From: Escherichia phage mobillu
DNA length: 64,000 bases
Sequence record: MN850622.1
Strand: one strand, 5' to 3'
The notes beneath the pieces are model-generated. The model saw nothing but the letters and a program-made list of their open reading frames with translations. It ran no database searches and had not been told where the DNA came from. This document shows, one piece after another, positions 1 to 64,000 of the stretch (within the stretch, counting starts at the first letter, position 1; the number at the start of each line of letters is the position of its first letter). The position numbers and the translations under genes were made by a program.

Positions 1-851
1 AATCAAAATCAAGTCTTGCTCGTCCACAAATTATTGATGCAATTTTAGATGCACTGAAATTCAGCACAGACACTTATTTTGTAAGTCCTGAAACTGTTCG
101 TCGTGATTTCACTAAAGAATTCTATACGAAAGTTATTGATCGTTGTGAAAGCATTCAACCATTGATTGATTCATTTGGTAAAATCACACATGTGAACTAC
201 ACTAAGATTGGACGTCTGAAGCCAATGCTGAAACAAGCTTTAGAACACCTTATTCGTTATCATAACCGTTCTCAGGGACAGTACTCTGTTATTCATGGTG
301 ACCCGAACTTCAGTAATACTATGATTACTGATAACGGCGAAGTCAAGTTTATCGACCCTCGTGGATATTTTGGCGAAACCAAGATTTACGGGCCAAAATT
401 GTATGATGAAGCTAAAGTGCTTTATGCTGTTTCAGGTTATGATGAATTCAATGCTAATCCGACCTGGGGACAGTTTACTATTGATGAAACAACTTGTAAT
501 GTGACTATTAACATCAATCCATTAGTTTACAAATATGGAAAGATGAGTTCGTTTAACGAGTATCATCATTTGGCTGTAGCAATTATCTGGATTGCATTAG
601 GTGGTTATTTCAAGAATAATCCACTTAAAGCGGTAGCCGCATATTATAAAGGTATGGAACTTCTGACTAAGCAATTACGTAACATGGGCCGTGTACTTCA
701 AGACGGCTCTATTAGTTATGACGTAGCAGAACCTGTAACGGCTACTCTGATTACAAAAAATCCTGGTAAATGGGTACTAACTGATAAAGAAACTGGTGTT
801 TCCTATCGTCCAATCGGTGGCGATATCACTCATCAATGGGAACGAATCTAA
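1..851 (+). CDS. protein-kinase-like (APH/choline-kinase fold) phosphotransferase, 5-prime truncated at window edge
   Basis: Reading frame open from nt 3 with no stop and no ATG before the window start; catalytic-loop-like VIHGDPNFSNTMI and FIDPRGYFG motifs; stop TAA 849-851. Confidence 0.55.
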   Translation, partial: SKSSLARPQIIDAILDALKFSTDTYFVSPETVRRDFTKEFYTKVIDRCESIQPLIDSFGKITHVNYTKIGRLKPMLKQALEHLIRYHNRSQGQYSVIHGDPNFSNTMITDNGEVKFIDPRGYFGETKIYGPKLYDEAKVLYAVSGYDEFNANPTWGQFTIDETTCNVTININPLVYKYGKMSSFNEYHHLAVAIIWIALGGYFKNNPLKAVAAYYKGMELLTKQLRNMGRVLQDGSISYDVAEPVTATLITKNPGKWVLTDKETGVSYRPIGGDITHQWERI

Positions 852-1237
852 TGCACCGTGTAGAAAACATGCTTAATCTTTGTTTTGATGTCGATGATTG
901 TATAACAGAGTGGAATAACAATCGTGATTACGTGAACTTCAAACCAGACGTCGAAATGGTGTCTGCCATTAATGCCCTGTATGATGCAGGGCATACCATA
1001 ACGCTTTACACTGCTCGCGGTATGAAGTCAGTAGGTCCTGGTCGTATAGCAATTGACATTCTCCCAAGTCTGATTCAGAACTTGGCAAACATTGGCTTGA
1101 AGTACCATAATTTGCTAACACATAAACCAGTATATGATTGGATTATCGACGACAAAGCTATGCGTCCTGACGAATTCAAAGCTCTTATGAATAAAGGCGA
1201 ATTCGAAACATTTAAATCATATAAACCAAATCTATAA
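851..1237 (+). CDS. small HAD-superfamily-like phosphatase (possible 5-prime(3-prime)-nucleotidase type)
   Basis: TAATG overlap with upstream stop; N-terminal FDVDDC (DxD) motif, TLYTARG, and C-terminal K...IIDDK resembling HAD motifs I-IV; alternative start 836. Confidence 0.5.
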   Translation: MHRVENMLNLCFDVDDCITEWNNNRDYVNFKPDVEMVSAINALYDAGHTITLYTARGMKSVGPGRIAIDILPSLIQNLANIGLKYHNLLTHKPVYDWIIDDKAMRPDEFKALMNKGEFETFKSYKPNL

Positions 1238-1294
1238 TAATTTAAGTAAGACCTGCAAAAACCATCGCATCAATTAACGTGAGATGCAAAAAAA

Positions 1295-2455
1295 ATGAAT
1301 ACTTTTAAAATCGGAACGAATTTTGATTTAGCTCTTCTTGATAAAATCGTAGAGCTCAATAAAACTTATCCTAATAGCTTGATAAACGAAGTATACGGCT
1401 CTACAAGAGAAATGGCTTTTGTAGCAGCCAGACCTGATTTTAGGCTTCCTGACGTTGACAAAAAGATGTTAGAAGATTACGTTAAACGTTGTAACGAATT
1501 AGGTATTTGCTTTAACTATACACTCAACACGATAAATCCTGGTTCAAAAAGAGAACTAGTTGAGTGGAAGAAGAAAGCTATTCAGGATTATGTTCAGTAT
1601 CTTTGGTCAATAGGCGTATGGCGTATTACTATCGCTAACCCTGTTGTTATGGAAATTGTTCGTGAAGTCAATAAAGACATTGAGATTGAAGTTTCAACAA
1701 TTCTACATGTCGATGCTGTAACTCAAATCAAATACTTGCATGACCAGTATAATATCAAAAAGGTCTGCTGTGGAATTCATAAGAACCGTTCAGTTTCTTT
1801 CCTGAAGCGTGCAGCAGAGTTTTGCAATAAGAACAATATAATATTTGAAGTTCTTGTAAATGAGTTCTGTTCTAATGCTGGTAAAGGGTATACAACACAT
1901 TGTAGCTATCGTGACTCTTGCTATATTTTCCATAGTACTGATGTTACAGCTGATGATGCTAAATCCTTAAACGGATATCCTATGCAGCACTGTATTAAAG
2001 CTCGTGATACAGACCCATTTAACTGGTTGAGAACTCGTTTTGTTCGTCCTCAAGATTTGAAACTTTATAATGATATTGGTATCACTCAATTCAAAGTTTC
2101 AGGACGTACAGGTAGCACAGACTACATTTTGAAAGTTCTTGAAGCATACGCTTCTGAAAAGTTTGAAGGTAATTTGTTAGAACTGTGGAAGCCTTTAGAG
2201 ACTATTTTCACTCTTGAAAATGAGACCGAGTTTTCACATACGGTAAATATTGAAACCTCTTTGTTAGATGGCTTTTTAGAAAAAAGGTGGTTCAGACATC
2301 CAGATTTCGATTGTGCTAATGAAATCTGCGGGACGACGTGTACATATTGTGAAAGATATTATAAACGTCAGTTATCTAAAAATGGGTTATCAGAAAATTC
2401 TATATCTATTATTGATATAACTAACTCTGATGACGCTTTGAGGTACCCAGAATGA
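1295..2455 (+). CDS. peptidase U32-family protein (RlhA/TrhP/UbiU-like putative Fe-S prephenate-dependent hydroxylase)
   Basis: 386 aa; N-terminal layout and FKVSGRTGSTDY segment resemble U32 KIEGR region; multiple Cys incl. C-terminal CxxxxCxxxCxxC; assignment from memory of family motifs. Confidence 0.5.
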   Translation: MNTFKIGTNFDLALLDKIVELNKTYPNSLINEVYGSTREMAFVAARPDFRLPDVDKKMLEDYVKRCNELGICFNYTLNTINPGSKRELVEWKKKAIQDYVQYLWSIGVWRITIANPVVMEIVREVNKDIEIEVSTILHVDAVTQIKYLHDQYNIKKVCCGIHKNRSVSFLKRAAEFCNKNNIIFEVLVNEFCSNAGKGYTTHCSYRDSCYIFHSTDVTADDAKSLNGYPMQHCIKARDTDPFNWLRTRFVRPQDLKLYNDIGITQFKVSGRTGSTDYILKVLEAYASEKFEGNLLELWKPLETIFTLENETEFSHTVNIETSLLDGFLEKRWFRHPDFDCANEICGTTCTYCERYYKRQLSKNGLSENSISIIDITNSDDALRYPE

Positions 2456-2691
2456 TTTCTAGAAAAACTTTTAACCACCAACTTAATGAAGAGATTTTGA
2501 CTATGAAAATTAACAGCAACGAACAAATTCTTAAAAAGGCCCTTATGGGCCTGTTTGAAACTAAAGCGGCTAAAGTGATTAAAGGACCTGTTCAATTGGA
2601 ATACTACGCTGATGCATTTCTTCATAGTGTTCTTGGAAGTATCGATGCTGAAGCTTTACGTTATATCAACATTGTCAAGAAATTCAAATAA
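2452..2691 (+). CDS. hypothetical protein
   Basis: ATGA start/stop overlap with upstream gene; 79 aa; no recognisable motif. Confidence 0.45.
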   Translation: MISRKTFNHQLNEEILTMKINSNEQILKKALMGLFETKAAKVIKGPVQLEYYADAFLHSVLGSIDAEALRYINIVKKFK

Positions 2692-2714
2692 GCTTTACGA
2701 ATTGAGTATATAAT
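2692..2714 (+). promoter_or_regulatory. putative middle promoter for gene 42 (MotA box GCTTTA + TATAAT)
   Basis: aGCTTTAcgaattgagtaTATAAT, box-to--10 gap 11 nt. Confidence 0.35.
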
Positions 2715-2733
2715 AAATTGTATTGAGGTAAAC

Positions 2734-3450
2734 ATGGGAAAACATAACACAATGAAATATATCAAAGCCGCAGATTTTCAAACCGCATTTAAAGCAGTCA
2801 ATCGTGAAATTTTAGAAAACCCGGAATTCGTAACTGATTCTCGTATTGGACGTTGTAATGAAATTGGGTCTATGACAGTAGTTGTTGACACTCCATCATC
2901 ATTCAAAATGACCGACCCACGTATTAACCGCATCTCTTATGAATACGCCGAAGATTTCTGGAAGTTTATGATTTCTGGTGGTACCAACGCAGAAGAAGCG
3001 TTTAAGGCATATCCTAATGTCGCTAAATTTATTTCTAAACCAAAATCAGATGTTTTGCCGGCGAACTTCAACACTTTCTACGGTCCTCGCATTGCGGCCC
3101 AATTACCAGCTCTTCTAAAAGAACTTAAAGAGAAGCCTAACTCCCGAAGAGTTGTGTTCCAAATTCTAGAAAGTTCTGATCAGGCTTTGCTTGATTCAGA
3201 CGAAACGCTTGAATATCCATGTACTGACTCAGTGACTTATTATATTCGTGATGGTAAGCTTTATACCCACTGTCATATGCGTTCTCAGAACTGTGCTGTT
3301 GTTATGCAGTTGGATTTTTATCTCCAAGGAAAATTACTTCATTATATCGCTAACGAATGTGGTGTAGAAGTTGGTGATTATACTCATACCATGGTAAGTG
3401 CCCATGTGTTTGAACGTGATTTTGATTATGTTAAAGGATTCCTTGACTAA
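2734..3450 (+). CDS. 42: dCMP hydroxymethylase (thymidylate-synthase superfamily), gene 42 homolog
   Basis: GAGGT RBS; SRR and YPCTD catalytic-Cys motif, MRSQN motif, Asp at position +31 from catalytic Cys (equivalent to T4 gp42 Asp179 / TS Asn177); syntenic with T4 gene 42 next to uvsX. Confidence 0.75.
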   Translation: MGKHNTMKYIKAADFQTAFKAVNREILENPEFVTDSRIGRCNEIGSMTVVVDTPSSFKMTDPRINRISYEYAEDFWKFMISGGTNAEEAFKAYPNVAKFISKPKSDVLPANFNTFYGPRIAAQLPALLKELKEKPNSRRVVFQILESSDQALLDSDETLEYPCTDSVTYYIRDGKLYTHCHMRSQNCAVVMQLDFYLQGKLLHYIANECGVEVGDYTHTMVSAHVFERDFDYVKGFLD

Positions 3451-4349
3451 TGGCTATTTTCCGCGTACCAATCTTGAGTATGCGGTCTTATGAAACTGGA
3501 CAGTATGCTATCCTTAAGGATGGCAACTTCCAACTTCATTTGCACCGTGCTAATCCAGGTGATGTGATTACATATCCACGTAATGCATCTGATATTAAAG
3601 AATGCGAACGTCTTTTCCCAGAATTTAAGTTTGTTCCATTATGGTATAAAGATAACGCGTATAACACTCGTAAATATTTCTGGTCTGAAAATGAATTTGT
3701 GGTTGATTCATTAATTGCTTATTATGATTGTGATTTTCTAATCACAGATATCACCGGATATGACGGTGCTTTTGATGTAGAATTCAATTTCAATATCACT
3801 GCAGACCCTAATAAACCACGTTTTTATATTGACGAATTCTTAAAAACCGACATGTTGTCGGTTAATCGTTCACTTCAAACTACTGTGTTGAACGAACGTC
3901 AAAAAGAAGTGCTGGTTAACGCAGGTGCAGATGGTAATAAGATTATCGTAACGCAGAAAGTTATACGTCCTTCCATCATGCAGCGTCTTGTAGGTGATTT
4001 GGCTCCTATTCATCTAGATGGTATTTTTCATCCATTTCGAATTAGCGACCCGTGCTATCGTTTTGAACAAGTGGTTGAATGTGCAATTCAATTAGGCCAA
4101 CCGCTTTATATAACCGATCCAAATAATAGCTTCGACAGAAATAAGTATCCTGAAGAAGCGCTGATTCGAATTTTTAAACCAACTAAAACTGAGTACTATC
4201 AAATTCTTAAAGGACGTCCGAAAATTCAATATTTCGAAAATCCTGAAGAAGTATTCCATCCAGGTCTTGGTGAGTTCATCTACTTTAATGCTTTAATTTC
4301 TTCGCCGTATAATATACCTAAATATGAAGATGTCGTAATCGAGGAATAA
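3450..4349 (+). CDS. hypothetical protein in beta-gt syntenic slot (possible transferase)
   Basis: TAATG coupling to gene 42; 299 aa; no recognisable similarity to T4 beta-glucosyltransferase by eye. Confidence 0.5.
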   Translation: MAIFRVPILSMRSYETGQYAILKDGNFQLHLHRANPGDVITYPRNASDIKECERLFPEFKFVPLWYKDNAYNTRKYFWSENEFVVDSLIAYYDCDFLITDITGYDGAFDVEFNFNITADPNKPRFYIDEFLKTDMLSVNRSLQTTVLNERQKEVLVNAGADGNKIIVTQKVIRPSIMQRLVGDLAPIHLDGIFHPFRISDPCYRFEQVVECAIQLGQPLYITDPNNSFDRNKYPEEALIRIFKPTKTEYYQILKGRPKIQYFENPEEVFHPGLGEFIYFNALISSPYNIPKYEDVVIEE

Positions 4350-4350
4350 A

Positions 4351-4899
4351 ATGGCTAAAATTATTTTAGTAGATGGCCCAGATAATGCTGGTAAAACAAC
4401 TTTCATTAATGACATAATGGAAATTAGTGAAAGATATGTAAAGATTGATTTCCCTAAACGAACAGTTGATGGGCGTTTCGATGTTAAGTCTCGAAATGAA
4501 GTTGGCTGCTTCGAAACGATGTTGAATTATTTAGACCCTACTAAGATTTATCTGTTAGACCGTGGATATATTAGTAACTGGGTTTATGGACGTATTCGAC
4601 AAGATGCGGACTCGGTTCTTGACGTTTATGAACAGGATTATGTTCGTCTTTGCCAAAACCATGATGTGTTCACAATTATTTTAACACGTAACGAAATGAC
4701 TGAAAGTTTTGAAGACGACCTTATTACTTTGTCTTCATTCGGTTTTAATACAGTCATTTCACATTTTGAAGAGTTTGCAATTCATAACAAAATCCAAACG
4801 TATCAATTACTTAATCATGATGGTGCTAACAAAGTTATAGGATTTAATGCAAGCGAACGTAATTATTTGATTACAGAAATTATCAAATGGGCTCGTTAA
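4351..4899 (+). CDS. P-loop nucleotide/nucleoside kinase-like protein (TMPK/dNK-like)
   Basis: Walker A VDGPDNAGKTT near N-terminus; LDRGYISNWVYG resembles DR(Y/H) motif of thymidylate/deoxynucleoside kinases. Confidence 0.6.
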   Translation: MAKIILVDGPDNAGKTTFINDIMEISERYVKIDFPKRTVDGRFDVKSRNEVGCFETMLNYLDPTKIYLLDRGYISNWVYGRIRQDADSVLDVYEQDYVRLCQNHDVFTIILTRNEMTESFEDDLITLSSFGFNTVISHFEEFAIHNKIQTYQLLNHDGANKVIGFNASERNYLITEIIKWAR

Positions 4900-4919
4900 G
4901 AGCCATTTAAAGTTTTAAA

Positions 4920-4944
4920 TGCTGTATAACCCTTAGTATATAAT
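4920..4944 (+). promoter_or_regulatory. putative middle promoter for uvsX (MotA-box-like TGCTGTA + TATAAT)
   Basis: aaaTGCTGTAtaacccttagtaTATAAT. Confidence 0.3.
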
Positions 4945-4997
4945 CATCTTATCTTTTAAACATGAGTAAAATATAATGATGCCTATGGAAAAATACA

Positions 4998-6170
4998 ATG
5001 TCTGATTTAAAATCTCGTTTGATTAAAGCTTCTACTTCTAAAATGACTGCAGACTTGACTAAGTCTAAGCTGTTTAATAATCGCGATGAAGTCCCTACTC
5101 GTATTCCAATGTTGAATATTGCACTAGGTGGTGCACTGAATGCCGGGTTGCAATCAGGCTTGACTATTTTTGCTGCTCCTTCTAAACACTTTAAAACGTT
5201 GTTTGGACTGACCATGGTTGCAGCATATATGAAGAAATATAAAGATGCAATCTGTTTGTTTTATGACTCAGAATTCGGTGCTTCGGAATCTTATTTTCGT
5301 TCAATGGGTGTTGATTTAGACCGTGTAGTTCATACTCCGATTCAATCGGTCGAACAACTTAAGGTTGATATGACTAATCAGCTTGACGCGATTGAACGCG
5401 GTGATAAAGTTATTATCTTTATTGACTCGATTGGTAATACTGCATCTAAGAAAGAAACCGAAGATGCATTGAACGAGAAAGTTGTAGGTGATATGTCTCG
5501 TGCTAAGGCACTTAAATCTCTGTTCCGCATTGTGACCCCGTATCTGACTATTAAAGATATTCCGTGTGTTGCAATTAACCATACAGCAATGGAAATCGGC
5601 GGATTGTATCCTAAAGAGATTATGGGCGGTGGTACAGGTATTCTTTATTCTGCCAACACGGTATTTTTTATCTCTAAACGTCAGGTTAAAGAAGGTACAG
5701 AATTGACCGGTTATGACTTCACGTTGAAAGCAGAAAAATCTCGCACAGTTAAAGAGAAATCTACTTTCCCGATCACGGTTAATTTTGATGGCGGTATTGA
5801 CCCATTCAGTGGCTTGTTAGAAATGGCAACTGAAATTGGTTTTGTAGTTAAGCCTAAAGCTGGTTGGTATGCTCGTGAATTCCTTGACGAAGAAACAGGT
5901 GAAATGATTCGTGAAGAAAAATCATGGCGTGCTAAAGCTACTGATTGTGTAGAATTCTGGGGACCTTTGTTTAAACACAAACCTTTCCGAGATGCAATTG
6001 AAACTAAATATAAACTAGGTGCTATCTCTTCTATTAAAGAAGTTGATGACGCTGTTAACGACCTTATTAATTGCAAAGCAACAACTAAAGTTCCGGTTAA
6101 AACTTCTGATGCTCCATCTGCAGCAGATATAGAAAACGACCTTGACGAAATGGAAGATTTCGATGAATAA
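4998..6170 (+). CDS. uvsX: UvsX RecA-like recombinase
   Basis: 390 aa; strong N-terminal and core similarity to T4 UvsX; synteny uvsX-40-41. Confidence 0.95.
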   Translation: MSDLKSRLIKASTSKMTADLTKSKLFNNRDEVPTRIPMLNIALGGALNAGLQSGLTIFAAPSKHFKTLFGLTMVAAYMKKYKDAICLFYDSEFGASESYFRSMGVDLDRVVHTPIQSVEQLKVDMTNQLDAIERGDKVIIFIDSIGNTASKKETEDALNEKVVGDMSRAKALKSLFRIVTPYLTIKDIPCVAINHTAMEIGGLYPKEIMGGGTGILYSANTVFFISKRQVKEGTELTGYDFTLKAEKSRTVKEKSTFPITVNFDGGIDPFSGLLEMATEIGFVVKPKAGWYAREFLDEETGEMIREEKSWRAKATDCVEFWGPLFKHKPFRDAIETKYKLGAISSIKEVDDAVNDLINCKATTKVPVKTSDAPSAADIENDLDEMEDFDE

Positions 6171-6504
6171 TCTCGATGATTTAAATCTAGAAATCGTTGA
6201 TGAATCCCCTTCTTCGGAAGGGGAAGACATTCGCAAAGAACGAGTGTTTAATGAATCTCTTAAAATTGTCCGTTCAGCAATGGAAAATGTCATTCAAGAG
6301 ATTCTGATTACACTTGAAGACGGTTCCCATCATATAGTCTATATTACAAAACTAGACTGGGTTGATGGTAAAATCGTAATGGACTTTGCAGTTCTTGACC
6401 AGGACAGAAAAGCAGAACTTGCACCGCACGTTGAAAAATGTGTTACAATGCAAGTACAACAAGCTTTTAATGAACGAACCAAGAAAAAATTTAAATTCTT
6501 TTAA
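6163..6504 (+). CDS. 40: gp40-like head vertex assembly chaperone
   Basis: 113 aa, ATG overlapping uvsX stop; position between uvsX and 41 as in T4. Confidence 0.5.
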   Translation: MNNLDDLNLEIVDESPSSEGEDIRKERVFNESLKIVRSAMENVIQEILITLEDGSHHIVYITKLDWVDGKIVMDFAVLDQDRKAELAPHVEKCVTMQVQQAFNERTKKKFKFF

Positions 6505-6513
6505 GGAGTTATC

Positions 6514-7956
6514 GTGGTAGAAATTATTTTGTCTCATCTAGTATATGACCAGGCTTATTTTTCTAAGGTCTGGCCTTATATGGATTCTGAGTATTTTGAG
6601 CGTGGACCGGCAAAAAATGTCTTTAAAATTATAAAGAGCCACGTTAACGAATATAATGCAATGCCATCTATCAATGCGTTAAAGGTGGCTTTAGATAACA
6701 GTTCTTTAACTGAAGCCGAATATAAAGGAACTTCAGACCTAATTGAAAAATTGGCTGATACTCCTGAAGACCATGAATGGTTGGTTAAAGAAACTGAGAA
6801 ATATGTCCAGCAAAAAGCGATGTATAATGCTACATCCAAAATCATTGAGATTCAGTCTAATGCTGAACTACCTCCAGAACAACGTAACAAGAAAATGCCT
6901 GACGTAGGAGCTATTCCTGATATTATGCGTCAAGCACTTTCAATTTCGTTTGATAGTTATGTTGGTCATGACTGGATGGAAGACTACGAAGCACGCTGGC
7001 TTTCTTATCTAAATAAAGCACGTAAGGTCCCGTTCAAATTAAACATTTTGAATAAAATCACTAAAGGTGGTGCTGAAACAGGTACACTAAACGTTTTAAT
7101 GGCCGGTGTTAACGTTGGTAAATCTTTAGGCCTTTGTTCACTTGCTGCAGATTATCTTCAAACAGGTCATAACGTTCTTTATATTTCTATGGAAATGGCT
7201 GAAGAAGTTTGTGCTAAGCGTATAGATGCAAACATGCTTGACGTATCACTCGATGATATCGATGATGGTAACGTATCTTATGCTGAATATAAAGCCAAGA
7301 TGGAAAAATGGCGTTCAAAAACAACATTAGGACGTTTAGTAGTTAAACAGTATCCCACTGGTGGAGCTAATGCTAATACATTTCGTGCATTGCTTAATGA
7401 GTTAAAACTTAAGAAGAACTTTGTGCCATCTGTAATCATGGTTGATTACTTAGGTATTTGTGGGTCTTGTCGTATCAGAGTTTACACTGAAAATAGCTAC
7501 ACATTAGTTAAAGCTATCGCAGAAGAACTTCGTGCATTAGCAGTAGAATCTGAAACAGTTCTATGGACTGCAGCTCAAGTAGGACGGGCAGCATGGGATG
7601 CTTCGGATATGAACATGAGCGATATTGCAGAATCAGCAGGTTTACCAGCAACGGCAGATTTCATGTTGGCCGTAATTGAAACCGAAGAACTTGCACAAGC
7701 TGAACAACAACTTATCAAACAAATCAAATCACGATACGGCGATAAGAATAAGTGGAATAAATTCCTGATGGGTGTACGTAAAGGCAACCAGAAATGGATT
7801 GAGATTGAGCAAGAAGGCATGAACACACCTAACACAGTAAATGAAAACGCAGGTGCTCAGATGCGTCAGGCAGAGGTGAATCGTACGGAACGCGTAGGTA
7901 AAGCCAAAGCAACACGTGCTGACCTAGATAGCTTAGCCAATGAGTTAAAATTTTAA
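6514..7956 (+). CDS. 41: gp41 replicative DnaB-like helicase
   Basis: 480 aa, GTG start after AAGGAG; N-terminus MVEIILSHL...YFSKVWPYMDSEYFE matches T4 gp41; Walker A GVNVGKS. Confidence 0.95.
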   Translation: MVEIILSHLVYDQAYFSKVWPYMDSEYFERGPAKNVFKIIKSHVNEYNAMPSINALKVALDNSSLTEAEYKGTSDLIEKLADTPEDHEWLVKETEKYVQQKAMYNATSKIIEIQSNAELPPEQRNKKMPDVGAIPDIMRQALSISFDSYVGHDWMEDYEARWLSYLNKARKVPFKLNILNKITKGGAETGTLNVLMAGVNVGKSLGLCSLAADYLQTGHNVLYISMEMAEEVCAKRIDANMLDVSLDDIDDGNVSYAEYKAKMEKWRSKTTLGRLVVKQYPTGGANANTFRALLNELKLKKNFVPSVIMVDYLGICGSCRIRVYTENSYTLVKAIAEELRALAVESETVLWTAAQVGRAAWDASDMNMSDIAESAGLPATADFMLAVIETEELAQAEQQLIKQIKSRYGDKNKWNKFLMGVRKGNQKWIEIEQEGMNTPNTVNENAGAQMRQAEVNRTERVGKAKATRADLDSLANELKF

Positions 7957-7962
7957 TAAAAA

Positions 7963-7983
7963 GGAGACTTCGGTCTCCTTTCG
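7963..7983 (+). terminator. UUCG-tetraloop hairpin terminator after gene 41
   Basis: ggagaCTTCGgtctcc followed by short T-run. Confidence 0.55.
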
Positions 7984-7985
7984 GG

Positions 7986-8015
7986 GTTTACATCTTCCTC
8001 TAGGCATGATATGAT
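7986..8015 (+). promoter_or_regulatory. T4-type early promoter
   Basis: GTTTAC -35, TATGAT -10, spacer 18; directly after gene 41 terminator hairpin. Confidence 0.5.
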
Positions 8016-8044
8016 GTACTTACACCAACCAAGAGGAAAACATT

Positions 8045-8419
8045 ATGAATATGTCTCAAGCAATTTTTACTGTAATCACCGAAAACACAACTGTTGAAGT
8101 AGTTTCTCCACTGGCAACCTACGTTATTCTTGCTCCTAAAACTATTGTATCTCGTATGGAAAACATGGGCAAACGTATCGTACAAATAGTTGGAGCCGGA
8201 AATCAAAAACTTGATTATCTACGAACCATCAAAGCTTATGAACATTTCCAACTCGAAAAAGGTTCTCCTATCCAGGTAGAACTCGTAAATGGTGATATCG
8301 TTCGAGCAATGTTCCATCATTTCTATGCATTGAATGACCCATCTAAAGCGGTTCGTTTAATTGCATACGACGCAAACCAAAACGAAATCAACGCAGATGT
8401 ATCTAAATTACGTTTTTAA
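8045..8419 (+). CDS. hypothetical protein
   Basis: 124 aa ORF downstream of early promoter; no motif recognised. Confidence 0.5.
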   Translation: MNMSQAIFTVITENTTVEVVSPLATYVILAPKTIVSRMENMGKRIVQIVGAGNQKLDYLRTIKAYEHFQLEKGSPIQVELVNGDIVRAMFHHFYALNDPSKAVRLIAYDANQNEINADVSKLRF

Positions 8420-8448
8420 GTTTACTTCTCCAGTAGTTGTGTTATTAT
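8420..8448 (+). promoter_or_regulatory. T4-type early promoter with 10-bp inverted repeat around -10
   Basis: GTTTAC ... TATTAT; ccagtagttg / caactactgg flank the -10. Confidence 0.6.
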
Positions 8449-8474
8449 AGATCTATCAACTACTGGAGAACAAA

Positions 8475-8792
8475 ATGAAAACCATCGATTGTAAAGCAGA
8501 ATTTAAGATTTTTTATCACGGTTCAAGTAGTTCAGCTAACATCGAAAACATGCTTTGTCCTCCTGAAGAAACAGGAGTTCTGTCTGAAACTGGACGTAAG
8601 AAAAACTTGGATCGTGTATTCTTTACTGAAGATATCGGTTTAGCAAAGATTTATGCAGGACGAGCAGCACGCTCTTATGGAGGTGAACCACGTCTCTATC
8701 GAGTAATTTCTCCGGTAGATGTAGTTCAAATGAATGATACTAAAGGCGCTACAGTTTATCACGCTGAATGGGCATTTTGCGAGGAAATATGA
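8475..8792 (+). CDS. Arr-like (rifampin ADP-ribosyltransferase fold) small protein
   Basis: 105 aa; FYHGSSSSANIENML and RVFFTEDIGLAKIYA resemble Arr H-G-[ST]...YF(T/S) core; own early promoter with 10-bp inverted repeat. Confidence 0.45.
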   Translation: MKTIDCKAEFKIFYHGSSSSANIENMLCPPEETGVLSETGRKKNLDRVFFTEDIGLAKIYAGRAARSYGGEPRLYRVISPVDVVQMNDTKGATVYHAEWAFCEEI

Positions 8793-8977
8793 GCAAATTA
8801 ACTAAAGTTACTTTTATCGGTTGGTTTAAAAGCGGTGAGATGTTCACTAAAGATATCATGTTATCAGGTGATCGCGAAGAAATCGAGTGGGTTACGGTAC
8901 AACTTGCTGAAGTGAACAAAGCATTAGTTAAAGCATTTGTTAATGACGAGAAAGTTTTCGAAGCAGATTTTCGATAA
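8789..8977 (+). CDS. hypothetical small protein, translationally coupled to Arr-like gene (size/position compatible with dmd)
   Basis: ATGA overlap with upstream stop, GAGGAA upstream; 62 aa; T4 dmd is a ~60 aa gene in the same 41-61 interval. Confidence 0.4.
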   Translation: MSKLTKVTFIGWFKSGEMFTKDIMLSGDREEIEWVTVQLAEVNKALVKAFVNDEKVFEADFR

Positions 8978-8989
8978 TTTTAAATAGCT

Positions 8990-9019
8990 GTTTACAAGCC
9001 CCACATACTGTGTTACTAT
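8990..9019 (+). promoter_or_regulatory. T4-type early promoter
   Basis: GTTTAC + 18 + TACTAT, then CTATCAAC leader. Confidence 0.55.
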
Positions 9020-9047
9020 CTTTCTATCAACTACAGAGGAAATTGAA

Positions 9048-9416
9048 ATGAAAAAATTAATCGCTTTAGCAATGGTATTTGGATTAACCGGATGTGGTGC
9101 CCATGGCTTTATCCCTAATAATGTTGGCCAACTGATTTATAATCCGAATGTTAAACAGTACGACCAACCTAAAGTTGAAGTGGAAGACCCGGTTACTGTA
9201 GGTAATCGAATGATTCAAGCTGATGCCCATGCTCAACGTTATCGTGACTCTGATACTGTAGCATTGTCAAAAGAACAGCGCGTTAAAGAACATTGCTTAC
9301 AGGCTACTGAAATCGCATTCATTCGCTATGTTGAAACAACCGGTAAAGAGCCTACCCAGAAACAAATCGCGAATAACTACGTCCAGTGTATTGAACGTTT
9401 AAACAAATTTAATTAA
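9048..9416 (+). CDS. putative lipoprotein
   Basis: Signal peptide MKKLIALAMVFGLTGC with lipobox LTGC; 122 aa. Confidence 0.6.
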   Translation: MKKLIALAMVFGLTGCGAHGFIPNNVGQLIYNPNVKQYDQPKVEVEDPVTVGNRMIQADAHAQRYRDSDTVALSKEQRVKEHCLQATEIAFIRYVETTGKEPTQKQIANNYVQCIERLNKFN

Positions 9417-9419
9417 TTG

Positions 9420-9449
9420 GTTTACACCAAAGTTAAAATAAGATACTAT
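9420..9449 (+). promoter_or_regulatory. T4-type early promoter
   Basis: GTTTAC + 18 + TACTAT. Confidence 0.55.
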
Positions 9450-9477
9450 AAACATAACAAATCAAGAGGAAATTAAC

Positions 9478-9726
9478 ATGGAATTATTCGTAGCTAGTTC
9501 AGTAGCAGTTTTAATCGCAGGTATTGGTTCAATCATCATTTACATGTTGCCTTGGGTAATCGCACTTATTCGTGGCACAAAAAGCACAACAGCAATCTTC
9601 TTTGTATCTTTACTCTTTAACTGGACGATGGTTGGTTGGATTGGAACTTTAATTTGGTCTATCATTGCCGAAAAGAAATCGGCTCAGCAGCCTCAACAAG
9701 TAATTATTATTCGCGAAAAAGAATAA
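9478..9726 (+). CDS. small membrane protein resembling superinfection immunity (Imm) family
   Basis: 82 aa, two hydrophobic segments, central RGTKS and W-rich second helix (NWTMVGWIGTLIW). Confidence 0.4.
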   Translation: MELFVASSVAVLIAGIGSIIIYMLPWVIALIRGTKSTTAIFFVSLLFNWTMVGWIGTLIWSIIAEKKSAQQPQQVIIIREKE

Positions 9727-9730
9727 ACTT

Positions 9731-9760
9731 GTTTACATTATAGATGGACTATAGTATAGT
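9731..9760 (+). promoter_or_regulatory. T4-type early promoter with inverted repeat around -10
   Basis: GTTTAC; ggact-atagtatagt-agtcc. Confidence 0.55.
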
Positions 9761-9789
9761 AGTCCTATCAAATCAACTAAGGAGTTAAA

Positions 9790-10083
9790 ATGAAAAAGTT
9801 ATCATTGGCAGCAATCTTACTTGCAGTATCATGTGCACCGGCTCCAGTTACGGCAGGTTATGATAAAGACCTCTGTGAGTGGTCAATGACTGCAAATCAA
9901 GAAGATGTTGAACAACAAATCTTCTCTGATATCATGAACATCACTAAACGAGACCGTCCTAATATGGTTAATAAAGTTGTTGAACAACTTAAGTCTGGCG
10001 GTATCATGCAGTACAACTATGTTTTGTATTGTGACCCTAATTTCGATAACAAAGATATCGTAACCGAAATCACAGGTGAATAA
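9790..10083 (+). CDS. sp: Spackle-like periplasmic protein (superinfection exclusion / lysozyme inhibitor)
   Basis: 97 aa with cleavable signal peptide; size and position (before 61.2-like, upstream of 61) as T4 sp. Confidence 0.5.
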   Translation: MKKLSLAAILLAVSCAPAPVTAGYDKDLCEWSMTANQEDVEQQIFSDIMNITKRDRPNMVNKVVEQLKSGGIMQYNYVLYCDPNFDNKDIVTEITGE

Positions 10084-10084
10084 T

Positions 10085-10735
10085 ATGATTTATTATATGC
10101 ACAAAAATGCGCCATTTAAATATGGTAAATTTCCTAATGCACAATGTTATAATATAACGCCGAATGAAAATAATAACGGATACCATCTCGGTGTAATTTT
10201 TGTAATTGTTAAAGATAACGAAATAGTTGCCTGGGCAGATTTTAAAGGTACAACATATGATGTTAATCCTGTGCCTTTCACATATTACAATATAATGGAT
10301 TTGGCATATGATTATAATTGGTTTAATCATGACACGTTGGCTCATATTGAAGGTGTAGGATTTGACATCTCTTATTCTAGCTATTCATTATGTCCTATGA
10401 GCCGAGCTCACGGTAAAGATGTATCATATCTTTCAATTCGGAAACGTGTAAACTTCAAACGTAGTACAGAGTATGTTGGTGGACTCTTTGTTAAAGATAA
10501 TAAAATAACCCGTATTAGTTATCCTCTAAGTGTAGGCCAAAAAGATGTTGATGTTGATTTGGACTTAACTGAAAATAACATTAATCGTATTGCTTCTGTA
10601 TATTTTGATATCGATGAAAAAATTGTAGTGTGTGGATACGAATTACCACCTGAAGAAAAGGCCGAAGCAATTGAAGTCGAATTAGAAATTTCTGTTGATG
10701 ACCAAATATTTAATGCATTTATGAATCGAGGTTAA
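10085..10735 (+). CDS. hypothetical protein (61.2-position)
   Basis: ATG 1 nt after upstream stop; 216 aa. Confidence 0.5.
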   Translation: MIYYMHKNAPFKYGKFPNAQCYNITPNENNNGYHLGVIFVIVKDNEIVAWADFKGTTYDVNPVPFTYYNIMDLAYDYNWFNHDTLAHIEGVGFDISYSSYSLCPMSRAHGKDVSYLSIRKRVNFKRSTEYVGGLFVKDNKITRISYPLSVGQKDVDVDLDLTENNINRIASVYFDIDEKIVVCGYELPPEEKAEAIEVELEISVDDQIFNAFMNRG

Positions 10736-10736
10736 A

Positions 10737-10934
10737 ATGACTACTGCAATTTGCACTGGTTCTAAAATTAGTGTTTTTACAAGTTTTGAAGATTATGAAG
10801 TTGTTTCAAAACACCAATGCCATATTAGCGTAAAAGCTAATGATGGTGTAATTTGGAATATTCCACAGTATGAAGGCACTACATATGAAGTCACAGATAT
10901 AAATGGTGACAAAGCAATCTTTGTAATTGATTAA
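10737..10934 (+). CDS. hypothetical small protein
   Basis: 65 aa ORF tightly packed between neighbours. Confidence 0.4.
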   Translation: MTTAICTGSKISVFTSFEDYEVVSKHQCHISVKANDGVIWNIPQYEGTTYEVTDINGDKAIFVID

Positions 10935-10953
10935 ATATACTCAGGAGGTACCT

Positions 10954-11421
10954 ATGGGTATTATTAACACTGCAATAGATTCTGTTTATGCATATAAGTT
11001 TATTCGACTAATGCAAAAACCTTTTACTGAATGGAAAGCATACGAAGCCAAAATCATCGATGAACGTGGAAGTGTTCTTAAACGCCCTTCCACTCCTGAA
11101 GAGAAAGCGGCTTATACACCTTTTCATGCTTCAGTTCGTTCAATGAAGCGAATGATGAGCACTGTTCCAGGTCTTAATGGAATGGCCTCAATGATGTCTG
11201 CCTGGAGTGCTGTAGCTTCACGCTATAACATTACGGAAGAACAACAGAAAGAAATATTTAAAGAACTCCCTTTATTTGAGGATATGGTTGCTGGTGATTC
11301 AGGCGACAGTCCTCAAGCTATTGCATCAGGAACAACTACAGGTGCAGTCGTAAATAAAGGTCCAGAACAAATTCCTTCCAAGAAAAGAAAGCGAATTAAA
11401 GTAAATATTAATAAGTTGTGA
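10954..11421 (+). CDS. hypothetical protein
   Basis: AGGAGG RBS 6 nt upstream of ATG 10954; 155 aa; Ser/Met-rich middle, basic C-terminus. Confidence 0.5.
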   Translation: MGIINTAIDSVYAYKFIRLMQKPFTEWKAYEAKIIDERGSVLKRPSTPEEKAAYTPFHASVRSMKRMMSTVPGLNGMASMMSAWSAVASRYNITEEQQKEIFKELPLFEDMVAGDSGDSPQAIASGTTTGAVVNKGPEQIPSKKRKRIKVNINKL

Positions 11422-11460
11422 TATGATGGCCTTATTAATTTAAGGCCTCTGGAGAATACT

Positions 11461-12483
11461 ATGGCTGAATGGATAGATAATGAATTTGCTTATCGTGCGT
11501 TTTCTCACCTACCTCGTTTTAGACAAATCAATAATTCAAGCACATTTAAATTAACATTTCGATGTCCAGTTTGTGGCGACTCTCAGACAGATGCAATGAA
11601 AGCTCGCGGTTGGTATTATGGCGGTACTCCTGGTAATGTACATTGCTATAACTGTCAATACCACAATACAATTTCCGGATACTTAAAGGAGTATGATGAA
11701 GAGCTTTATCGCGAATATCTAATGGAAGTTCGTAAAGAAAAAGCTAGAATGGAACCAAAGATTGAAAAGGTTCCTGAAGCTAAGCCAGAGCCAGAGAAAA
11801 AGACTATAAATTCTTTGCCGTCTTGTTCTCGTCTGGACAAGTTGCCTGAAGAGCATCCTATTGTGAAATATGTTAAGTCTCGGTGTATTCCTAAAGAATC
11901 ATGGAACAGATTATGGTTCACATTAGAATGGCCCAAATTGGTCAACAAGATTCAACCTGGTACGTATAAGAAAGAGATTCCCGAACCACGTTTAGTGATT
12001 CCTATTTTTAATAAAGATGGTAAGGCCGAGTCATTCCAAGGACGTGCACTTCGTAAAGATGCTCCTCAGAAATATATCACTATTAAAGCGTTTGAGTCTG
12101 CAACAAAAATTTATGGTGTTGAACGTGTTAAGGAAGGGGACGTCTGGGTAATGGAAGGCCCTATTGATAGTTTATTCATACCCAATGCAATCGCTATTAC
12201 AGGCGGCTCAATAGATTTAGATGTGGTACCATTTAAAGAACGTCGGGTATGGGTAATGGATAATGAACCTAGGCATCCGGATACTATAGCTCGCATGAAG
12301 CGATTAGTTGATGCAGGCGAACGTGTCATGTTCTGGGATCGAGCTCCATGGAGATCAAAGGATGTGAATGATATGGTAATGAAAGAAAATGCAACACCAC
12401 AAGAAATTTTAGAATATATGAAACAGAATATTTCAAGTGGGTTGCATGCTAAAATGAGATTATCTCGTTATTCGAAGATTTAA
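11461..12483 (+). CDS. 61: gp61 DNA primase
   Basis: 340 aa; N-terminal zinc-binding CPVCGDS...CYNC, toprim-like core; synteny. Confidence 0.9.
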   Translation: MAEWIDNEFAYRAFSHLPRFRQINNSSTFKLTFRCPVCGDSQTDAMKARGWYYGGTPGNVHCYNCQYHNTISGYLKEYDEELYREYLMEVRKEKARMEPKIEKVPEAKPEPEKKTINSLPSCSRLDKLPEEHPIVKYVKSRCIPKESWNRLWFTLEWPKLVNKIQPGTYKKEIPEPRLVIPIFNKDGKAESFQGRALRKDAPQKYITIKAFESATKIYGVERVKEGDVWVMEGPIDSLFIPNAIAITGGSIDLDVVPFKERRVWVMDNEPRHPDTIARMKRLVDAGERVMFWDRAPWRSKDVNDMVMKENATPQEILEYMKQNISSGLHAKMRLSRYSKI

Positions 12484-12677
12484 ACAAGCCCTATAATAGC
12501 AAAGGCCAAATCAACTACAGTATCCAATGGAACAGAAGGAACCATAACACCATGGGCAACTAACAATGGTGCAATCCCGAAGTTCCATGAAATAATGCCA
12601 CCTACAACTATTGCAGCGATAGCAGTTTTCTTTTTATTGCCTTTAATAGCGTTGATTAACGATGGAAGTTTAAACAT
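12480..12677 (-). CDS. small hydrophobic membrane protein encoded antisense to the early-gene direction
   Basis: 65 aa, two predicted TM segments; strong AAGGAG RBS 4 nt upstream of ATG on - strand; overlaps gene 61 stop by 4 nt. Confidence 0.45.
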   Translation of the reverse strand: MFKLPSLINAIKGNKKKTAIAAIVVGGIISWNFGIAPLLVAHGVMVPSVPLDTVVDLAFAIIGLV

Positions 12678-12765
12678 GATATCTCCTTAGTTACCTATTA
12701 TTTATTACGCTTTATAAAATTAATGTTAGAATTAACTCTCTTATACTGAATTGAAAGGAAAAATA

Positions 12766-13287
12766 ATGGCACACTTTAACGAATGTTCACAACTTATTTC
12801 TGGTGTTGATAAAGCAGAAGAAGCTTATTTTAATGCTCTGATTCACGAAGATAAAGACCCACTGCAGGTAATGCTTGATATGCAGAAATCTTTACAGGTT
12901 CGTCTGGCAAATGACAAGCCTGAACATAACAAACATCCTGATGAATTGGCCACTGCTGGCGATGTTGTTGATTGGCTGCGTAATCAGAAAGATTATATTG
13001 ATGATGAATTTCGTGAACTGCTGACTTCACTTGGTGGTATGTCCAACGGTGAAAAAGCTGCCAGCTCTGTGTGGAAGCCATGGAAAGCACAACATGCTGA
13101 ATATCGTAATCGTCGTATTGATGAACTGTCTCCTGAAGACCAGCTCGAAATTAAATTCGAAATGATTGATATTCTGCACTTCGTTCTGAACATGTTCCAA
13201 GGTCTGGGTCTTTCTGCCGAAGAAATCTTTAAACTGTATTATCTGAAGAATGCTGAAAACTTTGCTCGTCAAGACCGAGGTTATTAA
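12766..13287 (+). CDS. 56: gp56 dCTPase/dUTPase (MazG-like dCTP pyrophosphatase)
   Basis: 173 aa; MAHFNEC...DKDPLQVMLDMQ...EFRELLTSLG...ILHFVLNMF near-identical pattern to T4 gp56. Confidence 0.9.
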   Translation: MAHFNECSQLISGVDKAEEAYFNALIHEDKDPLQVMLDMQKSLQVRLANDKPEHNKHPDELATAGDVVDWLRNQKDYIDDEFRELLTSLGGMSNGEKAASSVWKPWKAQHAEYRNRRIDELSPEDQLEIKFEMIDILHFVLNMFQGLGLSAEEIFKLYYLKNAENFARQDRGY

Positions 13288-13460
13288 TGGCTCGTTTAAA
13301 TAAACGTCAGCTTAAGAAAGCTCATAAGAAACGTATTGACCAACTATTTAAAAATGATAACAGTGAGCTTATTTGTAAGCTCCTGTCTAATCAGCTTCAG
13401 CATGTTAGTCAATTATCAGACCATCTACATATGGTTGATTGGGTTGCAAATGAAACTTGA
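13287..13460 (+). CDS. hypothetical small basic protein
   Basis: 57 aa ORF (below ORF-track cut-off) starting in TAATG overlap with gene 56 stop; MARLNKRQLKKAHKKR. Confidence 0.35.
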   Translation: MARLNKRQLKKAHKKRIDQLFKNDNSELICKLLSNQLQHVSQLSDHLHMVDWVANET

Positions 13461-13674
13461 TTTTTATGCATGGCAAAAAGCCGGGAGACCGGCTAATAAA
13501 GCATTCGGCTCTGATGGATATAATACTAGACTCCACTGGAAATTTAATACTCCAGATGATTATTCTCCGGTAATAATTAACGGTGATGTTGTTATATTAG
13601 CTAAATTCGGATATTTTATTGTACCGAAGAAATTCATTATAAATACACCTGTAACTAAACAACAAAGGAGTTAA
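13450..13674 (+). CDS. hypothetical protein
   Basis: 74 aa from internal ATG of track ORF 13336..13674; alternative longer start 13336 conflicts with the 57-aa ORF. Confidence 0.35.
   Translation: MKLDFYAWQKAGRPANKAFGSDGYNTRLHWKFNTPDDYSPVIINGDVVILAKFGYFIVPKKFIINTPVTKQQRS
13638..13645 (+). promoter_or_regulatory. late promoter (TATAAATA) for soc
   Basis: Exact TATAAATA about 30 nt upstream of soc ATG. Confidence 0.6.
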
Positions 13675-13676
13675 TT

Positions 13677-13913
13677 ATGGGTGGTTATGTAAACATCAAA
13701 ACCTTTACGCATCCTGCTGGTGAAGGTAAAGAAGTTAAAGGTATGGAAGTTTCTGTGCCGTTTGAGATTTATTCAAACGAACATCGGATTGCAGATTCTC
13801 ATTACCAAATCTTTCCATCAGAAAAGGCAGCTTATTCTACTGTAGTTTCTGATGCAGCTGACTGGAAAACTAAGAACGCTGCAATGTTTACCCCTACACC
13901 AGTAAGTGGTTAA
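13677..13913 (+). CDS. soc: Soc small outer capsid protein
   Basis: 78 aa; GYVNIKTF...HYQIFPSEKAAYSTV matches T4 Soc; preceded by TATAAATA late promoter and AAGGAG. Confidence 0.85.
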   Translation: MGGYVNIKTFTHPAGEGKEVKGMEVSVPFEIYSNEHRIADSHYQIFPSEKAAYSTVVSDAADWKTKNAAMFTPTPVSG

Positions 13914-13922
13914 ATAATTTAA

Positions 13923-13947
13923 GGAATCCTTCGGGATTCCTTTTTTT
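13923..13947 (+). terminator. intrinsic terminator after soc
   Basis: ggaatcCTTCGGgattcc + TTTTTTT. Confidence 0.7.
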
Positions 13948-13956
13948 GTTTCTACA

Positions 13957-13986
13957 GTTTACAACAACTAAAAACTGTGTTAAGAT
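13957..13986 (+). promoter_or_regulatory. T4-type early promoter
   Basis: GTTTAC + 18 + TAAGAT; follows soc terminator. Confidence 0.5.
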
Positions 13987-14014
13987 ATTTTTACTTACTC
14001 AAGAGGAGAACAAT

Positions 14015-14242
14015 ATGTTAAATCGTTGGATTAAACCTAATAACACATTAGGTGCTTTGATTGCTCAAGAAGTTTCGTTGAAATACGGTCTTGGATATTA
14101 CGATGATGTAGTCGTACACTCATTCATGATGGATGGTGAAGACGTCAAATTTAATGTCGAAATCCGTTGGGATGATGGTGGTGTTCGTTTTGTTCGAGGA
14201 ACAATTAATGCTTACGATACTGAAGAAGTTGTTTGCTGTTAA
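14015..14242 (+). CDS. hypothetical protein
   Basis: 75 aa from ATG with AAGAGGAG RBS downstream of early promoter; track start 13946 lies in promoter. Confidence 0.5.
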   Translation: MLNRWIKPNNTLGALIAQEVSLKYGLGYYDDVVVHSFMMDGEDVKFNVEIRWDDGGVRFVRGTINAYDTEEVVCC

Positions 14243-14255
14243 GCCAGGCGAAGGT

Positions 14256-14456
14256 ATGATGCCTATTCCTGATACACACGAAAAAAGTTGGGAATATATC
14301 GGTGACGGCATGATGGAAGAAGTTGTTCGTCCAAAAACAAAACATGTTAATGCTTCAAGCTCTTCAAGTTATAATCATTCATACGTATCGTCTTGGCCTG
14401 GTGATTCTGGGTCAAGTTATTCTGATTGTGGTTCAAGCTCAGGGAGCTGCGAATGA
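14256..14456 (+). CDS. hypothetical Ser-rich small protein
   Basis: 66 aa from internal ATG; upstream part of track ORF 14133 overlaps previous gene. Confidence 0.35.
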   Translation: MMPIPDTHEKSWEYIGDGMMEEVVRPKTKHVNASSSSSYNHSYVSSWPGDSGSSYSDCGSSSGSCE

Positions 14457-14632
14457 ACAAGATAGTTAAATGGTTTAAAAGCTGGGACGATGGTGTCGGT
14501 CCGGAAGATTGGCTGGATGTTCTTGAAGAGAATATGGCTAAAGAATTCCAGAAACATGAAGAAAAGCTCGTCGAAGATGAAGGCGAACGTATTGTAAAAC
14601 TTTATATGGGTGAACCATCGAGGAAATTATAA
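14453..14632 (+). CDS. hypothetical small protein
   Basis: 59 aa, ATGA overlap. Confidence 0.35.
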   Translation: MNKIVKWFKSWDDGVGPEDWLDVLEENMAKEFQKHEEKLVEDEGERIVKLYMGEPSRKL

Positions 14633-15096
14633 TGGATGCTATGCTATTTAAAATGTATTTGCTTGAAGCCAAGTCATTTAAACATATACCAGTGGAAGAT
14701 AAGACTCCACTAGAAATAGCTATTCTCATTAACAAAAGTCTAAATAATCCGCAATATATCGTAGAAGAATTCTGCAAATTGCAGATTCCTAAAGGTTACA
14801 AAATTCGTGTAGAGCGAGTTGGAGCTATTACTCGTTCTAAAAATTCTCCGTTTAGTCTTGAAGAAGGCATAAAGGACTTAGGTTATGAATCTACGGAAAA
14901 TGCCGTTTATGCGAATCCTGAAAAGCGTTTAGACTTGTTTGAAAAGCGAGACCACAAGTATTTTGCCAAAAAATACTTTATTACATCATTAGCAGATTTA
15001 ATCCATTTGCAACGAGCTATTTGGAAATTTTTTAAGACAAAAGGTGTAGCGCTAGAAACATTCTCCGAGCAGCCTAGTTTTTATTTAGGTGAATAA
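14632..15096 (+). CDS. hypothetical protein (mrh-position)
   Basis: 154 aa; lies between soc and mod genes where T4 has mrh; no motif recognised. Confidence 0.45.
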   Translation: MDAMLFKMYLLEAKSFKHIPVEDKTPLEIAILINKSLNNPQYIVEEFCKLQIPKGYKIRVERVGAITRSKNSPFSLEEGIKDLGYESTENAVYANPEKRLDLFEKRDHKYFAKKYFITSLADLIHLQRAIWKFFKTKGVALETFSEQPSFYLGE

Positions 15097-15277
15097 TATG
15101 GACCTTATGAGTATGTTTGACGAGCCTGAAGTTGAGGCTCCTAAAGTGCATCGTAGTGAACTTGTTGATGAACTAGATAGTATTATACAGCGTCATGGCT
15201 TTAGTTTACCATTAGATGTCCTGAAAGACCTCGCCTCTTATTATGATGACCCTCCACCATGGAGTCCATGGAAATGA
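15089..15277 (+). CDS. hypothetical small acidic protein
   Basis: 62 aa ORF. Confidence 0.35.
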   Translation: MNNMDLMSMFDEPEVEAPKVHRSELVDELDSIIQRHGFSLPLDVLKDLASYYDDPPPWSPWK

Positions 15278-15437
15278 AAGAGAAATTGAAAGAGAAATTC
15301 TTACTAGAAATCAAGGAAAAAGACTTTGAGACATGGTATCGAATGGTGAAAGGGTTGACATTGCTTTTTAAAGCATCCTTATTCATGTTAGAACAACCTG
15401 GCCCTGATGGACCTTTAGTAGGAAAGCTTAAAAAGTA

Positions 15438-15466
15438 GTTTACATTCCCTCCTCTCGTGTTATGAT
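15438..15466 (+). promoter_or_regulatory. T4-type early promoter
   Basis: GTTTAC + 17 + TATGAT. Confidence 0.55.
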
Positions 15467-15493
15467 AGGCTTATCTTTAAATGGAGGTCTATC

Positions 15494-16075
15494 ATGACAT
15501 GTCAATCTGAACTTCAAGAACGTGAATACCTAACAAATCTGATTGATAGCAAATTCACCCACCAAGAACAAAACATTCTCTGGGCTTGCACCGATTCTAA
15601 GGAAGACCCGGATTTCCACTATGAATTAGACCATCTTGTTCGTAAGCATATGACTTCTACAGTACCAGTAGAACTCTACCGTGGTGTAACTCCAGAAGAA
15701 GTAGAACGTCTTTCACTTCTTTCTGTTGGTTGCCATTGGTCTCCTGGACGAGTAACATCGTTCACAACTGATTTCAGTACAGCTCGTCAATTCTCCGGGA
15801 GATGGGAATATCAGACGTACACTATTCTTAGTCTCAGGAATGCTCCATTCATTTTTGATTACTACCAAAACATGATTAACATTGTACTCGCCGGAAAGAA
15901 CCCTAAGCATGTTATGGAAGAAACGCGTGTTGACGTCCTAGATATGATTGAATCTGAACAAGAGTACATGGTCTCAGGTATCTCTAGATTTGAGATTGTG
16001 GAAATTGAAGACTTAGAATATGACCCTTTATCTCGATTATACAAAATCATTCATTTGAAAATGTTGAATTTTTAG
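15494..16075 (+). CDS. ADP-ribosyltransferase, ModA/ModB family (ModB position)
   Basis: 193 aa; R-S-E triad: ELYRG, FSTAR, SEQEY; tandem with paralog; synteny next to srd. Confidence 0.7.
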   Translation: MTCQSELQEREYLTNLIDSKFTHQEQNILWACTDSKEDPDFHYELDHLVRKHMTSTVPVELYRGVTPEEVERLSLLSVGCHWSPGRVTSFTTDFSTARQFSGRWEYQTYTILSLRNAPFIFDYYQNMINIVLAGKNPKHVMEETRVDVLDMIESEQEYMVSGISRFEIVEIEDLEYDPLSRLYKIIHLKMLNF

Positions 16076-16104
16076 TGTACAAACTCTTCCAATGATGATA
16101 CTAT
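16075..16104 (+). promoter_or_regulatory. T4-type early promoter (variant -35 GTGTAC)
   Basis: GTGTAC + 18 + TACTAT, CTTTATCAAC leader. Confidence 0.45.
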
Positions 16105-16133
16105 TACCTTTATCAACCACAGGAGAAACCTAA

Positions 16134-16742
16134 ATGTTTATGCCGTATAACGAGTGTGAAATTGAAGAAATTGTTCGTCGTGCTCAAAACCCCGAATATC
16201 AAGATGTATTGCAGTACGAAATTGATAGTCAATTCAGCGACATTGAACAAAGTGTACTGTGGCAGTGTATGGAAAACAAGCCAGACTGTATTCAACAGGA
16301 GTTAAGTTCAATCGTTCGTAGAAATTGGACGTCTTCTGTTCCTGAGACAATGTATCGTGGAATCTCTAAGAAAACTATGGCCGCACTCGATGATAAAGGC
16401 ATTGGTAGTATTATTAAATTTGACAGAGTAATGAGCTTCAGCCCAGTGTTCGGTGTAGCACGTAACTTTGCTTCGTATAATTTTTACGGAACATTTAATA
16501 TGTTCTGCATCAAAGATGCACCATTTGCTTTCAACTTCCGTGAACATATGCTTAACATGATTCTGGCTGCGCCATCTTGTGAGTTCAATGGAGCTTTCCC
16601 TGAAGCGACAAGACGGTCTAATGCTAGACTTATATCCGACGAATGTGAATTTATGCTCCCTATAGGGACTACACTGCGTGTAGATTCTATTATTCAAGAT
16701 GGACGTTATACAATCTGGAATCTGTCTATTGTCAGTTACTGA
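16134..16742 (+). CDS. ADP-ribosyltransferase, ModA/ModB family (ModA position)
   Basis: 202 aa; MYRGIS, FSPVFGVAR, ECEF motifs; paralog of upstream gene. Confidence 0.7.
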   Translation: MFMPYNECEIEEIVRRAQNPEYQDVLQYEIDSQFSDIEQSVLWQCMENKPDCIQQELSSIVRRNWTSSVPETMYRGISKKTMAALDDKGIGSIIKFDRVMSFSPVFGVARNFASYNFYGTFNMFCIKDAPFAFNFREHMLNMILAAPSCEFNGAFPEATRRSNARLISDECEFMLPIGTTLRVDSIIQDGRYTIWNLSIVSY

Positions 16743-16816
16743 CTGAATTGGAATAACCGGATGGAACTCAGAACCATTATAACACATAAAAAATTAAAGC
16801 ATTTTACGAAAAAAGA

Positions 16817-16845
16817 GTGTACACTACCTGAGGGCATGATATTAT
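16817..16845 (+). promoter_or_regulatory. T4-type early promoter (variant -35 GTGTAC)
   Basis: GTGTAC + 17 + TATTAT upstream of srd. Confidence 0.45.
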
Positions 16846-16894
16846 AAGCTTATCAGCTAAATGACTTAACGTCCGTAAGACAGAGGAAAATATT

Positions 16895-17641
16895 ATGTTA
16901 TCAAATAATAAAATTAACAAAATCAATCGTCGTCTTGACCACACCAGAGCTTCTGCGAAGAGACGCTCTAAGGATTTTAACTTAGACTTTAATTACCTTA
17001 AAAACATTCTTGATCAAAAGGTCTGCGCTTACTCAGGTGAATCTTTCAATAACTCTGTTGAAGGTGAGAAATTATCCTTAGAACGTTTTAATAACGATAT
17101 CGGCTACATTAAAGGTAATGTTATCCCGGTTAAGAAAAAATATAACACGGCTCGTTCTGATTTAACATTAGAAGAACTTATTGAGAAACGTGACGCTGTT
17201 GCAAGACGTATCGCTAATCCTTCTGCCCGTAAAGTAGAGAAACTTAATCTCGACGAGAAGAAATGGGCCCAAATTAAAAAGGTTTATGATACTATTTTAA
17301 AAATCCGAGCAAAACGTGAAAATCGTGTTAAGCATATGGCGAACATGATGAAAAATCAACCTTTATCTAACGAATCTAAACTTAGAATTGTTGCTTTGAA
17401 AGCACGCATTAATGGCTCACATCAAGCAGAAGGCCATGAACTTACTAAACTCAACGTTCTTCTTAAAGGCTCTGACTGGAAAACTAAAACTAAATTAACT
17501 GACGCTGAATCGCTTTTCGATACATATGATAAAGTTATCCAAGGTCTGCAACGCTTTGAAAAGATTGGTTTCATTGGTAAATTAAAATTGAAACGTGGCT
17601 TACCACTTAGCGCATCATTATTCCAACTGATTAAAGGTTAA
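16895..17641 (+). CDS. srd: Srd-like protein (sigma-70/32 decoy-like)
   Basis: 248 aa basic protein located between mod genes and dda as T4 srd. Confidence 0.5.
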   Translation: MLSNNKINKINRRLDHTRASAKRRSKDFNLDFNYLKNILDQKVCAYSGESFNNSVEGEKLSLERFNNDIGYIKGNVIPVKKKYNTARSDLTLEELIEKRDAVARRIANPSARKVEKLNLDEKKWAQIKKVYDTILKIRAKRENRVKHMANMMKNQPLSNESKLRIVALKARINGSHQAEGHELTKLNVLLKGSDWKTKTKLTDAESLFDTYDKVIQGLQRFEKIGFIGKLKLKRGLPLSASLFQLIKG

Positions 17642-17643
17642 TT

Positions 17644-17955
17644 ATGGTTTATGTATATGCAATAGTTTATCGAGATATGGAAGGATTTACCGTCCCGGTT
17701 CCACTTGATGAGCATCGTCCTGCAGTATTTTTTAGAAAGGATATTGCAGATAAAGTTTTCGATACTTTGAAAACACAGTATAAAACAGATTTAAAAATGG
17801 GAGTTCTAAGAATGGTCGAAACTCCGCGTAAGTTCTGGTTTAATAAGCTTGAAATGAAACACGTTAAACTAGATGCGGAGACGCAAAGATTGTATCAACG
17901 AATCCTGGACACAGGCCGTATTGTTAGTATTCCAATTGCAGGGACTTTACGATGA
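17644..17955 (+). CDS. hypothetical protein (dda.1 position)
   Basis: 103 aa, overlaps dda start. Confidence 0.5.
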   Translation: MVYVYAIVYRDMEGFTVPVPLDEHRPAVFFRKDIADKVFDTLKTQYKTDLKMGVLRMVETPRKFWFNKLEMKHVKLDAETQRLYQRILDTGRIVSIPIAGTLR

Positions 17956-19265
17956 CATTTGATGATTTGACTGAAGGCCAGAAAAACGCCTTCAACGTTG
18001 TTATGGAAGCTATTAAAGAAAAGAAACATCACGTAACTATTAATGGGCCTGCTGGTACAGGTAAAACAACCCTTACTAGATTTATTGTTGAAGCTCTTAT
18101 TTCTTCAGGAGAATCAGGTATTATTTTAGCAGCCCCTACACATGCTGCTAAAAAGGTTCTAAGCAAACTTGCGGGTCAAGAAGCATCGACTATTCATAGC
18201 ATTCTTAAAATCAACCCAACTACATACGAAGAAAACGTATTGTTTGAACAGAAAAAGGTTCCCGACTTAGCCTTGTGCCGTGTACTGTTATTTGATGAAG
18301 CGTCAATGTGTGACCGTTCTCTGTTTAAAATAATGTTAGCTAGTATCCCTAAATGGTGTACAGTAATTGGAATTGGTGACCGATGCCAGATTCGTCCAGT
18401 AGACCCAGGTGAATCAACTGCGTATCTAAGTCCTTTCTTCACTCACAAAGACTTTGTGCAATGCAACCTTACAGAAGTTAAACGTAGCAATGCACCAATT
18501 ATTGATGTTGCGACTGATATTCGTAATGGCAAATGGATTTACGATAAAGTAGTTGATGGACACGGTGTTCATGGATATACAGACCTTAAATCGTATATGA
18601 TGAACTATTTTAACGTTGTTAAAACTCCTGAAGACCTTTTCGAAAATCGAATGATGGCATTCACAAATAAGTCGGTGGACAAGTTAAATTCAATTATTCG
18701 CCGAAAACTTCTTGAAACAGAAAAACCATTTATTAAAGACGAAGTCATTGTTCTACAAGAGCCATTTACTAAGACATATAAGCTAGATGGTAAAAATATG
18801 ACCGAAATGCTTTTCAATAACGGGCAATTCGTTCGTATTCGAGATGCTGTAGAAACGTCTACATTCGTTAAAGCACGTGGTGTTTCAGGCGAATATATGA
18901 TACGATACTGGAATCTTACAGTAGAAACATATGGGGATGATGAAGAATACATCCGCGAAGATATAAAGGTTATTTCTTCTGAAGAAGAGCTTTATAAATT
19001 CAATTTGTTTTTGGCTAAGACCGCAGAAACATACAAATTTTGGAATAAAGGTGGTAAAGCCCCATGGAGCGAATTCTGGGATGCTAAACGCATGTTCACT
19101 AAGGTGAAGGCACTACCTGTATCAACCTTCCATAAGGCCCAGGGTATATCTGTTGACACGGCCTTTGTTTATACACCGTGTATCCATTATGCCGATTCAG
19201 AATTAGCCAAACAATTACTATATGTCGGCACGACTCGTGGTCGTTTTGACGTCCATTTTATTTGA
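17952..19265 (+). CDS. dda: Dda SF1B DNA helicase
   Basis: 437 aa; MTFDDLTEGQKNAFN...INGPAGTGKTT near-identical to T4 Dda. Confidence 0.95.
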   Translation: MTFDDLTEGQKNAFNVVMEAIKEKKHHVTINGPAGTGKTTLTRFIVEALISSGESGIILAAPTHAAKKVLSKLAGQEASTIHSILKINPTTYEENVLFEQKKVPDLALCRVLLFDEASMCDRSLFKIMLASIPKWCTVIGIGDRCQIRPVDPGESTAYLSPFFTHKDFVQCNLTEVKRSNAPIIDVATDIRNGKWIYDKVVDGHGVHGYTDLKSYMMNYFNVVKTPEDLFENRMMAFTNKSVDKLNSIIRRKLLETEKPFIKDEVIVLQEPFTKTYKLDGKNMTEMLFNNGQFVRIRDAVETSTFVKARGVSGEYMIRYWNLTVETYGDDEEYIREDIKVISSEEELYKFNLFLAKTAETYKFWNKGGKAPWSEFWDAKRMFTKVKALPVSTFHKAQGISVDTAFVYTPCIHYADSELAKQLLYVGTTRGRFDVHFI

Positions 19266-19274
19266 GAGAAAATT

Positions 19275-19952
19275 ATGAGCACTGATGTTATTATAGATTT
19301 TGAAACATTCGGCAATACATCAAAAGCGGCTGTTATTGACCTTGCGGTTATTGCATATAATTCCGACCCTGAAGTTGTTGAATCATTTGAAGAACTTGTT
19401 CAACGAGGTAAGCGAATTAAATTTAATTTAGCTTCTCAGAAAGGGAAGCGAGTTTTCGCTAAATCCACTATGAAATGGTGGAAAGAGCAATCGGCTGAAG
19501 CACGTAAAAACTTGGCCCCGTCTGAAGACGATGTCACTACGCTTGAAGGCATTAAAATCTTTTTAGATTATTGTCGAGCTAATAAAGTTGACCAATGGAA
19601 ATCACAGATGTGGTGCCGTGGTATGAGCTTTGACTTCCCGATCTTGGTCGATTTGATTCGTGACCTCTATCGTGATGAAGGTGTTCTTGAACCAGATATT
19701 GATACTGATAAATTAGAACCGGTTAAATTCTGGGCTCAACGTGATATTCGTACGGCAATCGAAGCTTACTCGTTGACACGAGGATTAAGTATGTGTCCAT
19801 TACCGATGGGTACGCTAAAAGGATTCGTTGCCCATGATAGTATTCATGATTGTGCTAAAGATATTTTGATGTTAAAATATGCTCAGCGTTATGCGCTTGG
19901 CCTTGAAGATGTCCCTGAGAATCCTGACCCATTAAGTGTAAAACAGCGATAA
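19275..19952 (+). CDS. dexA: DexA exonuclease A
   Basis: 225 aa; IIDFETFG, WCRGMSFDFPILVDLIRD, HDSIHDCAKDI match T4 DexA. Confidence 0.9.
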   Translation: MSTDVIIDFETFGNTSKAAVIDLAVIAYNSDPEVVESFEELVQRGKRIKFNLASQKGKRVFAKSTMKWWKEQSAEARKNLAPSEDDVTTLEGIKIFLDYCRANKVDQWKSQMWCRGMSFDFPILVDLIRDLYRDEGVLEPDIDTDKLEPVKFWAQRDIRTAIEAYSLTRGLSMCPLPMGTLKGFVAHDSIHDCAKDILMLKYAQRYALGLEDVPENPDPLSVKQR

Positions 19953-19957
19953 AACCG

Positions 19958-19987
19958 GTTTACAACCAAGGATGGTTGGAGTATAAT
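19958..19987 (+). promoter_or_regulatory. T4-type early promoter
   Basis: GTTTAC + 18 + TATAAT; ccaagg...ccttgg-like repeat in spacer. Confidence 0.6.
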
Positions 19988-20018
19988 CTTTCTATCTTAA
20001 CCAAACAGGAAAAACATT

Positions 20019-20513
20019 ATGAATATCAATACTACGGCTACTTACATCCTGAAAGACGAAAAACAAATCAACTGGTACGGTGCTTCAGTGCGAGCTTATG
20101 AAAAGTTTTGTGAAATTTTAGGTGCCACTCAAGGTAATAGTTTCACTATTGTTAACTTCATCAAACAAGCTGAAGGCCCTTGGTTATTCTTAGAAATTAA
20201 AAATTCATACGGTACAATTTCTACTGCCGCCCTTCCAAGCACCGACTTTGAACTGTTGATTGAAGAAGTAGAACCTGTTAAAGACATCTGTATTGATATG
20301 GATATCGCTTGTATGTACGGTACTCTGATTAAGCCTATTGAGCCTACTGATTTGTTGTGTAAATATGTTTCAATTCGACGACCGTTCGCTGGTCCAGTAA
20401 ATGGCTGGGTGTCTGACCAGTGGATTGAAGAAGGTGTTGAACTTCTGAACGTTGTTCATGCAGGTGATTTTAGTGTAGTTCCACGTAGTGCTGTGGTTAA
20501 TATCCTTAATTAA
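20019..20513 (+). CDS. hypothetical protein, paralog family member 1
   Basis: 164 aa; C-terminal GWVSDQWIEEGVELLNVVHAGDFSVVP shared with two downstream paralogs. Confidence 0.55.
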   Translation: MNINTTATYILKDEKQINWYGASVRAYEKFCEILGATQGNSFTIVNFIKQAEGPWLFLEIKNSYGTISTAALPSTDFELLIEEVEPVKDICIDMDIACMYGTLIKPIEPTDLLCKYVSIRRPFAGPVNGWVSDQWIEEGVELLNVVHAGDFSVVPRSAVVNILN

Positions 20514-20515
20514 TG

Positions 20516-20545
20516 TTGTACATCCAAGGATGGATGGAGTATAGT
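20516..20545 (+). promoter_or_regulatory. T4-type early promoter (variant -35 TTGTAC)
   Basis: TTGTAC + 18 + TATAGT; near-duplicate of 19958 cassette. Confidence 0.45.
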
Positions 20546-20575
20546 GAATTCAATTTAAACAAAGAGAGAGAAATT

Positions 20576-21031
20576 ATGATTGCTATTGGTGAAATTAAGC
20601 GTGTATCGTCTGCATCTCGTTCTAAAGCTGCAGGTCGTCTAGTTGAAGTGGTAGGACTTCGTACTAATGGTACTGGTCGTGTTAAAGAAGTTAAAGTTCG
20701 AATCATTCCTAGTTCTGGAAAAACTGAAACTCAGTACGCTTACGTAAGTCCTAAATTTTTGGAAACTCATGTGAGCGCTCATTTTGCTTCTACTGAACCT
20801 AATGCACAGTTCAAATGGGCCCTTTGCAAAGGTGTTGAATTCCAGACTGATAAAGAATTTGACTTCATCGATGAATATGGTTATCCAAGCAAAACTGATA
20901 CTATGTGTGGCTTCATTAGTGACCAATGGGTTGAAGATGGTGAAAAGTTATACAATATCGTATTCTTAGGTGACTTCCGAGTTGTTAAAGAATCTGAAAT
21001 CACTCGCTATGTGTCTCCTCGTAAAGCTTAA
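20576..21031 (+). CDS. hypothetical protein, paralog family member 2
   Basis: 151 aa from internal ATG (track start lies in promoter); SRSKAAGRLVEV and GFISDQWVEDGEKLYNIVFLGDF motifs. Confidence 0.55.
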   Translation: MIAIGEIKRVSSASRSKAAGRLVEVVGLRTNGTGRVKEVKVRIIPSSGKTETQYAYVSPKFLETHVSAHFASTEPNAQFKWALCKGVEFQTDKEFDFIDEYGYPSKTDTMCGFISDQWVEDGEKLYNIVFLGDFRVVKESEITRYVSPRKA

Positions 21032-21040
21032 GGAATTATT

Positions 21041-21460
21041 ATGAATATTGTAAATCTCTCTACAGGTGATTACGTATATGTATCCGTTGCTTCTCGCTCT
21101 AAAGTTGCCGGGAAGTTGGTTGAAGTTCTTTCTGTGAGTGATCCGGTTTTTGGACGTAACGAAGTTAAAGTTCGTGACGCTGATGGTAACATTGGTTATG
21201 TCTCAAGCCAATTCATTGAACCAGAAGAAAAAGCGTTCAAATGGGGACTATGCAGATCAGTTTCTGTTGAAAAAGACCATGAATTCACTATTGCTGCGGC
21301 AACTGATGGAACACCGTGGAAAACTAAGCAAATCGCCGGATTTATTAGCGACCGTTGGGTAGAAGATGGTGTTAAGCTTTATAACATCGTTTTCGCTGGA
21401 CAGTTCATGGTAGTTCCTGAATTCCAAATTAAAAAATATAGCCCAGCTGCTTTTGCATAA
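21041..21460 (+). CDS. hypothetical protein, paralog family member 3
   Basis: 139 aa; SRSKVAGKLVEV and GFISDRWVEDGVKLYNIVFAGQF motifs. Confidence 0.55.
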   Translation: MNIVNLSTGDYVYVSVASRSKVAGKLVEVLSVSDPVFGRNEVKVRDADGNIGYVSSQFIEPEEKAFKWGLCRSVSVEKDHEFTIAAATDGTPWKTKQIAGFISDRWVEDGVKLYNIVFAGQFMVVPEFQIKKYSPAAFA

Positions 21461-21464
21461 AGTT

Positions 21465-21493
21465 GTTTACTTCTCCTCTGGTTTTGATATTAT
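21465..21493 (+). promoter_or_regulatory. T4-type early promoter with 9-bp inverted repeat around -10
   Basis: GTTTAC + 17 + TATTAT; cctctggtt / aaccagagg. Confidence 0.6.
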
Positions 21494-21519
21494 AACCATA
21501 TCAACCAGAGGAGAATAAT

Positions 21520-22044
21520 ATGTTAGTTTACCGCGTAGAACGTAGTTTTTGTACTCAACGTGAATCATTACCAGGAATTGCTATCGAAGACGGTAAAGCC
21601 GTCAGAATTTGGGAAACCTCTTGGAATAAAGAACCTCGCTCGCCGTACGGTTGGTCGGGCACCGACAACTCTGAAGAAACATGGGAGTTCCTTGATAAAC
21701 ACGGAATACTCTCAGGTAACTTCTACCATCACGGCGACAACTATAATGTCCCTAATCGTCCTACAGTAAATGAAGACAAACTCCTTGAACAAAATATCTT
21801 AAGATACCATAGAATTGAGTACACATTTGAATTGAGTGAAGATTGGGCTCAAGGGTTCTATTTTGGATTTGAAAGTGTTGACGCGGTTTATGCATGGTTT
21901 GATGACCAGGTGGATGTTGAACTCTTGAAAGCTAAAGGATACTACATCGCGGTCTATGAAGCACCTGATTTCATCCTCGGAAGTTGTCAATTAATGTTCA
22001 GACGTTCATTGGCAGAACAAGTTGATTTTATTTTGCTAAAATGA
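21520..22044 (+). CDS. hypothetical protein
   Basis: 174 aa ORF after early promoter with GAGGAG RBS. Confidence 0.55.
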   Translation: MLVYRVERSFCTQRESLPGIAIEDGKAVRIWETSWNKEPRSPYGWSGTDNSEETWEFLDKHGILSGNFYHHGDNYNVPNRPTVNEDKLLEQNILRYHRIEYTFELSEDWAQGFYFGFESVDAVYAWFDDQVDVELLKAKGYYIAVYEAPDFILGSCQLMFRRSLAEQVDFILLK

Positions 22045-22073
22045 TGTACAACAACTATGGTCTATGATACTAT
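22044..22073 (+). promoter_or_regulatory. T4-type early promoter (variant -35 ATGTAC)
   Basis: ATGTAC + 18 + TACTAT; ggtctat / atagacc inverted repeat. Confidence 0.45.
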
Positions 22074-22101
22074 AGACCTATCAAAACAAGAGGAGAATAT
22101 T

Positions 22102-22329
22102 ATGAAACGTCAAATCATTAAAAACGTAACTACTGATTCAAACATCGATGAGTTTGAAGATGTTCTGTTTAATCCTGATTTAGTTGTTGTACAGAAAAAC
22201 TGGACTGAATTTTTATGCTACACTGAAGTGGTTTACGTTTACGAAAAACTCGGCGATGAAATGCCTATCTATGGTATCTTCCGTGAAATCACTGAAAATG
22301 GTACAACTTATTGGAAGGAAACTTACTAA
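22102..22329 (+). CDS. hypothetical protein
   Basis: 75 aa from ATG with AAGAGGAG RBS; track start 22057 lies inside promoter hairpin. Confidence 0.5.
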
Positions 22330-22742
22330 TGGCTAATAAATTCCGCGTTAACTCATGGTACCAATTTAAAGATAAACGTGCCCAAGAAGAGTTTATTAAA
22401 GACCACACTGATAATGGGATTTATGCACGACGTCTTGGCATGGAACCATTTAAAGTATTAGATGTTGACCATCTTGGTCGTCCTACTAAAATTGTGACAT
22501 CTACTGGCACGGTTGGATACGCAACAGGCGGTGATATCCTTGATGAAAACTTTATCTGGCTCTCCACGAATGAAGCAGAATTCTTTGACGAAGTTGGAAA
22601 TCCATATCAAGCGTCCGAAGAGCAAGATTCTGGTGAACTTGATGAATTGTCTGAATTTCCGGTGATGACGATTACTATCGAAAATAACGACCAGGCATGG
22701 TCTTTGTATCAAATGTTGAAAGCTCACTTTAAGGAACAATAA
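22329..22742 (+). CDS. hypothetical acidic protein
   Basis: TAATG overlap; 137 aa. Confidence 0.5.
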
Positions 22743-22921
22743 TGCCGTTATACGACTATAAATGTCAATCTGAAGATTGTGGTCATGAATATGAAAAAAT
22801 TAAAAGAATTTCTGAACGAGAAAACGATGTTTGCCTTGAATGTCATCGTCTGTCTACTCGTCGGGTTTCTGCTCCTAAACATGTGAACGGTGGTTTTTAC
22901 GACTTACTTAAGAAGGGTTAA
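22742..22921 (+). CDS. FmdB-family zinc-ribbon protein
   Basis: 59 aa ORF missed by track; [18 protein letters not shown]...CLECH two CxxC pairs typical of FmdB zinc ribbon; TAATG overlap. Confidence 0.6.
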   Translation: MPLYDYKCQSEDCGHEYEKIKRISERENDVCLECHRLSTRRVSAPKHVNGGFYDLLKKG

Positions 22922-22923
22922 TT

Positions 22924-23346
22924 ATGGCTTTTAAAGGTTTTGAAGTTGGTAAGAAATATCGTATTATCAAAGGACAGGAAGATAATTTCTTGAGAATTCT
23001 TAATACGACTGGTAAACGTCTTAACACTACTCTGCATACAGTTTTATTATCAAGAGATTTTATTGTAGAAGAGATGATTGGTTATGGTGTTTCAATGATT
23101 GCCGCTGAAACCGATGGACCTGGACGTACAATCATTAGTATGCAAGGTGATATTCTAATTTACGGTGCAGAATTTAAATTCTTTGAAGAAGTTCCTGAAT
23201 CAGATACAGCCGTAGATTTCAAAAAAGGCTCTATAGAATTTGTTGATGGTTCGGTGATCGTATCAGGTGATGTGGTCATTACAGTTAAAAGTGAACAAGG
23301 GCGTTTGGCTGCAATTGATGCACTTCAGAAAATTAAATTTAAATAA
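22924..23346 (+). CDS. hypothetical protein
   Basis: 140 aa; followed by UUCG hairpin terminator. Confidence 0.5.
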   Translation: MAFKGFEVGKKYRIIKGQEDNFLRILNTTGKRLNTTLHTVLLSRDFIVEEMIGYGVSMIAAETDGPGRTIISMQGDILIYGAEFKFFEEVPESDTAVDFKKGSIEFVDGSVIVSGDVVITVKSEQGRLAAIDALQKIKFK

Positions 23347-23365
23347 GGGCTTCGGCCCTTTTTGC
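23347..23365 (+). terminator. intrinsic terminator
   Basis: gggcTTCGgccc + TTTTT. Confidence 0.65.
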
Positions 23366-23409
23366 TTTAGATTTCGGATGATAGAATACCTTCATAACGA
23401 GGAGACAAC

Positions 23410-25227
23410 ATGATTAAAAATGAAATTAAGGTATTGTCAGATGTAGAACATATTAAGAAACGTAGTGGTATGTATATTGGTTCTTCGGCTAAAGAAGCCC
23501 ACGAGCGTTTTTTGTTTGGTAAATATCAACAAGTTGAATATGTTCCTGGTCTGGTTAAATTAATCGATGAGATTATTGACAACTCGGTTGATGAAGCTAT
23601 TCGTACATCATTTAAGTTTGCAAATAAAATTGATGTGCAAATTAAAAATAATCAAGTTTCGGTGGAAGATAACGGACGTGGTATTCCTCAAGGTTTAGTT
23701 ACCGACCAAACAGGTGAACAAATTCCTGGACCTGTAGCAGCCTGGACTATTCCAAAGGCCGGTGGTAACTTTGGTGATGACTCTGAACGCAAGACTGGTG
23801 GTATGAACGGCGTCGGGAGTAGTTTAACTAATATCTTCTCTACGTTGTTTACAGGCATCACGTCAGATGGCGAAAACGAAATCACTGTTAACTGTTCAAA
23901 CGGAATGGAAAACAAATCATGGTCTTCTAAGAAATCTAAAGGTAAAGGCACTAAAGTAATCTTCACTCCTGATTTCTCTTCATTTGAAGAGCATAATTTA
24001 TCTCAAATTTATTTAGATATTACTTTAGACCGACTTCAAACATTGGCAGTCGTTTATCCTGATATCAAGTTCACATTTAATGGTAAAAAGGTTGATGGTA
24101 ATTTTAAACGATTTGCTAAACAATTTGGCGAAGATAACATCATTCAAGAAAATGATAAAGTCTCTATAGCATTCACAACATCACCAGATGGCTTCCGTCA
24201 TTTAACTTATGTGAATAACATCCATACTAAAAATGGTGGTCATCATGTTGAATGTGTAATGGATGATATCTGTGAACATCTTTTGCCTGGTATTAAAAAG
24301 AAATATAAGGGTATTGAAGTCACTAAAGCTCGTGTTAAAGAATGTCTCACAATGTTGATGTTTATTAGAGACATGAGCAACATGCGTTTTGATTCTCAGA
24401 CTAAAGAACGTTTAACGTCAACGTATGGTGATATTCGTAATCATATCCAATTAGATGCTAAGAAAATTGCTCAGGCACTTCTTAAAAACGAAGCCTTGAT
24501 TATGCCTATTGTTGAAGCAGCATTAGCTCGTAAATTGGCAGCAGAAAAGGCTGCAGAAACTAAAGCAGCTAAAAAGGCAACTAAAGCTAAGGTTCATAAG
24601 CATATTAAAGCTAACCAATGTGGTAAAGATGCAGATACGACATTGTTTTTAACAGAAGGTGATTCGGCAATTGGTTATCTCATTGATGTTCGTGACCGTG
24701 AACTACACGGCGGATTCCCATTACGTGGTAAGGTGATGAATAGCTGGGGTATGTCATATGCTGATATGATGAAGAACAAAGAGCTCTTTGATATCTGTGC
24801 TATCACGGGTCTTATTCTTGGTGAAAAGGCAGAGAATACGAACTATCGTAATATTGCAATTATGACCGATGCCGATCATGACGGTCTTGGAAGTATTTAT
24901 CCGGCTTTGCTTGCTTTCTTTAGTAATTGGCCTGAATTGTTTGAACAAGGACGTATTCGCTTTGTTAAAACGCCTGTAATTATTGCACAAATTGGCAAAA
25001 CTCAAAAATGGTTTTATACTGTAGCTGAGTATGAAGAAGTTAAAGATACACTGCCTAAGCATAGTATTAGATACATCAAGGGATTAGGCTCCCTTGAAAA
25101 GTCAGAATATCGTGAAATGATTCAGAACCCTGTGTACGACGTAGTTAAACTTCCTGAAAATTGGAAAGAACTCTTTGAAATGTTGATGGGTGATGATTCA
25201 GAACTTCGTAAAGAATGGATGTCCTAA
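23410..25227 (+). CDS. 39: DNA topoisomerase II large subunit (fused gp39+gp60, GyrB-like ATPase/Toprim)
   Basis: 605 aa; GHKL ATPase motifs (DNSVDEA, GG.NG), Toprim region; length equals uninterrupted 39-60 fusion. Confidence 0.9.
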   Translation: MIKNEIKVLSDVEHIKKRSGMYIGSSAKEAHERFLFGKYQQVEYVPGLVKLIDEIIDNSVDEAIRTSFKFANKIDVQIKNNQVSVEDNGRGIPQGLVTDQTGEQIPGPVAAWTIPKAGGNFGDDSERKTGGMNGVGSSLTNIFSTLFTGITSDGENEITVNCSNGMENKSWSSKKSKGKGTKVIFTPDFSSFEEHNLSQIYLDITLDRLQTLAVVYPDIKFTFNGKKVDGNFKRFAKQFGEDNIIQENDKVSIAFTTSPDGFRHLTYVNNIHTKNGGHHVECVMDDICEHLLPGIKKKYKGIEVTKARVKECLTMLMFIRDMSNMRFDSQTKERLTSTYGDIRNHIQLDAKKIAQALLKNEALIMPIVEAALARKLAAEKAAETKAAKKATKAKVHKHIKANQCGKDADTTLFLTEGDSAIGYLIDVRDRELHGGFPLRGKVMNSWGMSYADMMKNKELFDICAITGLILGEKAENTNYRNIAIMTDADHDGLGSIYPALLAFFSNWPELFEQGRIRFVKTPVIIAQIGKTQKWFYTVAEYEEVKDTLPKHSIRYIKGLGSLEKSEYREMIQNPVYDVVKLPENWKELFEMLMGDDSELRKEWMS

Positions 25228-25255
25228 GCTCCTTCGGGAGCTTCATTTTAATTTT
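25227..25255 (+). terminator. hairpin (possible terminator) after gene 39
   Basis: agctccTTCGggagct, weak T-run. Confidence 0.45.
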
Positions 25256-25269
25256 AATAAGGCTTAATT

Positions 25270-26370
25270 ATGAAAGTTATGTTTATCCCATCTCGCGCAG
25301 TCCCATTTAACCCAGAACGTGTACAAGGTGGTCTTGAAGCAGTACATTTAAATGTGTTGAAATATCTTGTGTCCATCGGTGCTGATATTGATTATATCGG
25401 CTTTGATAATGACACGTTTGGTGACTGGAAGGTTAATCATCATCCTGTTGGTCATCTGACTAAATTCAGTCTAGGTATGAGTTATACTATGGCTCGTAAG
25501 ATTGTTGAACTAGCCGGCATTAATGAGTACGATTTCGTTGTTACAATGGAACCGACCAAACTAACCGTTCAGGCAATTAAAGACGCAGGTCTCTCTAAAG
25601 TTCATAAGAATTTTATGGCAACACCATTTGAACCAGTATCTCGTGGCATTGTTCAAATTTGGGACCAGACTATTCAAATTCATAAGAACGGTGGTAAGAG
25701 TTATGCTCCTACTAAAGCCTTCCGTGAATTTGAACGCAAATATTGTTATATGACTTCAGGTCTGACTGACAAAATTGATTATGATTATTGGCGAGCAAAT
25801 CCGTTGTTTGAAGCCGAAGATTATCCGGTTATTTGTTTGAATGATAAACCTGAAGTTCTTCCGGCGACTGATCTGATTATTAGTGCACAACGTTATGACA
25901 CTAAAATGCGTCGTACTGATGTTGCTCTTGAAGCGATTAAAGCACTAGGCGAAAATGGTGCAGGATACTGTCCTAGTAAATGGGCACCACCAGCTAAATA
26001 TCCTGTTATTATTGATGCTCCACACAGTGAAATCATGGAACGTCTTAAAATGGCTAAAGCACTTATTAATACGTGTCCTGACACAGGTACGGTAGAGAAT
26101 AGTTCTATTGAAGCCATCTCTAAAGGTGTCCCTGTAATCCAGTTAGTTTTTAAGGATTATCCTCATGCGACATTCGAATACGACCCGGATACTGTGCGTG
26201 TAGAAATTGATTCCTCTACTCCTAAGAAAGAAGTAGTTGCGCTTTACACAAAAGCTGTATTAGAATTCACTGACACATACGAAGCTCGAGTTAAACGTGC
26301 TGAAGCAGTATGGAAGAAATATAATCGAGATGCAGTTGTTGCGATGTGGGATAAAATCTTCACAGCGTAA
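25270..26370 (+). CDS. GT-B fold glycosyltransferase-like protein (candidate DNA hmC glycosyltransferase)
   Basis: 366 aa; N-terminal MKVMFIPSR...GGLE resembling GT4/T4 alpha-gt N-terminus; inserted between 39 and rIIA. Confidence 0.45.
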   Translation: MKVMFIPSRAVPFNPERVQGGLEAVHLNVLKYLVSIGADIDYIGFDNDTFGDWKVNHHPVGHLTKFSLGMSYTMARKIVELAGINEYDFVVTMEPTKLTVQAIKDAGLSKVHKNFMATPFEPVSRGIVQIWDQTIQIHKNGGKSYAPTKAFREFERKYCYMTSGLTDKIDYDYWRANPLFEAEDYPVICLNDKPEVLPATDLIISAQRYDTKMRRTDVALEAIKALGENGAGYCPSKWAPPAKYPVIIDAPHSEIMERLKMAKALINTCPDTGTVENSSIEAISKGVPVIQLVFKDYPHATFEYDPDTVRVEIDSSTPKKEVVALYTKAVLEFTDTYEARVKRAEAVWKKYNRDAVVAMWDKIFTA

Positions 26371-26386
26371 ATCCTGAATAGCCTGA

Positions 26387-26437
26387 GGCACTATTACACA
26401 TAAGATGATAGATTATATGGTCTTTAGTAATAGTGCC
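26387..26437. repeat. 11-bp inverted repeat with about 29-nt AT-rich loop
   Basis: ggcactattac ... gtaatagtgcc between glycosyltransferase-like gene and rIIA.1-position ORF. Confidence 0.5.
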
Positions 26438-26462
26438 CTAGGAATCTACTGAAGAGAATATT

Positions 26463-26663
26463 ATGAGAACATATAACGTGGACTTGGAACTTTTTGATAA
26501 AGCAGTGCTCCGGGAATTCCGGCTTATCCAAAGATTTTTTGATATCGAATCAGCAGAGTCCTTTAAAGAACGCTTTAAAGAAATTCGATATAAAATACAA
26601 ACCGATACAGCTACTAAAGAAGAACTTCTTGAAGTAGCAGAAATTTTTAAACGTAACTTGTGA
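26463..26663 (+). CDS. hypothetical protein (rIIA.1 position)
   Basis: 66 aa ORF immediately upstream of rIIA. Confidence 0.45.
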   Translation: MRTYNVDLELFDKAVLREFRLIQRFFDIESAESFKERFKEIRYKIQTDTATKEELLEVAEIFKRNL

Positions 26664-26675
26664 TGAGAGAAAAAT

Positions 26676-28889
26676 ATGATTATTGAAACGGCTAAAGAAA
26701 CGATTATTGGTTCTGGTGGTAAAAGCACAGCATTTACTATTCAAGGCAATAGCAAAGTTTATAAGATTTTGTCTAATGACCTTTATACAAACAAAGAATT
26801 GGCTTGTGTACGTGAATTAATCACAAACTGTATTGATGGGCAAATTCTTAATGGTTGCACTGATAAGTTTATTGTTCAGGCACCAGGTCGTTTAGACCCA
26901 CGTTTTGTAGTTCGAGACTTTGGTCCTGGTATGAGTGATTTCACCATTCGAGGTAATGACGAAGAGCCAGGAATTTATAACTCATATTTTGCTTCAACTA
27001 AAACATCGAGTAACGATTTCATTGGTGGATTCGGACTCGGCTCTAAAGCTCCATTAGCATATACCGATACGTTTAACCTTACGTCTTATCACAACGGCGA
27101 AGTTCGTGGTTACGTAATCTACCAAGATGACACGGGTCCACAAATTAAGCCGACCTTTGTAGATAAGATGGGTCCTGATGACCGTACTGGTGTAGAAGTA
27201 GTCGTACCGGTTAACCCGGAAGATTTTGAAAAGTTTGCATCCGAAATTGCGTATGTTATGCGTCCTCTAGGTGATATTGCAGAAGTTCGTGGTGTTAAAG
27301 ATATTAAATACTTCCCTGAATTTGACGATGTATATTTGGCCAAGGAAGCTCCATGGGGTGAACGCGGTAATATCATGGCTGTTTACGGTGGTATTGTATA
27401 TCCAATCGGAAGTGTTATTAAAGAACAAACATGGATGATGACGCGATGCACTACAGCTTATATTAAATTCCCTATGGGTGAACTAGATGTAGCTCCGTCT
27501 CGTGAAGCATTGTCATTTGATAAACGTACGGTAGCAAATATCCATAAACGCGTTGCAGAAATCGATGCTAAATTGTTCGCTGAAGATTCTAAGAAATGGA
27601 TTGATTGTAAATACCCACGTCATGTGTTCCGTGAAATTGATTCTCTTGGCTATACCGCTCGTAAATACATGGAAAAGGCTGGGTCTAATATTGAATCACT
27701 GAAATACTCTAAAGAACAACTAACTTATTCTGAGTTGTACAAACGTTTTAAAATGGGGCCTGAGTGGTGTAATCTTGGCGTCGTATATGATATCGTTGAA
27801 TCCCCTCGTCTTCGTCGTATTCGTGAAAGTGGTAGCTCAACGGCAACCATTTCAATTAACAGTCTGATTGGCATTAACATTAAAAACGTTGAAATTGTTA
27901 TTGACGACGTTAAGGGACGCGTTCCATTAATGCGAGCTCTTAATTCAATTGAAATGTCTAAAGACGAGGTTAAATTAACTGGTAAAGTTCCACGCGGTTT
28001 TGGTAAAAGCGTACTATTCGTTGACCCTACAGACGAAGATGCAATGAAACTTCTGGAACGCCTTAAAGTTATCTTTGTTGGCGACAACATTAACATGTAC
28101 AAGACTTCAGAGCTTTTACAAATCGTTAAGCCATGGATTGAAGTCAGGAAACGAACTAATGAGCCTCGTCCTAAATCGCCAAGTGCTCATCGATTCTTTA
28201 AGAATGAAAACGATGTTTGGGTATCAGAAGACCTCTTTATTCCGGCAAGTGAAGCAGATGAAATCCAAGGTTATGCTATAGTTCGTAATCGTTCTAATGC
28301 TGAATGTCTTGATGCAGATAAAGGTTGGTTGAACTATGACTCTAATTTCTTGACCCGTATTGCTGATTTGTCAGATATTAAAGAGTTCACTGTAGTCCGT
28401 CCACAGATTGCTAAGAAAGTTCGTAAACTTGGTGAAGTAGAATGCTTGTTCGAAAAATCAATTAATGACTATATTACGCTAATCGATAAAGTAGATTATG
28501 ATGAGTATGTATCACCAAGTCGTAGAGCACAGCCCTATCTAAACCATATTACTCGTAATGAAGAGCTTAACTTCCTTAGTAAGTATTTTAGCTCTAAGAA
28601 CAAAGAAATCAGTAAAGATTTTGCAAAACTCTCCACAGTAAATAATCGCTGGGGATGGAATCGATTCGCAGGTGCTACTAATACAGACCTGAATAAGAAG
28701 TTAGAATTGTGTGCTAAAATTTTCGATAAGCTTAAAGATAATGCTTACGATAATGATGATAAAATGGTTATTGAATTCGAAACCAATTATCATATTGTGA
28801 CAGAATACATGGGACGACGTGGTACTCTTTCAAAAGAACAGGTCGCTCAAATCGTTAAATTCATGAAGGCCGTGGAAGCGGCCAAATAA
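26676..28889 (+). CDS. rIIA: rIIA membrane-associated GHKL-ATPase-like protein
   Basis: 737 aa; N-terminus and GGFGLGSK, VRDFGPGM motifs match T4 rIIA. Confidence 0.9.
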   Translation: MIIETAKETIIGSGGKSTAFTIQGNSKVYKILSNDLYTNKELACVRELITNCIDGQILNGCTDKFIVQAPGRLDPRFVVRDFGPGMSDFTIRGNDEEPGIYNSYFASTKTSSNDFIGGFGLGSKAPLAYTDTFNLTSYHNGEVRGYVIYQDDTGPQIKPTFVDKMGPDDRTGVEVVVPVNPEDFEKFASEIAYVMRPLGDIAEVRGVKDIKYFPEFDDVYLAKEAPWGERGNIMAVYGGIVYPIGSVIKEQTWMMTRCTTAYIKFPMGELDVAPSREALSFDKRTVANIHKRVAEIDAKLFAEDSKKWIDCKYPRHVFREIDSLGYTARKYMEKAGSNIESLKYSKEQLTYSELYKRFKMGPEWCNLGVVYDIVESPRLRRIRESGSSTATISINSLIGINIKNVEIVIDDVKGRVPLMRALNSIEMSKDEVKLTGKVPRGFGKSVLFVDPTDEDAMKLLERLKVIFVGDNINMYKTSELLQIVKPWIEVRKRTNEPRPKSPSAHRFFKNENDVWVSEDLFIPASEADEIQGYAIVRNRSNAECLDADKGWLNYDSNFLTRIADLSDIKEFTVVRPQIAKKVRKLGEVECLFEKSINDYITLIDKVDYDEYVSPSRRAQPYLNHITRNEELNFLSKYFSSKNKEISKDFAKLSTVNNRWGWNRFAGATNTDLNKKLELCAKIFDKLKDNAYDNDDKMVIEFETNYHIVTEYMGRRGTLSKEQVAQIVKFMKAVEAAK

Positions 28890-28898
28890 GGAAACATT

Positions 28899-29846
28899 AT
28901 GTACAATATCAAATGCTTGTCCCAAGAAGAACAGTTAGAAGCTTACGGCCTGGTTGAATCAGGCAAATGGACTCGTAAAGAAATTGCCGATTACTTCGAC
29001 ATTTCAACAGATACTCTTCGTAAGATTGTTAAGAATTTTAAAGCAGAAGGCGTTGTCCCTGAAGCAAACGATGCCTCTTATGTAATCGAAGAAATTCCAG
29101 AAAATGATGAACCTATTATCGGCGGACATCGTCCAGAAATCGTATGGAACGCATCATCTAAATTTATTTCAATCATTGAAGGACGCGTAGCATACAATGC
29201 GACCCCATCAAGTCATGCAAATTTTGAAGAAATTAAAGCTAATCTGGTCGCAGGAAACCTTAGTAAAGCTGTCGAACTTATTAACATCAAGAAAGCTATT
29301 AGTAAGTTTGTTGACGGTAATGTTGTTATTGAAGGTGGTAGTTTATTTTATCAAGGTATAGAGATTCGTTCTGGCCTGGTTAATCGTATTATTGATTCTA
29401 TGGAAAAAGGCGAAGACTTTAAATTCTATCTACCGTTCCTTGAAAACCTGTTAGAAAACCCGAGCGAAAAAGCTGTACAACGTTTATTCGACTTCTTGGT
29501 TGCAAATGATATTGAAATCACTGAAGATGGTCATTTCTATGCGTGGAAAGTAGTTCGTAAGGACTATTTAGACTGCTATAGTGGTACATTTGATAACTCC
29601 CCAGGTAAAGTTGTTTCAATGCCTCGTACTCGAGTTAACGACGATGATACTCAAACCTGCTCCCGTGGTCTCCACGTTTGTGCTAAATCTTATATTCGCC
29701 ACTTTGGTTCAAGCTCAGATAAAGTTGTGAAAGTTAAAGTTCATCCACGTGATGTTGTATCCATCCCGGTTGACTATGGTGATGCTAAGATGCGTACATG
29801 TCGTTATGAAGTAATTTCAGACGTTACTGAATTGTTTGCAGAATAA
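28899..29846 (+). CDS. rIIB: rIIB protein
   Basis: 315 aa; MYNIKCL..., FDFLVANDIEITEDG, SMPRTRVNDDDTQTCSRGLHVC match T4 rIIB. Confidence 0.85.
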   Translation: MYNIKCLSQEEQLEAYGLVESGKWTRKEIADYFDISTDTLRKIVKNFKAEGVVPEANDASYVIEEIPENDEPIIGGHRPEIVWNASSKFISIIEGRVAYNATPSSHANFEEIKANLVAGNLSKAVELINIKKAISKFVDGNVVIEGGSLFYQGIEIRSGLVNRIIDSMEKGEDFKFYLPFLENLLENPSEKAVQRLFDFLVANDIEITEDGHFYAWKVVRKDYLDCYSGTFDNSPGKVVSMPRTRVNDDDTQTCSRGLHVCAKSYIRHFGSSSDKVVKVKVHPRDVVSIPVDYGDAKMRTCRYEVISDVTELFAE

Positions 29847-29851
29847 TAATT

Positions 29852-29874
29852 GGGGACTTCGGTCCCCTTTTTTC
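29852..29874 (+). terminator. intrinsic terminator after rIIB
   Basis: ggggaCTTCGgtcccc + TTTTTT. Confidence 0.7.
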
Positions 29875-29887
29875 TTTAGGGGTAATT

Positions 29888-30175
29888 ATGATTCATCCAT
29901 TTGACGTATCAGAATCCAAAATTGCTAATCTTCGTGGTCATCATAAGTGTAAATCAGTTTATTGCGCTAAATTGGTAAAACATCCTGGTGATGCACACTA
30001 CGGCTGGTTAGAATGCGACGAAGTTGTTATTGAAATCCCACCGGTAGATGCAGAATATCTTGAAGAAGGTGACCGCATTTATTTTGGCGAACTACACATC
30101 AGAGGTATCTATGGTAAAGACGAACTTGGGGCTGTTGAGGCTGAAGAGTCTTCCGACATTTATCCTGTCGAATGA
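29888..30175 (+). CDS. hypothetical protein
   Basis: 95 aa ORF after rIIB terminator, GGGGTAA RBS. Confidence 0.45.
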   Translation: MIHPFDVSESKIANLRGHHKCKSVYCAKLVKHPGDAHYGWLECDEVVIEIPPVDAEYLEEGDRIYFGELHIRGIYGKDELGAVEAEESSDIYPVE

Positions 30176-30191
30176 GTTTTTGACTAGTGAA

Positions 30192-30668
30192 ATGAAGGTG
30201 AAGATTGCTGACACTGCTCGGTACTCGTTGAAACAAGATCCTGACCAAAACAAAGAAGATGTAGTTCGACGTTGTAAGGTTGCAGTCTTTGCAGAGTATG
30301 TAGTAGCAAATTGGCTAGACGGATATGTTAATAAAGGTAATGAAGACGTAGAAGACCCGTACACGTATGCATGGGACGTGTTAGCCCATCCCAAATATTG
30401 TGGAATTCGTGTAGAAGTCAAGACACATCAGATGGATTCTAAATGGATTTCTGTTACCACAGGATACAGTGGTGATTATCCGGGTGGCAACGGAATCAAC
30501 ATAGGGCCCTTCTTGAACCATCGAGTCGCAGATTGCATTATTATATTAGATGTCAAAGAAACCTCACCTGACGTCTTCTCTTATTCTATAAAGTTCGTGG
30601 GAGACCATGAAGACCTAAAGAAAATCGTCCGCAAGAGCAACTACAACGGGTGGTATCTTCATCTTTAA
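30192..30668 (+). CDS. hypothetical protein (denB syntenic position; identity unverified)
   Basis: 158 aa from internal ATG of track ORF 30048; start uncertain (30111 alternative). Confidence 0.4.
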   Translation: MKVKIADTARYSLKQDPDQNKEDVVRRCKVAVFAEYVVANWLDGYVNKGNEDVEDPYTYAWDVLAHPKYCGIRVEVKTHQMDSKWISVTTGYSGDYPGGNGINIGPFLNHRVADCIIILDVKETSPDVFSYSIKFVGDHEDLKKIVRKSNYNGWYLHL

Positions 30669-30680
30669 TTTCATAAAAGT

Positions 30681-30710
30681 GTTTACAACTAAGTAGGACT
30701 ATGATATATT
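30681..30710 (+). promoter_or_regulatory. T4-type early promoter with inverted repeat
   Basis: GTTTAC + 18 + TATATT; taggact / agtccta. Confidence 0.55.
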
Positions 30711-30736
30711 AGTCCTATCTAAAAGAGGATAACATC

Positions 30737-31000
30737 ATGAAATTTAAATTTTTCTACGCAAAACATAAAGTAACAGGCGAATTTGTTTCAATGTACAACA
30801 CTGCAGATGACGAAGGGATGATTTATACCCATTTGGGTCTATCTCATTGGGACTCAGACGTGCCTTATATGTCATCTGAAGCCGAAATAACTCGTTTAGT
30901 TAACGGACATATGAACGACCATTTTAGTGTTATTCTTTCTAAAGACCTTAAAGAGGTTATCAACAAAGGATATATGGAACTTGCGGAAGTTGAGATATGA
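30737..31000 (+). CDS. hypothetical protein
   Basis: 87 aa after early promoter. Confidence 0.5.
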   Translation: MKFKFFYAKHKVTGEFVSMYNTADDEGMIYTHLGLSHWDSDVPYMSSEAEITRLVNGHMNDHFSVILSKDLKEVINKGYMELAEVEI

Positions 31001-31189
31001 GCTCTAAAATGTGGATCGGAATATGGTTGCTTAGTATCCCTATGATTTGTATAATATTTTCAATTGCATTGAGGTACTTATGAAAAATGCGCTTATTGTA
31101 TTAAGAACAATTTGTGATACGGGTTTTTACATTGCATGTTCGTTCACTGGAACATGGTTGGCTTTAACATATTTTAATGTAATTTAATT

Positions 31190-31219
31190 GTTTACATCAC
31201 GGTAGGATTATGGTATAGT
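31190..31219 (+). promoter_or_regulatory. T4-type early promoter with inverted repeat
   Basis: GTTTAC + 18 + TATAGT; gtaggat / agtcctac. Confidence 0.55.
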
Positions 31220-31247
31220 AGTCCTACTGAAACATGAGGAACACAAA

Positions 31248-31448
31248 ATGGCTAAGCTTTTTAAAGATGTTGAAATTGGTGAAAAATTTGTTCTGAATAA
31301 TGGTCAGCAGCTTATTCGTGTAGCTTCTATCGCCGGACAAACTCATAACTGTATCGCCCCAACGTGTTGGACTCGATTCTTTATTGAAGATGACACTGAA
31401 TGTTTAACTGTTGAAGAGCTTTTTGAACGTTCTGATATAGCCGAATAA
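31248..31448 (+). CDS. hypothetical protein
   Basis: 66 aa after early promoter. Confidence 0.45.
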   Translation: MAKLFKDVEIGEKFVLNNGQQLIRVASIAGQTHNCIAPTCWTRFFIEDDTECLTVEELFERSDIAE

Positions 31449-31450
31449 AA

Positions 31451-31480
31451 TTGTACAAACTCTTGAGAGCAGAGTATAAT
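31451..31480 (+). promoter_or_regulatory. T4-type early promoter (variant -35) upstream of ndd
   Basis: TTGTAC + 18 + TATAAT inside gagca/tgctc inverted repeat. Confidence 0.5.
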
Positions 31481-31524
31481 GCTCTCATGGATTACAAAAA
31501 CATTAATCAATTGAGGAAATTAGC

Positions 31525-31971
31525 ATGTCCAAATATTTAACTCGTAAAGACCTTCTGGCAGTTGGCGGTGAAGTTGTTGCAGTAGTTCGTAATGGCGAAT
31601 ACGGTTCTGAAGTTTCTAAAGAGTTTCGTTCTCGTGAAGGTTTTTACTTCTTTGTTAAAGGTTCATCTGATTGGCGACAAGTAGCAGCACGATTCTTTGT
31701 AGGACGTCAACGTTCTAAACAAGGGTTGGATGCAATTCTTTCTCACATTCGTCAAGGCCGTTCGCAACTAGCCCGTACCATGGGCACTAACAATATTGAA
31801 TATGACGTAATCTTTGTTGCAGCTAAGAACATGAAACCACTGACCACTGGTTATGGTAAAGGTCAATTGGCTCTGGCATTCACTCGCAACCATACATCAG
31901 AATATCAAACACTCACTGAAATGAACCGTCTTCTGGCAGATAATTTCAAATTCATTCTGCAGAGTTACTAA
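31525..31971 (+). CDS. ndd: Ndd nucleoid disruption protein
   Basis: 148 aa; [57 protein letters not shown] match T4 Ndd. Confidence 0.8.
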
Positions 31972-32023
31972 TTTATACAGGCCTATTAAGTTGGGCCTTT
32001 AATTTATTTTTGAGGTAATTAAA

Positions 32024-32170
32024 ATGGTAGCATGGATTATTGCATTGCTGTGTTGGTCGTTTTTATTCGTTAACACTTTAGTTACAGGCGAAACAACAGT
32101 ATTTCAACAGGCCGTATCACAAGGTACCTTAGCGGTCTTAGCTCTTATTAACGTGTTAAAAGGCGAGTAA
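32024..32170 (+). CDS. small hydrophobic peptide
   Basis: 48 aa ORF below track cut-off; GAGGT RBS; single TM-like segment. Confidence 0.35.
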   Translation: MVAWIIALLCWSFLFVNTLVTGETTVFQQAVSQGTLAVLALINVLKGE

Positions 32171-32310
32171 TGATTAAGAAAATCTTAGCAGGAGCCTTCG
32201 GGCTCTTGTTGTTGCTTACGGTTCTGTACTACGGTGCGATGTTTGGACTAATCCAAGTAGTGCTTTTCATTTCAGATGTTATAATGGTTATTCGTTCATT
32301 AATATGGTGA
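32170..32310 (+). CDS. small hydrophobic peptide
   Basis: 46 aa ORF, TAATG-coupled; Leu-rich TM segment. Confidence 0.35.
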   Translation: MIKKILAGAFGLLLLLTVLYYGAMFGLIQVVLFISDVIMVIRSLIW

Positions 32311-32314
32311 AAAT

Positions 32315-33640
32315 ATGCAATTGAATTCTCGTAATCTAAAAAGTATTATTGATAACGAAGCCTTAGCATATGCGATGTACACCGTTGAAAACCGTGCAAT
32401 CCCAAACATGATTGATGGATTTAAGCCGGTTCAACGTTTTGTGGTTCATCGCGCGTTAGATTTGGCTCGTGGTAATAAAGAAAAATTTCATAAACTTGCG
32501 TCAATTGCAGGCGGTGTTGCAGATTTAGGTTATCACCATGGTGAATCTTCTGCACAAGATGCAGGTGCATTGATGGCTAACACATGGAACAACAACTATC
32601 CATTGTTAGATGGCCAAGGCAACTTTGGTTCTCGAACAGTCCAAAAAGCTGCAGCATCTCGTTATATTTTTGCTCGTGTAAGTAAAAATTTCTATAACGT
32701 ATATAAAGATACTGAATATGCTCCAGCTCATGAAGATAAAGAACACATTCCACCAAAATTTTATCTTCCTATTATTCCGACAGTTCTTTTGAATGGCGTC
32801 TCTGGTATTGCAACCGGTTACGCAACAAATATTCTGCCTCATAGTTTTAAATCAGTCAAAAAGGCTGTATTACAAGCTCTTCAAGGTAAAAATGTCACTA
32901 AGCCAAAAGTTGAATTCCCGGAATTCCGTGGTGAAGTACATGAAGTTGATGGGCGTTATGAGATTCACGGAACATATAAGTTCACATCTCGCACTCAAAT
33001 GCAGATAACTGAAATCCCATATAAATTCGACCGTGAAACGTATGTGAGTAAGGTTCTTGACCCGTTGGAAGACAAAGGTCTAATCTCATGGGAAGATGAT
33101 TGTGGTGAACACGGCTTTGGGTTTAAGGTGAAGTTCCGTAAAGAGTACTCGCTTCCTGATGATGAAGAGCTACGTCATGAAAAAATCATGAAAGATTTTA
33201 GTCTCATCGAACGTCGTTCACAAAACATCACAGTGATTAATGAAAAGGGTAAATTAGCTGTCTATGATAACGTAGTGGACTTAATCAAAGATTTTGTTGA
33301 AGTCCGTAAGACTTACGTTCAGAAACGTATTGACAACAAAATCCTTGAATCTGAAAAAGCATTTAAACTTGCTTTTGCTAAGGCACACTTCATCAAAAAA
33401 GTTATCAACGGTGAAATTGTGATTCAGGGCAAGACTCGTAAAGCTTTGACTGAAGAGCTAGCACAAATCGAAATGTATAAAGAACATGTCGATAAACTGG
33501 TAGGTCTTAACATCTTCCATATCACTTCCGATGAAGCACGTAAACTAGCAGAAGAAGCTAAAGCTAAGAAAGAAGAAAATGGGTATTGGAAGTCTACTGA
33601 TGTTGTGACAGAGTACACTAAAGACTTGGAGGCACTTTGA
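32315..33640 (+). CDS. 52: DNA topoisomerase II medium subunit (GyrA-like)
   Basis: 441 aa; N-terminal ...AYAMYTVENRAIPNMIDGFKPVQRF matches T4 gp52. Confidence 0.9.
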   Translation: MQLNSRNLKSIIDNEALAYAMYTVENRAIPNMIDGFKPVQRFVVHRALDLARGNKEKFHKLASIAGGVADLGYHHGESSAQDAGALMANTWNNNYPLLDGQGNFGSRTVQKAAASRYIFARVSKNFYNVYKDTEYAPAHEDKEHIPPKFYLPIIPTVLLNGVSGIATGYATNILPHSFKSVKKAVLQALQGKNVTKPKVEFPEFRGEVHEVDGRYEIHGTYKFTSRTQMQITEIPYKFDRETYVSKVLDPLEDKGLISWEDDCGEHGFGFKVKFRKEYSLPDDEELRHEKIMKDFSLIERRSQNITVINEKGKLAVYDNVVDLIKDFVEVRKTYVQKRIDNKILESEKAFKLAFAKAHFIKKVINGEIVIQGKTRKALTEELAQIEMYKEHVDKLVGLNIFHITSDEARKLAEEAKAKKEENGYWKSTDVVTEYTKDLEAL

Positions 33641-33717
33641 GTGCCCTAGCCTTAGGATTTCTCGGTGCAATAGCTGCACTAGTGATTTGGCTGTATTGGT
33701 TGGACAAACATGATTAG

Positions 33718-33736
33718 GGAGCTTCGGCTCCTTTTT
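33718..33736 (+). terminator. intrinsic terminator after gene 52
   Basis: ggagcTTCGgctcc + TTTTT. Confidence 0.65.
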
Positions 33737-33757
33737 GTGCATTTTTCTCACAAAACA

Positions 33758-33786
33758 GTTTACACGTGCTTCAAACATGATATTAT
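33758..33786 (+). promoter_or_regulatory. T4-type early promoter upstream of motA
   Basis: GTTTAC + 17 + TATTAT, CTATCAA leader. Confidence 0.55.
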
Positions 33787-33825
33787 AAACCTATCAAAAC
33801 AAAACAGCCGAATTGGAGAAATAAA

Positions 33826-34458
33826 ATGTCTAAAGTTACTTACATCATCAAAGCTTCTGAAAACGCTCTGAATGAAAAAACTGCTGCAATAATGGTTTAT
33901 ATCATTAAGAACAACTTCACCACTGCTGCCAATGTCCGTGAAGCTCTGGAAGCAGAATACAATGCATCGGTTGTTAACTCTAACATTGGTGTATTGATTA
34001 AGAAAGGTTTGGTCGAAAAATCCGGTGATGGACTTGTAGCAACAGGCGAAGCAATGGATATTATCCAAAAAGCTGCAGACCTATTTGCTCAAGAAAATGC
34101 TCCAGAACTTCTTCAGAAACGTAACACCAGAAAAGCACGTGGAGTTACTCCTGAAATGCATGAATTAGCAAACTTTGTTTTTGAAAATATTAAAGATAAA
34201 GTTGAAGTTAAAGAAATTGGTGAAAACCGTAGTAACTTAGAAGTTCGATTTGCAAAACGAGTTCTAGGTATTCGTCAGATCGAAATTCGTCGAGATGGCG
34301 CTCTTAGAATCTTTGCATACAACATGTCAGAAACTGAATCAAAGCTGTTTACTTCTCTTGAAAATGATGTTAAGATTAAGATCGGTGGTAAATATACTTA
34401 CATTGACTTCCCTAATGTGTCCAAAGAAATCATTACCCTTGTAACTAACGTACTGTGA
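33826..34458 (+). CDS. motA: MotA middle-transcription activator
   Basis: 210 aa; MSKVTYIIKAS...VVNSNIGVLIKKGLVEKSGDGL...ENAPELL matches T4 MotA. Confidence 0.9.
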   Translation: MSKVTYIIKASENALNEKTAAIMVYIIKNNFTTAANVREALEAEYNASVVNSNIGVLIKKGLVEKSGDGLVATGEAMDIIQKAADLFAQENAPELLQKRNTRKARGVTPEMHELANFVFENIKDKVEVKEIGENRSNLEVRFAKRVLGIRQIEIRRDGALRIFAYNMSETESKLFTSLENDVKIKIGGKYTYIDFPNVSKEIITLVTNVL

Positions 34459-34468
34459 GGAATACATA

Positions 34469-34798
34469 ATGAATAAGCTGAATATTATTAACGAACTTCG
34501 TAAATGTGCAGAACCTACTCAGGAAGGATGGGATATTTGGTACCACGGGGCTTATTTAGGGACAATTGTAAAGATTAAAGCAGGCCAATATACGGTTATT
34601 CGTGAAAATAATGACGCGCCATTTGGCCTTCGTAAAAACTACATGGCAGCGATCAGTTCATTTGTTGATGCAGCTTACGAAATCTATAAAGAAGATTATA
34701 AAGAATATCAGCAGTCACAACCGGTTATTCGTTCAATTGGTGTTAACAAAGCTCAGCAGAAAACTTTGTGGCAACGTATTAAAGGATGGTTTAAATGA
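34469..34798 (+). CDS. hypothetical protein
   Basis: 109 aa. Confidence 0.5.
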
Positions 34799-35256
34799 AA
34801 ACTTTTAAAGAACGTTTAGCTCTGTTAGATAAAGCTTTGACGCGTGAGACTCCGGAAAGTCTGGCTGCTAAATTAGCTTCTTACGGTGGTGAATATACAG
34901 AACAAAATGTTTTAGATGAAGTTCCTGAAATCTGTTGGCAGACTCTGTATTGGGATGAAAACCAAAAGTATCAACGACGAATTGTCTGCGCAGCCAACCG
35001 TTTTAAATTAAAAGATGGACGAACTCTTATTATTCCAGGTGCTCGTCATTATTCTAAAGATATGGCAGAAGTTTTAGATGTAGTTAAACCTCAATTAGTT
35101 ACTCAACAAGTTTGTGATGATGACCAAGGGTTTATTGACCAGTATAGTAATTATTGGACACGTGAAGAAGCAATGATTATTGCAACTTACGCTGGACAAG
35201 TACGTATTGAACGTGGTGGTAATGAAAAAGAACTTTACTCTGAGGACCTTTACTAA
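34795..35256 (+). CDS. hypothetical protein
   Basis: 153 aa, ATGA overlap. Confidence 0.5.
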
Positions 35257-35537
35257 TGAATCTTAAACAACTCCAGATTGATGCTATTGAAGCCCACATT
35301 AATCATATCAAACGCCTGAATGCTATGATGGAAGAAAATTATGGTATGTATGCTAATCAGCCTGGTTGGGATGCTTTAGACCATCCTTATTTGGTTAATT
35401 TATGTAAAGGTGATACGTTAGCAATTATTCGTGATGGGTTAAAACCTTTCTTGCGCGACATGTATATTAAAATGAACGAAGAAATTATTAGCTCGTTGCA
35501 ATATCAATTAAGGAAATTAGATGATGAGAATAATTGA
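35256..35537 (+). CDS. hypothetical protein
   Basis: 93 aa. Confidence 0.45.
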   Translation: MNLKQLQIDAIEAHINHIKRLNAMMEENYGMYANQPGWDALDHPYLVNLCKGDTLAIIRDGLKPFLRDMYIKMNEEIISSLQYQLRKLDDENN

Positions 35538-35748
35538 TTCTAAAGCGGATTATTTTAATTCTGTTAATGATAAGAATAAAGCTTTAATTCGCCACTTTAT
35601 TACTGAGATGGGATATACTGACTCTAAAGATTTGAAAGAGCACATTATTGAATGTTCTGTGGCTAAAAAGTTTTCTTTCACAGACAAATGTTTAAATGAG
35701 GTTATAAATCATTATGAACAATCTTGTAGCAAAACACGATTTCAATAA
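35521..35748 (+). CDS. hypothetical protein
   Basis: 75 aa; start uncertain. Confidence 0.35.
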   Translation: MMRIIDSKADYFNSVNDKNKALIRHFITEMGYTDSKDLKEHIIECSVAKKFSFTDKCLNEVINHYEQSCSKTRFQ

Positions 35749-35822
35749 GGCTTCTGTCCATAAGGACAAGAAGAAATCAGAACTTCAATCTAAACGCAAA
35801 CAAAAACATAAGGGTAAAGACT

Positions 35823-36122
35823 ATGCTTACTAAAATCAAAGAAAATCCTGCCACTGAACTTGTTATTCGATGTGAAGAACTTGCAGAGCTTTATCAGGTT
35901 AACCGAGAAGTGTGTCGTAGTGTTATCGTAGATATGGCAGACGAAGTATGTTCTCGTATTCCTTTTAGTGTCGATTTCAATCACATGAAGCCTGGCGAAA
36001 TCACTATCGTCTTTGGTTCTGACTATACTGAAGAACGGGCTCTTAACGTCCTAGAATATGAAATGTCGTTTTTCGACATACAGGACTATATTGATAGTTA
36101 TAAGGAACGATATGAGTCATAA
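35823..36122 (+). CDS. hypothetical protein
   Basis: 99 aa. Confidence 0.45.
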   Translation: MLTKIKENPATELVIRCEELAELYQVNREVCRSVIVDMADEVCSRIPFSVDFNHMKPGEITIVFGSDYTEERALNVLEYEMSFFDIQDYIDSYKERYES

Positions 36123-36273
36123 TCTTCAGAACGTAGTAGAGGCCGAACGTGAGCGTGAGGCTTTAGTCTATAATGAACTATTAGTTCAATTCTTGGTCTT
36201 ACACTCGTATGAACAGGAAGACTATACCAATTACGTTAAAAGCGTAGAAAAAGCCGTTTACAATCAACACTGA
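36112..36273 (+). CDS. hypothetical small protein
   Basis: 53 aa from internal ATG of track ORF 36058. Confidence 0.3.
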   Translation: MSHNLQNVVEAEREREALVYNELLVQFLVLHSYEQEDYTNYVKSVEKAVYNQH

Positions 36274-36285
36274 TAATGGTACTAT
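36256..36285 (+). promoter_or_regulatory. T4-type early promoter upstream of asiA
   Basis: GTTTAC + 18 + TACTAT, CCATATCAAC leader; lies inside preceding small ORF. Confidence 0.5.
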
Positions 36286-36319
36286 ATCCATATCAACTAA
36301 GTGGAATGAATAAAACGTT

Positions 36320-36592
36320 ATGAATAAAGACATTGAAATCGTACGTGAAATTATTACTATTGCTTCTATTTTGATTAAATTCTCTAGGGAAGATATTGTT
36401 GAAGACCGAGCAAGTTTCATCGGATTCTTGAATGAGATTGGAATTAAAAAAGATGGTCGGCAGCTAAATCAGAATTCGTTCAGAAAACTAATTACAAATT
36501 TAACTGCCGAAGAAAAGAAAACACTGATTAGTGAATTCAATGAAGGTTTTGAAAATATTTATCGTCATTTAGCGATGTATTCTAACAACTAA
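36320..36592 (+). CDS. asiA: AsiA anti-sigma-70 factor
   Basis: 90 aa; MNKDIEIVREIITIASILIKFSREDIVE...LNEIG near-identical to T4 AsiA. Confidence 0.9.
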   Translation: MNKDIEIVREIITIASILIKFSREDIVEDRASFIGFLNEIGIKKDGRQLNQNSFRKLITNLTAEEKKTLISEFNEGFENIYRHLAMYSNN

Positions 36593-37252
36593 TTATTTAG
36601 CCCTTCCTAGTATTCGGACCGCTTGGTTGCATATAGCCGCTAAGCGATCTTCCTCAAGTATATTATTCCCCTTATACCAATACATCGTCACAGTTCCAGC
36701 ATAGATGTTATCCAAATTAAAGTATGGACAACTATACATATAAGAAAGTTCGGCAGTCTTAGATTTTGTAGGCAAAAATGCAAATTCTGATTTAGATGAG
36801 AAATGACGGCCACTTAAATGAATTATATATTCATTGGCCGTTTTATCCACCGGGAATCCGCCAAGGGACTTTTCAGAAATTGTGCTAGGTAGTTTGCCTT
36901 CATAAGCTATAAGGTCGACAAAATAATTTAAGTTTTTAGGTCTGAAAGAATACACAGCACTAAAATCTGCACCAGATGAGATATGAACTATTTGCAGTTG
37001 TTCTAGAGCCGCAGATTCAAAACGTAAAGCTCGTTCTTTTTGGATTATTTCAGTATAAGTATCATACTTAGCTCTTACATAATAATCCAGCAAAATACTT
37101 CCTTTGTACCATATTAGTGCCATTAGGAACAAAAGAATAATTACCGCTACTCGGGACATTAAAACCTTTCCAGTAGCGTTATCTTTGAAAATACGATCTA
37201 GCAACCCAAATAGAATATCACTAAGCGAAAATGACACTTTTGGTGTTGCCAT
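36593..37252 (-). CDS. t: holin T
   Basis: 219 aa; SFSLSDILFGLLDRIFKDNATGKV...MYSCPYFNLDNIYAG matches T4 holin; AAGGAGG RBS and late promoter upstream. Confidence 0.9.
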   Translation of the reverse strand: MATPKVSFSLSDILFGLLDRIFKDNATGKVLMSRVAVIILLFLMALIWYKGSILLDYYVRAKYDTYTEIIQKERALRFESAALEQLQIVHISSGADFSAVYSFRPKNLNYFVDLIAYEGKLPSTISEKSLGGFPVDKTANEYIIHLSGRHFSSKSEFAFLPTKSKTAELSYMYSCPYFNLDNIYAGTVTMYWYKGNNILEEDRLAAICNQAVRILGRAK

Positions 37253-37261
37253 AATACCTCC

Positions 37262-37813
37262 TTACTTAAAGATATTTATAATTCGTTTAACAAGTGATTT
37301 GCTTTCAAGGTCAGGGAATTTAGGGAATTCGCCGCCAAGATGTTCATGTTTTTCTAAAAGGGCAAAGAATTTTTTGAGCTCTTTAAATTTTCGTTTTTCT
37401 TCTCTATTAGCAACCTCTGCATCAATAAGAGAACTTAAAACACTGAATAATTTATAGAGTTCATGAATTTTCTTATCACGTTGAACTACCCGCTTATACG
37501 CTTCATCTTCCTTCCACCCGTCGTCAGTCCAAAGGTCAAATTCACCTGGTTCTTCTGTAGTGACATTTTGAAGAGCACCTGGAGTGTCAATAACAATTTT
37601 TTGCTTATCATAAGTCCATACTGTTTTTCCGCGATGGTCTTCAACATATACCCATTCTTGCTCGCGTTCATCAAATATAACAGCATAGCCTTCTTTAGGG
37701 TCTAAAGGTTTTTTTGGTGTCGAATGAGCCGGAAATCCTACGCCTTTTAATGGTTTATAATTTTCTTCTTTGTAAAATTCTTTAGTGTCAAAATAATAGT
37801 GATAGAGTTTCAT
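37262..37813 (-). CDS. 38: gp38 tail-fibre assembly chaperone (Tfa-like)
   Basis: 183 aa; MKLYHYYFDTKEFYKEENYKP, EDHRGKTVW Tfa signature; downstream of gene 37. Confidence 0.85.
   Translation of the reverse strand: MKLYHYYFDTKEFYKEENYKPLKGVGFPAHSTPKKPLDPKEGYAVIFDEREQEWVYVEDHRGKTVWTYDKQKIVIDTPGALQNVTTEEPGEFDLWTDDGWKEDEAYKRVVQRDKKIHELYKLFSVLSSLIDAEVANREEKRKFKELKKFFALLEKHEHLGGEFPKFPDLESKSLVKRIINIFK
37273..37280 (-). promoter_or_regulatory. late promoter (TATAAATA) for holin t
   Basis: Reverse-complement TATAAATA, then AAGGAGG and ATG of t. Confidence 0.6.
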
Positions 37814-37820
37814 ATTATAA

Positions 37821-37838
37821 AAAGGGACCGAAGTCCCT
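37821..37838 (-). terminator. UUCG hairpin between genes 37 and 38 (terminator and split-RBS element)
   Basis: On - strand: TAAGGAG-aagggaCTTCGgtccctt-tttataat-ATG(38). Confidence 0.55.
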
Positions 37839-37843
37839 TCTCC

Positions 37844-40800
37844 TTATGCTAAACGAACGATATAGTTAAAAGCAACGTTTTTAACTGTGTTTTCTGTATT
37901 TCCTGTGGCATTTACAGTTATTGTATGTCCATGGGAACCAATTGCAACAGTATGAGAATGAGCACCAATACCTACCGAATGGGTATGAGCACCAATACCC
38001 ACAGTATGAGCATGGTTACCAGTAGCGCTAGTAGTTCCTGACCAACTATGAGTGTGGGCACCGTCTGAAGAAGTTTTGGCTATATTCGACCCTGCAGTAG
38101 CACCGTTCACGGTTCCAGTGAATTTAGCGTTGGCGTTTGCACCTACACTATTATATCCGTCATAGAATATGTTATTGGGTATGCCGGCTTGTATCTGAGG
38201 ACCTGAACGCGCGTGTTGGTGCGCACCAGCGGAACTAGTATTACCACTCACTGTATGGTTATGGTTACCAGTGGTATTACTGGTCTTAGTACCATAATCA
38301 AAGCTTGAAGTCGTTTTGCTACCGTAATCAAAACTAGAAGTGGTCTTAGTACCCAAATCTGTGCTTGATGCACTTGCACTATGGCTATGTGACTTAACAC
38401 CGTCTGCTTCTGTACTCAATACAGCACGCCCAGATGGTTTACCCTTGATAGTTTGACCACGCATATCAGGCAGAGCGCCGGAAGGATACACCGCAGCTAA
38501 CTTAGGATACAAGTCAGCATCAAATGTTTGACCTTCCATTATGGCATAACCTTCAGGAGGTGTATCAGTAGGCCAAGGAATCGGAGCACCAATAGGATAA
38601 CTTGAGACAATATCCGTCTTAAGGTTATTTATTGTGGTATTCAAGTTAGCAAAATTACCAGTGCCGCCAGTGATGTTACCATCAGTACCGAATTGAGCAT
38701 TACCGACTTTAAGAGGTTTAGCTATATCAACCGTATCAGAGTTTAATGCAATACCATGGGAGTAGGTGTAACTGTGCATACGAACGATGTTACCGCCATC
38801 GCCAATACCTAAATACCATTTCGGAACATCTGCTTTACGTCCTTGAATGAAGTTAGAAGACTCTTGTGTTGGAGCATTTATTCTAATAGCATCTGATGCC
38901 ATATTTACTGTTATTCGTTGACCAGCCGTAGTTCCAGCCGCTTCTACTTTAAATCTACCGCCGCCGATATCTACATCATGATCCATGGAAACTTTACCAT
39001 TACTTAATGTAATATAGAATGGACGTAAATTAGAAATACCACCTGATTCACCAGCATTCTGCGGAGTTGGAATAATATAAAACTTATCTTCAGAACGACG
39101 GAAAATAGCACCATATTCAGCATCGTAAATACGGAAAGCATCAGCAGTCCCGCCAATTTTAACCTGTCCGGTAATTGAGGCACCACCTTGAACAAACAAT
39201 CCATTATTCATTGTAACGTTGCCAACTAGAGTGCTTAATCCGTTAACTCTAAGACTTCCGTCGGTTATTAAGCTTCCTCTAGCATTAACCTGTCCATTGA
39301 ACTGAGTTACAACAGGGCCTGTAGTTTCAGAACCGGTCGGAGCTACGCGTTGAGAATAGAAATAATAACCTTGGCCATCAGAAACCTCAAATACGGTTTC
39401 TCGAGCTTTATCACCAGTAGCATTAAATGAGTTACCCCATGCTTTCACGGTCACATAACTTTTGTTCTGACCTGCACGAGTACCGCCTTCCCACATTATT
39501 TGCTTAGTGCCATCAATACCTGAAGCTGCTTTAAAAACTAGAGAAGCATTAGTTCCATCACCATTAAAATATAATCCGTTATTAAGTTTTAACGTTTGAA
39601 CAGAAGCGATGGTACCATCAGCACGCAAATTTAGCGAATTTGAACCAGTTTTAATATCTAAAATGCCGGGCTCAACAAGAAGTCCATCGCCCATACTAAC
39701 GGACATACGACCTGTACCACGGAAATAGTGATACATCTTAGCATTGCTGCTATATCCGATATGAGTCTGTCCATCGCCGTTATTATTACCATCAACATCG
39801 GTACGCGCAGTAAACATTGCTTGGTTATTATTTGGGAAATCCCAAGTAGAACCTGAATCTCGGCTATAACCAACCATCAATTTCTTGGTGCTGTTAATAC
39901 CATTGTTCAAAATGGTAGCCGAAGAAATACCGTTGGCCATTAAATCGATAACGCCGTCGCGAACCCATTTAATACCTGTATCGTTATCACCAATGGCAAT
40001 ACCTTTACCAAACGAAACCAATGGATAACGTCCTTGGTCACCAACATCAGCAAGACCTATACCTATCGAATTAGCAACAGACATACGCCCATCTGTGGTA
40101 TAAGACCATTGATAAACTTCGGCATTACGTCCCGTCCAATACGAAATATTCTGTGGTTTACCTGAACGAGCATCAGCAACTTCATGGAAAATAGCAGAAG
40201 AAACATGTCCGCGGAATTTACGAAGGTAGTTTATACCATTAGTATCCAAATCCGTTTCGGTTGGAGTATACTGCCAAGTCGGTAATGAAACTAAATCATA
40301 TGCAGTATCAATATTAGTGTCCCAAGATTTAGTGCTCACATTGATGTTTTTGGTAATAACTTTAGGACCAATTAAAGAACCAGCTTTAGTTTCAATATTA
40401 CTTTGAGTAACTAAATATCCATTAGATACTAATAAACTTCCGGAATCAACTTGAAAATTACCGTTTCGATTAAAAGTCCAGTATTTTGAAGTCCCGGTTT
40501 CATCAATATAATGGAATTTAAAACTACCTTCGTTTACTAATGTACCAGCAGAAAAAGTTCCATCTTTATAGCGTTGTTTAATCAGTGGATGGTATTCTGA
40601 AACAGAAGTAGTTGAACTTAAATCTGTAAAGATAGGGGCTTTATTCGAATGTTGGTTAGCCCAAGCGCCATTTCCAGTGGTTTTAGGTAAAAATTCAATG
40701 TATTTTCCTGCATAAACAAACTGATTTCCATTGAGATTATACGTGCCGTTTTGTAAATAATCACCAGTTTGAGTTACATTACCGTTAATATCCCCGCCCT

Positions 40801-40960
40801 TAGCAAAGCCTAGGCTAATAATATTACCGAGGTCATCTTTGGTAAAAAGAGTTCGATCTTTTAAGTTTATCGCTAATTCGCCTTCGGCTAATTGTGCTGC
40901 AGTAGGATTAACTCCTGCTACTTTGCTTCTTTTAAATTGTATCTGTTTTAATGTAGCCAT
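37844..40960 (-). CDS. 37: gp37 long tail fibre distal subunit (receptor-binding)
   Basis: 1038 aa; N-terminus [13 protein letters not shown] and C-terminal His-box region ([24 protein letters not shown]...NYIVRLA) match T4 gp37. Confidence 0.95.
38294..38353 (-). repeat. tandem in-frame 30-nt repeat inside gene 37 (receptor-binding region)
   Basis: Encodes [10 protein letters not shown] / [10 protein letters not shown] twice, with synonymous nucleotide differences. Confidence 0.6.
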
Positions 40961-40968
40961 AAGTCCTC

Positions 40969-41634
40969 TTAATAATAGCCGAAATCTTGAACAGAATCTT
41001 TAATTACAATCTGGTCGAAACGAGGAACATGATTAGCCTCAGACGCCGGATTCTGTGAGAAAAAGTTTGGTGCTGTTAAAGTACCAGTCATGGTATCGCC
41101 TTTACGCAATACACGGGAATTTGCGTTATCCGTAACAATATTTATTCTTCCATCAACATAATCTTTTCTTGTGAGATCATTTGCTGCAACCGGAGCAGTC
41201 ATATCGCTTCTTACTTGACCAGCTGCCGACACAACGCCTTTTGTATTAATATCACCATTACGTGTATTGATTACTACAGTTCTACCAGCTGTTCCTTGTG
41301 ATGATTTAAAACCAATACCGTACCATGAAACAATATCAATATTTGCTGTAACAAAAGTAGCTGCATCACCGTTACCTGGATAAACACCACATGGGTTTGT
41401 ATTGTTTATAGCATATGGTATTTGCACACCACTGTTAAATGTTACCTTTGAAGCGTAAGTACCACCGTTTGCTTTAGAAACGAAATCGTTATCAGCAGCT
41501 TGTGGCTTATTATATTCCGAATAGAGTTTAAACGTTTTATACAGGACGTCATCACCTGCTGGCATTAAAGGGAAATTACCTTGATGCCATATAACGGCAC
41601 CACCAGTTGTACTACCAGCTTTTAAATCGGCCAT
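40969..41634 (-). CDS. 36: gp36 long tail fibre hinge protein
   Basis: 221 aa from ATG 41634 ([21 protein letters not shown], late promoter upstream); track TTG start 41670 lies in promoter. Confidence 0.85.
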
Positions 41635-41659
41635 AGTTGTCTCCTTATATGTATACCCA

Positions 41660-41667
41660 TATTTATA
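41660..41667 (-). promoter_or_regulatory. late promoter (TATAAATA) for gene 36
   Basis: Reverse-complement TATAAATA between gp35 terminator hairpin and AAGGAG-ATG of gene 36. Confidence 0.6.
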
Positions 41668-41692
41668 CAAAAATGGGAGACCGAAGTCTCCC
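41668..41692 (-). terminator. intrinsic terminator after gene 35
   Basis: On - strand: gggagaCTTCGgtctccc + ATTTTTG. Confidence 0.65.
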
Positions 41693-41697
41693 TAAAT

Positions 41698-42825
41698 TTA
41701 TTCTGATGCTTCTTTAAATTCTTGCCCAAATACCTTACCAGTATCAGTTGAAGATTGAGTAGGTAATGTCATTATGTCTGGAGCACTTAAAGATTCTGAA
41801 ACATAATTTACACGAATACCATTTATACCAAACTCAGCAGGTTTTGAAACGCTTCCATTACATGATACTTCAGTGAATATAACGTTTCTTAATCCACCTT
41901 GCCCGACTGGAGCTGTACGATAACAATAAATCGTGAACCCGTCAGCACCAGCAGGAATTTCTATGTAGTCTTCATATATCTTCCATTCACCTGCAACCCC
42001 ATCAAAGTTTATATCCTTAAATGAAATAGGTGAAGTAGAAGGAGATTTAAAGAAACGAATAGAAAGTCGTGTCGTCCCTTGTGCTAACAAATCAGCATCG
42101 GCCATTAGTTGGAATTTCATATAAAGGAAATCTCCAGGCTTCAATTTATACCCAGCGAGAGGTGTAATAATGGACGTTGTAGGCATCCTTTTAATTTCAT
42201 TATTAGTACCTCCAACAGCAGATAAAAATGTGTCTGTCGATTCGTACGTACGACTAGGGAAGCCGGTAGCACCAATATCATCGATCGTGTCGTACACAAC
42301 ATCAAGTGGTGTACTATAGTCGGTTGAAGTTTTCTTATTACTATACTTAATATGTTCTAGTGCTATAGCATTCTTACCAGAAATATAAAATGCCGAATAA
42401 GAAATGTCCACTATATTTAAAACTTGTTGAGCTAATGGAATAGCAGAACTTCCGGCTTTATTAAACCATGTAAGAACTTCTGGCGGAAAGTTTGTTTTAG
42501 CGTTAGTAACAAGAGCAAATATAAAATTTGAAGAATATGTGTCCATGAAAGTAACAAATGCACTTGACGTGGCGTCGTTTTCAGTAGAGAAATTATATGT
42601 CTTAGATTCAACTACTGCACCCGTTGTAGGATTTATTACACGAACGTTTAATCCAACGGAAAAAACCTGGGACCCAAGTGGATTATCCTGGAACTTAATA
42701 TAAGCAGGAGATGTTGATAGCGGGCAAGAGCCCGCTATGCTTAATTTAAATCGTACTGAATTGCTTTCCGATAAAAATGGCGTTTGGACGTATCCTTGTC
42801 CAAACTTAGCCATAAATTTTTCCAT
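41698..42825 (-). CDS. 35: gp35 long tail fibre hinge connector
   Basis: 375 aa; MEKFMA...LSESNSVR, C-terminal PAEFGINGIRVNY match T4 gp35. Confidence 0.85.
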   Translation of the reverse strand: MEKFMAKFGQGYVQTPFLSESNSVRFKLSIAGSCPLSTSPAYIKFQDNPLGSQVFSVGLNVRVINPTTGAVVESKTYNFSTENDATSSAFVTFMDTYSSNFIFALVTNAKTNFPPEVLTWFNKAGSSAIPLAQQVLNIVDISYSAFYISGKNAIALEHIKYSNKKTSTDYSTPLDVVYDTIDDIGATGFPSRTYESTDTFLSAVGGTNNEIKRMPTTSIITPLAGYKLKPGDFLYMKFQLMADADLLAQGTTRLSIRFFKSPSTSPISFKDINFDGVAGEWKIYEDYIEIPAGADGFTIYCYRTAPVGQGGLRNVIFTEVSCNGSVSKPAEFGINGIRVNYVSESLSAPDIMTLPTQSSTDTGKVFGQEFKEASE

Positions 42826-42833
42826 AATACCTC

Positions 42834-45800
42834 TTATTCAATCCACTCGAATTTAACAGATTTATTCACAGGGTCTGGAATAATGCGGACATTACCAATC
42901 CTTAAGAAATCCCTTATTGTCAAGTTTCCGATTGTTGCATTATCAGAAGGTAAAGCACCAATATCAGAAGGTTGAGGAGGGTTTCCACCATCAAATACCT
43001 GAACAAAACTTGACCAAGAATTTTTAGTTTTCTGCCATGTACGAGTCCAACGGGTTGTACGTGCTTCTGGAGTTGTTGGATAAGTAATCCAATCTTGGTA
43101 AAGTGAATCAAGTGTGTTACCAAACTGAGTCAGTGTACCAGGAGATTTAACTTCTTCGCCACGTTCTAAGTATGGAAGCCCAGTCACTTCATTAGTTTTT
43201 TCAACCATTTTAAAATAACCTGGGAACTGGTTATAAGTGGCTGAATCGTTAATATCAATTGACCAGAATCCTACATTATCAGATGTTGGCGCACGGGTAT
43301 ATAAATCGGATGTTTTAGTACCCTGAGAACGAATTCTCGAGTTAACAGTCAAACCGCCAGAATTTATAGTAGCACCTTTGGCAATGATTAAGCTTTCACC
43401 AATCGTAACTTGTCCGGATTGATTATTAATTGATAATGGACGTAATCCATTAAATCCACCGGCCTGATCACCAGATGCAGTAAGCATAAAATATGTGCTG
43501 CCGCCATCATTGCGAATAAAGAATCCGTAATCACCACTAATTGCTCTAAATGCATTTGCAGACTTGCTAATGAATTCGCCATTGGCTGTAACTGAACGAC
43601 CAAATGTTGCAACGCCATTCGCATTTAACGTGCCTGAAGCGTTAACATTTATTGGCATCACAGTACCATTAATGCTAAACGTTATATTCCCAGCTTTATT
43701 ACGTTGAGAATAAAAGTGATTAGATGTTTCATCACCAACTTCAAATACAGTAGAACGTGTTGTATCTGAACCACCACCACCAAATTCATTTCCCCAAACT
43801 CTGATAGTCATCGTCTGTGCTGGGTTAGTTCCAGTCTGAGGTCCTTTCTCAAAAATCAGACGAGTTGCCGTTCCAGTATTAGAAATAGTTAATGTACTAT
43901 TTGCCGAAACTGAACCACCAAACGTAGCAGTACTAGTTGATACAAGAGGGGCACTCAGATTCGTTTGTTGGGTTAAGGTTAGTGAACCATTAACCGTCTG
44001 TGCAATGTCCCTACGAATGAACTGAGATGAATCTAGGCCATCTAATAAATTTGCGTCAGCAGCTTTTGCTTTTAATGGCAAATAGTTAGCAAGTACACGG
44101 TTTAATTCATATGGAGAAATAGCATAACTATTTTTTTCATATGATTCTAAAGGTTGTGTTGAACCAACTGTATCATTACCAACGAATGTAATTGAACCAG
44201 ATGAAGTTTTAACAAAACCTCTTATTGCAGTAGTAGCAGCCCATGTTGGTTCATTCTGGACAATCCATTTTAAATTCTTAGGAGATACAGCAGTATTAGC
44301 AGAAGTTCCTGTTATAGTTTCAGCCTGAGTAGCAACCTTAATTACGCCTTCAGACGTTTCAGTGGACTTAGTCCCTAAAAGCTTTTTAGGAGTAATAAGA
44401 ACATCATCTAAAGTTCCTGCATTAGATTCTGCCTGAGTCGCTACGCGAAGTGTACCACGTTGTGTTTCATTTGCTTTAGAAATATCAAGAGTATAATGGT
44501 TCCACAAGGTTCCTTCTTCAATAAGTCCAGAATCAGAATTAACACTGGTACGGTCAGAAGAATCAAAATGAGTTTTAATTTTCAGTGGAGTCGAGATACG
44601 AGTATCATCAGTTCCAGTATCAAATTCGACTTGCGTAGCAAGTTCGGCTATGCCGGATAATCCTTCCGTAGCTTTCCTATCATTTAACGTCTTAGGCGTT
44701 ACTGCACGTGTATAATCAGTCCCAGCATTAGTTTCTGCTTGCGTAGCAATTTCAATTAAACCAATACGTCCATCAGTAGAAGTTTTCTTATGTAGTGTTT
44801 CAGGAGTTACTACAGCGTGAGAATAACCTGCTTGTGATTGACCAGCAATTACTTCACTATCAACAGCTAAAATTACTGCACCTTGTTGAGCATAAGTTGC
44901 TTTATATTGGTCAAGGGCTTTAGGAGAAATAGTTAAATTATTTATGGTTTTATTATAAACGTTAGTGCCTGCAGCACCACGAGTTTCAGCAGGAGTAGCA
45001 GAAGTAGTTGATACATATTTAACTATACCAGATAGTGTTTCAGAGCCCTGACGTGCCTGCAATTTCTTAGGTGTAATAATCGTTGTGTCATCAAGACCAG
45101 CATCGGTTTCGGTCTGAGTAGCAATTTCGGCAAGACCACGACGAGTTTCAGTTGCTGTACGCTCATTTAGTTTTTTAGGCGTAACAATAGTATCATCTAC
45201 AAATGTTGCTGTGGAATTCTGGTTAACTTGTGCTGTTGTGGCAATTTTAGCGATACCACGTCGAGCTTCAGTTGCTGTACGATTTGCCAATGTTTCCGGA
45301 GTAATAGCAACTTCTTTAGCTGGAGTATTCTCTAAATCAACATTTGCTTGCGCTTGAGTAGCAAGAGCAATAACACCTAAACGAGCTCGTGTAGCATCAG
45401 TTCCAGCATCAACACGTTCTACAGTAGGGACGTTTTGTTGAACAACCCAATAACGTGTACCAGCAACGGTGTCTTCGATATACGCTAATTCTAATACAGG
45501 AACATATGAAGTAGTGCCATTGAATTCTAGTTCAGTAACAGAGACCCATTGAGCATCAGGTGGATATTCAGAACGTTTAGGGAACTGAAGCAATGCAACA
45601 GAAGAAGCAATTGTATCACCTTCGGCAGCTTTAATTTTTACTGTTTGGCCTTTACGCATGTAGTTCATTGAAATTTTAACAGTGTCACCACTCAAAATTC
45701 CGGAAGGCAGCGTAAGATTAATAGTTCCGGCTGTAGCGTTATTTGTGCCAAAAATAAGAACTTCTTCATTTGGACGAATATTTGAATCCGCACGGATAAT

Positions 45801-46712
45801 ACGAAGACGCGATTTCTGGTCGCCTTCCCATATACGCCATAAACTATTTGCAGCATCAAAAACAAAAAACGCGTCAGAGTCATTTCTGCCTTCGGCAATA
45901 TGAGTCCCGACTTCACCAATAGACGTTGTATCATCAAATGTTTTAACAATTGTATGATACAGTGGGTTTAATTTATCTAAATCAACTAGGTGGATTATAT
46001 CACCATTGTTAGCATTACGTGGAAGTGTAATGTTGATTGGTGCTGCACTAGTAAAACGACGAACGATAAAATCATTTGCTTGTGCTTGATATGGTGTCGC
46101 AGGTGTAACAGTGATTGATTCTTTACCATAATCGGTAATATACATCTGCCACAAACGATTACTAAACACAAACAATAGTTGTGAACGCGGACGCGTCATT
46201 AAAACCGTACGAACTTGTTCACCTCTAAAGTTTAAAATGCTCTGCACAGACGCGTTAATCTGTACTTTAACTGTCCCGGTTCTTCCGCCAATATCAGCCA
46301 AAACAACAGTATCGCCATCAACCGGCGTATTCGGCAACGTGAAAACCATATCATTACCGGCACCAGTGTTAACCGAAATAGATTCACCTGAAGAAAGTTG
46401 ATAAGTCCCAGAAGCGACAGTTATCCATTGTGCATCAGTACGAACTGCACGCCATTGTAAAAGGTTAAATGCCCCGGAAGGAGACACGATATCATTTATT
46501 GCTTGATATAAACGGTTGTCATAAAGAACAACAAATCCTTTGTTATATCCACGCGTAGAATCATATACTTGAACGGTGTTTTCTTGTACCAGGAAGTCAA
46601 CGTTTACGCCATCAGTACCTACTGTACGGTCGGCTAATGCTACGTTAACAATCTTGTCGCCACCGGCGTCCAGACCGTCTTCGGCTCTGAACTTACGTTT
46701 GATGTCGGCCAT
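42834..46712 (-). CDS. 34: gp34 long tail fibre proximal subunit
   Basis: 1292 aa; MADIKRKFRAEDGLDAGGDKIVNVALADRTVGTDGVNVD and C-terminus match T4 gp34. Confidence 0.95.
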   Translation of the reverse strand: MADIKRKFRAEDGLDAGGDKIVNVALADRTVGTDGVNVDFLVQENTVQVYDSTRGYNKGFVVLYDNRLYQAINDIVSPSGAFNLLQWRAVRTDAQWITVASGTYQLSSGESISVNTGAGNDMVFTLPNTPVDGDTVVLADIGGRTGTVKVQINASVQSILNFRGEQVRTVLMTRPRSQLLFVFSNRLWQMYITDYGKESITVTPATPYQAQANDFIVRRFTSAAPINITLPRNANNGDIIHLVDLDKLNPLYHTIVKTFDDTTSIGEVGTHIAEGRNDSDAFFVFDAANSLWRIWEGDQKSRLRIIRADSNIRPNEEVLIFGTNNATAGTINLTLPSGILSGDTVKISMNYMRKGQTVKIKAAEGDTIASSVALLQFPKRSEYPPDAQWVSVTELEFNGTTSYVPVLELAYIEDTVAGTRYWVVQQNVPTVERVDAGTDATRARLGVIALATQAQANVDLENTPAKEVAITPETLANRTATEARRGIAKIATTAQVNQNSTATFVDDTIVTPKKLNERTATETRRGLAEIATQTETDAGLDDTTIITPKKLQARQGSETLSGIVKYVSTTSATPAETRGAAGTNVYNKTINNLTISPKALDQYKATYAQQGAVILAVDSEVIAGQSQAGYSHAVVTPETLHKKTSTDGRIGLIEIATQAETNAGTDYTRAVTPKTLNDRKATEGLSGIAELATQVEFDTGTDDTRISTPLKIKTHFDSSDRTSVNSDSGLIEEGTLWNHYTLDISKANETQRGTLRVATQAESNAGTLDDVLITPKKLLGTKSTETSEGVIKVATQAETITGTSANTAVSPKNLKWIVQNEPTWAATTAIRGFVKTSSGSITFVGNDTVGSTQPLESYEKNSYAISPYELNRVLANYLPLKAKAADANLLDGLDSSQFIRRDIAQTVNGSLTLTQQTNLSAPLVSTSTATFGGSVSANSTLTISNTGTATRLIFEKGPQTGTNPAQTMTIRVWGNEFGGGGSDTTRSTVFEVGDETSNHFYSQRNKAGNITFSINGTVMPINVNASGTLNANGVATFGRSVTANGEFISKSANAFRAISGDYGFFIRNDGGSTYFMLTASGDQAGGFNGLRPLSINNQSGQVTIGESLIIAKGATINSGGLTVNSRIRSQGTKTSDLYTRAPTSDNVGFWSIDINDSATYNQFPGYFKMVEKTNEVTGLPYLERGEEVKSPGTLTQFGNTLDSLYQDWITYPTTPEARTTRWTRTWQKTKNSWSSFVQVFDGGNPPQPSDIGALPSDNATIGNLTIRDFLRIGNVRIIPDPVNKSVKFEWIE

Positions 46713-46742
46713 TCGTTTTTCCTTTATTGTTTCAATAATACT

Positions 46743-46750
46743 TATTTATA
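46743..46750 (-). promoter_or_regulatory. late promoter (TATAAATA) for gene 34
   Basis: Reverse-complement TATAAATA about 30 nt upstream of gene 34 ATG. Confidence 0.6.
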
Positions 46751-46753
46751 CCA

Positions 46754-46783
46754 GTTTACGCTTTCAAATGAGTGTGTTACTAT
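46754..46783 (+). promoter_or_regulatory. T4-type early promoter upstream of rnh
   Basis: GTTTAC + 18 + TACTAT in divergent 34/rnh intergenic region. Confidence 0.5.
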
Positions 46784-46815
46784 AGACAAGTTGACTAACT
46801 GAACAAGAGGTTCAT

Positions 46816-47733
46816 ATGGATTTAGAAATGATGTTAGATGAAGATTACAAAGAAGGTATTGCACTTGCTGACTTTAGTAACATTGCATTGGCAGCCGCAT
46901 TAAACAACTTTGAAGACGGCGATAAAATTACCGTTCCGATGGTTCGCCATGTAATCTTGAATTCAATTCGTAAAAACGTAGTGATGTTCCGTAAGCAAGG
47001 CTATACAAAATTTGTATTGTGTATGGATAATGCTACTTCGGGTTATTGGCGTCGTGACTTTGCTTACTATTACAAGAAAAATCGTAAAACCGATCGTGAA
47101 GCTTCAAAGTGGGATTGGGAAGGATATTTTACTGCACTCCATCAAGTTGTCGATGAGATTAAGAAATACATGCCATACGTTGTAATGGATATTGACAAGT
47201 ATGAAGCGGATGACCATATCGGTGTATTAACTAAATATTTGTCATTAGCTGGACATAAAGTATGTATTGTTGCATCGGATGGCGACTTTACACAATTACA
47301 CAAATATCCTAACGTTAAACAGTGGTCGCCACCACAGAAAAAATGGGTTAAAATTAAGAATGGTTCTGCTGAAATTGATTGCATGACTAAAATTCTTAAA
47401 GGTGACCGTAAGGATGGTGTTGCATCTGTTCGAGTTCGTGGCGACTTCTGGTTTACCAGAGTTGATGGTGAACGAACTCCAAGCATGAAAACATCAATTA
47501 TTGAAGCAATTGCTAACGACCGTTCTCAAGCCGAAGTATTATTAAGTGCAGAAGAATATAAACGGTATCAAGAAAATTTGGTTCTCATTGATTTTGATTA
47601 TATCCCTGATAATATTGCTTCAACCATTATAGAGTATTATAACTCATATAAACAACAACCTAAAGGCAAGATTTATTCATACTTTGTAAAATCTGGTCTT
47701 TCTAAATTAACAAGTGTAATTAATGAATTCTGA
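46816..47733 (+). CDS. rnh: RNase H (5-prime-3-prime exonuclease, FEN-like)
   Basis: 305 aa; length and N-terminal/central motifs as T4 RNase H; divergent from gene 34. Confidence 0.9.
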   Translation: MDLEMMLDEDYKEGIALADFSNIALAAALNNFEDGDKITVPMVRHVILNSIRKNVVMFRKQGYTKFVLCMDNATSGYWRRDFAYYYKKNRKTDREASKWDWEGYFTALHQVVDEIKKYMPYVVMDIDKYEADDHIGVLTKYLSLAGHKVCIVASDGDFTQLHKYPNVKQWSPPQKKWVKIKNGSAEIDCMTKILKGDRKDGVASVRVRGDFWFTRVDGERTPSMKTSIIEAIANDRSQAEVLLSAEEYKRYQENLVLIDFDYIPDNIASTIIEYYNSYKQQPKGKIYSYFVKSGLSKLTSVINEF

Positions 47734-47740
47734 GGTAAAC

Positions 47741-48010
47741 ATGGCTAAGAAAGAAGCAGTTGAATTTAATCAAGATGTGCATGGTGAAGAACTGGCTAAA
47801 CTAGTCAAGGAAGCTTCCGATAACAAACTTAAAATTTCTGGTTATAATGAACTGATTAAAGACATTCGTACTCGTGCTAAAGAAGAGCTTGGTGTCGATG
47901 GAAAAATGTTTAATCGTTTGTTAGCTCTTTATCATAAAGACGCTCGTGACCAATTTGAAGCTGAAAACGAAGAGGTAGTCGAGCTTTATGACACAGTTTT
48001 CACTAAGTGA
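47741..48010 (+). CDS. dsbA: DsbA-like dsDNA-binding late transcription enhancer
   Basis: 89 aa from ATG with GAGGT RBS; size and position rnh-dsbA-33 as T4. Confidence 0.6.
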   Translation: MAKKEAVEFNQDVHGEELAKLVKEASDNKLKISGYNELIKDIRTRAKEELGVDGKMFNRLLALYHKDARDQFEAENEEVVELYDTVFTK

Positions 48011-48326
48011 TATTAAACCGGTTGATGAGGCCGGTTTATCTGAACAAGAATTAGCAGTAAAACACGATAAAGATGATATCGCTAAATTGCTTGACCGACA
48101 AGAAAACGGATTCATTATCGAATCCATGGTTGAACAATTTGGTATGTCTTATTTAGAAGCAACAACTGCTTTCTTGGAAGAGAATTCTATTCCAGAAACA
48201 CAATTTGCTAAATTTATTCCTACAGGAATTGTTGAAAAAATTACAAGCGAAGCAATTGACGAAAACATGCTTCGCCCGTCAGTTGCTCGTGGTGAAAAAA
48301 CTAATACGTTAGATTTCTTATTATGA
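47988..48326 (+). CDS. 33: gp33 late transcription co-activator
   Basis: 112 aa; MTQFSL.DIKPVDE...LLDRQENGFIIE...TNTLDFLL as T4 gp33. Confidence 0.7.
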   Translation: MTQFSLSDIKPVDEAGLSEQELAVKHDKDDIAKLLDRQENGFIIESMVEQFGMSYLEATTAFLEENSIPETQFAKFIPTGIVEKITSEAIDENMLRPSVARGEKTNTLDFLL

Positions 48327-48976
48327 TTAAAATACGCATGCCTCCTGACGGAGAACGTTATATTAACGGTAAATCAGTATATAAACTATACTTGATGTGC
48401 AAAAACCACTTTGGTGGTCGGTATGATGTAATCAAATATAACTGGTGCATGCGTGTTTCGGATAATGCGTATCAAAAACGCCGAGATAAATATTTCTTTG
48501 AAAAACTAGCAGAGAAATATAAATTGAAGGAACTCACCTTGATATTCATAAGCAACTTAGTTGCTAACCAAGACGCATGGATTGGTGAGATATCGGACGC
48601 TGATGCATTAGTTTTCTATAGGGAATATATTGGACGTCTCAAACAAGCTAAAGAGACGTTTGCTGAAGACGTACGTAACATCTACTATTTCAGTAAGAAA
48701 GTTGAAGTTAGTGCGCTTCAAGAGATATTTGATTATAATAACAACGTTCAGTCGAGCTACATATTCAAATTGCTACAAAGCAATATAATTTCATTTGAGA
48801 CTTTCTTATTGTTAGACTCGTTTTTGAATATTATAGATAAGCACGACGAACTCACTGACAATTTAGTCTGGCAAAATTATTCTACCAAATTAAAGGCATA
48901 TCGAAAAATACTTCAAATCGATGTAAATGCTGCTAAGAAATTGTTCATAGAAACAATCAAATCATGTAAGTATTAA
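48323..48976 (+). CDS. 59: gp59 helicase loader
   Basis: 217 aa; position between 33 and 32; length equals T4 gp59. Confidence 0.75.
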   Translation: MIKIRMPPDGERYINGKSVYKLYLMCKNHFGGRYDVIKYNWCMRVSDNAYQKRRDKYFFEKLAEKYKLKELTLIFISNLVANQDAWIGEISDADALVFYREYIGRLKQAKETFAEDVRNIYYFSKKVEVSALQEIFDYNNNVQSSYIFKLLQSNIISFETFLLLDSFLNIIDKHDELTDNLVWQNYSTKLKAYRKILQIDVNAAKKLFIETIKSCKY

Positions 48977-49005
48977 GCTTTATTTCTTGTGTGTTAAAAT
49001 TACTT

Positions 49006-49013
49006 TATAAATA
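49006..49013 (+). promoter_or_regulatory. late promoter (TATAAATA) upstream of gene 32
   Basis: Exact TATAAATA about 80 nt upstream of gene 32 ATG. Confidence 0.45.
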
Positions 49014-49092
49014 AATCATACCAGCTACGAGGTATAAGTGTCGTAGCAACCAACTGTAAATAAATTAAATAATCTAAATAAAGGTAAATATA

Positions 49093-49995
49093 ATGTTTAA
49101 ACGTAAATCTACTGCTGACCTCGCTGCTCAAATGGCTAAACTGAACGGTAACAAAGGTTTCTCTTCAGAAGATAAAGGCGAATGGAAGCTGAAGCTAGAT
49201 GCATCAGGTAATGGTCAAGCGGTAATTCGTTTCTTGCCAGCAAAAACTGATGATGCACTACCATTTGCAATTCTTGTTAACCACGGTTTCAAGAAAAATG
49301 GTAAATGGTATATTGAAAATTGCTCTTCTACACATGGTGATTACGACTCTTGTCCTGTATGTCAGTACATTAGTAAAAATGACCTGTACAATACCAACAA
49401 AACTGAATATTCTCAACTGAAACGTAAAACTTCTTATTGGGCTAATATTCTGGTTGTTAAAGACCCTCAAGCTCCAGATAATGAAGGTAAAGTATTTAAA
49501 TATCGTTTCGGTAAAAAGATTTGGGACAAAATCAATGCAATGATTGCAGTTGATACCGAAATGGGTGAAACTCCGGTTGATGTTACTTGCCCGTTTGAAG
49601 GTGCCAACTTCGTTCTGAAAGCTAAGCAGGTTTCCGGTTTTAGCAACTATGACGAATCTAAATTCTTGGGTCAATCTGAAATTCCTCGTATTAATGACGA
49701 AGCATTCCAGAAAGAACTATATGACCAGATGGTAGACCTTACTACTTTGACGGCTAAAGACCAGTTCAAGTCCTTTGAAAAATTAAATGAATCTTTCGCT
49801 AAGGTTCTTGGTACTGCCGCTCTTGGTGGTGCAGCAGCCGCAGCAGCTTCTGTTGCAGATAAAGTTGCTTCTGACCTTGACGATTTTGATAAAGACATGG
49901 AAGCCTTTAGTTCTGCAAAAACTGAAGATGACTTCATGAGCTCTACCTCATCCTCTGATGATGGCGACCTAGATGACCTGTTAGCTGGTCTATAA
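49093..49995 (+). CDS. 32: gp32 single-stranded DNA-binding protein
   Basis: 300 aa; [36 protein letters not shown] and acidic C-terminus match T4 gp32; long 5-prime leader. Confidence 0.95.
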
Positions 49996-50001
49996 TAAAT
50001 T

Positions 50002-50023
50002 GGGAGACTTCGGTCTCCCTTTT
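50002..50023 (+). terminator. intrinsic terminator after gene 32
   Basis: gggagaCTTCGgtctccc + TTTT. Confidence 0.65.
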
Positions 50024-50050
50024 GAGTATCTGTAAATTGCCGAAAAAGTT

Positions 50051-50079
50051 GTTTACTTCTTCCCTGGATGTGTTAGTAT
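50051..50079 (+). promoter_or_regulatory. T4-type early promoter
   Basis: GTTTAC + 17 + TAGTAT, CTATCAAC leader; after gene 32 terminator. Confidence 0.5.
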
Positions 50080-50108
50080 AGACCTATCAACAACATGAGG
50101 AAATCAAA

Positions 50109-50495
50109 ATGGAAATCGGAAAATCTTATATCATCAACCCTTTATTTAAAGACGACTTTGCTAACGAGTGCCGTTGCAATACAATAATGCTAAATTTAAT
50201 AGAGAAGCACGGACCTAGTTTTGTTGTAGATGAAATGGAAAGTGATGATTGTGCTGGTGAATGTGTGGTACGTGTAACTATGGAAGATGGCACTGAATAC
50301 ATGGCGAGTGGCCCACTTGAGACGTATTTTGAGATTTACTCTGAAGAATTCAAATACTTTACTGAGGTAGATTTAGTAAAGCCTCAACCTACTAACGAAG
50401 GTATAACTTTAGGTGTAACAAAAATCCATTGTATCGTAGATGAAACCAACGTCGACGAAATCATCGAACTTTTGCAAAAAACTTTTAAAAAGTAG
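50109..50495 (+). CDS. hypothetical protein
   Basis: 128 aa after early promoter. Confidence 0.5.
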   Translation: MEIGKSYIINPLFKDDFANECRCNTIMLNLIEKHGPSFVVDEMESDDCAGECVVRVTMEDGTEYMASGPLETYFEIYSEEFKYFTEVDLVKPQPTNEGITLGVTKIHCIVDETNVDEIIELLQKTFKK

Positions 50496-50524
50496 TTTAT
50501 AATAAGATAGGGTTATGTTATAGT
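50495..50524 (+). promoter_or_regulatory. T4-type early promoter with inverted repeat
   Basis: GTTTAT + 18 + TATAGT; gataggg / ccctatc. Confidence 0.5.
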
Positions 50525-50557
50525 AGCCCTATCAAATCAAAAGTGAAGGAGAATAAA

Positions 50558-50806
50558 ATGAGATTGCAACGCCAGAGCATCAAAGATTCTGAAGTTAGAG
50601 GTAAATGGTACTTCAACATCGTTGGTAAAGACGCTGAACTCCTTGAACAAGCTGAAGAAGCTTTACGTGAAATGGGTTGGAATGAAGAATGTGATGGATG
50701 TCCACTCTACGAAGATGGTGAAAGCGCAGGATTCTGGATTCACCACTCTGATGTTGAATCGTTTAAAGCTGATTGGAAAGTTGTTAAGAAAAATCTGAGG
50801 AAATAA
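50558..50806 (+). CDS. hypothetical protein
   Basis: 82 aa from ATG with GAAGGAG RBS; track GTG start lies in promoter region. Confidence 0.5.
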   Translation: MRLQRQSIKDSEVRGKWYFNIVGKDAELLEQAEEALREMGWNEECDGCPLYEDGESAGFWIHHSDVESFKADWKVVKKNLRK

Positions 50807-50808
50807 AA

Positions 50809-51396
50809 ATGCTTAAATTAGTATTCGCATGCGCACCATCTAAAACAGTTGATGATAAATTGGAATATGCTTTTGGATTAGGTGATGGACTTCCATGGAA
50901 GCATATCAAACAAGATATGAGTAACTTTGTTGCTCGCACTAAAAACACTGTAATGGTTATGGGTGCTAAGACTTTTGCATCATTACCTCGTCTACTACCA
51001 GATCGTACTCATGTGGTTGTCACTGATATGGCCAGAAAACTGCCTAGGACTAAAACCAACGAACTTGCACGGTTCTATATCACCCAAGCAGAATTTATTG
51101 CCTTGGTAATGGGTAGTGAAATTAACCTGTTTAGCCCTTCAACAGACGTATCGTTTAAACTTTCTACTGAACATGTTGATGTATCTGTTATCGGCGGTCC
51201 TGCCTTATTAAAACAAGCACTGCCTTATGCCGATGAAATTGTGATGACTAAAATCATTAAGAAATGTCGTGTTAATTCAGACGTTCAACTTGATAAAGAT
51301 TTCATCCAAGATATTATGCTTCAACGTTCTATGGTAGAATCTCATTACTACAGAATCGATGAACTCACCGAAATTACTGAGAGCGTATATAAATGA
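50809..51396 (+). CDS. frd: dihydrofolate reductase
   Basis: 195 aa; LGDGLPW, VMGAKTF, VIGGPALL motifs as T4 DHFR. Confidence 0.85.
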   Translation: MLKLVFACAPSKTVDDKLEYAFGLGDGLPWKHIKQDMSNFVARTKNTVMVMGAKTFASLPRLLPDRTHVVVTDMARKLPRTKTNELARFYITQAEFIALVMGSEINLFSPSTDVSFKLSTEHVDVSVIGGPALLKQALPYADEIVMTKIIKKCRVNSDVQLDKDFIQDIMLQRSMVESHYYRIDELTEITESVYK

Positions 51397-52253
51397 AACA
51401 ATACCAATACCTGATTAATGATATCCTAGAAAATGGCTACGAAACAGACGACCGTACAGGCACAGGAACAATTGCCCTGTTCGGAACTAAATTACGTTGG
51501 GACCTGACTAAAGGATTCCCTGCAGTAACAACTAAGAAATTAGCATGGAAAGCTTGTATTGCCGAACTACTGTGGTTCATGTCTGGTTCTACCAACGTTA
51601 ATGATTTGCGTATTCGTACTCATGGTAGTCTTATTCAAGGTAAAACTATTTGGGACGACAACTATGAAAATCAGGCAAAAGACCTTGGATATCATAGCGG
51701 CGAACTTGGTCCTATTTACGGTAAGCAATGGCGTGATTTTGGCGGTGTAGACCAATTGGTCAAAACTATCGACCGCATTAAAGCTCTTCCTAATGATCGT
51801 CGTCAAATAGTTTCTGCATGGAACCCAGCCGAAATTGACCAAATGGCTCTTCCTCCTTGTCATATGTTCTATCAATTTAATGTGCGTAATGGGCATCTTG
51901 ATTTACAATGGTATCAACGCAGTGTAGATGTTTTCTTGGGCCTGCCGTTCAACATTGCCTCGTACGCTGCCTTGACGCATATTGTAGCGAAGATGTGTAA
52001 CCTTATCCCAGGTGATTTAGTGTTCTCAGGCGGCAACACGCATATCTACAGCAATCATGTAGAACAATGCAAAGAAGTTCTTCGTCGTGAACCTAAAGAG
52101 TTATGTTCTCTTGAAATTAATTGGCCTAGTAATTTTGAGAATTGGCCTACAAAAATCCAAATGGACTGGGTTACCGGAACGATGACACATTCTGATTTCG
52201 TTCTTAAAAATTACGAATCACATCCAGCTATAAAAGCTAAAATGGCGGTATAA
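51393..52253 (+). CDS. td: thymidylate synthase
   Basis: 286 aa; DRTGTGT, PPCHMFYQF, YQRSVDVFLGLPFNIASYA; uninterrupted (no intron). Confidence 0.9.
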   Translation: MKQYQYLINDILENGYETDDRTGTGTIALFGTKLRWDLTKGFPAVTTKKLAWKACIAELLWFMSGSTNVNDLRIRTHGSLIQGKTIWDDNYENQAKDLGYHSGELGPIYGKQWRDFGGVDQLVKTIDRIKALPNDRRQIVSAWNPAEIDQMALPPCHMFYQFNVRNGHLDLQWYQRSVDVFLGLPFNIASYAALTHIVAKMCNLIPGDLVFSGGNTHIYSNHVEQCKEVLRREPKELCSLEINWPSNFENWPTKIQMDWVTGTMTHSDFVLKNYESHPAIKAKMAV

Positions 52254-52254
52254 A

Positions 52255-52509
52255 ATGATTTTACGTTTTATTAATTCATATGGCACCACAATTTTTGAAA
52301 TGAAAAATCCAAGTGAACTGGATATCCCTTCACCAAATAGTGAAATCACAATTAAAGGTGAACGATTCATTTGTTATTCACATGAACGAATTTATGAATA
52401 TCGTGAATTTTGTGGTGGTTACGGTATGGAAAAAGAACCATTGGTTTATTTCGATATCACGGTCTTGACACCTAAAGAATACGAAGAAATTATTGCTGAG
52501 GATAATTAA
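52255..52509 (+). CDS. hypothetical protein
   Basis: 84 aa. Confidence 0.45.
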   Translation: MILRFINSYGTTIFEMKNPSELDIPSPNSEITIKGERFICYSHERIYEYREFCGGYGMEKEPLVYFDITVLTPKEYEEIIAEDN

Positions 52510-52533
52510 CGCTTCAGTTTAAAAGTGTATAAT
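52510..52533 (+). promoter_or_regulatory. putative middle promoter for nrdA
   Basis: cGCTTCA + 11 nt + TATAAT. Confidence 0.35.
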
Positions 52534-52596
52534 AAATTAACGGGATAAATACTATCCCGTTTGGAGTAATGTCTATCAACCTATACTGAGGAATAT

Positions 52597-54852
52597 ATGC
52601 AAGTAACTAAGAGCAGTGGTGTATCACAAAATTTTGATGCACAGAAAATTATTCAAGTCTTAACTTGGCAATGTGAAGGAACACAAATTGATCCATATGA
52701 ATTGTACGAAGAAATTAAGACCCATCTTGTCGACGGGATGAGCACCAAAGATATCCAGAAGATTTGTATTAAAGTTGCAGCTAACTCGATTTCTGTCGAA
52801 GAACCTGATTATCAGTATGTCGCCGCCAAAGGGCTAATGTTTGCACTTCGTAAAGATGTATATGGGCAGTTTGAACCGCCTGCTTTTATCGACCATATTT
52901 CTTATTGTGTTAATGAAGGCAAATATGACCCTGAGCTGTTGTCTCAATATTCAGCAGAAGAAATCATTTATCTCGATTCACAGATTAAACATGAACGAGA
53001 CTTTGACCTGACTTATGCTGGTGCTATGCAGCTTAAAGAAAAATATCTAGTTAAAGATAAAACAACTGGGAAGATTTATGAAACTCCCCAGTTTGCTATC
53101 ATGGCTATTGGCATGGCCTTACACCAAGACGAAACTCATGACCGTTTGAAACATATTATTCGTTTTTATGATGCCGTTTCTACTCATCAAGTTTCATTGC
53201 CAACCCCAATTATGGCAGGTGCTCGTACTCCAACTCGCCAGTTCTCTAGTTGTGTAGTTATTGAAGCCGGTGATTCGTTAAAATCTATTAACAAAACTTC
53301 AGCATCAATTATTGAATATATTTCTAAACGAGCTGGTATCGGTATCAACGTTGGTATGCTTCGTGCAGAAGGTTCTAAGATCGGTATGGGTGAAGTTCGA
53401 CATACGGGTGTTATTCCATTCTGGAAACATTTCCAAACTGCAGTAAAATCTTGTTCTCAAGGTGGTATTCGTGGTGGTGCTGCTACAGCGTATTATCCGA
53501 TGTGGCACTTAGAAGTAGAGAACCTATTAGTTCTGAAAAATAACAAAGGCGTGGATGAAAACCGTATTCGACATATGGACTACGGAATTCAGATTAATGA
53601 CCTCATGATGGAACGCCTTGGTAAAAATGATTATATTACTTTATTTAGCCCTCACGAAATGTCAGGCGAACTATATTACTCGTTCTTTGAAGATCAAGAT
53701 AAATTCCGTGAGCTTTATGAGAAAGCTGAAAAAGACCCAACAATTAGAAAGAAAAGAATCAAAGCACTAGAACTCTTTGAATTGTTCATGACTGAACGTT
53801 CTGGTACTGCTCGAATTTATCCACAGTTTGTTGATAACACGAATAACTACACTCCATTTATTCGTGAAAAAGCTCCAATTCGTCAAAGTAACTTATGTTG
53901 TGAAATCGCTATTCCAACTAATGATGTGAATGGTCCTGATGCTGAAATTGGTTTATGCACATTATCTGCTTTTGTATTAGATAAATTTGATTGGCAAGAC
54001 CAAGATAAAATTAATGAACTTGCTGAAGTACAAGTACGTGCACTTGATAACCTGCTAGACTATCAAGATTATCCGGTTCCAGAAGCTTTAAAAGCTAAAA
54101 AGCGTCGTAATCTTGGTGTTGGTGTTACGAACTATGCTGCATGGTTAGCTTCTAACTTTGCTTCATATGAAGACGCTAACGATTTGACTCATGAATTGTT
54201 TGAGAGATTGCAATATGGCCTTATCAAAGCATCAATCAAACTCGCCAAAGAAAAAGGATGTTGCGAGTATTATTCAGACACTAAATGGTCTAGAGGCGAA
54301 TTACCTATCGACTGGTACAATAAAAAGATTGACCAAATCGCAGCCCCGAACTACGTCTGTGACTGGGAAGAACTTCGAGCTAAACTCAAAGAACATGGAA
54401 TTCGTAACTCAACGTTGTCTGCACTCATGCCTTGTGAGTCAAGCAGTCAAGTATCAAACTCTACAAACGGGATTGAGCCACCACGTGGTCCAGTAAGTAT
54501 TAAAGAATCTAAAGAAGGCAACTTCCGACAGGTTGTTCCTAATATCGAACATAACATGAGTCTTTACGACTACGCGTGGAAACTTGCTAAGAAAGGTAAT
54601 AAACCTTATTTGACCCAAGTTGCTATCATGTTGAAATGGGTGTGCCAATCTGCTTCTGCTAATACTTACTATGACCCTGCAGTATTTGAGAAAGGTAAAG
54701 TGCCAATGTCAGTAATGCTTGACGATCTGCTTTACTTCTGGTACTTTGGCGGAAAAAACCTCTACTATCATAACACTCGTGATGGGTCTGGTACAGACGA
54801 CTATGAATTAGAAACACCTAAAGCAGAAGATTGTTCTGCTTGTAAGCTTTAA
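52597..54852 (+). CDS. nrdA: ribonucleotide reductase class Ia large subunit
   Basis: 751 aa; ATP-cone N-terminus, NLCCEI active-site region, C-terminal CSACKL-like tail. Confidence 0.9.
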   Translation: MQVTKSSGVSQNFDAQKIIQVLTWQCEGTQIDPYELYEEIKTHLVDGMSTKDIQKICIKVAANSISVEEPDYQYVAAKGLMFALRKDVYGQFEPPAFIDHISYCVNEGKYDPELLSQYSAEEIIYLDSQIKHERDFDLTYAGAMQLKEKYLVKDKTTGKIYETPQFAIMAIGMALHQDETHDRLKHIIRFYDAVSTHQVSLPTPIMAGARTPTRQFSSCVVIEAGDSLKSINKTSASIIEYISKRAGIGINVGMLRAEGSKIGMGEVRHTGVIPFWKHFQTAVKSCSQGGIRGGAATAYYPMWHLEVENLLVLKNNKGVDENRIRHMDYGIQINDLMMERLGKNDYITLFSPHEMSGELYYSFFEDQDKFRELYEKAEKDPTIRKKRIKALELFELFMTERSGTARIYPQFVDNTNNYTPFIREKAPIRQSNLCCEIAIPTNDVNGPDAEIGLCTLSAFVLDKFDWQDQDKINELAEVQVRALDNLLDYQDYPVPEALKAKKRRNLGVGVTNYAAWLASNFASYEDANDLTHELFERLQYGLIKASIKLAKEKGCCEYYSDTKWSRGELPIDWYNKKIDQIAAPNYVCDWEELRAKLKEHGIRNSTLSALMPCESSSQVSNSTNGIEPPRGPVSIKESKEGNFRQVVPNIEHNMSLYDYAWKLAKKGNKPYLTQVAIMLKWVCQSASANTYYDPAVFEKGKVPMSVMLDDLLYFWYFGGKNLYYHNTRDGSGTDDYELETPKAEDCSACKL

Positions 54853-54906
54853 GACTTTTTATTATAATTTACTCATGGATGAGTTAATAACTAAGTGAGA
54901 AATATA

Positions 54907-56082
54907 ATGAGTACAGTTTTTAACACACATCAAGTCGATGTTTTGAATGAACCGATGTTCTTTGGTTCTGGTCTTGGCCTCGCACGGTATGATATTCAGC
55001 GTCATAAAGTTTTTGAAGAACTTATTGAAAAGCAATTGTCGTTTTTCTGGCGCCCAGAAGAGGTAAACTTGATGTTGGATTCGGCCCAGTTTAATAAGCT
55101 TCCACAGTTCCAACAGGACATCTTTACCAACAACCTTAAGTATCAATCATTATTAGATTCTATCCAAGGTAGAGCACCATCTGCGGTACTTATGTCATTG
55201 CTTTCAGACCCTTCATTAGATACATGGGTTGCTACATGGACTTTCAGTGAAACTATTCACTCTCGTTCATATACTCATATTATGCGAAATCTTTATACAG
55301 ATCCATCGAAGGTGTTTGATGAGATTGTATTAGATGAAGCTATTATGAAGCGTGCCGAATCTATCGGACGATATTATGATGATGTTCTAGTCAAGACTCG
55401 TCATTGGGAAAATGCTAAGGAAGTTTATGAGTGTTCAATAGGCTCATGCCAGCAGAATGATATTGAGATGTACGAAGAAATAATGTTTAACGCCAAGCGT
55501 GATTTAATGAAGTCTCTTTATCTCTGTTTGCATGTTATCAACGCCTTAGAAGCTATTCGTTTTTACGTATCATTTGCATGTACTTTCAACTTCCATAAAA
55601 ATATGGAAATTATGGAAGGTAATGCAAAGATTATGAAGTTCATTGCTCGTGACGAACAACTCCATCTCAAGGGTACTCAGTACATTATCCGTCAACTTCA
55701 ATCTGGTACTGATGGCGATGAGTGGGTTCAAATTGCTAAAGAATGTGAACAAGAAGCAGTTGACATTTTTATGGAAGTAAATAGTCAAGAGAAGGAATGG
55801 GCTGCACACCTCTTTAAAGACGGTACATGTCCAGGTATCAATACGCAGAGTATGTGTGCTTTTGTTGATTACTTGACTGTGTCTCGTATGAAACAGTGCG
55901 GTTTGCCATGTCCAATTACTGATGCTCCGACCAAGCATCCGTATCCTTGGATTCGTGAATATCTGAACTCTGATTTAGTTCAAGCAGCTCCTCAGGAAGT
56001 TGAAATCAGTTCTTATCTTGTCGCACAAATTGATAACGATGTAGACCAAAATGTAATCAATTCATACAAAAAATATTTCTAA
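54907..56082 (+). CDS. nrdB: ribonucleotide reductase class Ia small subunit
   Basis: 391 aa from ATG 54907; di-iron ligand region (EXXH motifs), uninterrupted. Confidence 0.9.
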   Translation: MSTVFNTHQVDVLNEPMFFGSGLGLARYDIQRHKVFEELIEKQLSFFWRPEEVNLMLDSAQFNKLPQFQQDIFTNNLKYQSLLDSIQGRAPSAVLMSLLSDPSLDTWVATWTFSETIHSRSYTHIMRNLYTDPSKVFDEIVLDEAIMKRAESIGRYYDDVLVKTRHWENAKEVYECSIGSCQQNDIEMYEEIMFNAKRDLMKSLYLCLHVINALEAIRFYVSFACTFNFHKNMEIMEGNAKIMKFIARDEQLHLKGTQYIIRQLQSGTDGDEWVQIAKECEQEAVDIFMEVNSQEKEWAAHLFKDGTCPGINTQSMCAFVDYLTVSRMKQCGLPCPITDAPTKHPYPWIREYLNSDLVQAAPQEVEISSYLVAQIDNDVDQNVINSYKKYF

Positions 56083-56086
56083 GGAC

Positions 56087-56100
56087 GGGACTTCGGTCCC
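56087..56100 (+). terminator. UUCG hairpin after nrdB (weak terminator)
   Basis: gggaCTTCGgtccc, poor T-run. Confidence 0.4.
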
Positions 56101-56108
56101 ACTTTATT

Positions 56109-56519
56109 ATGAAAGATATCGCCGCCGAATATTCCTTTATTAAATATACAGAATTGGAGCTATTAGAAGATGCAACAATTAAAACAGTTGATGTCCCTAA
56201 TAAGAAAAATGTCATATACGCTATTGCTATAGATGACGAACTTGTGTATATTGGTAAAACCAAGAATTTAAAGAAACGCATTAACTATTATCGAACAGCC
56301 ATAAATCGAAAAGACCAGACTTCAGATTCAAGAAAATCACTTATGATTTTGGATGCCTTAATGCAAGGCAAAAAGGTTGAATTCTGGGCCCGCCAATGTT
56401 TTGACCTTTCAGTCACCAACGAACTTGGTTCAATGACCATCGCAACAATGGACCTTGAAGAACCGCTTTTTATCAAAAAGTTCAACCCGCCTTGGAATAT
56501 CCAACATAAGAAAAAGTAG
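56109..56519 (+). CDS. denA: DenA-like GIY-YIG endonuclease II
   Basis: 136 aa; VIYAIAIDDELVYIGKTKNLKKRINYYR GIY-YIG-like; position after nrdB as T4 denA. Confidence 0.65.
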   Translation: MKDIAAEYSFIKYTELELLEDATIKTVDVPNKKNVIYAIAIDDELVYIGKTKNLKKRINYYRTAINRKDQTSDSRKSLMILDALMQGKKVEFWARQCFDLSVTNELGSMTIATMDLEEPLFIKKFNPPWNIQHKKK

Positions 56520-56548
56520 TTTACATACCACAAGGATTGTGGTACAAT
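56519..56548 (+). promoter_or_regulatory. T4-type early promoter upstream of rnlA
   Basis: GTTTAC + 18 + TACAAT; ccacaa / ttgtgg repeat. Confidence 0.5.
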
Positions 56549-56566
56549 TTAAAAAAAACTAACTGA

Positions 56567-57700
<1,134 letters not shown>

Positions 57701-57702
57701 TG

Positions 57703-57732
57703 GTTTACAAACACCAAGGAAGGTGTTACTAT
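57703..57732 (+). promoter_or_regulatory. T4-type early promoter upstream of alc
   Basis: GTTTAC + 18 + TACTAT, TTATCAAC leader. Confidence 0.55.
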
Positions 57733-57762
57733 GGCTTTTATCAACAACACGAGGAGAAAATT

Positions 57763-58263
57763 ATGAATATGCAATTGATTACTAACGATATGGTCGTAAC
57801 CGCTTTTGGAGACACAACTGACGGAATCCGAGTCTTTAAGAAAGGACGTCCAGTTGGTTATCTTACTGACCTACGTGTTACACTGGCCAAAAATCTTAAA
57901 AAGAAAGTAAAACAAAAAGAGTATTCCACCCGATACGCTGAAGAGAAACGCGAAGCTATGCCAGAAGCAGTTAATGCCATGGTAGAATTTCTTCAAAACA
58001 ATTTGACTAAATATGACGCTAATGTGTTCATTAATATTAGTCAACCAAACGTACATATCGCAGGTATCAAATTCTATATTATTTGCGACCCTCTTACCGA
58101 CAAATTCAACCGTCTCGGAATCTCAAGCCCATATCATACAGCAGAAGAGTTGTGTGTATTGTTTGAATCATACAAAATCCAAACTGACGGGCCTAAAACA
58201 GTTCTTATCAATGGATTATCCCGAGACGAAATCATTGAGATTATTCAAACATGCTTAAAGTAA
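57763..58263 (+). CDS. alc: Alc-like protein (inhibitor of transcription from cytosine-containing DNA)
   Basis: 166 aa from ATG with GAGGAG RBS; position between rnlA and pseT and length as T4 alc; track start 57700 lies in promoter. Confidence 0.5.
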   Translation: MNMQLITNDMVVTAFGDTTDGIRVFKKGRPVGYLTDLRVTLAKNLKKKVKQKEYSTRYAEEKREAMPEAVNAMVEFLQNNLTKYDANVFINISQPNVHIAGIKFYIICDPLTDKFNRLGISSPYHTAEELCVLFESYKIQTDGPKTVLINGLSRDEIIEIIQTCLK

Positions 58264-58607
58264 ATGCATCATATATTGTAGTGGCAGCTTTTGCAGTTGT
58301 TGCTACTGTAACAATAGCATTTCTGAACCATAAAGTCGATTCGCTGAATACTGAATTGGCTTCTGTTAAAGAGACTGCTAAAAACAATGCTAAAGTATTA
58401 GACGACTTCAAGATTCAATATCAGTCAATCGAAGAAATGACTTATAAGAACCGTGTTTTAGTTGACCAACTTAAGGCTGAAAATGAAAAGCTCCGTAAGG
58501 ATTCGAAGAAGAAGAACGTGGTGGCAAGTAAGCCAGGATTGGTCGAAAAACAAATCAACAGGTCCTTCGATTCCTTTGCAGAAGACCTCAGGAAGCTCTC
58601 AGAATGA
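58251..58607 (+). CDS. i-spanin (Rz-like)
   Basis: 118 aa; N-terminal TM segment then coiled-coil-like charged region. Confidence 0.55.
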   Translation: MLKVNASYIVVAAFAVVATVTIAFLNHKVDSLNTELASVKETAKNNAKVLDDFKIQYQSIEEMTYKNRVLVDQLKAENEKLRKDSKKKNVVASKPGLVEKQINRSFDSFAEDLRKLSE

Positions 58608-58894
58608 TTAAATTAACTGTGGCTGTATTATCTATTGGTCTCCTAGTTGGATGTACTCAGGATGTGCCAGTAAGCCCTAAAGAAACTTTACATCCTTCAT
58701 GGCCTACGCCTATTTCCGAATACAACCAGAAATGGCAAGTAAAGGTTATTGATGGTAATCCGTGGGTTGGAATGCCATTTGAAGACTCTCAAGAATTTCG
58801 TATCTGGTTAAACGACGTAAAAAGATATATACATGACCAGAAGACTATGTTATGTTATTATCGTAGTGGTTTAAAAGAGGAAAAATGCCAATGA
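58604..58894 (+). CDS. o-spanin (Rz1-like lipoprotein)
   Basis: 96 aa; lipoprotein signal LLVGC, Pro-rich; ATGA-coupled to i-spanin. Confidence 0.55.
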   Translation: MIKLTVAVLSIGLLVGCTQDVPVSPKETLHPSWPTPISEYNQKWQVKVIDGNPWVGMPFEDSQEFRIWLNDVKRYIHDQKTMLCYYRSGLKEEKCQ

Positions 58895-59109
58895 CTAAAG
58901 AACAGCATGAATACATTAAAGGGCTTATCTATGAATCTGAAATGGCGGCTATGATTTATGGGCGCCAGATTCAACGATTAGAATCTTTGCCTCCGACTAA
59001 TGACCGATTGTTAGTTCAGTCTCGTGCTAATCTGAAAAATGAATATCAGAATAAGTGGGCAGTAGCGACTAAAGCTCTTCACGAGTATATTGAATCTTTA
59101 GTAAAATAG
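58885..59109 (+). CDS. hypothetical protein
   Basis: 74 aa. Confidence 0.45.
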   Translation: MPMTKEQHEYIKGLIYESEMAAMIYGRQIQRLESLPPTNDRLLVQSRANLKNEYQNKWAVATKALHEYIESLVK

Positions 59110-59138
59110 TTTACAAACTCTCAGGAGCAGAGTATAAT
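59109..59138 (+). promoter_or_regulatory. T4-type early promoter with inverted repeat
   Basis: GTTTAC + 18 + TATAAT; aggagca / tgctcct. Confidence 0.6.
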
Positions 59139-59166
59139 GCTCCTATGGATAATTGAGGAAATCTAA

Positions 59167-59465
59167 ATGAAAACATTACTAGAGAATTACATCAAACGGT
59201 CTGATGAGTATATTGATATCTGCCGTGGAATGACACTTGTAGATTATGACAAAGATGCAGCAAAGGCACTAGATGAAGCAGGTAAAGCTCTTCGTAAAGC
59301 TGCTAAAGAAAAAGGGTTGGATTTGCAACAACTCAAAAGTCATATGATTAAATTTATTTCTTCAAACGTTAGAAGTACGTCAATTAATAAAAACGTTGCT
59401 GAAATTAATAAAGACCGGCGCGAACTCAACATTCGTATTCTTGAAGCTTTCTTAGGAATCAAATA

Positions 59466-59466
<1 letters not shown>
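59167..59466 (+). CDS. hypothetical protein
   Basis: 99 aa after early promoter. Confidence 0.5.
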
Positions 59467-60553
<1,087 letters not shown>

Positions 60554-60745
60554 ATGAAACGATTATATGAAGTGATTGAGGCCATCGAACAGCATAAAGA
60601 ATATTTGTTTGTAGCCTGGCCTTTAGTAAATGGACAGTTCGGTATTGATGTGCTGGACTATGAGCATGAAGAACGTTTGGACGGTGGTATATTTGATAAC
60701 GTCGACCAGGCAATTGAATGGTTAAATGAAAACTATGTACGATAA
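60554..60745 (+). CDS. hypothetical protein
   Basis: 63 aa. Confidence 0.45.
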   Translation: MKRLYEVIEAIEQHKEYLFVAWPLVNGQFGIDVLDYEHEERLDGGIFDNVDQAIEWLNENYVR

Positions 60746-60950
60746 ACATCATGAAATCGAAGATGAAGCATACAAAATGCTTCGTAAACTAGTGGGACTT
60801 AATATGAGTCCTACATTAATCAACAAACTCGCAGGAATTCGTAATGATCTGAATACTCGTTACAAAGGTGAATATCATGTAGAGTTTGTTCCTGTAGGTG
60901 AACCAACCGAGCGATTTGTTGTTCGAGTTAAAGTAAATACTGTGCACTGA
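60726..60950 (+). CDS. hypothetical protein
   Basis: 74 aa; start uncertain. Confidence 0.4.
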   Translation: MKTMYDKHHEIEDEAYKMLRKLVGLNMSPTLINKLAGIRNDLNTRYKGEYHVEFVPVGEPTERFVVRVKVNTVH

Positions 60951-60957
60951 GGTAATT

Positions 60958-61233
60958 ATGTTCCCAACTTATTCTGAAATTGTAAAGGTAGTCTTCAGTC
61001 AGATTATTGCTAATAATATGTTTGAAGTGCTTGATAATGCAGCCGAACTCAGAGTTCATGCTCAACTAACTCATGTACTCAATGCTTTGCTCCCAGACCA
61101 AGTAGATTCTATTGCTATTACTCTTCTCCCTGGGTCTGCACACGTCATAGTGGTATTTGATCTTGACGGCGATTTAGTTATCCAATGTGATATCAATTTC
61201 GGTACACAAAAAATTGAATGCAAAGCAATTTAA
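60958..61233 (+). CDS. hypothetical protein
   Basis: 91 aa. Confidence 0.45.
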   Translation: MFPTYSEIVKVVFSQIIANNMFEVLDNAAELRVHAQLTHVLNALLPDQVDSIAITLLPGSAHVIVVFDLDGDLVIQCDINFGTQKIECKAI

Positions 61234-61235
61234 TG

Positions 61236-61265
61236 GTTTACAACATGGTGGAGTTGTGATACTAT
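61236..61265 (+). promoter_or_regulatory. T4-type early promoter heading the unit that contains DAHP synthase and cd
   Basis: GTTTAC + 18 + TACTAT. Confidence 0.55.
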
Positions 61266-61293
61266 AACTCTACCAACAAATGAGGAAATAGAA

Positions 61294-61530
61294 ATGCTAA
61301 GTGAAAACCCAATTACAGTACACGAATTTCAGATTAAAGTAAAAGAATTTGCTCAAGCACTCATCAATAAAGTGTCTGAACGTTTCCAAGATGCAACATT
61401 ACGAGTTATTCAAGAATCTCCACGTTCTTTTCTCATAATCGTTAATCCTAAAGATGGTGACCAAATTACTAATCTTAAATTATGCAGTGATGGTCTTGTT
61501 GAAGCAACTCGAGTATATGGATCACTATAA
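61294..61530 (+). CDS. hypothetical protein
   Basis: 78 aa after early promoter. Confidence 0.5.
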   Translation: MLSENPITVHEFQIKVKEFAQALINKVSERFQDATLRVIQESPRSFLIIVNPKDGDQITNLKLCSDGLVEATRVYGSL

Positions 61531-61650
61531 TGAGAGCTATCTCGTTACTATCGAGAATGCTCATAAATCTGAGCACTACCAACTTAGCCTGTCTAATCCG
61601 GTTAAAGGTATTGTTGAATCAGAATCTGTTTATATCTTCTAAGGATTGTT

Positions 61651-62643
61651 ATGTTACCTGTCGTCGGAAAACTTATTTCTCCAAAAGAACTGGCTGAGAT
61701 TATTCCTTTGTCGGAAGCTTACGCATCACAAGTGGCTTCTCATCGCGAACAAGTTAATTCGATTATGAACGGTGAAGACCCACGCAAACTTATTGTTGTA
61801 GGTCCTTGTTCAATTCATGACCCTATTGCTGCTGTTGAATACGGCAAACGTCTGGCTGAACTTCAAACTCGTCTTCCTAATGTTCTGTTAGTGATGCGCG
61901 TTTATTTTGAAAAGCCTCGAACTACCGTAGGTTGGAAAGGTCTTGTAAATGATCCATATCTTGACGGAAGTTTTGATATGAACCACGGTCTTATAGTTGC
62001 ACGAACATTGTGTCGTAAACTTCTACGTATGGGACTTCCATTAGCAACTGAAGTATTAGACCCATTCACGATTAAGTATCTTTCTGGTATTTTCTCATGG
62101 GTTGCTATTGGCGCCCGTACGACTGAAAGTCAGACACATCGTGAAATTGCTTCAGGTCTACCGATGTGCGTAGGCTTCAAGAACGCAACCAATGGTTCTA
62201 TTAAAGTAGCTACAGACGCGATGTATAGTGCCGCCAGGCCTCATCGGTATATGGGTATGGACGTCGATGGTACTGTAGGCATTGTTGAAGCTGAAGGTAA
62301 TCAGAATACGCATATCGTATTGCGTGGCGGGACCAACGGCCCGAACTATCATTCTTCTGATATTCAAGAAGCTTCTAACAAAGCAAGTGCAGTAGGTCTG
62401 AATCATTATGTAATGGTTGACTGTAGCCATGCAAACGCTGCTGGGCATTATAGCAATCAAATTGGTATTGGTAAAAATTTAGCAGCTAATGATTTGGTCA
62501 AAGGAATTATGATAGAATCATTCCTACATGAAGGAAATCAAAAAATTTCTAATAATATGTCCTATGGCGTTTCCGTTACCGATGCGTGCATCAGTTGGGA
62601 ACAAACTAAAGAGCTGTTAACTTATATTAATAAGGTTCAATAA
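61651..62643 (+). CDS. 3-deoxy-D-arabino-heptulosonate 7-phosphate (DAHP) synthase, class I (AroG-like)
   Basis: 330 aa; VGPCSIHDP, RVYFEKPRTTVGWKGLVNDP, GARTTESQTHRE, ESFLHEGNQ, TDACISWE closely track E. coli AroG; lacks about 20 N-terminal residues. Confidence 0.9.
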   Translation: MLPVVGKLISPKELAEIIPLSEAYASQVASHREQVNSIMNGEDPRKLIVVGPCSIHDPIAAVEYGKRLAELQTRLPNVLLVMRVYFEKPRTTVGWKGLVNDPYLDGSFDMNHGLIVARTLCRKLLRMGLPLATEVLDPFTIKYLSGIFSWVAIGARTTESQTHREIASGLPMCVGFKNATNGSIKVATDAMYSAARPHRYMGMDVDGTVGIVEAEGNQNTHIVLRGGTNGPNYHSSDIQEASNKASAVGLNHYVMVDCSHANAAGHYSNQIGIGKNLAANDLVKGIMIESFLHEGNQKISNNMSYGVSVTDACISWEQTKELLTYINKVQ

Positions 62644-63224
62644 TGAAAGCTAGCACATATCTTCAAATTGCTTATTTGATTTCTCAAGAATCAAAATGTT
62701 GTTCATGGAAAGTTGGTGCCGTCATTGAAAAAGATGGACGCATTATTTCTACAGGTTATAATGGCTCTCCTTCAGGTGGTACAAACTGTTGCGAACATGC
62801 ATCCGAAAACGGTTGGTTGAAGAATAAACCAAGCCCGGTCATCGTTGCTGGGCATAAAGAAGGCACTACAGCATTTGGACGGGTGGATAATTTTGTTTTG
62901 GCTAAAGAACATCGGGCCGCTCATAGTGCATGGTCTGCTAATAATGAAATCCATGCTGAACTGAATGCAATTTTATTTGCAGCTCGTAAAGGTAATTCTA
63001 TTGAAGGTGCTACGTTATATACGACGCTTTCTCCGTGTCCTGATTGCACTAAAGCTATTACACAGTCAGGTATTAAAAAGGTTGTATATGCAGAATTATA
63101 CGACCGATCTCCTGAAAATTGGGCAGACATTCTAAAACAAGCCGGTATTGAAGTAATTCAGTACTCTCGTAATAATCTTCGTTCTCTGAATTGGGAACAA
63201 ATCCGAAACTTTTGTGGTGAATAA
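62643..63224 (+). CDS. cd: dCMP deaminase
   Basis: 193 aa; HAELNAI and SPCPDCTKAI zinc-binding deaminase motifs; TAATG-coupled. Confidence 0.9.
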   Translation: MKASTYLQIAYLISQESKCCSWKVGAVIEKDGRIISTGYNGSPSGGTNCCEHASENGWLKNKPSPVIVAGHKEGTTAFGRVDNFVLAKEHRAAHSAWSANNEIHAELNAILFAARKGNSIEGATLYTTLSPCPDCTKAITQSGIKKVVYAELYDRSPENWADILKQAGIEVIQYSRNNLRSLNWEQIRNFCGE

Positions 63225-63225
63225 T

Positions 63226-63522
63226 ATGATTTTAACTGAACAAGAAACTATGGTTCTTCGTGAACGTATTAAAACTATTCTGTCTGTAGGCGTTCATTGT
63301 GTTGTATTTGAAAAGGCTAACGGTGAGGTACGCGCTATGTTTGCTTCTCGCGATGAACTTGAAGTCAAATATGAAAATAACAATCCGGCATCAGAAGTTC
63401 GTTCTGAACCTCGTGAATCAGTTCGAGCATTCGATACCAAGTTAGGTCAGTGGCGTTCTTTCCGCCTTGATAAAGTAATTTCGGTTGATGGTACTCCGGT
63501 AGAACGTTTGCTTCTTATGTAA
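63226..63522 (+). CDS. hypothetical protein
   Basis: 98 aa from ATG 63226. Confidence 0.45.
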   Translation: MILTEQETMVLRERIKTILSVGVHCVVFEKANGEVRAMFASRDELEVKYENNNPASEVRSEPRESVRAFDTKLGQWRSFRLDKVISVDGTPVERLLLM

Positions 63523-63524
63523 TA

Positions 63525-63549
63525 TGCTTTACGAATAGTATGGTATTAT
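63525..63549 (+). promoter_or_regulatory. putative middle promoter for gene 31
   Basis: aTGCTTTAcgaatagtatggTATTAT. Confidence 0.35.
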
Positions 63550-63579
63550 TAATCTATCGTCAAACAACAAGGAAATAAG

Positions 63580-63912
63580 ATGTCTGAAGTACAACTCCCA
63601 ATTCGTGCTGTTGGTGAATATGTCATTCTGGTTTCTGAACCCGCTCAAGCAGGTGATGAAGAAGTTACCGAATCAGGACTTGTGATTGGTAAACGTGTTC
63701 AAGGTGAAGTTCCTGAACTATGTGTAGTTCATTCTGTAGGTCCTGATGTTCCTGAAGGTTTTGTTGAAGTCGGTGATTTGACTCCACTACCAGTTGGACA
63801 AATTCGAAATGTTCCACATCCATTTGTGGCTTTGGGACTTAAACAACCTAAAGAAATTAAACAGAAATTCGTAACATGCCACTATAAAGCTATTCCGTGT
63901 CTTTATAAGTGA
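63580..63912 (+). CDS. 31: gp31 co-chaperonin (GroES-like)
   Basis: 110 aa; [34 protein letters not shown]...[14 protein letters not shown] matches T4 gp31. Confidence 0.9.
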
Positions 63913-64000
63913 TATAAATAACTATATGAAGAGAACACTCTTCTAAGCGGTAGCCTACAACTGAGAGACTTGTCGAAAGAAGGTGAAATTCAGAAGAACG

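Follow-up and report, generated by a model that had tools for sequence, protein, structure and literature searches.

The td and nrdB genes of Escherichia phage mobillu (MN850622.1) are uninterrupted, and both positions at which T4 carries a group I intron in these genes are empty. The analysis covered a window of 64,000 nucleotides, the whole stretch of DNA under study. With very high confidence, the region is identified as the unoccupied form of the nucleotide-metabolism cluster frd-td-nrdA.2-nrdA-nrdB-denA, belonging to a T-even phage of RB69 type (Mosigvirus). This state is ordinary. Intron-free td and nrdB genes are already known for the RB69-type group, and the absence of introns and homing endonuclease genes from this group has been published since 2006-2010. 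The result confirms that phage mobillu belongs to this group and is of little importance alone.

Kinship of the cluster and continuity of its genes

The stretch from td to nrdB (51393-56082, 4.7 kb) was matched in 870 phage records. Among the best matches, vB_EcoM-172859UKE1 showed 97.7% identity over the stretch in one uninterrupted piece, and RB69 (Mosigvirus) aligned over the same positions with 96.6% identity, likewise in one uninterrupted piece. The best matches to the stretch are RB69-type (Mosigvirus) coliphages at ~96-98% identity. The window as a whole is colinear with RB69 throughout except at 13290-13637, 37284-40727, 43164-43916, and 61540-62639, and none of these four departing segments contains a nuclease gene.

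All genes of the neighborhood lie on the + strand, in the order gp32, frd.2, frd.1, frd, td, nrdA.2, nrdA, nrdB, denA, and rnlA (Table 1). They are tightly packed: the end of frd overlaps the start of td by 4 nt, and the intergenic spacers in the td-to-denA region measure only 1, 87, 54, and 26 nt. The nrdA.2 homologue is the sole ORF in the interval between td and nrdA. For T4 nrdA.1, no significant match was found in the window by tblastn, and the gene is absent. A 19-aa tblastn match (E 0.005) was seen between T4 NrdA.1 and the start of frd.2 (50124-50180), and it does not concern a nuclease. The gap between nrdA and nrdB is so short that mobE and nrdB.1 must be absent, and no match to MobE or NrdB.1 was obtained anywhere in the window.

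Table 1. Positions of the genes and sites discussed, in window coordinates (a slash marks the point between two nucleotides)
Feature	Position	Strand	Basis
frd, dihydrofolate reductase	50809..51396	+	Pfam DHFR_1, E 3.6e-21; synteny with RB69
td, thymidylate synthase, 286 aa, single continuous ORF	51393..52253	+	Pfam Thymidylat_synt PF00303
Empty td intron homing site	51915..51961	+	mapped against T4, G2469, and F27
nrdA.2 homologue, 84 aa, DUF5496	52255..52509	+	Pfam DUF5496, E 5.8e-14; RB69 annotation nrdA.2
nrdA, ribonucleotide reductase large subunit, 751 aa, continuous	52597..54852	+	Pfam ATP-cone, Ribonuc_red_lgN, and Ribonuc_red_lgC (1-523/523)
nrdA-nrdB spacer, 54 nt	54853..54906	+	sequence read directly
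nrdB, ribonucleotide reductase small subunit, 391 aa, continuous	54907..56082	+	Pfam Ribonuc_red_sm PF00268
Empty nrdB intron insertion point	55579/55580	+	mapped against T4, G2469, and JK45
denA, endonuclease II, GIY-YIG nuclease	56109..56519	+	Pfam GIY-YIG; PDB 2WSH

Continuity of td was assessed against the spliced T4 gene. The T4 exons (549 + 312 nt) were joined from the T4 record (NC_000866), and the product was aligned globally with the product from the window. The two proteins are colinear, 286 versus 286 aa, with 235 identities (82%), and the residues FLG-LPF that span the T4 exon junction are identical in the window protein. Td covered the whole of Pfam Thymidylat_synt PF00303 (1-266/266, E 2.5e-97, 325.7 bits), a full-length match to the family. 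The insertion point maps between 51941 and 51942, in phase 0 after the GGC codon of Gly183, and nothing is inserted there according to blastn comparison with T4, G2469, and F27.

The same procedure was applied to nrdB, with T4 exons of 664 and 503 nt and removal of a 598-nt intron. The window protein is colinear with spliced T4 NrdB (391 versus 388 aa, 338/391 identical, 86%), and the FA-C-TF motif spanning the T4 junction is identical. The two proteins differ in length only by a 3-aa indel, placed in a variable loop that precedes the junction by ~45 residues. NrdB matched positions 9-271 of the 281 in PF00268 with E 2.4e-37 and 129.3 bits, placing it in that family. The insertion point is in phase 1: it splits the Cys codon of FACTF after its first T and before GT, and blastn found nothing inserted. 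Alignments by blastn with T4 and three intron-carrying close relatives are interrupted at the td and nrdB points alike. The sequence-only reading had described both genes as continuous and had proposed T4 alignment as a check for a missing exon segment. Both products align over their full length with those of the spliced T4 genes, and no segment is missing. The view of nrdB as a single ORF therefore stands, with a correction to its start. The ORF list begins the gene at GTG 54895, which sits within the Shine-Dalgarno-like sequence AGTGAGAAAT; for this reason, translation almost certainly begins instead at ATG 54907, which gives the N-terminus MSTVFNT... shared with T4 and RB69. For annotation, td and nrdB can be called as single CDSs, nrdB from this ATG.

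The large-subunit gene between them was also inspected. The nrdA of Aeromonas phage Aeh1 is reportedly a precedent for an intein or inserted endonuclease gene. An intein or inserted endonuclease gene in the nrdA of phage mobillu was excluded by the full profile coverage (Table 1) and by alignment of the DNA with T4 nrdA as one piece, at 78.5% identity.

Searches for introns and homing endonucleases

A search of the window with Rfam at the gathering threshold gave no hits. The same threshold also returned none on T4 and G2469, which hold four genuine introns, and the negative result at this threshold therefore carries no weight. The gathering threshold misses T-even introns with endonuclease ORFs, so that a clean scan there is no proof of absence. 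It was replaced by a search with the Rfam covariance models in E-value mode, in which T4 and G2469 served as positive controls. In this mode, both introns were recovered by their 3' ribozyme cores: td and nrdB scored 40.3 and 35.7 bits for T4, and 36.2 and 33.9 bits for G2469. With the mode validated in this way, Intron_gpI (RF00028) gave no hits in 50500-57000 at E<=10 and none across the full window at E<=1.

The remaining signals were attributed to chance. Within the region, Rfam gave faint hits to mir-1, snoRNAs, and a lncRNA (E 4.7-9.1), and elsewhere a Y_RNA hit at 20168-20261 (E 0.25); all belong to eukaryotic families and lie far below threshold. When the four introns were compared with the window by blastn (word size 7), only matches of 12-43 nt appeared (best E 0.004), scattered over unrelated genes. 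Thus neither a frame-interrupting insertion nor a covariance-model ribozyme core, the two marks of a group I intron, is present in td or nrdB.

Homing endonuclease genes were searched for by phmmer and tblastn, with I-TevI, I-TevIII (T4 proteins and the full-length intron ORFs of G2469), and MobE as queries against the six frames of the whole window. The best E-value was 0.36. Because phmmer with I-TevI failed to recover DenA, this search is insensitive to distant GIY-YIG proteins. Domain scans with Pfam or PHROGs were performed on 39 ORFs, comprising the whole region, all ORFs in the segments divergent from RB69, and the ORFs annotated as "hypothetical" in RB69. No GIY-YIG or HNH domain was found among these 39 except in DenA. 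About 54 further ORFs of >=60 aa were cleared solely by synteny with RB69, as orthologues of named RB69/T4 genes. RB69 itself has been published as lacking homing endonuclease genes and group I introns (PMC2993671, Table 5; PMC1524935). In the 2010 survey of T4-related genomes, it is listed with "None" in each homing endonuclease gene class, against 15 for T4 (PMC2993671, Table 5). At 61540-62639, the window has 1.1 kb that RB69 lacks; a free-standing homing endonuclease gene was considered for this segment and rejected, as it encodes DAHP synthase.

Endonuclease II (DenA) nicks and degrades host cytosine DNA. The denA product of phage mobillu scored 28.1 bits against Pfam GIY-YIG, where the cut-off is 22.6, and matched T4 endonuclease II (PDB 2WSH) over residues 1-136, its full length, with E 1.4e-67. 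On these similarities, it is assigned as the orthologue of T4 endonuclease II and not as a homing enzyme or mobile element. The earlier statements that td and nrdB are free of introns and homing-endonuclease insertions, and that the only GIY-YIG-like protein is the denA-like gene, are borne out, and neither kind of element occurs anywhere from td through nrdA to nrdB. The junctions are empty, the validated Rfam mode and the I-Tev and MobE searches were negative, and DenA is the sole such protein detected in the 39 scanned ORFs, the rest being judged by RB69 synteny.

Intron-bearing relatives and the history of the empty sites

Introns do occur at these positions in close relatives. The Mosigvirus phages vB_EcoM_G2469, vB_Eco_F27, AV110, and FL31, as well as the RB69-like phage JK45, are intron-plus and ~96-97% identical to the cluster in the window. 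JK45 is RB69-like, yet filed under Tequatrovirus in its own record. In G2469 and F27, the equivalent of 51941/51942 is occupied by a 1017-nt td intron. Its ORF encodes a 245-aa I-TevI-like protein with 216/245 residues identical to T4 I-TevI, and this Mosigvirus intron is ~90% identical to the T4 td intron. In the td flank, the intron-plus relatives show A at -4 and T at -1, the latter always. In G2469 and JK45, the equivalent of 55579/55580 is occupied by a 1091-nt nrdB intron, which encodes a full-length I-TevIII-like ORF of 269 aa and is 98-99% identical to the intron of T4. On both sides of this insertion point, the nrdB flanks of the two phages contain a run of T4-type polymorphisms, the mark that co-conversion leaves when an intron homes in from a Tequatrovirus donor.

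In the phage collection, the td intron was matched in 260 records and the nrdB intron in 129, compared with 870 for the region; the intron-free form is therefore the common, majority state. The window holds the unoccupied alleles of a locus that is polymorphic for introns among close relatives.

With this arrangement, td and nrdB are translated straight from continuous mRNA, and splicing is unneeded. The sites that in T4 are taken by the td intron with I-TevI, by mobE, and by the nrdB intron with I-TevIII stand empty. The two empty intron sites are probably still potential targets for intron homing on co-infection with an intron-carrying phage. The susceptibility is suggested by the conserved CAACG motif at td and by the introns residing at both points in G2469, F27, and JK45. 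CAACG is the cleavage motif of I-TevI; its C and G are critical, and beyond these bases the enzyme tolerates sequence variation (PMC5009752). In the window, the motif is located at 51915-51919, 23 nt upstream of the td insertion point, which is the T4 spacing.

One alternative is that the td site is a resistant (immune) allele, in which silent differences prevent I-TevI-type enzymes from invading or an inserted intron from splicing. Relative to the T4 site, 8 of the 47 positions differ, among them -1, where C replaces T. A group I intron requires U at -1 for the U-G pair at its 5' splice site, and all intron-plus relatives have T at this position. Homing proceeds by double-strand-break repair, however, and copies donor sequence from the cut at -23 to the insertion point, so that the base at -1 would be exchanged as the intron is acquired. 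F27 and G2469 hold the intron despite sharing most of the Mosigvirus-specific differences on both sides. In addition, the critical C and G of CAACG and the spacing are conserved, and I-TevI tolerates sequence change (PMC5009752). We consider resistance of the td site unlikely.

A second alternative is precise loss from a once intron-bearing lineage, in which a reverse-transcribed or spliced copy, or an intron-minus phage, could for instance have been the recombination partner. The presence of introns in phages ~96% identical to the window would fit such a history, and the distinct Mosigvirus td intron, at ~90% identity to that of T4, suggests residence in the group for some time. The flanks in the window argue against it. 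At td, phage mobillu differs from RB69 at 2 positions within +/-60 nt, and at nrdB the two are identical over 60 nt on each side. These flanks are RB69-like and not T4-like, and the donor-type marks (A at -4 and T at -1 in td, T4-like polymorphisms in nrdB) are absent, so there is no sign of a past intron and its subsequent loss. As the intron-less form is also the majority state, precise loss appears very improbable. The idea that the region hides an intron that is degenerate or lacks an ORF, or else an unrecognized small mobile nuclease, can be dismissed: ORF-less td or nrdB intron remnants do occur in some phages (partial-coverage matches, e.g., HP3 and CE1), but here both proteins align colinearly with their T4 counterparts and neither gain nor lose residues near the junctions, the spacers are minimal, no intron match was obtained in E-value mode or by blastn, and the end-to-end alignments effectively refute the idea.

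The reading of the locus as unoccupied leaves room for a further, speculative proposal, which we hold to be doubtful. The td and nrdB alleles may be naive, still cleavable sites in a genus with two spreading introns that differ in history. The td intron would be a resident lineage, ~90% identical to that of T4, whereas the nrdB intron, with 98-99% identity and T4-like co-converted flanks, would be a recent arrival from Tequatrovirus. It may also be that silent changes at td (C at -1 and seven others) reduce invasion. Either way, the phage could serve as a naturally intron-minus partner in measurements of intron drive from one phage genus to another.

Comparison with RB69, T4, and intron-bearing phages

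The cluster of RB69 (AY303349 / NC_004928) has the identical gene order and, like the window, contains no introns, no mobE, and no nrdA.1. The td genes are of the same length, and NrdB is 390 aa in RB69 versus 391 aa in the window, a difference of one codon. Nucleotide divergence between the two phages is ~3%; the DAHP synthase gene is present in the window only, and the tail-fiber tips differ.

T4 (NC_000866) has orthologous td, nrdA, and nrdB genes, whose order and strand match those in the window. Its td intron of ~1.0 kb, which encodes I-TevI, and its 598-nt nrdB intron with a defective I-TevIII are both absent from the window. T4 also has the free-standing mobE, an HNH homing endonuclease gene, together with nrdB.1 between nrdA and nrdB, as well as nrdA.1, all of which are missing here. 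The earlier description of the region as unlike T4 holds insofar as the T4 introns are indeed lacking, but this is nothing peculiar to phage mobillu, since it is the published state of RB69 and that of the majority of T4-like phages. DenA resembles T4 endonuclease II (PDB 2WSH) over its full length, including the GIY-YIG catalytic domain, with no notable difference.

The intron-plus relatives carry the td intron, the nrdB intron, or both, whereas the window carries neither. With intron-bearing relatives so nearly identical, the locus is a handy natural example of presence/absence polymorphism of a selfish element, although this too is well known.

Intron content of close relatives and its detection

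Intron content varied among three relatives that are ~96% identical to the window. Phage F27 carried only the td intron, JK45 only the nrdB intron, and G2469 both. The nrdB intron of these relatives showed 98-99% identity to the T4 nrdB intron, and the polymorphisms in the adjoining exon sequence were T4-like. Their td intron belonged to a separate lineage, with ~90% identity to its T4 equivalent. The suitability of the Rfam group I intron model RF00028 for such elements was judged from searches on T4 and G2469. In these searches the classic introns of T4, in td and nrdB, scored 34-40 bits, where the gathering score of the model is 50 bits, and neither was reported at that score. ORF-bearing introns of T-even phages are thus missed by Rfam when it is run with default settings.

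A hypervariable segment in nrdB

A short hypervariable segment was located at window positions 55380-55500, corresponding to NrdB residues ~171-195, ~100-200 nt upstream of the nrdB intron insertion point; the rest of nrdB is highly conserved. Three alleles of the segment were distinguished, one found in the window and RB69 (an intron-less phage), a second in F27, G2469, and JK45, and a third in T4. Pairwise, they agree at only ~25-40 of 60 nt. At the protein level, this loop varies between alleles in sequence and, by 3 amino acids, in length.

Gene content relative to RB69 and T4

The gene block at window positions 162-4899 (+ strand) is RB69-specific and matches RB69ORF045c-052c. Genes that it includes are listed together with the other features in the table.

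Coordinates and assignments of features in the window
Feature	Position	Strand	Remark
Kinase-like protein	162-851	+	RB69-specific block
Phosphoheptose-isomerase-like protein	836-1237	+	RB69-specific block
Peptidase U32-like protein	1295-2455	+	RB69-specific block
Second, partial thymidylate-synthase-like or dCMP-hydroxymethylase-like protein	2734-3450	+	RB69-specific block
299-aa ORF	3450-4349	+	Counterpart is two separate RB69 ORFs (046c and 047c)
Thymidylate-kinase-like protein	4351-4899	+	RB69-specific block
Gene 61.2 homologue	10076-10735	+	Pfam AdfA (anti-DarT factor A), E 1.5e-119
DUF7422 protein	13336-13674		Encoded by the 348-bp segment differing from RB69
Topoisomerase II large subunit, single ORF, 605 aa	23410-25227	+	Also a single ORF in RB69 ('60plus39')
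Class I DAHP synthase gene, 330 aa	61651-62643	+	Pfam DAHP_synth_1, E 1.8e-75

In the early region, the gene 61.2 homologue is an anti-defence gene. RB69 has ~215 bp with gene 61.4, a segment that the window lacks (positions 8970-8978), and between gene 56 and soc a stretch of 348 bp (13290-13637) differs from RB69. Compared with RB69, the DAHP synthase gene is an insertion of 1.1 kb, situated between cd.2 and cd. The gene is at least 95% identical in ~140 records of Mosigvirus-like phages, which label it aroF or DAHP synthase, and is an already known auxiliary gene of the shikimate pathway, here in a lytic coliphage.

In T4, the locus of the topoisomerase II large subunit also carries mobA and a translational bypass in gene 60. 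In contrast to the single ORF of the window, the T4 subunit is divided by an insertion into gp39 and gp60, according to the annotation of the RB69 record.

Follow-up and report, generated by a model that had tools for sequence, protein, structure and literature searches.

The stretch of DNA analysed here (the window) covers 64,000 nucleotides of Escherichia phage mobillu (MN850622.1) and carries a gene for a DAHP synthase (3-deoxy-7-phosphoheptulonate synthase, hereafter DAHPS) between pseT and cd, as an earlier sequence-only reading had placed it. The features of this locus are as follows.

59654..60553, pseT
61236..61265, plus strand, T4-type early promoter-like site (GTTTACA-N17-TACTAT, with TGa before TACTAT)
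61294..61530, plus strand, small cd.2-like ORF (DUF7320), the gene that leads the presumed early transcript
61527..61539, unstranded, left copy of a 13-nt direct repeat, ATAATGAGAGCTA, flanking the 1,113-bp DAHPS cassette
61530..61697, plus strand, small candidate ORF of 55 aa within the DAHPS cassette, its first codons resembling the cd start
61651..62643, plus strand, DAHPS, a type I-alpha DAHP synthase of 330 aa belonging to a phage-specific clade
62640..62652, unstranded, right-hand copy of the direct repeat (13 nt), ATAATGAAAGCTA, at the start of cd
62643..63224, plus strand, cd, dCMP deaminase, directly 3' of DAHPS and overlapping its stop

The DAHPS start codon is preceded by a ribosome-binding site (AAGGA, 8 nt 5' of the ATG) and its stop codon overlaps the start of cd in the sequence TAATG. 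An early promoter had been proposed at about 61236, and the site there was found to be part of a T4-type motif with 18 occurrences against 0.93 expected, 17 of the 18 being on the coding (plus) strand. It sits in the sole upstream intergenic gap (61234-61293), 385 nt 5' of DAHPS. A generic sigma-70 scan returned 10 sites against 12.9 expected, leaving the T4-specific motif alone as significant. From this context DAHPS is presumed to be transcribed early. The pseT-DAHPS-cd slot is common to Tequatro/Mosig-, Kanagawa-, Marfa-, Winkler-, Braga- and Kagamiyamavirus. Phage JK36 is without DAHPS and keeps the right repeat copy only, a loss that reads at sequence level as a clean recombination between the 13-nt repeats. 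Phage JK45 annotates an ORF in another frame from that of 61530..61697, equivalent to 61490..61642 of the window.

Assignment of the 330-aa ORF to the class-I DAHP synthases was borne out by its matches to Pfam DAHP_synth_1 (PF00793; E=1.8e-75, 253.8 bits, cutoff 25.5), to NCBIfam TIGR00034 aroFGH (428.6 bits, cutoff 173.2) and NF009395 (456 bits, cutoff 343), and in the PDB to E. coli AroF (6agm, E=5e-105) as the top match. The motifs on which the earlier assignment drew, VGPCSIHDP, KPRTTVGWKGLVNDP and GARTTESQTHRE, are all found in the translation. The label 'AroG-type' did not hold, as the protein falls under the AroG equivalog cutoff (NF006723; 364.8 against 568) and also under that for AroH (NF009396; 385.7 against 463), and of the E. 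coli paralogs AroF is the nearest with 51% identity, compared with 47% for AroG and 44% for AroH. With AroF it also shares a Gly at the position of AroG residue 211.

The fold and family are those of AroF, AroG and AroH (TIGR00034; PDB 6agm, 1kfl), and the residues that bind metal and substrates are identical. C53, H260, E289 and D311 correspond to the metal-ligand tetrad C61, H268, E302 and D326 of AroG, and the residues for phosphoenolpyruvate (PEP) and erythrose-4-phosphate (E4P) are present as R83, K88-P-R-T91, G154-A-R156, K177 and R225 (R92, K97-P-R-T100, G163-A-R165, K186 and R234 in AroG). Both sets are invariant across six phage genera and in 126/126 aligned homologs, and the enzyme is predicted on this basis to be catalytically competent, converting PEP and E4P to DAHP. 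Phylogenetically the phage proteins form one monophyletic clade, spanning 55-99% identity over at least six genera at a fixed locus, with the closest cellular relatives 49-55% identical. The clade is old and phage-specific, and the family has been annotated before in ~190 phage genomes (PHROG 5045).

In the inhibitor pocket the phage enzyme departs from its cellular relatives. In the alignment AroG P150, Q151, D155 and S180 are replaced by I141, K142, G146 and P171, and this I/K/G/P combination was found in 26/26 phage DAHPS clusters, while P-Q-D-S was found in 86/100 of the nearest cellular homologs. The protein had been said to lack about 20 N-terminal residues. A truncation of that size is ruled out, as only residues 1-9 of AroG (1-10 of AroF) are without a counterpart, a segment which includes AroG D6/D7 and AroF N8; the remainder of an overall difference of 20-26 aa lies in internal gaps and a shorter C-terminus. 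In AroG the substitutions P150L and S180F confer feedback resistance, and Q151 and S180 touch the inhibitor (PMC9529685). Given a rebuilt pocket and the absence of the N-terminal strand that closes it, the phage DAHPS is predicted to ignore feedback by Phe, Tyr and Trp. It is changed at the same positions as the engineered feedback-resistant alleles (AroG P150L, S180F and D146N, and the AroF N-terminal mutants), but its changes are natural, multiple and invariant throughout the clade, and its deregulation is a prediction from the alignment. The invariant I-K-G-P pocket could instead bind a new effector. That the phage enzymes make up a single clade whose inhibitor pocket is remodelled and invariant is new here.

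The U32 gene to which DAHPS had been linked, about 59 kb away, was confirmed at a distance of 59.2 kb, within a cluster for 5-hydroxycytosine/arabinose DNA modification at the other end of the window.

162..851, plus strand, C-terminal kinase part of a bifunctional nucleotidyltransferase/kinase (RB69 gp52:53 / AfhE-like), the gene continuing beyond the window start
836..1237, plus strand, HAD-type phosphatase (RB69 gp51 / AfhF-like) of the UDP-arabinose pathway
1295..2455, plus strand, U32-family Fe-S protein of 386 aa, putative prephenate-dependent hydroxylase
2452..2691, plus strand, 79-aa ORF in the slot that holds chorismate mutase in other genera, found in the E. coli-phage lineage only
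2734..3450, plus strand, thymidylate-synthase homolog with a 5-hydroxy-dCMP synthase signature (E. coli ThyA L143E, D169N, N177D)
3450..4349, plus strand, phrog_3891 protein (RB69 gp46:47-like), putative DNA arabinosyltransferase
4351..4899, plus strand, thymidylate-kinase-like nucleotide kinase (RB69 gp45-like)

The cluster is that of the arabinosyl-5-hydroxycytosine phages RB69, HY126 and DLP3 (Lee et al. 2026; He et al. 2026; Mahler et al. 2025), with which it shares the AfhE/AfhF-like genes, a 5-hydroxy-dCMP synthase with D169N/N177D, the glycosyltransferase and the kinase. The DAHPS of HY126 is 97.6% identical to that of mobillu. Lee et al. (2026) labelled the U32 homolog RB69 gp50 a 'sugar or heterocycle reductase' and made no mention of DAHPS, chorismate mutase or prephenate. 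No paper linking phage DAHPS to U32 was found in a search that stopped short of the contents of He et al. 2026 and Mahler et al. 2025, and a Tn-seq preprint on Bas46/LC53 held no data for the DAHPS or U32 genes.

The U32 gene follows the UDP-arabinose genes and precedes the gene for the 5-hydroxy-dCMP synthase. Its product matches Pfam PF01136 (Peptidase_U32) with 42.2 bits (cutoff 22.4), and its structure model (pLDDT 92.4) has the U32 structure 5d88 as best PDB match (E=4e-7). It shares the U32 domain and fold with UbiU/UbiV, RlhA and TrhP, and three cysteines, C203, C209 and C233, which are invariant in 25 family members, align with the Fe-S ligands C169, C176 and C193 of UbiU; the fourth UbiU ligand, C232, has no aligned Cys in the phage protein, where C158, C177 and C192 are also invariant. 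It differs from these cellular proteins in forming a distinct subfamily with only a weak UbiU match (E=9e-4), in an extra invariant C-terminal CX4CX3CX2C motif and in sitting among deoxynucleotide genes. Across genera the phage U32 proteins are 81-100% identical. Other large phage contigs encode homologs, 48-58% identical, whose genes adjoin those for dCMP deaminase, Tmk, dNK and NT5C. A 250-aa gene that follows U32 in megaphage contigs was considered as a ThyA homolog and rejected, as there was no similarity.

Prephenate is the oxygen donor for UbiUV, where dependence on the aro pathway is established, and is the proposed donor for the U32 RNA hydroxylases RlhA and TrhP; hydroxylation in vitro has so far been shown for no U32 protein (PMC10990095). 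The product of RlhA, 5-hydroxycytidine, reflects the same base chemistry as that proposed for the phage U32. The hydroxylation route of the ThyA homologs requires O2 (PMC13326640), and the gene at 2734..3450 is, by its signature, assigned to this O2/flavin-dependent route.

At least 51 records, and Bragavirus in addition, have a CM_2 chorismate mutase (AroQ type, PF01817) with U32 as its direct neighbour on one side and the ThyA homolog on the other. In the mobillu lineage the slot is occupied by the unrelated ORF 2452..2691, and the lineage is without a recognisable chorismate mutase, which is one counterpoint to a phage-encoded prephenate supply. The idea that the ORF is a cryptic chorismate mutase was rejected: there was no Pfam (E<=10) or NCBIfam (E<=1) match and no BLASTP similarity to the Entb_45 enzyme, and homology to Entb_45 stops exactly at the U32 stop and restarts at the start of the ThyA homolog. 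Its homologs are confined to the E. coli lineage and often truncated, and its AlphaFold model (pLDDT 62) was too weak for a structure search. No chorismate mutase-like frame was found across the 64-kb window.

Co-occurrence of DAHPS and U32 across T4-like genomes had been suggested as a check of their link, and it was found. DAHPS was found in 212 records and U32 in 221, with a union of 242 and hence ~191 with both, against a base of ~759 T-even-like records; these are counts per record obtained by set arithmetic, dominated by one E. coli-phage clade and amounting to ~8-10 independent lineages. DAHPS is almost never alone, with at most one phage-type record (60-80% identity) and a few fragments lacking U32, the other DAHPS-only records being bacterial contigs or fragments. 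Fecal 'Bacteriophage sp.' contigs were rejected as independent phage lineages of DAHPS, since one of them (L022) is bacterial chromosome (MnmA, IscS-like, XerC/D) in which a weak 'UbiU' match is MnmA. The presence/absence profile of DAHPS was drawn up without Shewanella phage Thanatos and Pectobacterium phage PM2. The Dhakavirus JS98 and the Acinetobacter phage DLP3 have the 5-hydroxycytosine/arabinose cluster and are without U32, chorismate mutase and DAHPS. As Dhakaviruses infect E. coli with the modification cluster and without U32 or DAHPS, the two genes are not an obligatory module. A division by host physiology, with U32 absent for aerobic hosts and present for facultative anaerobes, fits DLP3 and is broken by JS98. 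Yersinia phages and Serratia phage 92A1 have U32 (and chorismate mutase) without DAHPS. DAHPS is also missing from JK36 and from a mar005P1 record, although both were isolated as viable phages. Together the co-occurrence, the chorismate mutase beside U32 and the joint absence in JS98 and DLP3 bear out the suggestion that DAHPS is functionally tied to U32, a link that comparison of the sequences strongly supports.

Cases of this kind, the clean loss in JK36 and the Yersinia phages that retain U32 and chorismate mutase, might be taken to indicate that DAHPS is a dispensable passenger, held by linkage and with no selected function. This is extremely improbable in a clade so diverse and so constant in its locus, since the invariance of catalytic and pocket residues argues for purifying selection, not drift. 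A role as a generic auxiliary metabolic gene, in which DAHPS (with chorismate mutase) boosts Phe, Tyr and Trp for phage protein synthesis and is unrelated to U32, has the merit that DAHPS is the flux-controlling step to the aromatic amino acids and that a deregulated enzyme would lift their supply. Earlier authors list it as an auxiliary metabolic gene of unknown function, and its PHROG category is 'moron, auxiliary metabolic gene'. Such a role is nevertheless unlikely, as it leaves unexplained the restriction of DAHPS to U32-bearing phages, its absence from the U32-less Dhakavirus and Acinetobacter phages, and the presence of a chorismate mutase inside a DNA-modification cluster.

The association with an arabinose-5-hydroxycytosine cluster could also be read in terms of sugar supply, with DAHPS as an E4P sink drawing the non-oxidative pentose-phosphate pathway towards ribulose-5-phosphate, arabinose-5-phosphate and UDP-arabinose for DNA arabinosylation. 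The cluster does use ribulose-5-phosphate, and BASEL labels DAHPS a 'putative aldolase' and U32 an 'enzyme involved in UDP-arabinose biosynthesis'. However, the U32-less arabinosylating phages JS98 and DLP3 manage without DAHPS, the chorismate mutase is left without a role, and the unchanged E4P/PEP residues give no indication of a new sugar substrate, so that this reading is decidedly improbable. More improbable still is that chorismate is made for another product during infection (pABA/folate, quinones or siderophores). T4-like phages rely on folates, chorismate is a branch point and the mobillu lineage has no chorismate mutase of its own; but most genera pair DAHPS with a chorismate mutase, which steers chorismate to prephenate and off pABA and quinones, the ThyA homolog of these phages has shifted from folate to flavin chemistry, and no further chorismate-using gene was found within the window.

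In the reading preferred here DAHPS, with or without chorismate mutase, acts as a phage module that supplies prephenate to a U32 enzyme hydroxylating without O2 in the course of DNA hypermodification. This reading is regarded as reasonably probable in view of the identity of the enzyme, its intact catalytic residues and altered pocket, the early-promoter context, the co-occurrence and the synteny. We infer the feedback insensitivity, the use of prephenate, what U32 acts on and its role under anoxia. Even with aromatic amino acids in plenty, DAHPS would push carbon into the shikimate pathway of the host, and host AroB-AroC would convert DAHP to chorismate. In most genera a chorismate mutase of the phage would take chorismate on to prephenate, a step left to host PheA/TyrA in the E. 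coli-phage lineage of mobillu. The U32 Fe-S enzyme would then consume prephenate as stoichiometric oxygen donor, acting as an O2-independent C5 hydroxylase on a cytosine nucleotide (or DNA) and backing up the ThyA-homolog route during anaerobic growth of the host. On a rough estimate ~6.5e4 cytosines per genome and 100-200 progeny would demand ~1e7 molecules of prephenate per cell, far more than rRNA and tRNA hydroxylation need, which would explain why a phage should carry flux-controlling enzymes. A further counterpoint is that six host enzymes are required from DAHP to chorismate. The fullest form of the proposal, a first viral prephenate-dependent, O2-independent pathway in which U32, in the absence of O2, provides 5-hydroxycytosine nucleotides (or acts as the hydroxylase on DNA itself) for arabinosyl hypermodification, with the oxygen donor from a feedback-insensitive DAHPS and, in most genera, chorismate mutase, is given a little less than an even chance.

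Parallel O2-independent and O2-dependent enzymes like the U32 protein and the ThyA homolog are known in UbiUV and UbiIHF and in TrhP and TrhO. T4 itself has aerobic and anaerobic ribonucleotide reductases (NrdAB and NrdDG), a precedent among T4-like phages, although their chemistry differs and the comparison may serve as an analogy only. We know of no cellular U32 system that bundles precursor enzymes (DAHPS, chorismate mutase) as the virus does.

The 5-hydroxycytosine/arabinose hypermodification was elucidated only in 2025-2026, and its known hydroxylase is O2-dependent, while host gut bacteria often grow anoxically. U32 together with phage DAHPS and phage chorismate mutase offers a concrete, testable mechanism. 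If true, this would be the first virus to rewire the shikimate pathway for a DNA-modification co-substrate; the shikimate pathway would become a DNA-modification pathway, U32 chemistry would reach deoxynucleotides beyond RNA and quinones, and phage DNA would provide the read-out of a tractable in vivo system for U32/prephenate hydroxylation. The related U32 genes beside dCMP deaminase in gut megaphage contigs would then hint at a wide spread. The phage DAHPS, as a natural scaffold with predicted feedback resistance, may serve metabolic engineering. Phages of the Mosigvirus type are common candidates for phage therapy, and both oxygen and the aromatic metabolism of the host may be needed for the protection of their DNA.

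The DAHP synthase gene of this phage (type I-alpha, DAHPS) lies in the order pseT, 3-4 small ORFs, DAHPS, cd and gene 31, and the open reading frames of the window place it as follows:

61651..62643, + strand, DAHPS ORF of 330 codons
62643..63224, + strand, cd (dCMP deaminase), the next gene 3' of DAHPS

A ribosome-binding site (AAGGA) precedes the start by 8 nt and the ATG of cd shares bases with the DAHPS TAA stop. The protein matched Pfam DAHP_synth_1 (E=1.8e-75), NCBIfam TIGR00034 'aroFGH' (428.6 bits, cutoff 173) and the NCBIfam subfamily NF009395 (456 bits, cutoff 343), and the closest solved structure was E. coli AroF (6agm, E=5e-105), with AroG (1kfl, 1e-91) second. The sequence-only reading was thus correct in calling a DAHP synthase between pseT and cd, and the three motifs it quoted were all found in the translation. 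Its label 'AroG-type' does not hold, as AroF is nearer (51% identity, against 47% for AroG and 44% for AroH) and the NCBIfam equivalog cutoffs were missed for both AroG (365 against 568) and AroH (386 against 463). The gene itself is already annotated (PHROG 5045, many GenBank records) and has been named as a Mosigvirus auxiliary metabolic gene of unknown function (10.1101/2020.01.19.911818). The window belongs to a T4-like phage, and positions 60500-64000 are 99.5% identical to Escherichia phages NicPhage and G53 and 99.4% identical to Shigella phage JK45. JK45 and JK36 are 97-99% identical here, yet are filed as Tequatrovirus jaykay and Mosigvirus mar005p1, so the genus recorded in the taxonomy of the window's nearest relatives cannot be relied on.

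The second gene of interest encodes a U32 protein:

1295..2455, + strand, U32 protein of 386 aa (Peptidase_U32 domain, 42 bits, cutoff 22.4)

A deep-alignment AlphaFold model (pLDDT 92.4) had as its best PDB match 5d88, the sole U32-family structure among matches that were otherwise generic TIM barrels. The neighbours are an AfhE-like nucleotidyltransferase/kinase, an AfhF-like HAD phosphatase, a thymidylate-synthase (ThyA) homolog, a phrog_3891 protein, a Tmk-like kinase and uvsX, surroundings which by gene content are the arabinosyl-5-hydroxycytosine hypermodification cluster described for RB69, DLP3 and HY126 (PMC13326640). The published residue signature of 5-hydroxy-dCMP synthases (L143E/D169N/N177D) is present in the ThyA homolog, and the 5-hydroxy-dCMP hydroxylase uses flavin and O2 (PMC13326640). 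That paper labels the U32 homolog of RB69, gp50, a 'sugar or heterocycle reductase' and makes no mention of U32, prephenate, chorismate or DAHP.

Cysteines C203, C209 and C233 are invariant in 25 members of the phage U32 subfamily and align with C169/C176/C193 of UbiU, C170/C177/C193 of TrhP and C169/C176/C192 of RlhA; in UbiU they are three of the four 4Fe-4S ligands established by experiment (10.1101/587956). UbiU/V has been shown to take its oxygen from prephenate, which is also the proposed donor for two U32 enzymes that hydroxylate RNA, TrhP and the 5-hydroxycytidine-forming RlhA (PMC10990095). The phage subfamily also has an invariant CX4CX3CX2C motif near the C-terminus (C340, C345, C349, C352) and invariant C158, C177 and C192, all absent from E. 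coli UbiU, TrhP and RlhA, and these extra cysteines may form another metal-binding or Fe-S site. Metagenomic homologs at 48-58% identity number in the hundreds, among them:

L011:10001-11086, U32 homolog
L014:8776-9858, U32 homolog
L012:10001-11098, U32 homolog

On phage-like contigs of 466 kb and 60 kb the homolog directly follows dCMP deaminase, with Tmk, UDG, a DnaE-type polymerase and SSB nearby; on an anaerobe-like contig it lies beside NT5C, dNK, a nucleoside deoxyribosyltransferase, a radical SAM gene and a second U32-like gene. On these contigs no ThyA homolog was found within 10 kb. A deoxynucleotide as the proposed substrate of U32 is supported by the position of the gene inside the cluster, by its extreme conservation (81-100% across genera) and by the genes that adjoin the 48-58% homologs (dCMP deaminase, Tmk, UDG and a DnaE-type polymerase on large phage contigs; NT5C, dNK and a nucleoside deoxyribosyltransferase on the anaerobe-like contig).

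Directly 3' of U32 in Enterobacter phage Entb_45 is a bona fide chorismate mutase (CM; CM_2, 40.9 bits, cutoff 27), with homologs in the same slot of at least 51 records, from Klebsiella, Serratia, Yersinia, Enterobacter, Edwardsiella, Erwinia, Pectobacterium, EcS1, Shewanella, Providencia and Morganella phages. In two further phages the slot holds:

L024:5479-5853, 124-aa CM of Proteus phage phiP4-3 (43.4 bits)
2452..2691 of the window, 79-aa ORF overlapping the U32 stop (ATGA)

The phiP4-3 (Bragavirus) form, annotated only as hypothetical, has an N-terminal extension of ~50 residues and was missed by tblastn with the Entb_45 CM as query. The 79-aa ORF has the slot and length of the CM gene of other genera, yet is unrelated, with no resemblance to CM found by Pfam, NCBIfam or BLAST, and its structure model is of low confidence. 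DNA homology between the window and Entb_45 ends at the U32 stop and restarts at the ThyA-homolog start. Homologs of the ORF occur in E. coli phages only, at 81-96% identity against at least 99% for its neighbours, U32 included, and are often truncated to 47-58 aa. No CM-like reading frame was found anywhere in the 64 kb, and this phage would have to draw on host PheA/TyrA for CM activity. That the DAHPS supplies chorismate for folate or quinones is most improbable, being at odds with the presence of CM.

In tblastn searches 212 phage records had a DAHPS match and 221 a U32 match, and a concatenated query matched 242 records at 434 places; therefore ~191 records carry both, a figure obtained per database record by set arithmetic, in which one clade dominates and independent lineages number ~10. 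With ~759 records holding a PseT of 60% identity or more as the base rate, it follows that DAHPS and U32 single out one and the same quarter of the T-even-like phages. The co-occurrence expected from the sequence-only reading was thus found, and DAHPS-only cases were nearly all distant matches or fragments: 17 records with matches below 60% ('UNVERIFIED Bacteriophage sp.' fecal contigs, Acinetobacter MD-2021a contigs, a Salmonella contig and Aeromonas HJ05), one record at 60-80% and a few fragments. One fecal contig (MT835613.1) was rejected as a phage carrier, being bacterial chromosome (MnmA, IscS-like aminotransferase, XerC/D, polysaccharide flippase). Another (MT836486.1) also looks like bacterial chromosome, and its stop-to-stop frame holding DAHPS spans 589 aa with ~270 unexplained N-terminal residues. 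U32 occurs without DAHPS in Yersinia TG1 (a single place in the concatenated query), in at least some TG1-related phages as implied by the Yersinia record counts, and in Serratia 92A1, JK36, one mar005P1 record and fragments. In Dhakavirus JS98 the AfhE/AfhF/kinase/5hodCMP-synthase/glycosyltransferase cluster is present, but U32 is missing, the CM slot is empty and pseT and cd have no DAHPS between them; Acinetobacter phage DLP3 has the cluster without U32, and Acinetobacter DAHPS among the matches listed were distant (45-47% identity, on MD-2021a contigs). DAHPS thus tracks U32 and not arabinosylation as such, and the module is conditional rather than essential, as Dhakaviruses that lack U32 and isolates that lack DAHPS show. 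That DAHPS serves pentose supply by draining E4P is quite improbable, since JS98, DLP3 and CM all speak against it. A generic auxiliary metabolic gene for aromatic amino acids would account for DAHPS and CM together, but is unlikely, leaving unaccounted for both their restriction to U32 phages and the location of CM.

Alignment of DAHPS with five other phage homologs and E. coli AroF, AroG and AroH showed that the metal ligands (AroG C61/H268/E302/D326) and the PEP/E4P residues (R92, K97-P-R-T100, G163-A-R165, K186, R234) are all kept, the latter being identical in 126/126 homologs examined. The differences lie in the inhibitor pocket and the N-terminus. Only AroG 1-9 (AroF 1-10) has no counterpart, a stretch including AroG D6/D7 and AroF N8; the ~20 residues earlier said to be lacking are the whole length difference, including internal gaps and a shorter C-terminus. 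Ahead of the conserved Pro (AroG P19) stand 8-10 residues in phages, against a cellular median of 19. AroG P150, Q151, D155 and S180 are replaced by I, K, G and P in the enzyme of this phage and in 26/26 phage-clade members among the 120 closest database clusters, whereas 86/100 of the nearest cellular homologs keep P-Q-D-S. According to a review of DAHPS variants that resist feedback (PMC9529685), inhibition is lost in P150L and S180F, the main chain of the inhibitor is bound by Q151/Q152 and S180/S181, and D155 contributes a salt bridge that stabilises the structure. Since the altered positions match these sites, it is reasonable to predict that the phage enzyme is free of feedback inhibition; as the new residues are invariant, the rebuilt pocket could alternatively bind a different ligand. 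A neutral passenger gene is at odds with invariant catalytic and pocket residues and is the least credible explanation.

A generic sigma-70 scan of the window gave sites not above chance. Sites of the T4 early-promoter type, GTTTAC-N17-19-TAnnAT, number 18 where 0.93 would be expected; 17 are on the coding (+) strand and most have TG ahead of the -10 element. The nearest to DAHPS agrees with the early promoter previously placed at about 61236:

61236-61265, early-promoter-type motif in the sole intergenic gap upstream of DAHPS

Early transcription of DAHPS is well supported by the motif excess, this copy and the lack of any terminator-like site found between it and the gene. Upstream of the U32 cluster none of the motifs falls within positions 1-7985, the 18 sites spanning 7986-61265.

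In a neighbour-joining tree the phage DAHPS (319-343 aa) group as a single clade; the closest cellular enzymes, at only 49-55% identity, are those of Planctomycetota, Kiritimatiellota and Pseudomonadales and enterobacterial AroF. The gene sits in the pseT-cd slot in each of six viral genera (Tequatro/Mosigvirus, Kanagawavirus, Marfavirus, Winklervirus, Bragavirus, Kagamiyamavirus), which indicates an old acquisition retained by purifying selection. In JS98 a 184-aa hypothetical protein (orf212, L021:7556-8110) occupies this slot. The gene can be lost, as in JK36, where the flanks are contiguous, 1,113 bp are absent and one copy is retained of a repeat that flanks the cassette in the window:

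61527-61539 and 62640-62652, 13-nt direct repeats ATAATGA(G/A)AGCTA, ATAATGAGAGCTA / ATAATGAAAGCTA

The left repeat begins a small ORF whose first codons resemble the cd start.

Taken as a whole, a prephenate-supply module for an O2-independent U32 hydroxylase in DNA hypermodification is the reading favoured here, with some reservation. An early-expressed, feedback-insensitive DAHPS would send more flux into the host shikimate pathway, chorismate would be converted to prephenate by a phage or host enzyme, and prephenate would serve U32 as oxygen donor in an O2-independent C5 hydroxylation running parallel to the O2/flavin route of the ThyA homolog. As a rough estimate ~1e7 prephenate molecules would be needed per infected cell if it is a stoichiometric donor, a demand that would rationalise the carriage of flux-controlling enzymes by phages. 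Neither a full-text search, which left some subscription papers uncovered, nor term look-ups within individual papers found a link of U32, prephenate, CM or DAHPS to phage DNA modification. As the gene is known and this link was not found in the literature, what is rated as new is the apparent recruitment, together with CM, of a commonplace enzyme family, whose naturally altered pocket is predicted to be deregulated, into a viral DNA-hypermodification context.
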